A stretch of 19,091 bases of DNA. Source: Candidatus Phoenicimicrobium oleiphilum (GTDB lineage Bacteria > Atribacterota > Phoenicimicrobiia > Phoenicimicrobiales > Phoenicimicrobiaceae). Location of the stretch: NCBI GenBank assembly GCA_039638295.1, contig JBDIWJ010000037.1, forward strand, positions 1-19,091, given 5' to 3'. Below are positions 1 through 19,091 of this stretch, one piece after another. Each line of letters begins with the position of its first letter. Position 1 is the first letter of the stretch. The translations under genes were made by a program, and so were the position numbers. The notes under the pieces were generated by a model. It saw only the letters and a list, made by a program, of their open reading frames with translations. It ran no database searches and was not told the origin of the DNA.

Positions 1-91
1 CCTTCTTATTATCTCCAATTGATTAAGAAGATTCCCTTTGAGCTAACCCAAGCAAGTGATAAAAAGGTGGTAGACTTTTATTTGTCATATA

Positions 92-175
92 ACCGTTACA
101 CAGTTAGTTTGTTTGACATTAATTTTCTTAACCAGCTAACTAGGTAACTAACTAACCAATTAACTATCTAATAAA
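92..175. repeat. Octamer-periodic TAAC-rich repeat with an upstream complementary GTTAG-type arm (hairpin-forming intergenic repeat)
   Basis: 128-175 reads ttaaccag ctaactag gtaactaa ctaaccaa ttaactat ctaataaa (period 8). agttagtttgtt at 102-113 is partly complementary. 128-155 matches 8522-8549 at 25/28 positions. Confidence 0.75.
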
Positions 176-191
176 TCACCAAGCAGTTTTT

Positions 192-1145
192 TCAAAAAAT
201 ACTAGCTATTCCTATAAAAGCCAGAATTACCCCTATAGCCCAAAATCTAATAATAATCTTCGGTTCTTTCCATCCACAAATTTCAAAATGATGATGAATT
301 GGGCTCATTTTAAATAATAATTTTTTCCTCAGTTTTACAGAAATTACTTGAAAAATCACTGATAGAGTCTCAATAACAAATACTCCGCCAATTATTAATA
401 AAAATAATTCTGTTTTAGTAAATATAGCTATTGAAGCAAGTGCCCCACCTAAGGCAAAAGAACCCACATCTCCCAAAAATACCTGGGCCGGGAAAAAATT
501 ATAGATTAAAAAACCAAGAGATGAAAAAGCAACTATCAAAGCAAAAAGGCTCATAGACCAAATATTCTGGATATAGGCAATTAGAGCAAAAATAATCATA
601 GCAATAAATATTAATCCCGTAGCCAATCCATCTAAACCATCAGTCAGATTCACTGCATTAACTGTACTAATCATTACTAAAATAGCAAAAGGAGTAAAGG
701 CTCTACTCAAATCTATACTGCTTTTTAAAAAAGGAAGATAAATTTCTGTGTCCAGGTTGGTAACTTTTTGAACGTAATATACCACTATAAGAGCAAAGGC
801 AATTTGGAGAAATAACTTTTGCCAGGTATAAAGGCCTAAGGACCTTTTCTTAAAAAGTTTTATTAAATCATCTACTAAGCCAACAGCCCCAAAACCAATA
901 GTGATAATTAATGACCACAAAATATAATTATTGTGGGGAACAAAAAATATAATAACTAATATTAAAGTAAGGATAATGACAATTCCTCCCATTGTCGGTG
1001 TGCCCATCTTATGTTGATGAAGATCTGGCCCTTCCTGACGAATCCTCTGTCCAATATTATGTTTCTTTAAATAATTGATAAAAAGTGGTGAAATAATAAG
1101 AGGTATTAAAAAAGAAACTAAAACTATTAATATCCAGTTAGTCAT
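192..1145 (-). CDS. mraY: Phospho-N-acetylmuramoyl-pentapeptide transferase
   Basis: Polytopic membrane protein with the MraY motifs KMGTPTMGG, DD, NAVNLTDGLDGL, FLGDVGS and PIHHHFE. Follows murF with an 8-bp overlap. Confidence 0.98.
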   Translation of the reverse strand: MTNWILIVLVSFLIPLIISPLFINYLKKHNIGQRIRQEGPDLHQHKMGTPTMGGIVIILTLILVIIFFVPHNNYILWSLIITIGFGAVGLVDDLIKLFKKRSLGLYTWQKLFLQIAFALIVVYYVQKVTNLDTEIYLPFLKSSIDLSRAFTPFAILVMISTVNAVNLTDGLDGLATGLIFIAMIIFALIAYIQNIWSMSLFALIVAFSSLGFLIYNFFPAQVFLGDVGSFALGGALASIAIFTKTELFLLIIGGVFVIETLSVIFQVISVKLRKKLLFKMSPIHHHFEICGWKEPKIIIRFWAIGVILAFIGIASIF

Positions 1146-2589
1146 TCTGTCCCCCCTGGGTTTGAGACTTTTTTTTATACTCTTCCTGCCAAAATTGCAA
1201 AATATCCTCCATTTGCATATCTCGTGAACCTTTTAGTAAAATAAAATCCCCGGGTTTAATTAAACTTAATAACTTTTTAGATAAATATTTCTTATCATTC
1301 TTTTCAAAGGAAAAGATCTGTTCTTTTGCCATCCCCTCATTTTTAGAAGATTGAGCAATTATTCTGCCTCCTTCACCAACAGTTATTAATGTATCAATAG
1401 ATAATTTTGCTATTTCTTTTCCAATTTCCTGGTGATAAATATTAGTTTTTTCACCTAATTCAAGCATATCTCCCAAAATGGCTATTTTTCTGCGGTTTTT
1501 GGCAACTTCTACTAAAGTTTCTAAGGCCCTTTTAACTGACAGGGGACTGGCATTATAAGAATCATTTAATACTTTAATATCATTATAAAAAGTATTTAAC
1601 TGCATATGCATATCTAAAGATTTAAAATTAGATAGTCCTTTTTCAATCGAATTTGTGCTAACTTTCAAGGCAAAAGCGGTTGCAGAAGCAGCAAGCGCAT
1701 TATAAATATTATGTATTCCTAATAAAGGAAAAAATATCTCTCTAGCTTCAGTATTTTTTATTTTCAGTGTAAATCTCATTCCACGGTCACTCACTGGGCT
1801 GATATTACCAGCCATAATATCACTTTTATTCTCAATACCAAAGGTGATTATCTTTTTACCTCTGACCATTTCCGCCATCTCCGGGAAGTAGGGATCATCA
1901 CCATTTAAAACTGCTATCCCATCCCGGTCTAATGATTGTAATAATTCAGTTTTGGCTTTAAAAATATTTTCTTTGGAACCTAATAAACCTATGTGGGCCT
2001 CTCCAATATTAGTTATTACTGCTAAATTAGGGGAAACAAAATCGGTGAGAGTTTTTATTTCACCCAGCCCTCTCATCCCCATCTCTACTACTAATATTTT
2101 ATGGGAACTATTAAGTTGCAACAGGGTAAGAGGGATTCCAATTTCATTATTGTAATTCCCGGATGTTTTTAAAAGAGGAAATTTCTGAAATAATATATGA
2201 GCAATTATTTCTTTTGTTGTGCTCTTTCCATTGCTCCCGGTTACGCAGATATTAAAAGTTTTAAATCTATTTTTATAATATTTTGACCAATTTTGCAAAG
2301 CCAATAGAGTATCTTTTACTTCTATTATAATTTTGTCTTTACCTATTTCCTTATTGTGTAATAAACTATCAACATTTTTACAAATTACTGCTCCCACTGC
2401 ACCTTTATCAAAAGCTTCTATTATAAAATTATGCCCATCAAAATGGGGCCCAATTAGGGCAAAAAATAAATCACCAGAGACTAAAGTCCTGCTATCTATA
2501 GAAATATTATTTATTATAGTATTTTGGTTACCCTGGATTAACCTACCCGAAATAGCTTCTATTAATTCTCTGACTTTATGCCCTTCCAA
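1138..2589 (-). CDS. murF: UDP-N-acetylmuramoyl-tripeptide--D-alanyl-D-alanine ligase
   Basis: IDSR, FDGH, P-loop VTGSNGKSTTKE, NNEIGIPLT, VEMGM, NDSYNASP, LGDMLELG and KGSR motifs. TTG start overlaps the murE stop. Confidence 0.97.
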   Translation of the reverse strand: MEGHKVRELIEAISGRLIQGNQNTIINNISIDSRTLVSGDLFFALIGPHFDGHNFIIEAFDKGAVGAVICKNVDSLLHNKEIGKDKIIIEVKDTLLALQNWSKYYKNRFKTFNICVTGSNGKSTTKEIIAHILFQKFPLLKTSGNYNNEIGIPLTLLQLNSSHKILVVEMGMRGLGEIKTLTDFVSPNLAVITNIGEAHIGLLGSKENIFKAKTELLQSLDRDGIAVLNGDDPYFPEMAEMVRGKKIITFGIENKSDIMAGNISPVSDRGMRFTLKIKNTEAREIFFPLLGIHNIYNALAASATAFALKVSTNSIEKGLSNFKSLDMHMQLNTFYNDIKVLNDSYNASPLSVKRALETLVEVAKNRRKIAILGDMLELGEKTNIYHQEIGKEIAKLSIDTLITVGEGGRIIAQSSKNEGMAKEQIFSFEKNDKKYLSKKLLSLIKPGDFILLKGSRDMQMEDILQFWQEEYKKKSQTQGGQND

Positions 2590-4069
2590 TTTTTTCTCTC
2601 TCCATTAATATTTTTTTCACTACTTCTTCATCATTATGATGAATTATTTTATTATGATAAATTTGCTCATTCTCAGGACCTTTCCCGGCTATCAAAACTA
2701 TATCACCCTGGTTGGCTTTTTCCAGGGCATATTTAATCGCTTTCACTCGGTCAACAATAATAACATAGTTTTTATCTGTCTTTTTCACTCCTTCTTCAAT
2801 CTCCTGAGCAATTTTTAAAGGATCTTCGCTTTTGGGGTTATCTGCAGTTATGATGACATAGTCACTGTATGTGCCTATGACTTCTCCAATGATGGCTCTT
2901 ACCTTGTTATATTTCTCTCCACCATGTCCAAATACTGTAATAATATGATGTTCGGCAAAAGTACGTAAATTCCGCAGTATATTCCCTAATCCGTGATAAT
3001 TGTGGGCAAAATCTACAATGATAGTATAATTTTGTCCAAAATCGAGTAATTTGTATCTACCTGGAGCTCCGTTAAATTTACTCAAAGCCTTAGAAATTTT
3101 CTCAAGAGAAATACCTTGAGTAATAGCCACTGCTATAGCAGCTAAAGCATTATATATGTTATATTTTCCGCTAAAATTTAAAAATATTTTAACTTTGCCT
3201 GAAGGGGTTTCCGCAATAAACGAAGAATTTTGTAAGTTAATTTCTATGTTTGTTGCTCTAACCTCTGCTCTTTCTTTTATACCATAGGTAATTAAATTAA
3301 CTCTATTGCAATCAATAAATTCCTGACTATGTTCTTCATCAATATTAATTACTGCAAACTTCTTTGAATCTTCTTTACTGCTGTCATTTAAATGTAAGAA
3401 TAATTTTTTCTTCGCTTCTAAATAATTAGTAAAGTTTTTATGAATTTCAAAATGTTCATTACTGATATTAGTAAAAATAGCCACATCAAAGTCGCATCCT
3501 ACTATTCGAGATAGCGCTAACGCATGAGAAGATACTTCCATTACTGCATACTCATTCTTTTGCTCAACCATTTCTTTAAGGCTTTTTTGTAGGTCAATTG
3601 ATTCCATAGTAGTCATATAAGAGGTATTAATATTATCACCAATTATGTTTTGAGCTGTACTTAACAATCCGGTTTTATACCCTGCTTCACAAAAAATAGC
3701 CCTTAACATATAAGCTATTGTAGTTTTACCGTTTGTGCCAGTAACTCCAATTAATTTTAGTTTTCGGGAAGGAAATCCATAAAACTGATTAGCCAAAAGA
3801 GATAAGGCCCGACGAGTGTCAGCTACTTTTATAATAGTAATGTCTGGCCGTGGTGGACAAACTTCTTGTTCTACCACTAAAGCAATAGCACCTTTATTAA
3901 CAGCTTCATCAATAAAGCAATGTCCATCAAAAACAAAACCTTTTATACATACAAATAAATAACCTCTCGTTACCTTTCGAGAGTTATGACTAATTCCTTT
4001 TATATCTAAATTTAAATCACCATTAATTTCTTTAATCTCTAAACTGCTGATTAATTCACTCAGCTTCAT
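2576..4069 (-). CDS. murE: MurE-family UDP-MurNAc-dipeptide--amino acid ligase with divergent specificity motifs (497 aa from the ATG at 4069)
   Basis: P-loop GVTGTNGKTT, MEVSSHAL, PGR, DFAH, DNPK and AGKG motifs, in the dcw position between ftsI and murF. The ATG at 4069 (MKLSELI) has an AGAGG RBS at 4081-4085 and is preferred over the ORF-track start at 4165, which runs through repeats. Confidence 0.93.
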   Translation of the reverse strand: MKLSELISSLEIKEINGDLNLDIKGISHNSRKVTRGYLFVCIKGFVFDGHCFIDEAVNKGAIALVVEQEVCPPRPDITIIKVADTRRALSLLANQFYGFPSRKLKLIGVTGTNGKTTIAYMLRAIFCEAGYKTGLLSTAQNIIGDNINTSYMTTMESIDLQKSLKEMVEQKNEYAVMEVSSHALALSRIVGCDFDVAIFTNISNEHFEIHKNFTNYLEAKKKLFLHLNDSSKEDSKKFAVINIDEEHSQEFIDCNRVNLITYGIKERAEVRATNIEINLQNSSFIAETPSGKVKIFLNFSGKYNIYNALAAIAVAITQGISLEKISKALSKFNGAPGRYKLLDFGQNYTIIVDFAHNYHGLGNILRNLRTFAEHHIITVFGHGGEKYNKVRAIIGEVIGTYSDYVIITADNPKSEDPLKIAQEIEEGVKKTDKNYVIIVDRVKAIKYALEKANQGDIVLIAGKGPENEQIYHNKIIHHNDEEVVKKILMEREKIGRA

Positions 4070-4397
4070 AGAATAAATTACCTCTAATTTTTTATATAGT
4101 ATATCGTATTGCGTATTGCGTTTCAATTTAAAACTTAAACCGAAAAGCGAAAAATCATAAATCAAAATTCAAAACCTATTAAATCTTTTAATTTACCGGT
4201 TATCCGGTTACTACTGACTTTTATCCTTTATTTTCTTAACTAGTGCTCTGATAAGTCAGGTAACTAACTAATCAACTAATGATGTAATGTATAACATATA
4301 ATAAGTAGTGGGTAATAGGTACCTGTTTTTATAATTTCAGAAATCTAATCTTATTACTCATTACATATTACTTGTTACTTTATTTTACACGAGATAC
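4070..4397. repeat. Long ftsI-murE spacer made of short periodic repeats
   Basis: CGTATTG at 4105 and 4112 (partial at 4119). RTAR at 4284, 4291, 4298, 4305 and 4312 faces TTAC at 4354, 4361, 4368 and 4375 (period 7, inverted arms). aggtaactaactaa at 4258-4271 is identical to 142-155. Confidence 0.7.
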
Positions 4398-6083
4398 TCA
4401 CTGATTGGGAGGAATTGATAAATAAGGAAGAACCTTGGATGCAATTTCTTGAAAAACTGGAGCTGCGACTATTCCCCCGTAATAGCTACCTTGAGGCTCA
4501 TCTAATAAAACCAGAATAGCTATTTGTGGATTCTCAACAGGAGCATAACCTACAAATAGAGCACTATATTTGTTTTTAGAATATTTTCCGGTGGAAAAAT
4601 CAAATTTTTGGGCAGTTCCAGTTTTGCCCGCTACTCTATACCCGGTAATTTTAGCACCTTTACCAGTTCCATCAATTACAACTTGTTCTAATATTTTAGT
4701 CATAGTTAAGGCTGTTTCAGCAGATACCACCTGCCTTATGGGTTTTGGCTTAAATACTTTAACTCTATTTTGTTTAGAATCTACAATTTCTTTGACTATC
4801 ATTGGTTTCATTAGTGTCCCTCTATTGGCAATAGCAGAAATAGCCATTATTAATTGAATCGGTGTTACAGCAATTTCCTGGCCTATAGATAAAGATGCTA
4901 ATGAAATTTTTGACCAATCTTTTGTACTTCTCACCAGGCCACCTACTTCCCCTGGTAAGTTTATCTCGGTAAGTGACCCGAAACCAAATCTTCTTATCGA
5001 TTTCTCAAAAACTTTTTCTTCTAATCTAGTTCCAACTTGAATAACTCCGATGTTACAGGAATTCTTCACTATACCGATAAGGTCTTGTGAACCATGTTGG
5101 TGTATATCATGAAAAATATTCCCATTATATTTTATCCATCCCTTACAATAGAACTCATCATCTAATTTTACTACTCCCTCTTCTAAAGCAGTGGCTATAG
5201 TGATTACTTTAAAAGTTGAACCAGGTTCGTAGATATCAGTAATTGCCCTGTTTCTCCATATACCTTGAGAAAATCTATCAAAATAATTGGGGTCATAAGA
5301 AGGCCTTACGGCTATAGCTAATATTTCACCAGTTTTAGGCATTATTACAATTGCAACGCCAGTTTTCGCTTTATATTGGCAAAAAGCTTTATCCAGGGCT
5401 TCTTCAGTAATATATTGTATTACCTCATCAATTGTTAAAACAATCGAATTACCATCTTGATAATTTGTAAGCCTCTTAATACTAAGAGGAATTTTACCTC
5501 CAGAGGCATCTTTCTCTAAAATTGCTAAACCGGGTAAACCCTTTAATTCCTTATCAAAAAATAATTCCAATCCCTCCAATCCCTGGTTATCAATTCCTAC
5601 AAAACCTAATAGATTAGAAGCCAGGTTTTTTTTAGGATAATACCTTTTATTTTCGTCCAGAAAATCCAGGCCCGGCAAATTTAATTTTTTTACTTCTTCG
5701 ACTTCTATATCATTTAATTTCCTTTTTATCCAGGTAAAAGAATTTTTTTGGTTTAATTTATTAAATACTTCTCGTGTTTCCAAACTTAAAACAGAAGAAA
5801 GTAGTTGGGCAGTTTTATGAGGTTCTTGTATCTGATGGGGAATAGCAAATAAAGATTTGGTATTAACGTTTACCGCTAATTTTTTTAAATTTCTATCGTA
5901 GATATTACCTCGCTCTCCTTCAATAGAAAACGAAGTTAGATGTTCTTGCTGAGCAAGTTCTTTATATTTATTACTTTGAATAATCTGGATGTTGTATAAT
6001 CTATAAATTAATAAAAAATAAAAAATAATAGACAATATAAATAATAAAGTAATCCGTTCTTTCTTTTCTTTGACCAGCAACAA
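4398..6083 (-). CDS. ftsI: Class B penicillin-binding protein (FtsI/SpoVD-like transpeptidase), no PASTA domain
   Basis: N-terminal TM helix, RGxIYDRN and RYYP pedestal motifs, and catalytic motifs SxxK (EPGSTFK), SxN (SCN) and KTG (KTGTAQK). TTG start with an AGGTGG RBS; dcw position. Confidence 0.93.
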   Translation of the reverse strand: MLLVKEKKERITLLFILSIIFYFLLIYRLYNIQIIQSNKYKELAQQEHLTSFSIEGERGNIYDRNLKKLAVNVNTKSLFAIPHQIQEPHKTAQLLSSVLSLETREVFNKLNQKNSFTWIKRKLNDIEVEEVKKLNLPGLDFLDENKRYYPKKNLASNLLGFVGIDNQGLEGLELFFDKELKGLPGLAILEKDASGGKIPLSIKRLTNYQDGNSIVLTIDEVIQYITEEALDKAFCQYKAKTGVAIVIMPKTGEILAIAVRPSYDPNYFDRFSQGIWRNRAITDIYEPGSTFKVITIATALEEGVVKLDDEFYCKGWIKYNGNIFHDIHQHGSQDLIGIVKNSCNIGVIQVGTRLEEKVFEKSIRRFGFGSLTEINLPGEVGGLVRSTKDWSKISLASLSIGQEIAVTPIQLIMAISAIANRGTLMKPMIVKEIVDSKQNRVKVFKPKPIRQVVSAETALTMTKILEQVVIDGTGKGAKITGYRVAGKTGTAQKFDFSTGKYSKNKYSALFVGYAPVENPQIAILVLLDEPQGSYYGGIVAAPVFQEIASKVLPYLSIPPNQ

Positions 6084-6119
6084 CTATTCCCACCTTTTGT
6101 TCTCATTGCTACAAGTATA

Positions 6120-6572
6120 TTATTTTAGCACAGATAAAATCAATTCGTTTACTTTTTTTAAGTCAAAACTAGCCCAAAAATATTTTTCTCCTTCATAATT
6201 GTTGCTAATTACCTCTATATTTCCCCCTGGATTAATTTTTGAAGCAGGAAGTGAAGCAATGAAATTAACTTCTTTGGGTCTTATCATTCCTAAGTGGTTA
6301 CAGGCAATTTCTTCAACTCTATCCAGGGAAGAAAGAGTCTCTACCATAAGCTCAAGTTTTTTGTTCTCTTCTACTAATTTTATTTTGTAATTTTCTAATT
6401 CTATTAATTTATACCCTAATTCCGTTAGAGCGATGGTGTTAGAAATATAAAAAACAGTTATAGAGGTGATAAAAAACATTAATAGTAAAAATAATCCACA
6501 ACTAAAAAATATATTTTTATCATTACAATAATTATTATTATATTTTACTTCTTTTCTTCTTTTTCTTGCCAT
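6120..6572 (-). CDS. ftsL: Cell division protein FtsL-like (bitopic, coiled coil)
   Basis: Basic N-terminus, one TM helix, coiled coil ending LSSLDRVEEIAxxxLGM. Lies between rsmH and ftsI. Confidence 0.8.
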   Translation of the reverse strand: MARKRRKEVKYNNNYCNDKNIFFSCGLFLLLMFFITSITVFYISNTIALTELGYKLIELENYKIKLVEENKKLELMVETLSSLDRVEEIACNHLGMIRPKEVNFIASLPASKINPGGNIEVISNNYEGEKYFWASFDLKKVNELILSVLK

Positions 6573-6692
6573 CTTCTCGTCCCTTTATTATATTTAGGGT
6601 TTTTGCTATACAATCTTGCAAAAATCCATTCCTTTTTTAAACTTGTACCCGGGAAACATGTGCTCGTGAAAACGAGTAACGGGCAAAAGAAT

Positions 6693-7640
6693 TTACCTTT
6701 TAGCATTGGAATTTTTCAAAATTTCGACTTTTTCTGCCACTCTCAATTTAGCGCTTCTGGCTCCAGGATTTCTTTTTATCTCCTCTTGAGAGGCTCTAAT
6801 CGGCTTTTTGGTTATAATTTTTAATCCATAATTCTGTTGTGCTATTTTTTCTTTTTCCGCTTTTTTAAAGACATTTTTGACAATCCTATCTTCTAATGAA
6901 TGATAGGAAATTACGCAAATTCTGCCTTTGTCTTCTAAAACCTTAATCGCTTGATTTAAACTTTTTTCCAAAACATCAAGTTCTTGATTTACCTCTATTC
7001 TTATTGCCTGAAAAACTCTGGTAGCTGGATGGATTCTCCATCTTCCTCTCTTTTTAGCTTTTGGAAGAGCTCTTATAACCAGATCAGCTAATTGTTTGGT
7101 AGTATTTATAGGATTCCTCTGTCGCTCTAAAACAATCAGTCGGGCAATTCTTTTTGAAAAGCGTTCTTCTCCATATTTTTCAAATATTCTGATTAGTTCT
7201 TCCTCTGTATAATTATTAATCAATGTACTTGCATTAAACTTTTGGGTTAGGTCCATCCGCATATCTAAATGACCATCTTCTCTAAAGCTAAATCCTCTTT
7301 CCCTCTCTCTTAGTTGGTGAGAGGACACTCCTAAATCAAATAGTATTCCCGATACTGCGTTCACCTTTAGGTCGGATATAATTTCTTCTAAATTTTTAAA
7401 ATTTTCTTTAACCAATATAGCTCTATCAAGATAATTGTTTAACTCTTTTCTTGCTGTTTTAATTGCCTCTATATCCTGATCTATACCAATCAATAAGCCA
7501 TCAGGATATATTCTTTTTAAAATAGCTTTTGAGTGCCCCCCACCTCCTAAGGTACAATCAATATATACACCACCTCCCTTTTTGGAAATTAAGTAGTGTA
7601 AAACCTCTTTTAAGAGTACGGGTATATGAAAAGAATTCAT
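6693..7640 (-). CDS. rsmH: 16S rRNA m4C1402 methyltransferase RsmH (MraW)
   Basis: HIPVLL, DCTLGGGGHS, DLGVSS, LDMRMD, HPATRVFQAIRIEVNQEL, ISYHSLEDRIVK and ARSAKLR motifs. Confidence 0.98.
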   Translation of the reverse strand: MNSFHIPVLLKEVLHYLISKKGGGVYIDCTLGGGGHSKAILKRIYPDGLLIGIDQDIEAIKTARKELNNYLDRAILVKENFKNLEEIISDLKVNAVSGILFDLGVSSHQLRERERGFSFREDGHLDMRMDLTQKFNASTLINNYTEEELIRIFEKYGEERFSKRIARLIVLERQRNPINTTKQLADLVIRALPKAKKRGRWRIHPATRVFQAIRIEVNQELDVLEKSLNQAIKVLEDKGRICVISYHSLEDRIVKNVFKKAEKEKIAQQNYGLKIITKKPIRASQEEIKRNPGARSAKLRVAEKVEILKNSNAKR

Positions 7641-7646
7641 TATAAA

Positions 7647-8078
7647 TTAACCTTCTTGCTCATATAGCCTTTCAGCAATATCTTCATATGAGCCTTCAAT
7701 TTCTTTAAAGTATCCTTGCCAGACATCCTTACTCCAGATCTCCAATCTATCTAAAACCCCGATAACCATAACTTCTCGTTTGATTTGCGCATAATCTCTT
7801 AAGTATTTCATAATGACAACTCTACCTTGACTATCTAATGAACAAGTGGTTGCTCGAGAAAAAAGTATTCTTTTAAATGCTCGGGCATCTCTTTGACCTA
7901 AGGGAAGTAATTTTAATTTTTCGGATAGACTTTTCCATTCTTCAAGGGGATATACAAAAAGGCATACATCAAGACCAAAAGTGATTATAAAATTATCCCC
8001 CAAAGATTCTCGATATCTTGCCGGCACAATTAATCTTCCCTTTTCATCAACTGTATGTTCATATTGCCCTAAAAACAT
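7647..8078 (-). CDS. mraZ: Division/cell wall cluster transcriptional repressor MraZ
   Basis: 143 aa with MFLGQY, two DxxGR motifs (DEKGR, DSQGR) and EIW. First gene of the dcw cluster; AAAGGGGG RBS upstream. Confidence 0.98.
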   Translation of the reverse strand: MFLGQYEHTVDEKGRLIVPARYRESLGDNFIITFGLDVCLFVYPLEEWKSLSEKLKLLPLGQRDARAFKRILFSRATTCSLDSQGRVVIMKYLRDYAQIKREVMVIGVLDRLEIWSKDVWQGYFKEIEGSYEDIAERLYEQEG

Positions 8079-8099
8079 AAATCCCCCTTTTAATTAATA

Positions 8100-8125
8100 C
8101 TCCACTTTGCTCCACTTTGCTCCAC
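8100..8125 (-). promoter_or_regulatory. MraZ-binding repeats: three GTGGAG hexamers at 10-bp period
   Basis: ctccac at 8100, 8110 and 8120 reads GTGGAG on the minus strand directly upstream of mraZ, matching known GTGG(A/T)G MraZ operators. A TATACT -10-like hexamer lies at 8139-8144 (minus). Confidence 0.9.
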
Positions 8126-8350
8126 TTCGTTTATATTCAGTATACTACATTTTTTTTAAAAATCCTCTTTTTTTAAAAAAATATTTTTATTTTTTTTAAA
8201 AAAAATTAATAAATACCACATATTTAGTGTGTCTTCAACAATATATACATAAATACATAACTCTTATTTTTTAATTTTGAGGAAATTAGAATAGAAATTT
8301 TAAAATTAATTTTTTAGAGGCATATTGTTGGAGAAGAAGCTGGGAAAGAT

Positions 8351-8405
8351 AAAAGAAGAAGAGACATATATTAGAATCTTCCAATTATATGTCTCTTCTT
8401 CTTTT
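8351..8405 (-). terminator. Long inverted repeat downstream of rnpB, likely an intrinsic (possibly bidirectional) terminator
   Basis: Perfect 20-bp inverted repeat aaaagaagaagagacatata (8351-8370) / tatatgtctcttcttctttt (8386-8405), just 3' of rnpB. Confidence 0.8.
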
Positions 8406-8420
8406 CTTTATTATTCTATT

Positions 8421-8880
8421 CTTATAAGTAGACCATAAGCCGAGTTCTGTTCCCTTATAAGTTAGTTGTTAGTGAATAGTCGTTAGTCGTTAGTGTAAAA
8501 TACAAGTTGCAAGATGCGAATTTAACCATCTAACCAAGTAACTAACTAATAAGGGTGGTAATCATCTATCTGGGATGTAAGTTACCTTACACCTCTTGCG
8601 ACCTACCCGAAGATTCAGCGGGCCACCACAACTCTTCCTATTTGGTCTTGCTCCAAGTGGGGTTTACTAAGCTTGTTAGTCACCTAACAACTGGTAGGCT
8701 CTTACCCTGCCTTTTCACCTTTACCCAGCGCACAAATTTGATTGCCGGGCTGTGTATTTTCTGTAGCACTTTCCTTGAGGTCACCCTCACTGGGGGTTAC
8801 CCAGCACTTTGCCCTGCGGAGCTCGGACTTTCCTCGAAAGAAATTATTCTTCTTCCGCGATTACCTGGTCTACTTATAAG
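8421..8880 (-). ncRNA. rnpB: RNase P RNA (bacterial type A) with expanded P19
   Basis: The minus strand has GAGGAAAGTCCGAGCTC near the 5' end and ACAGAACTCGGCTTA near the 3' end. P1 is a 15-bp inverted repeat (8421-8435 / 8866-8880), P2 is ggtaatc/gattacc, and P9, P14 and P18 are GNRA-capped. Mature ends are uncertain by a few nt. Confidence 0.97.
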
Positions 8881-8893
8881 CTATCCATTTTTA

Positions 8894-8922
8894 AAGATAT
8901 CATCTTACCTTAAAAAAGTCAA
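8894..8922 (-). promoter_or_regulatory. Sigma70-type promoter of rnpB
   Basis: TTGACT (8922-8917), 17-bp spacer, then TATCTT (8899-8894) with an extended -10 TG, about 14 nt upstream of P1. Confidence 0.75.
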
Positions 8923-8932
8923 TTGATTTGAA

Positions 8933-9646
8933 TTACCCTTTCCAAACCAGAATTCTATTACAATTAGGGCAAGTCGTCACTATTTGTTCCTTTTTTAGGT
9001 GATAGATAGTATCACTGGGGAGATCGAGATAACAACCTGGACATATAGAGCTATTAACCTCAATAATGGCTTTTCCATCTTTTTCTTTTCTCAATAATTC
9101 ATACTCCTTAAGAAGATGATTATCTGTTATTTTACTTAATATCCCTTTTCTTCTATCATAAAAAGAATTTATTTTCTCGTCTATCTTTGAGACTGTTAAT
9201 TTTATTTCTTGCTGGCAATCTTGTAAATGCCTTTCTTTCTTTTTTAAATCCTCTTCAAGTTCCATAATCAATTTATCGTTTTCTTCTACCTTTTCCATCA
9301 GGTCTAACAGCTCATCTTCAATCAAAGCTTTTTCTTCTTCATAGTTTGCTATTGCTCCTTGCAACTGTTTAAGTTCTTTAATATCTGTTATCTTACCCCC
9401 ATATAAATCTTCCTGATGTTTTTTAATTTTATTAGATTTGTCAGATAAATCTAATTCTTTTCTGTTCAAATTGATCTGTAATTCTTTATAAGCTTTCTTT
9501 GCGGCTACAAGATTATTTTGTAATTCCTGAATTTCCCCAGCAATTTTATTTAATTTCAAGGGTAATTCTCTTTTTTTCTTTTCTTCCTCATCTATATCAT
9601 TATCTATTCTTTGCAGTTCTAAAAGTATTTCCAATTGTTTCTTCAA
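8933..9646 (-). CDS. Coiled-coil protein with C-terminal C4 zinc ribbon (COG1579/DUF164, CT398/HP0958-like)
   Basis: LxxLQxID N-terminus, long coiled coil, CPGC...CPNCNRIL. TTG start with a GGAGG RBS. Adjacency to rnpB is a common arrangement. Confidence 0.9.
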   Translation of the reverse strand: MKKQLEILLELQRIDNDIDEEEKKKRELPLKLNKIAGEIQELQNNLVAAKKAYKELQINLNRKELDLSDKSNKIKKHQEDLYGGKITDIKELKQLQGAIANYEEEKALIEDELLDLMEKVEENDKLIMELEEDLKKKERHLQDCQQEIKLTVSKIDEKINSFYDRRKGILSKITDNHLLKEYELLRKEKDGKAIIEVNSSICPGCYLDLPSDTIYHLKKEQIVTTCPNCNRILVWKG

Positions 9647-9693
9647 ATAACTATTCCTCCCCCGCCCTTATTAGCAATATCTTAATTTAAAAT

Positions 9694-9733
9694 AAAAAAA
9701 ACCTTACTTCTTACAGGGAAGAAGTAAGGTTTT
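9694..9733 (-). terminator. Intrinsic terminator downstream of the tRNA gene
   Basis: Inverted repeat aaaaccttacttctt (9698-9712) / aagaagtaaggtttt (9719-9733) followed by a U-run on the minus strand. Confidence 0.8.
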
Positions 9734-9797
9734 AAAAAAATGTAATATCTTTTTTATTTCATACTTTCTCATATAATTTTACAACCTTTGTTAGTAT

Positions 9798-9873
9798 TGG
9801 TGGGCCCACCTGGATTCGAACCAGGGACCGACCGGTTATGAGCCGGTTGCTCTACCAGCTGAGCTATGGGCCC
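9798..9873 (-). tRNA. tRNA with CAT anticodon, most likely tRNA-Ile2 (lysidine-modified, reads AUA)
   Basis: 76-nt cloverleaf GGGCCCATAGCTCAG...CTCATAA...GGTTCGAATCC...GGGCCCACCA with encoded CCA. G1-C72 is paired and the anticodon stem lacks three consecutive G-C pairs, so it is not an initiator. The sequence resembles Ile2 more than elongator Met. Confidence 0.9.
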
Positions 9874-9899
9874 GTAATCGAGTAATTATCTTCGTTAAA

Positions 9900-9927
9900 A
9901 GTATAACAGATATACTTAGAAAGTCAA
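9900..9927 (-). promoter_or_regulatory. Sigma70-type promoter of the tRNA gene
   Basis: TTGACT (9927-9922), 16-bp spacer, then TATACT (9905-9900) with an extended -10 TG. A 16-bp spacer is common in stable-RNA promoters. Confidence 0.8.
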
Positions 9928-9970
9928 GAAAATTTTCGTATTGCGTAAAGAGAAATTAATATTTGTAAAC

Positions 9971-11002
9971 TTATTTTAGATGCAGGCTTTTTAGTTGTCC
10001 ACAAGCAGCAGATATATCACCCCCCCTGGATACTCTTATAGTAGTAGGAATTTTTTTAGCTACCAATTTTTCCCTAAAGGATTTAATTTGAGAGATATCA
10101 GTCGCCTGCAACAAAGAACCGGGAGCAGGATTAAAAGTAATTAGATTTATCTTGAAATTAAACCCTCCGATTAGTTTAGCTAATTTATCAGCATAATTAA
10201 GAGAATCATTTATTCCTTTAATTAAAATATATTCGAAAGTAATCTGCCTATTTGTTTTTTTTACATAATCTCTGCATACTTCTATTAAATCATATAAAGG
10301 ATATTTATTATTAACTGGCATTAAATAAGACCTTAATTTATCTTCGGGGGCATGAAGAGATACTGATAATTCTACCTGCCAGTTACACTCTTGCAACTTT
10401 TTTATTGCGGGTATTATCCCACAGGTAGAAATAGTTATCTTTCTTGCTCCAATATTAAAGGCTTCTTTAGAATTTAATATGTAAATTGCTTTTATGACAT
10501 TATCATAATTATCTAAAGGTTCTCCAATCCCCATAAATACAATATTGTGAGGATTAGATTTCAACTTCTTCTTAATAAATAAAACCTGATTTAAAATTTC
10601 ACTAACCAGGAGGTTTCTGGTAAATCCTTTCTTACCACTTTCACAAAATAAGCAATTATATTTACATCCGACTTGAGAGGAAATACATTCAGTGATCCTC
10701 CCTTTATTAGAAAATATCAGAACACTTTCTATTACATTCCCATCTTCTAATTTGAACAGGTATTTTTCAGTTCCGTCTTTAGATTTTACAAATTTTAATA
10801 ACCCTATATTCCGTAGATAAAAGTTGTAGTGAAGAAATTTTCTAAATGCTACGGGAAGATCGGTCATATCATCAAAATTTTCTATACATTTTTTATAAAC
10901 CCAATGAAATAGTTGGGTAGCCCTAAATCTTTTTTCTCCTGAATTTTCAAATTCTTCTTTTAATTCATCTAAAGTAAAATTTTTAATATCTTTCTTCTTC
11001 AT
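9971..11002 (-). CDS. rlmN: Dual-specificity 23S rRNA m2A2503 / tRNA m2A37 radical SAM methyltransferase
   Basis: FRATQLFHW, DGTEKYLF, CISSQVGC-x3-C-x2-C, MGIGEPL, SLHA, FEY and AACGQL motifs. Confidence 0.95.
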   Translation of the reverse strand: MKKKDIKNFTLDELKEEFENSGEKRFRATQLFHWVYKKCIENFDDMTDLPVAFRKFLHYNFYLRNIGLLKFVKSKDGTEKYLFKLEDGNVIESVLIFSNKGRITECISSQVGCKYNCLFCESGKKGFTRNLLVSEILNQVLFIKKKLKSNPHNIVFMGIGEPLDNYDNVIKAIYILNSKEAFNIGARKITISTCGIIPAIKKLQECNWQVELSVSLHAPEDKLRSYLMPVNNKYPLYDLIEVCRDYVKKTNRQITFEYILIKGINDSLNYADKLAKLIGGFNFKINLITFNPAPGSLLQATDISQIKSFREKLVAKKIPTTIRVSRGGDISAACGQLKSLHLK

Positions 11003-11016
11003 AGATTTATTTTCTT

Positions 11017-12066
11017 CTATTTTTTAATTTCTCCCAATATATTTCGGGCAAACTCTTCTGCCCTTTTTTCTATCCCTTTAACTTTCCTGATTGCACCCGG
11101 GTCATTAGCAATGGCCATCAAGGCAAAATAGGGAGGCAATCTAAATCCTTTATTAATATTTAAAGCCCCTAATAATTGCTCGGCTACACAATCACTACCT
11201 GAATTTCCTGAAACAATGATGGAAAACAGACTTTTATCCCAGAATCTCACTCTCTTGTAAAGTACAGTCAACCTATTTATTACTGCCATAAGCTTTGCAG
11301 ATACAGCATCATTATAATTAGGGCATAACCAGATTGTACAATCTGCATCCTCAATCGCAGGAAGAATTTCTTTTACCATTATTCCTCCATAAAAACAACT
11401 TTCTTCTTCGCTATAATGAATACAGGTTTTATAAGAACATCCCCTGCAGTCTACTACGGTACCATTTTCTACATGTAATTCCCTTAAATTTTTTGCTCTC
11501 AAATTATCCTTAACCATCCTCCAGAGCATCAGAGTATTGGAAGTTTTAAATGAACTGGAATGAAGGACTAATATTTTGGGATTTTTAATTAAAGTAAGCT
11601 TTTCCGCCATCAATTTATCAACTAATTCTTTAGCTTGTTTTTGATAAATTTCTTTAAGGGATAAATCATAAATTTTTTGCCAGGTAATAAAATTGCTGAG
11701 ATTATAAGTTGCCTCTACAACTGGGTGGCCTGGGAATCTACACCCCATCAGATTGGCCAAAAAAATTATCTTCTGAGCAGAATTCTTAGTAAATAACTCA
11801 CTGGGGCTTTGAATTATAATTACTGCCCTTGAACCAAGAAGAGAATCATTTCCTCTTTTTTGCAATTTTAAAAGTATTTCAAATAAAGGAATATTAAATC
11901 CACATCCATCTAACTCTATAGCAAAAACTATCTTCTTATTTCTTAAGTCCGTGATATCTTCAAATGTTTTAATAACTATCTGATTATAACCCGCTGTAGC
12001 TTTTTTAATTATATCGCTAAAACTATTTGATATTTTTCCTGGCATTATTAAATAAATAGTGTCCAT
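11017..12066 (-). CDS. Double-length flavodoxin-fold protein with a C-terminal iron-sulfur flavoprotein / NADPH-FMN reductase-like domain
   Basis: The C-terminal half has SSSFKTSNT (FMN phosphate loop-like), C207-x2-C-x4-C-x8-C224 and PNYNDAVSAKLMAVINR. The N-terminal half looks like a degenerate flavodoxin fold. Confidence 0.8.
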   Translation of the reverse strand: MDTIYLIMPGKISNSFSDIIKKATAGYNQIVIKTFEDITDLRNKKIVFAIELDGCGFNIPLFEILLKLQKRGNDSLLGSRAVIIIQSPSELFTKNSAQKIIFLANLMGCRFPGHPVVEATYNLSNFITWQKIYDLSLKEIYQKQAKELVDKLMAEKLTLIKNPKILVLHSSSFKTSNTLMLWRMVKDNLRAKNLRELHVENGTVVDCRGCSYKTCIHYSEEESCFYGGIMVKEILPAIEDADCTIWLCPNYNDAVSAKLMAVINRLTVLYKRVRFWDKSLFSIIVSGNSGSDCVAEQLLGALNINKGFRLPPYFALMAIANDPGAIRKVKGIEKRAEEFARNILGEIKK

Positions 12067-12123
12067 ATAATAATTCCCTTACCCACTTTTACGGGCACAA
12101 GTTTCTTTTTAAATTTTTAACTA

Positions 12124-13368
12124 TTATAAAATATTGCCTAACTCTTTATAACTCTTCTTTATTTTTTCAAATAAAACATCCGGCATATCCAATCTTTCAA
12201 CTTCAATTCCAGAATTATGCAATCTGTTTTTTGCTCCCATATATACTCCTCCCATAAAGGTTGCACTGTAATGCCACTTCCCTCTGATAGTGGCAATAAG
12301 CGGTAAACAGGCTGAAGATAAGGCAGGAGCAATATAAGGTTTATAGCCAGTCTTTCTTATTTCTAAATTTGCTTTTAGGGTCTGATTGGTAAGCATCTCA
12401 GAAAGTTTTTCATCGTACTTTTTTATACTATTTGCAATTATTAAACCTTTGCCATGAGGGCCAAATGCTCTACCTTCCTGGCAATAGTTAACAGTTTCAG
12501 GATTTTGCTTAGAATAATATATTGCTCGGGCATGCATAACCCCCAAACCATATCCCCTTATCTGTTCTGCCGCTAATCCCTTAAAATCAAATTTTCCATT
12601 TTTATTTTTATTACTGACTAAAAAAGCATATTTACACAATAAATCTACCGGGTCCGAAATCACTGCAAATATTCCCTTAAATGATTTTTCCCGAGCCTTT
12701 TCAGCATAATCAGAAATTATTTTAGAGTTTCCTTCAAATTGAGTCATTCTTACATCCTTTGCCTCTTCACCTACTGGAGGGACACCTACTGTGGCGCAAA
12801 AAACAAACAAATCACAATCAAAAATCTCTTTTTCCTTCAAAGCATATACTTCAGGATGTAACTGAACTGCAGAGGGAGCAAATATCTGGTTTGCTTCTAA
12901 TTCCCATCTTTTTACAAGTTTGGTATTTTTATCATATATTCCGATACTCTTGATATACTTTCCACCTAATAATCTTAATCCAGCAAGAAGAGTTCCTCCT
13001 ACATCTCCTAGTCCTACAATATTAATCTTCCAACAAACAGGAAATTGATAAGTTATTACATCTTGCCAATCAGGATATTCAGTATTAAGCGAACTTACTC
13101 TTTTTTCTTTTATTCTTTCTTTAAGCCATAAAGGCAAATTATAATCAATCTTCCTAGATTTTTGCAGTAAATGAATTCCCTCTTCTTTTAAAAAGATAAG
13201 AGAGGAATCGGTAACACTAAAACTTCTTCTTGATTTTAAAGGGTTTATCCGGGTAAGGGCATAGATTATACCTTTACTTTCTTTTGCTTCGCTTTCAGAT
13301 ATTCTATTTAATTCATTGTATTCCGATTGGGAAATTAGTATCTTATCTTTTAGTTTATAGTAGAACAT
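12124..13368 (-). CDS. Atypical lactate/malate dehydrogenase-fold NAD-binding protein with an N-terminal extension of about 110 aa
   Basis: INIVGLGDVGG Rossmann motif, IYD, R207, SDPVD (cf. SNPVD), MHAR (cf. DSAR) and GPHG (cf. GEHG). Confidence 0.8.
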   Translation of the reverse strand: MFYYKLKDKILISQSEYNELNRISESEAKESKGIIYALTRINPLKSRRSFSVTDSSLIFLKEEGIHLLQKSRKIDYNLPLWLKERIKEKRVSSLNTEYPDWQDVITYQFPVCWKINIVGLGDVGGTLLAGLRLLGGKYIKSIGIYDKNTKLVKRWELEANQIFAPSAVQLHPEVYALKEKEIFDCDLFVFCATVGVPPVGEEAKDVRMTQFEGNSKIISDYAEKAREKSFKGIFAVISDPVDLLCKYAFLVSNKNKNGKFDFKGLAAEQIRGYGLGVMHARAIYYSKQNPETVNYCQEGRAFGPHGKGLIIANSIKKYDEKLSEMLTNQTLKANLEIRKTGYKPYIAPALSSACLPLIATIRGKWHYSATFMGGVYMGAKNRLHNSGIEVERLDMPDVLFEKIKKSYKELGNIL

Positions 13369-13429
13369 CTTTTATTTTCCTCTCTTCACCTAAACTCTCT
13401 CCTGTGATTGTGCCCTCTAATATTATTAC

Positions 13430-16400
13430 TTAATTTCTCCTATCTACCATTTCTTCCATTCGTTCTAAAAGCTCAAGATCATTTCTTAAATAATGAGAGG
13501 GACTAAGATTTAAATTATACTCCATATTTTCTCCCTGATCAGGATAGCGAGGATAAATAATTACTTCCCCTAAATGATTAAGAGTTAACTTTCTTTGTTG
13601 AATTGATTGATATTCATCTTCAAGGGCTTCTAAAATAGTCAAGGCACTTTCCATACAAACCTTTGAAAAGTTATAAATAATTTTTCCGGAAACATTTTTT
13701 ATAAATGAAGGGAAGGTATAGGGCAAGATTAAATTAATAGATCGAACCAAATTCCCTTGAGACCTGCTCTTTCGCTTTATTGCATCTCCACCAATAAAAG
13801 GATATAATTCACTTTCGTTAAACCATAATCTGAGATTAGGAATAAAATGAACAGAGTCAACATCTCTATTTAAAAGGGAAGCAATTTCTTTTCCACTTCC
13901 AGACAATGCTCCCAAAATTATTTTTTTGATTTTGATATCATACTTTTGGAAAAGAGGTTCTAAGGTCTTTATTCTATACCCCTTATGTAGATAATCATCA
14001 ATTAGAATTACCGGCATATTAAACGAACGAATAACTTTCACCTGGTTTTCCAAACTCATATAATTAGGGAAAGCACCAATTTCAAAACTTTTCATATCAG
14101 GAGAAAATATTTTTTCAGTATGAAGAGATTTAGTTACTGTATTGGGAACCACCATTTTGTGCAGTATCTTTCCAAAGGGTACACAAATTGAATCTCCCAA
14201 AACTCGAGGAGTCAAAGGTATTGTTGGAACATTATTTAACTTGCATATTTTTTTAACAATAGTCTGATTGATTAAATTTATGTTAAACGGCAGTACAATA
14301 TTCCCAGAATAAAAGGAAGTTAATGATTTTAATAATTTTTTCCGAGATTTAATAATTGATTTTTTAATATTTGAATTTTGGTTAAAGGGTTCTTTTATTA
14401 CGCTCTCCGTTTCCAGATTAATTATGCAGGGCTTACTCATATCTACTACAAATACCGGGTTATCCTCATCACTAAAGGGTAAGCGATAAAATCCCATCAA
14501 CTCTAAATTCTCATATAGAGAATTTAAACTATAATTATTCAGAATATTCCTGAAAATTGTATAACTGTAATCTTTTTCAATGCAAAAAGAAAGGGTCTCG
14601 GTAAGAATAATCTGTTCAAGATTTTCAAGTTCTGATTTATTCTCGACTTCATTTATGGTATAAATTCCATCAATAATCATTATGCGACCAACTGCATTTT
14701 CTCTAATATACTCAGAAATTAAATTATTGTTAAACTCCTGGAAAAGAGAGCTTGAACGAACCCAATGAAAAGCTGAAAATCCTAATAATATTCCATTATG
14801 CTCAAGATCACGCAAAAGTAAAAATCTGGGATTTAATTTATGAGAAAACTCATTAAACTTTTTAAATATATCTTCCCGATTATATTGAGAAAATATTTTA
14901 TGGTAAAGTTCTTCTATTAAATCTGAGGTAATATTTTCAATTATCTGCACATCAATAGAAATCGTCTGCATTATACTCTTATATTGTGGTTCTCTTTGAT
15001 ATAAATTATTCTCATAAATATATTTTTGGACTAAAGGATCGATAAATTTGGAAATATCCCGATTTTCATCGATATTGTTTCTTATTTGGCTTGAGCTTAT
15101 CTCTTCATATCGGGGGGTAAGGTTAAGGTTAATAATCTCTTTTTCAATCTTTTTAATAGCCTCTTCAATATTCTTTTCTTTCTTATTGGTAATATTTAAG
15201 GTTCCTCTATCAAATATAATATGAGGAAAAGTATGTATAGAATTTTCTGTCTTTTCCTTTTGATAAGCAGAGGCATTTAATACTACATCACTGCCCACTA
15301 CCATATAAACTTCAGAGGAAGGAAAATTACTTCTTAAGGCTTGTAAATCATTCGGGTTGGCAATATTAACAGGCAAATCTTCAGGATATAAATATACCTT
15401 AAGTTCATCAGCAATAGAAATATTTATTATATTCTTCCTGAAAAGATGGGGTTGGGTTCTTTTAGACCAGGAAAATTCATCAACTGCTAAATATACTTCA
15501 AAACCGAGTGCCTCTATCTTCTTAACTATTTCTTTGTGGCTTAAAGAAAAAGGATCAAACGACCCCGGGAAAAAAGCTATCTTTGATGGAGCCTTAAGGT
15601 TTATACTACCTTTAAAGAAATTGTAATCTGAAATAAATTTATACATATAGTTAAGTCCATTACAGTTGCTTAAAAACATCAATCCTTCCTTACTAACTGG
15701 AGCAAGTAGGGTTAGAATTTTTTTGGCAATTAGCTGAAATATATGGTTTTTATCCTCTAAACTGAGATGTTTTGAACCAAATATTTCTCTTCCAATAACT
15801 CTAAAAGCTACTTGTTTTACTTGTAAACTGTAATGTACAAAACCATTTAGAAGAATGCCTATCATTTTATTAAGTTTATTTTCGTATGATTTTCTACTTT
15901 CTTGAAATCTTTCTTTATATTTTGGATAATTAGCAATAGCTATCCCAATAGTTCTAAGTAATAAGGAACTTAATTTGGGATCTGATTGTTTTATCTTCTC
16001 AATTAAATCATCAATTAGCTCCTCTAACTCATCAGGAGGGAGAAAAATTATTAATTGACCTAAATAATAAGGGATATATTTGGTAAATTGATAATCTTCC
16101 ATCTCTAAAGCCCTCAATAGCTCAATGGCAATATCATTTCGTTGTTCAAATGATAGACTGGGCATCAAATTCACCAGGGTCTGTCCGGCTAAATTTCTAA
16201 TACTTTCCACGCCACTCACTTTTAAGATATTACAAAAATGTAAAGCGGTGTAGATTTCTTCTTGCTTAGTCTTTAATGTATGTTCTAACAAAAGTTCTAT
16301 TTGTATTTTTTTAACTATCCAGCTCGTTGAAGTTTTGAGATTACTTAAAAATATATACTGTATTTTTTCCAGGTCTTTCTGATAAAATTCTCTATATTCT

Positions 16401-18355
16401 TCTATAATTTTGCTGTCTAAGTCTAATAATTCAACTATCTTCATCTTCAAAAAATTTTCTGCTGGAATTGTTGAAGCTGAAACATTATCAGTAAATATTT
16501 CTTTCAAAGGATTCAGGATTTTTGATTTTTTACTAAGCCGGGATATTAAACTCAAGGTTGTCTCCAGAGCTAAAAGTCTCAAATTAATATTTTCCTTTTT
16601 TAACATTTCTATAACATAATTAAATAGCCTCTGTGAAGATTTTTTATCAGAAGATATGGGGATATATTTAGCTGTTTTTATTAAACATAATTGAACATCT
16701 TCATTAACATATAAATCCTTTTTGTAATGTCTTAATATAATTTTTCTATAATGACTGGCCTGATTATCTCGACTGTTTGCAAAAAGAGAAGAAATCATTA
16801 TATCAGTACTATTTATGATTCGATATTGGTGAAGGGGGATTTTTTTGTGGTCTGGCTGTAAAAAATACTTTAAGTATTTATTCAATAAATCATAACTGGT
16901 AATAGCTGGAGGTTCAAGATTAACGTCCAGGGGAATCTCCTTGCGATAATCTTCATCAAAGGTAGCAATTAATCTACCGATAAGTTTTGCACTTCTTCTC
17001 CTTATTTCATCTTCAGGATGAGTTAATTGTTCATATAAATATCGCAAGGTAATCATTTTCTGTCTTTGGGTTAAGTAAGTGGAATATTCATTAAATATTT
17101 GTAAATATTCTCGTAGATTGTTCCAATCTTTTTCACTTCGAGCTAACTCCAACAGTGAATTTAGAGAAGATTCGTTTCGTAGTTCATGCATTAAGTGTAT
17201 ATTGTGTTCTATAGAAAGAAATTTTATATTTTGTATAACTTCCTGGCTATGCATAAGTGAATAATAAGGATTTCTTCTTTTCTCAGGTAGATATATATCT
17301 TTATGCTCTAAATCAACATTTACTCCTAAATTTATCATATAATTTTCAAAATCCTTTAATTTTGCATATACTCGGCCATATCTTCTCCTTTTTCTTTCAT
17401 CAACATTATCCAGTTTGCTCAAAATTATTTGAAAAGAATCTTTAAGAGTAAAAATCTTCATCTTCTCTGTATTAGAATTACTATTTTCGTTTTTTACCCG
17501 AAAGTCAGAATAGATTAAAATAAGAGATTCCAGGGGTAAATTTTCTAATTCTAAATCCCAAACGGAATGGTTAACCGCAATATGTCCGATATAAGGAATA
17601 TTATGCTTTTTAAACCACATATCAGTATAGTAATAATGTAGATAAGGCGTTCTCTTAATCTCAATATTTTTACATCCATATTTCCCTATATCGTGTCCCG
17701 CTGCCGCCCCTGAAACTCTCGCTAAATCAACTGGAAGACCCCTACTATATAATTGTCGACCAATAAATAAGGCAATCCAATTAACCCCACATATATGGTC
17801 AAGGGTATTATAATTTAAAACTTCCTGACTCAGTTTCATCATCTCATAGAGGTATTCATCGTTAAATGCCTTTACAAATCTTTTATATTCAGCAGGATTT
17901 TCTAATTTAGCTTTTTCTTCAGCAGTTAGAAAATTTAGGGGGTATTTACTTTGAAAAGTAGAATCATCAGAAGATTTTTGGAACTCTGAAATCACTCTTA
18001 AAACTTCTAAATAAAACAAGAAAGTCTTACGACAATCAACAGAGATATTCTCAAAAGAAAGTTCTACTGCATCAGGGAAAGATTTAGATAGAGCAAATTG
18101 ATATACTTTATAAAGCCAATTATGGGAATTATGTTTCTTATCGATTGTAGCAAGTATACTCTGACATAAAGCATATACCGCCTGGCAGCTATAATCTTTA
18201 TTTTCTACTATATACAATAATTTATTCGAAAACTCAGGGCTTTCGATATATTTTTTGGCAAACTCTTTCTCTGAAGAAGTAATATCCAATATATCTGGAT
18301 TCATAAACCTTTTTGATATTTCTTTAGATAAATCTTCAACCAGAGATTTAATCAT
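13430..18355 (-). CDS. 1641-aa multidomain protein: HD domain, HEAT-like helical region, NadD-like nucleotidyltransferase, GNAT-like region, type I PRTase-like domain
   Basis: H187...H221-D222...D284; GSFDPFSLSH, GSD, ISSSQIR and YIYENNLY (aa about 925-1119); VILIDDYLHKG (aa 1449-1459). Uninterrupted ORF with an AGAGG RBS. Confidence 0.85.
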   Translation of the reverse strand: MIKSLVEDLSKEISKRFMNPDILDITSSEKEFAKKYIESPEFSNKLLYIVENKDYSCQAVYALCQSILATIDKKHNSHNWLYKVYQFALSKSFPDAVELSFENISVDCRKTFLFYLEVLRVISEFQKSSDDSTFQSKYPLNFLTAEEKAKLENPAEYKRFVKAFNDEYLYEMMKLSQEVLNYNTLDHICGVNWIALFIGRQLYSRGLPVDLARVSGAAAGHDIGKYGCKNIEIKRTPYLHYYYTDMWFKKHNIPYIGHIAVNHSVWDLELENLPLESLILIYSDFRVKNENSNSNTEKMKIFTLKDSFQIILSKLDNVDERKRRRYGRVYAKLKDFENYMINLGVNVDLEHKDIYLPEKRRNPYYSLMHSQEVIQNIKFLSIEHNIHLMHELRNESSLNSLLELARSEKDWNNLREYLQIFNEYSTYLTQRQKMITLRYLYEQLTHPEDEIRRRSAKLIGRLIATFDEDYRKEIPLDVNLEPPAITSYDLLNKYLKYFLQPDHKKIPLHQYRIINSTDIMISSLFANSRDNQASHYRKIILRHYKKDLYVNEDVQLCLIKTAKYIPISSDKKSSQRLFNYVIEMLKKENINLRLLALETTLSLISRLSKKSKILNPLKEIFTDNVSASTIPAENFLKMKIVELLDLDSKIIEEYREFYQKDLEKIQYIFLSNLKTSTSWIVKKIQIELLLEHTLKTKQEEIYTALHFCNILKVSGVESIRNLAGQTLVNLMPSLSFEQRNDIAIELLRALEMEDYQFTKYIPYYLGQLIIFLPPDELEELIDDLIEKIKQSDPKLSSLLLRTIGIAIANYPKYKERFQESRKSYENKLNKMIGILLNGFVHYSLQVKQVAFRVIGREIFGSKHLSLEDKNHIFQLIAKKILTLLAPVSKEGLMFLSNCNGLNYMYKFISDYNFFKGSINLKAPSKIAFFPGSFDPFSLSHKEIVKKIEALGFEVYLAVDEFSWSKRTQPHLFRKNIINISIADELKVYLYPEDLPVNIANPNDLQALRSNFPSSEVYMVVGSDVVLNASAYQKEKTENSIHTFPHIIFDRGTLNITNKKEKNIEEAIKKIEKEIINLNLTPRYEEISSSQIRNNIDENRDISKFIDPLVQKYIYENNLYQREPQYKSIMQTISIDVQIIENITSDLIEELYHKIFSQYNREDIFKKFNEFSHKLNPRFLLLRDLEHNGILLGFSAFHWVRSSSLFQEFNNNLISEYIRENAVGRIMIIDGIYTINEVENKSELENLEQIILTETLSFCIEKDYSYTIFRNILNNYSLNSLYENLELMGFYRLPFSDEDNPVFVVDMSKPCIINLETESVIKEPFNQNSNIKKSIIKSRKKLLKSLTSFYSGNIVLPFNINLINQTIVKKICKLNNVPTIPLTPRVLGDSICVPFGKILHKMVVPNTVTKSLHTEKIFSPDMKSFEIGAFPNYMSLENQVKVIRSFNMPVILIDDYLHKGYRIKTLEPLFQKYDIKIKKIILGALSGSGKEIASLLNRDVDSVHFIPNLRLWFNESELYPFIGGDAIKRKSRSQGNLVRSINLILPYTFPSFIKNVSGKIIYNFSKVCMESALTILEALEDEYQSIQQRKLTLNHLGEVIIYPRYPDQGENMEYNLNLSPSHYLRNDLELLERMEEMVDRRN

Positions 18356-18502
18356 TATAAGAACCTCTATCTTTTTATATTTAAAATTGTATTTTTAAAA
18401 TATTATCTTTCTAATTTATATTATAACTAAAAATCATTAAATTTTACAATGTAGTTATATCTTCTATAATTATAACCCAAAGGTAAACAAAATGTTAATT
18501 TA

Positions 18503-18572
18503 GTAGCTCTACATATCATAATGGTAGCTCTTTTATATATCATAATTGTAGGGGCACGATGTATCGTGCCCC
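18503..18572 (+). repeat. GTAG-footed REP-like palindrome preceded by two imperfect tandem copies of a GTAG-starting unit
   Basis: GTAG at 18548, then ggggcacgat-gt-atcgtgcccc (18551-18572). gtagctct...atatcataat occurs at 18503-18522 and 18524-18546. Confidence 0.65.
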
Positions 18573-18697
18573 CAGAGTGGGCTGTGCATAAAAAAATAAG
18601 GGCGCAATTCAATGTACCATATACAAAACTTGTTGAAAATACTTTTGGCTTTTTGAAGAATAATTATCTATATATAGATAACAAGAAAATCTTCTTA

Positions 18698-18743
18698 AAA
18701 ATACTAAAGGGCACTACACTATTAGGTTATATTGTGCCCTTTA
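18698..18743 (-). terminator. Probable terminator downstream of the nifU-like gene
   Basis: Inverted repeat taaagggcac (18705-18714) / gtgcccttta (18734-18743), followed on the minus strand by gtattttt. Confidence 0.55.
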
Positions 18744-18773
18744 ATATCTTAATATTTATTTATTGAATGGTAA

Positions 18774-18995
18774 TTATACTGCTACAACTTCCTTTATTTC
18801 AGGAATTTCTTTCTTTAGTGCCCTACCAATACCCATCTGTAGAGTCATCTGCCTCATTGGACAACCCGCACAGGAACCAGTAAGTTTCAATTTAACTATT
18901 CCATCAGAAGTAACTTCCACTAATTCAACATCTCCACCATCTGCTTGCAGAGATGGTCTTATCTTCTCTAACGCAGCTTCTACTCTTTTTTGCAT
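18774..18995 (-). CDS. NifU C-terminal/Nfu-type Fe-S cluster carrier (single domain)
   Basis: IRPSLQADGGDVEL...L-x-G-S-C-A-G-C-P (CxxC) with a strong AGGAGG RBS. Confidence 0.95.
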   Translation of the reverse strand: MQKRVEAALEKIRPSLQADGGDVELVEVTSDGIVKLKLTGSCAGCPMRQMTLQMGIGRALKKEIPEIKEVVAV

Positions 18996-19091
18996 TTCTT
19001 CCTCCTAATATAAATTATTGATTACCTAAATTAATATTATTAAAATCAGGTATCTCTCTTTTTATTGAAATAATGTTAGCACATTTTCTAT

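Follow-up and report, generated by a model that had tools for sequence, protein, structure and literature searches.

Three adjacent genes of Candidatus Phoenicimicrobium oleiphilum, here called A, B and C, form a conserved unit across many anaerobes of two phyla. They lie in a 19,091-nucleotide stretch of contig JBDIWJ010000037.1, which was analysed as a whole (the window). The explanation which we prefer, with slightly less than even confidence, is that A makes and breaks its own NAD-like dinucleotide, B uses it for the redox chemistry of 2-oxo and 2-hydroxy acids, and C recycles it. It builds on gene order and co-occurrence, model-based folds, catalytic-type residues and independence from the ordinary NAD genes, and from these we infer its individual steps. 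A non-standard pyridine-nucleotide-like cofactor had already been put forward in the original prediction; the idea is in keeping with the NadD-closest fold, with an HD and a PRT-like domain in the same protein, with changes in B on the pyridine and substrate sides and with separate ordinary NAD genes, but it stays an unproven best reading. If true, a new dinucleotide cofactor, or the nucleotidylation switch considered below, would be an addition to core anaerobic biochemistry and possibly an orthogonal redox tool. The features are as follows.

11017..12066, minus strand: gene C, 349 aa, a weakly conserved N-domain and an FMN-reductase/flavodoxin domain
12124..13368, minus strand: gene B, 414 aa, a dehydrogenase of LDH/MDH fold whose 110-residue N-terminal extension is poorly conserved
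13430..18355, minus strand: gene A, 1641 aa, with N-terminal helices, HD, HEAT solenoid, NadD-like NTase, degenerate GNAT and PRTase-like parts
17321..17905, minus strand: A 151-345, HD phosphohydrolase (H187, H221-D222, H240, H263, D284)
15611..17320, minus strand: A 346-915, HEAT-repeat solenoid (model, Foldseek, Pfam)
14975..15610, minus strand: A 916-1127, NadD-like HIGH-family adenylyltransferase (FDPFSLSH, DEFSWSK, GSDV..NASAY, ISS..IR)
14441..14974, minus strand: A 1128-1305, GNAT fold (VIA-align)
13433..14440, minus strand: A 1306-1641, type I phosphoribosyltransferase-like (CVPFG, PNTVTK.LHTEK, VILIDD..KGYR)
18420..18449, minus strand: TTGTAA-18-TATAAT, a sigma70-like promoter match lying 65 bp upstream of A (promoter scan; putative function)
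18548..18571, plus strand: GTAG-led palindrome of REP type, formerly called a terminator-like hairpin; outside the system (genome pattern count)

The ORF coordinates and strands agree with the earlier description of three co-oriented genes, with gaps of 61 bp between A and B and 57 bp between B and C. Shine-Dalgarno-like words (AGAGGT, GAGAGG and AAGGGA) precede all three ATGs, as had been noted, and no minus-strand terminator-like match was found by the terminator scan within the intergenic gaps, in agreement with the absence of an obvious terminator. The 418-bp spacer between nfu and A was likewise correct. The hairpin in it turned out to be a dispersed repeat and no specific terminator, because its pattern has 44 exact matches genome-wide against 0 for the reversed control. 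The gap between C and rlmN, which had not been mentioned before, is only 14 bp. As a fourth gene of the cassette, rlmN was rejected, being restricted to one Atribacterota family (f1).

The order A-B-C was kept in 44 of 59 loci, 13 of the loci being cut by contig edges. Among 60 further fetched stretches, 59 showed it; the median gaps were 7 and -4 bp (90 loci). About two thirds of the sampled genomes of one clostridial order possess the cassette. In this order A was present in 76 of 121 genomes, comprising 76 of the 77 with B and none of the 44 without B. The cassette also occurs in the majority of those relatives of the window's genome that were sampled, and in species of the mouth and gut, among them Eubacterium brachy and strain ASF356 from the mouse gut. 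Homologues which fail either to co-occur or to cluster in other genomes had been set beforehand as the refuting outcome; the homologues were found to do both, decisively and in two phyla. C was not detected in 2 cassette genomes, one of them 98% complete. With cultured type strains and invariant residues available, the cassette is directly testable.

No fourth gene recurs at these loci: counted by locus the maximum is 11 of 100, and by lineage 6 of 40. An Nfu-type carrier had been suggested as Fe-S supplier, but Nfu was a neighbour of A at 12 of 26 Atribacterota-like loci and at none of 33 other loci or 60 further stretches, so it was dismissed as a partner and represents local synteny only. 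A glycine reductase link is not strict (GrdA in 62/77 cassette genomes against 20/44 others). KamA was found in 72/77 cassette genomes against 19/44 others and KamD in 61/77 against 18/44, but a link to lysine fermentation was discarded because KamA was present in just 4 of the 29 cassette genomes of a second set (34 genomes searched, 5 without B excluded). The statistics of these presence tables, those for NfnA and panC below included, overstate, since the genomes compared are related. A role in defence or mobility was rejected. PADLOC matched 0 of 7 proteins to anti-phage defence. The mobility search gave no phage match and a single 'plasmid' match, which is a 2.6-Mb record. No study of the cassette was found in a literature search that covered the listings of openly accessible papers.

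Full-length homologues of A (93 proteins, 1533-1667 aa) have near-invariant HD, NTase and PRT motifs, and the predicted models of both halves of A showed pTM of 0.85-0.88. Foldseek, VIA-align and profile comparison all place the NTase nearest to NadD. VIA-align against NadD 5llt gave Z 17.6 and rmsd 2.6 over 184 residues, hhalign against NadD of the same genome gave a probability of 96, and PPAT was the second-closest family (4nah, Z 12.6). The TIGR00482 (NadD) score is 51.9 against a cut-off of 112.45 bits. HxGH is represented by (S/T)-L-(S/G)-H, with H940 in 93/93 homologues, and the ISS.xIR motif is conserved among them. This deviation is mild, because SLGH is also the reading in 3h05, an NadD-like protein of Vibrio; the motif deviation claimed for all three proteins is thus real but uneven. 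In the preferred explanation, the domain would adenylylate the ribose-5-phosphate of a group X to give X-ADP-ribose, with Y1031 in place of the ring-stacking Trp of NadD.

The six HD residues are kept in 93/93 homologues of A with the ligand pattern H..HD..H..H..D. Pfam HD matched 15 of 36 A members, and all 4 PDB profile matches were HD-type proteins (best E 0.015). The closest NCBIfam match to this region, found in 32 of 36 members, is the DVU_1551-family NTP transferase (NF045665), which is also an NTase and HD fusion, but the likeness is confined to a short piece of the HD (best E 3e-6; 16 bits for A of the window against a cut-off of 315) and its NTase is of another class. The metal ligands align in order with those of YqeK from the same genome, although the TIGR00488 (YqeK) profile matched none of 36 A members, nor the A locus of any of 5 genomes, and the hhalign probability was 1.6. 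Like A, the NadD-YqeK pair or fusion joins a HIGH-family NTase (TIGR00482, PF01467) with an HD hydrolase of the same ligand order, and there YqeK turns over or proofreads the NadD product, according to PMC9426524. The HD of A may similarly cleave a pyrophosphate, in product turnover or proofreading. Unlike that system, A has its HD first, an HD other than YqeK and extra HEAT, GNAT and PRT-like domains, and the cassette brings two dedicated redox partners.

All 5 cassette genomes tested have canonical nadD, yqeK and NAD kinase, and 4 of them have NAPRTase too. As these genes coexist with it, the cassette does not replace NAD synthesis, and it was rejected as a substitute for NadD, YqeK, NAD kinase or PncB. 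Damage control of ordinary NAD(P)(H) was also considered, in which A would cleave dinucleotides that are damaged or mis-made and rebuild them, with B and C clearing adducts or wrong reduced isomers. The NadD-YqeK precedent, an NAD(P)HX repair gene, NfnA and glutamate dehydrogenase as neighbours in 3, 5 and 4 of 40 lineages, and the rarity of NfnA in cassette genomes (10/77 against 23/44 others, a pattern confounded by kinship) are consistent with it. These neighbour counts are low, a canonical nadD-yqeK pair already exists in 5/5 genomes, and the HD of A is not YqeK, which make this reading decidedly unlikely. Two genomes, G032 and G033, carry both the cassette and NfnA.

Of 16 PDB profile matches to the C-terminal part of A, 15 were to type I PRTases or to PRPP synthetase; they are weak (best E 0.006) and all cover the PRPP motif. 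The predicted model has PRT-compatible secondary structure. In the motif hhhhDDxxxTGxT the two Asp are retained in 93 and 91 and the Gly in 93 of 93 homologues, while the two Thr are replaced by Lys and Arg, the latter at the 5'-phosphate Thr. At least 95% conservation was observed in 38 of 336 columns. PF00156 was found in 13 of 36 members with matches under the cut-off, hhalign against 11 PRT groups gave a best probability of 24, and the ESM Atlas yielded only unnamed clusters, in which 14% of the members carry PF00156 and 16% carry HD. The PRT fold was absent among the matches listed (whole-model Foldseek and the best 50 of VIA-align), which were dominated by NadD and GNAT. To our knowledge, no type I PRTase acts on pyridines. 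In the cofactor explanation this domain would join X to PRPP or bind the X-ribonucleotide. The GNAT domain aligned with 1wwz (Z 14.1, rmsd 2.8 over 147 residues), and only 5 of its 178 columns are at least 95% conserved. The Q/RxxGxG/A loop for acetyl-CoA (CoA-pyrophosphate) is not conserved, the region being variable with no conserved Gly, and the domain may be structural or a sensor. The AF2 model of the HEAT region is all-helical (pLDDT 88.8) with karyopherin, CAND1 and PP2A-A as best Foldseek matches, and Pfam HEAT was found in 20 of 36 members. This solenoid would hold the domains of A together, and probably B and C too.

The same architecture raises the question of a writer/eraser switch, where the NTase would attach AMP to a target, which could be B, C or a redox cofactor, and the HD would strip it off again, with the GNAT-like and PRT-like domains as sensors of metabolites (acyl-CoA or PRPP, for example). 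GlnD and RelA/SpoT also fuse synthetic and HD hydrolytic domains with candidate sensor domains, but their transferase is of Pol-beta type against the HIGH type of A, which has no ACT domains. The 570-residue HEAT scaffold, typical of protein binding, and the strict fusion of opposing activities in 93/93 full-length homologues agree equally well with a regulated switch and with a linear pathway, and the degenerate CoA loop suits the switch. On the other hand, the NTase is close to the small-molecule enzyme NadD, including a nucleotide-binding Lys and a ring-stacking aromatic residue, the catalytic-loop residues of the PRT-like domain are conserved to an enzyme's degree, and we know of no NadD-type protein adenylylase in the HIGH family. 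A switch is possible but doubtful on this balance.

Protein B matched LDH with an hhalign probability of 98, and its LDH profile score is 32 against a cut-off of 304. Residues were compared using the LDH/MDH definitions of PMC4109310. R207, R281 and H305 are conserved, and in the B family the equivalents of Arg109, Arg171 and His195 occur in 118/120, 121/122 and 116/121 members, along with the adenine-ribose Asp (D146, 107/120). A loop insertion between 102 and 109 is common to B and HicDH, and a YxAPA-like segment recalls Pro250 of LDH-like MDHs in a gap-free register, where hhalign is ambiguous. B differs from the LDH/MDH superfamily, including L-HicDH and LDH-like MDH, in several positions. 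Asn140 is replaced by Asp (D239, 119/122), Ser163 by F/Y/L, and Gln/Arg102 by P/E/A/K/D, and an Asp is present in the glycine-rich loop. Asp168, retained even in HicDHs (PMC4109310), is missing, with M278 in 119/122 members and a variable next position, which could mean weak or no catalysis. The N-terminal extension is optional, being short in 14 of 89 loci with no clear accompanying change in A or C. That residues near the pyridine ring and the catalytic His are altered family-wide fits the cofactor explanation, where B would move hydride between the cofactor of A and a carboxylate substrate gripped by the Arg109, Arg171 and His195 equivalents; as a counterpoint, B may use plain NAD(H). Databases label parts of the cassette 'cytidyltransferase' and 'lactate dehydrogenase', and lactate metabolism may be wrongly inferred from B, since it is the sole LDH-fold gene in 3 of 5 genomes tested.

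Protein C matched PF03358 (FMN_red) over the cut-off (E 8.8e-18). A PDB profile search with C gave no clear match (best E 0.39), and internal duplication was not detected in it. C207, C210, C215 and C224 are invariant, forming CX2CX4CX8C in 91/91 proteins, and likely hold a [4Fe-4S] cluster. C shares the FMN-reductase domain and a compact four-cysteine motif with iron-sulfur flavoproteins (Isf), but differs by an additional 160-residue N-domain and by cysteine spacing, the Isf motif being CX2CX2CX5-7C according to PMC3164229. The same source ties these flavoproteins to oxidative stress in anaerobes, and C might accordingly reduce O2 or H2O2 in a redox-stress module with A making a nucleotide alarm signal. 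We consider this highly improbable, given the cysteine spacing, the absence of recurring stress genes among neighbours in 40 lineages, and PerR, Fur and Rex sites not enriched over shuffles upstream of 93 loci. In the cofactor explanation, C would connect the cofactor with ferredoxin-type donors, its [4Fe-4S] cluster and FMN carrying the electrons. A fuller version, a private redox circuit of amino-acid-fermenting Clostridia and Atribacterota in which A builds (PRT, then adenylylation) and destroys (HD) an undescribed NAD-like cofactor, LDH-fold B uses it and C links it to ferredoxin, would make this a natural orthogonal cofactor; we hold that picture to be speculative and rather improbable.

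Eight genomes have an extra A but no extra B, so A can persist in another context. Six of these copies are motif-intact, stand without B or C, and lie within about 8 kb of the only panB of each genome, with panG beside panB in 5 of 6 fetched stretches. An APH-family kinase adjoins 4 of the six and also one deeply diverged copy, L197. This context hints at pantoate/CoA chemistry, in which A would either sense CoA or act, by adenylylation or recycling, on a compound of the pantetheine type or a phosphorylated hydroxy acid, and B would be a 2-oxo-acid reductase with panG as its substitute beside the second A. PPAT as second-closest NTase family agrees with this. LDH-fold enzymes yield L-hydroxy acids while pantoate is D. 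The six copies form one clade (support 1.0, 70-94% identity), so the association represents a single event. Replacement of PanC by the extra A was excluded, as all six genomes retain panC elsewhere. Neither panB (61/77 cassette genomes against 17/44 others) nor panC (58/77 against 21/44) is strictly associated, panG, true panB and APH gave no match near the 100 main loci, and in the window's genome panB was matched while panG, APH and panC were unmatched with the queries used. DUF2520 proteins are PanG ketopantoate reductases according to PMC4572677, which favors the pantoate reading; on balance it appears fairly unlikely.

Upstream of A, the sigma70-like match is weak alone, as the scan gave 107 sites against 90.7 expected by chance. 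Operators for Rex, CodY, CcpA, sigma54, Fur, PerR, NiaR, NrtR and LexA were sought with consensus sequences; any one motif occurred in at most 8 of 93 loci, and CodY alone was above the shuffles, with 3 against a shuffle maximum of 2. The lack of a shared operator would fit constitutive expression with control at the protein level, as a switch would have it. No riboswitch was found within the window. Four RNA runs were mapped to the contigs only, and they demonstrate nothing on cassette expression, because X1 coverage was even over genes and spacers, as expected of DNA. Across the 93 homologous loci, a TATAAT-type -10 box is the sole recurring upstream word.

The cassette of the window consists of three genes, A (a giant nucleotide enzyme), B (an altered LDH-like protein) and C (a predicted Fe-S flavoprotein), which are positioned with their surroundings as follows.

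18548-18571: GTAG-led REP-type palindrome in the nfu-A spacer
13430-18355, minus strand: A, ORF of 1641 aa
12124-13368, minus strand: B, ORF of 414 aa
11017-12066, minus strand: C, ORF of 349 aa
9971-11002: rlmN, starting 14 bp past C
9798-9873: CAT-anticodon tRNA, next after rlmN
9698-9733: strong terminator-like hairpin, past rlmN and the tRNA
8421-8876, minus strand: RNase P class A RNA gene, between a zinc-ribbon gene and mraZ

The spacings of 61 bp (A-B), 57 bp (B-C) and 418 bp (nfu-A) in the original prediction are right, and so are its RBS at each gene and its lack of terminators, as a Shine-Dalgarno-like word was found at each of A, B and C and zero minus-strand terminator-like matches between them. 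The terminator-like hairpin which it placed between nfu and A is a dispersed repeat instead, which we take to be of REP type, with 44 pattern matches in the window's own genome (G000) against 0 for the reversed control. Such palindromes are densest on contig C2 of this genome (11 matches). GC content is about 30% without a step at the cassette, and the closest named relatives of the window are Atribacterota. The linkage of rlmN and the cassette is confined to the window's Atribacterota family. A 123-aa plus-strand ORF overlying the RNase P RNA gene is probably spurious, and from inspection of the sequence the region 192-8078 is presumably an ordinary division and cell-wall cluster (mraZ, rsmH, ftsL-like, ftsI, murE, murF, mraY).

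The order A-B-C was observed in 44 of 59 A-bearing loci, while 13 stop at a contig edge before the order is visible; of the remaining two, L020 is without C, and in L006 A is truncated and followed by different DNA. All three genes were also present in 59 of 60 additional 20-kb stretches centred on B, picked from about 110 B matches as those on long contigs, so the co-occurrence and clustering on which the predicted pathway depended were found. In the order of the Acidaminobacter genome G035, which we take to be Peptostreptococcales, B occurs in 77 of 121 genomes and the HD region of A in 76, all of them within the 77 with B and none among the 44 others. B is an obligate partner of A. Of 251 genomes sampled from the phylum of G035, 8 were found to have B; of 31 genomes related to that of the window, 26 have it. 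Median gaps over 90 loci are 7 bp (A-B) and -4 bp (B-C). In a comparison of 89 loci that included no control gene, correlations between the tree distances of the three genes were 0.75-0.85. With midpoint rooting only, the trees of A and C place the Atribacterota copies as a single clade among clostridial ones, which the B tree does not. C can be lost, as searches of G028 (98% complete) and G406 did not find it. Among the neighbours no fourth gene recurs, the maximum being 11 of 100 loci and 6 of 40 lineages. Nfu, suggested earlier as the supplier of the Fe-S cluster, lies close to A in 12 loci of the 26 that are Atribacterota-like vs 0 of 33 other loci and was discarded as a partner. PADLOC, phage and true plasmid searches gave no match for the cassette, and a TATAAT-type box is the sole common feature upstream of 93 loci, which suggests a housekeeping unit. 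Two genomes, G372 and G396 (L121, L126-L128), possess two complete cassettes each. An NAD(P)HX repair gene (nnr) adjoins the cassette at L049, L136 and L156-L158, representing Eubacterium brachy-like loci and a second Atribacterota family.

AlphaFold2 models were obtained for residues 30-914 (pLDDT 88.8, pTM 0.85) and 915-1636 (pLDDT 88.2, pTM 0.88) of A. The HD domain (151-345) is the best conserved region among 93 homologues, all of which keep H187, H221, D222, H240, H263 and D284. Of 36 members, 15 match Pfam HD in this region and 32 match the HD part of DVU_1551, and YqeK was matched neither in the profile search of these members nor by hhalign. A HEAT solenoid (346-915) follows. Structure comparison of the model placed residues 916-1127 nearest to NadD (Z 17.6 vs 12.6 for PPAT), and Foldseek gave NadD/NMNAT throughout among the matches listed. 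The NTase residues H940, K965, G1021, D1023, Y1031 and R1092 are invariant in the 93 homologues, Y1031 lining up with the Trp of NadD. That this conserved NTase serves an adenylylation switch is considered fairly unlikely. The model has a GNAT fold at 1128-1305 (Z 14.1), and the CoA loop of this domain is not conserved in the 93 homologues. Judging from sequence, residues 1306-1641 may form a domain resembling type I PRTases; the matches are weak but consistent, with 15 of the 16 PDB profile matches (best E 0.006) being type I PRTases or PRPP synthetase and PF00156 matching 13 of 36 members. PRT-like, NadD-like and HD domains in one chain would follow the same logic as NAD salvage with proofreading, as described for NadD-YqeK in PMC9426524.

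B aligns with LDH at an hhalign probability of 98, and three of five genomes yielded no LDH-fold gene other than B. In 122 diverse homologues it retains the equivalents of Arg109, Arg171 and His195 (LDH numbering), with Asp at Asn140, Met or variable residues at Asp168, an aromatic residue or Leu at 163, neither Gln nor Arg at 102, and a loop three residues longer. PMC4109310 gives Arg109, Asp168, Arg171 and His195 as catalytic in LDH/MDH and 102 as the specificity position; by these residues B falls outside both LDH and MDH. An FMN-reductase domain is present in C, which keeps C207, C210, C215 and C224 in all 91 homologues, with a cysteine spacing different from the Isf motif as given in PMC3164229. 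Canonical nadD, yqeK and NAD kinase were found in all five tested cassette genomes, and NAPRTase in four. As the ordinary NAD pathway is intact and B is changed family-wide around the pyridine and catalytic site, it is quite possible, though short of likely, that A makes and breaks an NAD-like dinucleotide, which B would use and C would recycle; we infer all of these chemical steps. NAD(P) damage control, set beside the same intact pathway, is distinctly improbable. Database names for A are 'cytidyltransferase' or NadD, and for B 'lactate dehydrogenase', and the results of literature searches included no paper on the A-B-C cassette; one listed paper mentions the NadD-like relative from Vibrio. 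By membership the architecture falls outside each nearest family; its function is a proposal.

Extra A copies without an extra B were found in 8 of the 121 genomes, six of them forming one clade (support 1.0).

L198-L200, L202-L204 (genomes G296, G318, G338, G378, G390, G402): clade of six extra A copies, without B or C
L197, 7693-12489: deeply diverged giant paralogue, NTase His and Lys replaced, HD mostly kept
L201, 8002-12369: giant paralogue, degenerate like L197, NTase His and Lys replaced, HD mostly kept

L199 and L200 differ slightly in the HD domain; otherwise every motif is intact in the six. The sole panB lies within about 8 kb of the extra A in all six genomes, panG adjoins panB in five of the six fetched stretches, and an APH-family kinase gene adjoins the extra A in four of six, often overlapping. 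DUF2520 proteins are PanG ketopantoate reductases according to PMC4572677; A is thus accompanied by a 2-oxo-acid reductase in both contexts, B in the cassette and PanG near the extra copies. Pantoate or CoA chemistry, to which this context might point, is nevertheless unlikely. The context carries limited weight, as it comes from a single clade, the panG-panB pair is separated from panC, which is kept elsewhere in all six genomes, and none of panG, panB and the APH kinase was found near the 100 main loci. In L197 and L201 the NTase motifs are altered (FSLGQ, FTRGQ; WRR), and L197 sits behind a pur operon, facing an adjacent APH kinase.

In G000 (91% complete) panB was found, and panC, panG and NAPRTase were unmatched with the queries used. 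No strict partner trait was found in the 121 genomes (77 with the cassette, 44 others), and a role in oxygen stress is regarded as very improbable. PanC was present in 58 of 77 cassette genomes vs 21 of 44 others and PanB in 61 vs 17. KamA was found in 72 of 77 vs 19 of 44, an association which failed in a second set (only 4 of 29 cassette genomes). KamD (61 of 77 vs 18 of 44) and GrdA (62 of 77 vs 20 of 44) were more frequent with the cassette, while the NfnA transhydrogenase subunit was rarer (10 of 77 vs 23 of 44).

Follow-up and report, generated by a model that had tools for sequence, protein, structure and literature searches.

What does a single protein do that carries, in one chain, a domain predicted to make a nucleotide compound and another predicted to destroy one? 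The question is raised by a giant gene in a stretch of 19,091 nucleotides from Candidatus Phoenicimicrobium oleiphilum, which was analysed whole and is called the window here. The gene (positions 13430-18355, minus strand) is a stop-free reading frame for 1641 amino acids, and structure prediction divides its product into N-terminal helices followed by HD, HEAT, NadD-like, GNAT-like and PRTase-like parts. The two halves of the protein, predicted separately, each reached a pLDDT of 89 with a pTM of 0.86-0.87. A preliminary description, made from the letters of the DNA, had proposed the same five modules, and profile and fold searches bear them out, the PRTase-like module by profiles only; the reading frame and all five modules are confirmed as real. 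Positions 9844-19091 are identical to one 9294-base contig from a public run, which may be the source sample and hence is not independent. The parts are all of known fold; no described system combines them, and every known family weighed here falls short of a defining test.

Several groups of anaerobic fermenters carry the giant as a near-core gene. Within the Sedimentibacter family it was found in 56 of 59 genomes, within the order that holds Acidaminobacter in 125 of 201, and among Atribacterota genomes in 34 of 72, all in one order; gut, oral and subsurface lineages are among those that bear it. The expectation that homologs would exist in anaerobes was borne out, with 5954 of the 8000 clusters scored reaching E≤1e-10. 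Databases name members of the family cytidyltransferase or NaMN adenylyltransferase, both of which are misnomers. The architecture had been called uncharacterized, and our literature searches turned up no experiment on the family; no description was seen at the level of titles and abstract beginnings, and subscription papers and supplements (proteomics, transposon screens) may list members. A search of the ESM Atlas led only to clusters of the family itself and to one other, in which 14% of the members carry PF00156.

The predicted breaker is an HD phosphohydrolase domain (aa 151-350, 17306-17905, minus strand). The proposed metal-binding set lies where it had been placed, at H187 (nt 17795-17797), H221-D222 (nt 17690-17695) and D284 (nt 17504-17506), giving the H...HD...D ligands of the superfamily, and is joined by two further histidines, H240 and H263. 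In 56 of 56 non-redundant homologs these six residues are unchanged, and so is the NTase active site discussed below. Pfam HD (PF01966) was matched by 37 of 43 members (best E 5.7e-8), and the fold matches 2o08 (Z 9.4) and 3i7a (Z 10.0). The implied kinship to YqeK was not supported: TIGR00488 was matched by one of 43 members (E 0.066), and the match to 2o08, the structure on which YqeK likeness was judged, is no better than that to other HD proteins. By profile, the domain is not YqeK-like. Its nearest profile is the HD part of the DVU_1551 family of NTP transferases (NF045665; 43 of 43 members, best E 2.4e-7), also an NTP transferase-HD fusion, but the giant scores 16 bits against a cut-off of 315 and only the HD part matches. 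Next comes the helical region that had been described as HEAT-like, a HEAT-type solenoid (aa 365-915, 15611-17263, minus strand) by structure prediction, fold search and conserved residues. It was matched over approximately aa 390-912 via Z scores of up to 13.2 to PP2A-A/importin-type chains, which as a match of helical repeats is moderate evidence of fold. In each of the variant classes described below, most copies retain residues N672, K682, H706, N709, E745, K878 and K879.

The predicted maker is a NadD-fold, HIGH-type nucleotidyltransferase (NTase; aa 920-1128, 14972-15598, minus strand) with the motifs PGxFDPFSLxH, DEFSWSK, GSDV and ISSxxIR. A complete NadD-like fold had been placed at aa 925-1119 (nt 14999-15583), and comparison with 5llt (Z 18.6, rmsd 2.3 Å over 182 residues) identifies a HIGH-type Rossmann nucleotidyltransferase there; the CoaD match is Z 13.8. 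The HIGH motif itself is altered to S-L-[SG]-H, and the score to the NadD model TIGR00482 is 51.9 bits, below the curated cut-off of 112.45. The source genome encodes a separate nadD-yqeK pair and coaD, so the giant is not its housekeeping NadD or YqeK, and a NadD/CoaD housekeeping role was rejected for this genome.

Two further domains, GNAT-like and PRTase-like, complete the chain, and the prediction places them together with the NTase in a single well-packed unit (pTM 0.87). The stretch noted as weakly GNAT-like has a true GNAT fold (approximately aa 1132-1308, 14432-14962, minus strand; Z 13.8, rmsd 2.8 Å over 147 residues), without the usual acetyl-CoA loop. The motif [RQ]xxGx[GA], which we take to be the GNAT acetyl-CoA motif, occurs in none of 270 aligned segments, and the domain is likely non-catalytic. 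It is poorly conserved family-wide, yet it is the most constrained part in a clade in which both active sites are dead.

The last domain (aa 1311-1641 with C-terminal helices, 13433-14425, minus strand) resembles a type I PRTase. The PRPP-loop-like motif VILIDDYLHKG lies at nt 13979-14011 as described, within a loop of the form DD-x-x-H-K-G-Y-R. PF00156 was matched by 21 of 32 members (best E 0.00096), an APRT-type NCBIfam model by 38 of 43 (best E 1.1e-5) and, weakly, the PyrR model by 13 of 43; type I PRTase-fold proteins make up 21 of 30 weak PDB sequence matches. The PRPP-loop profile and the core strand/helix order of type I PRTases are thus both found in the family, while the window's own protein alone matches none of these models. 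In the fold searches, NadD and GNAT matches took up the result lists, which did not reach this domain. The PRTase assignment of the preliminary description is therefore supported by profiles and predicted strand/helix order, not by a structure match. The catalytic T/S-G-x-T/S phosphate-binding loop is not seen: at positions where the solved PRTases aligned for comparison mostly have T/S, the family has K (213 of 270 sequences) and R (251 of 270). D1453 is kept in 267 of 270 sequences and D1454 in 256, the second Asp being T, N or other in 14. We consider the domain a likely ligand sensor. PyrR and PurR are non-catalytic type I PRTase sensors, in which the fold is reused to bind PRPP or nucleotides; the giant differs from them in that no nucleic-acid-binding part was detected and the domain sits in a multi-enzyme chain.

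The giant gene heads a conserved operon with two partners which, like an accessory kinase, do not appear in the preliminary description. The first partner is an LDH/MDH-fold protein of 414 aa (12124-13368, minus strand). In LDH numbering, we take H305, R281 and R207, all kept, to be His195, Arg171 and Arg109, and the substituted M278 and D239 to stand for Asp168 and Asn140. The Asp168 equivalent is an invariant Met, so the His-Asp catalytic pair is lacking, and the family score is 32 bits against a cut-off of 303. The second partner is a two-domain flavodoxin/iron-sulfur-flavoprotein-like protein of 349 aa (11017-12066, minus strand; PF03358, E 8.8e-18) with an invariant C207-x2-C210-x4-C215-x8-C224; no solved structure was related to its profile at E≤0.01. 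Of 399 Clostridia genomes, the 27 with the giant are also the 27 with the LDH-like gene. Within loci, the LDH-like gene accompanies 127 of 138 NTase-intact copies and 12 of 12 HD-less ones, but 1 of 17 NTase-dead ones, and this co-retention shows that the LDH-like and flavoprotein neighbors belong to the making arm. The NTase-dead exception, L225, has a damaged NTase next to the LDH-like gene. In G957 and G983 both sites are largely intact and the LDH-like gene was not found; the other nine intact copies without an adjacent one are seven second copies and two with the gene elsewhere in the genome. Both partners are present in L045 and L207 by profile search. A complex prediction of the NTase domain, the flavoprotein and the LDH-like core scored 0.00, which speaks neither for nor against an assembly.

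An APH-fold kinase was found in 35 of the 201 genomes, all giant-positive, and lies beside many partner-less giant copies. The association (Fisher test, p about 1e-8) does not control for kinship and genome size and hence is no proof. The kinase was not found in the source genome or in five others tested, and thus is accessory. The most recurrent other neighbor is NADP-glutamate dehydrogenase (nine loci, 7 of 73 lineage groups), the seven groups collapsing to approximately three clades with no matched control and none adjacent in the window. In L107, ammonium transporter and glutamate synthase genes lie between the giant and LDH-like genes.

The catalytic halves have come apart in the course of evolution. 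Among 141 non-redundant sequences, nine have an intact HD site with a dead NTase, and nine were classed as having an intact NTase with the HD absent or dead (among the latter, P0194 and P0263 resemble fragments). The loci were selected in search of variants, and many of them are closely related, so that the counts given here and for the LDH-like gene overstate independence. The variant classes occur on several branches, and members of identical length on contigs of 28-178 kb indicate that short forms are natural. As independent lineages, we count approximately two for HD loss, two for a genome-level split and one for the state in which both sites are dead; several NTase-dead branches are long, and their grouping may be an artifact. 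Most genomes hold one intact copy only. Four genomes in two lineages hold one maker-only and one breaker-only copy: G871 (L191 and L192), G912 (L194 and L195), G977 (L193 and a partial L218) and G948 (L220/L221 and L219/L222, the halves being on separate contigs and paired by best match). An intermediate state, with an intact and an HD-only copy, is seen in G985, which synteny relates to G948; the HD site of L189 is intact by sequence, so this genome was not counted as split. In the 201-genome sample, all four genomes with an HD-less copy also hold an HD-only copy. HD is the best-kept domain in HD-only pairs (58-83% versus 28-65% for the NTase, eight pairs), and the NTase is best kept in HD-less or HD-eroded pairs (49-80%, four pairs). 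The survey was seeded with the PRTase-like domain, so the choice of seed partly accounts for finding that domain in all classes; with HD as the seed, 125 of the 201 genomes were likewise returned, 124 of them shared.

In five Sedimentibacter-family genomes the sole copy is NTase-dead, and HD is also degenerate in the four full-length ones; the LDH-like and flavoprotein partners are missing genome-wide from these five. The gene is still open in this clade, at up to 1611 aa and a dN/dS of 0.10-0.45, and the GNAT and PRTase-like parts are the most constrained in most pairs. This persisting constraint indicates that they have a job needing neither active site. The basic loop residues K1458 and R1461, and also D1524, are lost here, which fits a link to NTase catalysis and also an altered sensor. 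The earlier suggestion of a nucleotide-sensing scaffold suits this clade and runs against the two invariant active sites of most members.

Our leading reading, held at slightly below even confidence, is that the giant is a regulated synthase/hydrolase switch for an NAD-like dinucleotide, RelA/SpoT-like in logic. It draws on the invariance of both sites, their reciprocal loss, the genomes in which making and destroying modules are divided between two gene copies, the co-retention of the LDH-like gene, and the separate nadD-yqeK and coaD. ATP would supply AMP, which the NadD-like domain would attach to a phosphorylated small molecule as acceptor, one other than the usual NAD precursor of the cell, and the HD domain would cut the resulting dinucleotide again. 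The PRTase-like, GNAT-like and HEAT parts would bind ligands and decide which activity prevails. The LDH-like protein and the flavoprotein might prepare the acceptor or convert the product by NAD(H)/flavin redox chemistry, and the APH-fold kinase would be a second route to phosphorylate the same kind of substrate. A precedent for this logic is the specialization of RelA/SpoT enzymes (PMC9974481). These stress-signal enzymes, in their long form, have an N-terminal HD hydrolase, a nucleotide-transferring domain and regulatory C-terminal domains, and have duplicated into maker-only and breaker-only paralogs that keep the dead domain. The likeness is one of working only, since the giant's maker has the NadD (HIGH) fold rather than that of a (p)ppGpp synthetase, and Pfam and NCBIfam searches of the giant gave no match to TGS, ACT or (p)ppGpp synthetase. 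Against the switch, subfunctionalization would also be expected if HD merely proofreads or cuts an unrelated substrate, and G957, G983 and L225 break the LDH-like/NTase pattern. If the switch is real, organisms whose metabolic control is poorly understood would have a new nucleotide signal or cofactor, and the natural maker-only and breaker-only paralogs make the question directly testable. An extended version, which we offer as a tentative conjecture, is a new second-messenger system in amino-acid-fermenting anaerobes. Here the five-module enzyme would make and destroy a novel dinucleotide, in which AMP would be conjugated to a phosphorylated 2-hydroxy/2-oxo acid or a comparable metabolite supplied through the LDH-like/Fe-S flavoprotein genes or a dedicated kinase. 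With its dead PRTase and GNAT folds it would sense the levels of PRPP or nucleotide and of acyl-CoA, and it would couple the dinucleotide to glutamate/nitrogen metabolism, having been split repeatedly into RelA-like and SpoT-like paralogs and reduced in one clade to a pure sensor.

Possible, and well short of an even chance in our estimate, is an assembly line in which a catalytic PRTase-like domain makes a ribotide from PRPP and a base or amine, which is then adenylylated by the NadD-like domain and modified or used by the two operon partners, while HD proofreads. Proofreading has been proposed for NadD-YqeK of Firmicutes and mycoplasmas, where, according to PMC9426524, a YqeK domain hydrolyzes the mis-made dinucleotides of NadD. 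As in the giant, a NadD-fold adenylyltransferase is there united with a His-rich HD hydrolase that may cut its dinucleotide product; the giant differs in its reversed order, the 570 residues of HEAT between, the added GNAT- and PRTase-like domains, the HD profile, the altered HIGH motif, its coexistence with a normal nadD-yqeK, and its tie to the LDH-like, flavoprotein and kinase genes. The packing of the three C-terminal domains, the conservation of D1453/D1454 and the loss of K1458, R1461 and D1524 where both sites are dead would all suit a catalytic PRTase, a dispensable proofreader matches the HD-less copies, and the altered nicotinamide/catalytic pocket of the LDH-like protein could accommodate an unusual cofactor. 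A proofreader, however, leaves unexplained why HD-only copies stand beside intact or HD-less ones and why, in the 201-genome sample, an HD-less copy is accompanied by an HD-only one in four of four genomes. The make-and-degrade role first suggested for an unusual dinucleotide is retained as the leading idea, and the strict in-chain route from PRTase to adenylyltransferase is weakened, because the PRPP loop has K/R for T/S, with the second Asp variable, and the domain remains under purifying selection where the adenylyltransferase is dead. Very improbable is a role as the cell's second NaMN/NMN adenylyltransferase of the ordinary kind, with a clean-up hydrolase of YqeK type in the same chain and the remaining domains as degenerate passengers. 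Fold searches match NadD best and the database names agree, but the sub-cut-off NadD score, the separate nadD-yqeK, the non-YqeK profile of HD and the strict tie to two redox genes and a kinase all argue otherwise.

The substrates of HIGH-fold NadD/CoaD enzymes are small phosphorylated molecules, and the fold of the GlnD transferase differs from that of NadD. Both points count against a GlnD-like protein writer/eraser, which we judge unlikely, in which the NTase would add a nucleotide to a protein (or to a protein-bound phosphate placed by the APH-fold kinase), HD would remove it, and sensors would read nitrogen or redox state, the target being the LDH-like protein or glutamate dehydrogenase. 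The HEAT solenoid is suited to protein binding, the HEAT residues listed above are kept where all catalysis is lost, and the recurrent glutamate dehydrogenase (gdhA) neighbors and the L107 locus point toward nitrogen, even if these neighbors reduce to few clades. GlnD itself (PMC4285133) is a precedent for opposed activities set by a sensed metabolite and shares the layout of writer, eraser and sensor, with nucleotidyltransferase and HD in one large chain; the giant differs in transferase fold and in lacking ACT domains. Neither a GlnD nor an ACT profile matched the giant, and a PII gene was not seen as a recurrent neighbor.

Upstream of the giant gene by approximately 115 bases lies a promoter-like site (18469-18498, minus strand) with 11 of 12 consensus letters, a consensus match of a kind equally common in shuffled sequence. 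One of four RNA runs evenly covers genes and spacers and may be DNA; all four contain the stretch as contigs.

The giant gene at 13430-18355 (minus strand) is an open frame of 1641 residues, whose nearest relatives lie in named Atribacterota (79-90% identity), followed by Clostridia proteins with 52-58% identity along the whole length. AlphaFold2 models of the protein as two halves were confident (pLDDT 89; pTM 0.87 and 0.86). In structure searches of the models, residues 923-1121 matched the NadD fold with Z 18.6 and rmsd 2.3 Å (CoaD, Z 13.8), and residues ~1132-1308 the GNAT fold with Z 13.8. The N-terminal part grouped with HD proteins (Z 9.4-10.0) and residues ~390-912 with HEAT solenoids (Z up to 13.2). 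On profile evidence, the last domain is PRTase-like (matches to 21/32 and 38/43 members; 21/30 weak PDB matches). The preliminary description had read this five-domain fusion from the sequence alone; each of its motifs was found where it had placed it, structure search supported its HD, NadD, GNAT and HEAT domains, and profiles support its PRTase domain. All 56 non-redundant homologues examined retain the six HD-site ligands (H187, H221, D222, H240, H263, and D284). Since the usual acetyl-CoA motif occurs in 0 of 270 GNAT segments and the PRPP loop reads DD-x-x-H-K-G-Y-R (K in 213/270 and R in 251/270 sequences), both C-terminal modules look non-standard.

The giant forms an operon with two genes identified by profile matches, an LDH/MDH-fold gene (12124-13368, minus strand) 61 bases after it and a flavodoxin/iron-sulfur-flavoprotein-like gene (11017-12066, minus strand) 57 bases further on. 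The LDH-like protein retains the catalytic His and both substrate Arg, with Met replacing the Asp of the His-Asp pair, and four Cys of the flavoprotein-like partner are invariant. Among the first 59 fetched loci plus the window, the giant was present in 60, the LDH-like gene in 46 and the flavoprotein-like gene in 43, the gaps being mostly contig ends. The cassette is followed, in Atribacterota loci only, by rlmN (9971-11002, minus strand; profile match). The window also holds, all on the minus strand, tRNA-Met(CAT) (9798-9873), a CT398/CdsZ-like zinc-ribbon protein gene (8933-9646; profile match) and the class A RNase P RNA (8421-8876), the last overlapped by a 123-residue ORF (8555-8926) that is probably a false gene. 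Judged by sequence, 192-8078 (minus strand) is probably an mraZ-rsmH-ftsL-PBP-murE-murF-mraY cluster. Upstream of the giant lie a 73-residue ORF with a CxxC motif (18774-18995, minus strand), presumably resembling a NifU C-terminal domain protein, and, in the spacer, a short G+C-rich REP-type-like palindrome (~18548-18573) with a related half-site near 18735. A contig from run X1 joins the tRNA (9829) to the interior of the giant (14856), with 21 letters on one side, and is probably a chance or foreign match.

The giant system is real, widespread in anaerobes, and uncharacterised. The preliminary description had anticipated such homologues there, and no characterised match was found. A full-text literature search on the family's features, covering the main texts of papers outside subscription, gave no paper on it. 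The giant is present in 34 of 72 Atribacterota genomes, every one in the window's order, in 56/59 genomes of the family of Sedimentibacter, in 125/201 of the order of Acidaminobacter, and in 12 of 301 sampled Lachnospiraceae; these family and order names were assigned from seed-locus record titles and general taxonomy. Of 399 scored genomes in the class of Clostridium sp. MD294 (two more were left unscored), 27 carry the giant, and the LDH-like gene occurs in exactly these 27. The window's genome carries a single giant copy and encodes nadD-yqeK and coaD separately, which rules out a housekeeping NadD/CoaD role.

Searching 50%-identity representatives with a profile gave 493 matches, and among the best 150 were variants missing one or both active sites. 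Non-redundant giant sequences (n = 141) comprised 97 with both sites, 9 with HD only, 9 with the nucleotidyltransferase (NTase) only, of which 2 resemble fragments, 17 with neither, and 9 intermediate. The site-loss variants spread over several branches; the counts include close kin, and in terms of independent events HD was lost about twice, the NTase at least four times, and both together once. Because same-length cluster members occur on long contigs, the short forms are natural. Of 178 loci fetched purposely for neighbour inspection, 155 were scorable, the other 23 being contig ends (13) or lacking an aligned NTase (10, including L192 and L195, where the NTase is eroded and the LDH-like gene absent). 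The LDH-like gene was found in the same locus for 127/138 NTase-intact, 12/12 HD-less, and 1/17 NTase-dead copies. Thus, it is the transferase, rather than the hydrolase, to which the redox partners belong. Exceptions are genomes G957 and G983, where both sites are largely intact and the LDH-like gene was not found, and locus L225, where a damaged NTase adjoins it.

Four genomes of the 201-genome sample have a copy in which the HD is missing or degenerate, and each of them holds a second copy with the HD intact. Three represent one lineage (G871, G912, and G977, the second copy in G977 being partial) and G948 another, its halves lying on separate contigs and paired by best matches. G985, syntenic with G948, carries an intact and an HD-only copy, the expected intermediate, as do G826 and G887. 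Across eight HD-only pairs, HD identity is 58-83% versus 28-65% for the NTase; in four pairs of the opposite type, NTase identity is 49-80% and the HD is eroded or gone.

An uncharacterised APH-fold kinase family (PF01636), with catalytic H-x-D and DF motifs retained and an N-terminal GNHxLxRH motif, is an accessory part of the system. It occurs in 13 fetched loci of several lineages, 12 with a giant copy without the LDH-like gene. Representative kinase genes are L174:6198-7148, L097:12905-13840, L196:11893-12849, L188:6080-7003, and L222:276-1352. All 35 kinase-bearing genomes in the 201-genome sample fall among the 125 giant-positive ones (0/76 giant-negative); the kinase was not found in the window's genome.

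NadD/CoaD-type enzymes transfer AMP to the phosphate group of small molecules. HD domains rich in His cleave phosphate or pyrophosphate bonds. This chemistry, the GlnD layout of transferase, HD domain and sensors in a single chain (PMC4285133), and the specialisation of RelA/SpoT paralogues for synthesis or hydrolysis (PMC9974481) lead us to favour, tentatively and at somewhat less than even odds, a regulated make-and-break switch for a dinucleotide. The NTase, with the redox partners on its side, would make the dinucleotide and the HD domain would break it, and sensing would fall to the PRTase-like, GNAT-like and HEAT parts. The domains, motifs, operon, co-retention, paralogue splits and selection are observed; the reactions, their opposition and the sensing are inferred. 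A serious rival, though one we consider rather doubtful, is the assembly line of the preliminary description, with the HD domain proofreading. A plain second NadD-YqeK is very unlikely: the giant resembles that pair in its parts, and a YqeK domain hydrolyses products of NadD (PMC9426524), but the giant scores under the NadD cut-off and its HD is not YqeK by profile.

A GlnD-like protein modifier coupled to nitrogen state ranks third and is improbable. The giant resembles GlnD and RelA/SpoT in working logic; RSH, GlnD, TGS and ACT profiles gave no match in it, and by the defining test of each it lies outside RelA/SpoT, GlnD, NadD and YqeK. The most recurrent neighbour beyond the cassette is NADP-glutamate dehydrogenase (9 loci, 7/73 groups at 60% identity, ~3 clades), within 3 kb in L049, L051, L055, L058, L098, L099, L103, L111, and L115, and in L107 the giant is separated from the LDH-like gene by an ammonium transporter gene and three split genes for glutamate synthase (12246-17443). 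These uncontrolled neighbour counts are a lead toward glutamate/nitrogen metabolism.

In eight Sedimentibacter-family genomes (G527-G534; loci L117, L119, L121, and L123-L127), the ancestral-locus giant has a dead NTase, and the HD is degenerate in all seven full-length copies. Both redox partners are absent genome-wide from the five without another giant copy; the other three carry an additional, intact cassette at another position. Dead giants still reach 1611 residues and are under purifying selection (dN/dS 0.10-0.45 versus 0.05-0.14 in intact relatives), with relaxation strongest in HD and NTase (mean identity 47% and 52%) and weakest in the GNAT and PRTase-like parts (72% and 67%). A set of HEAT, PRTase-like and C-terminal residues is retained in most copies of every variant class. 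The GNAT, PRTase-like and HEAT parts therefore have a role that needs neither active site, which fits a sensor or binding module, and the double-dead giant is likely a pure sensor or scaffold form. However, the basic residues of the PRTase-like loop are lost in this clade, which fits a catalytic link as well and counts against the sensor reading. Together with the paralogue splits, the transferase-partner link and the kinase, this clade narrows the mechanism and provides natural experimental tools.

Serine dehydratase, phosphoglycerate-dehydrogenase-like, and NfnAB-like genes also recur near the cassette. One clade of second copies with an intact NTase and no LDH partner (L175, L177, L179, L196, L198, and L200) sits behind panB and a DUF2520 reductase gene, the kinase gene intervening in four of these loci, and the giant copies of L202, L203, and L205 sit behind coaBC; a CoA/pantothenate link or mere synteny is possible. 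The Sigma-54 activator encoded at L045:4676-6757 matches L-erythro-3,5-diaminohexanoate dehydrogenase (NF052381) in its N-terminal part, and L169 and L207 have similar activators close to the giant.
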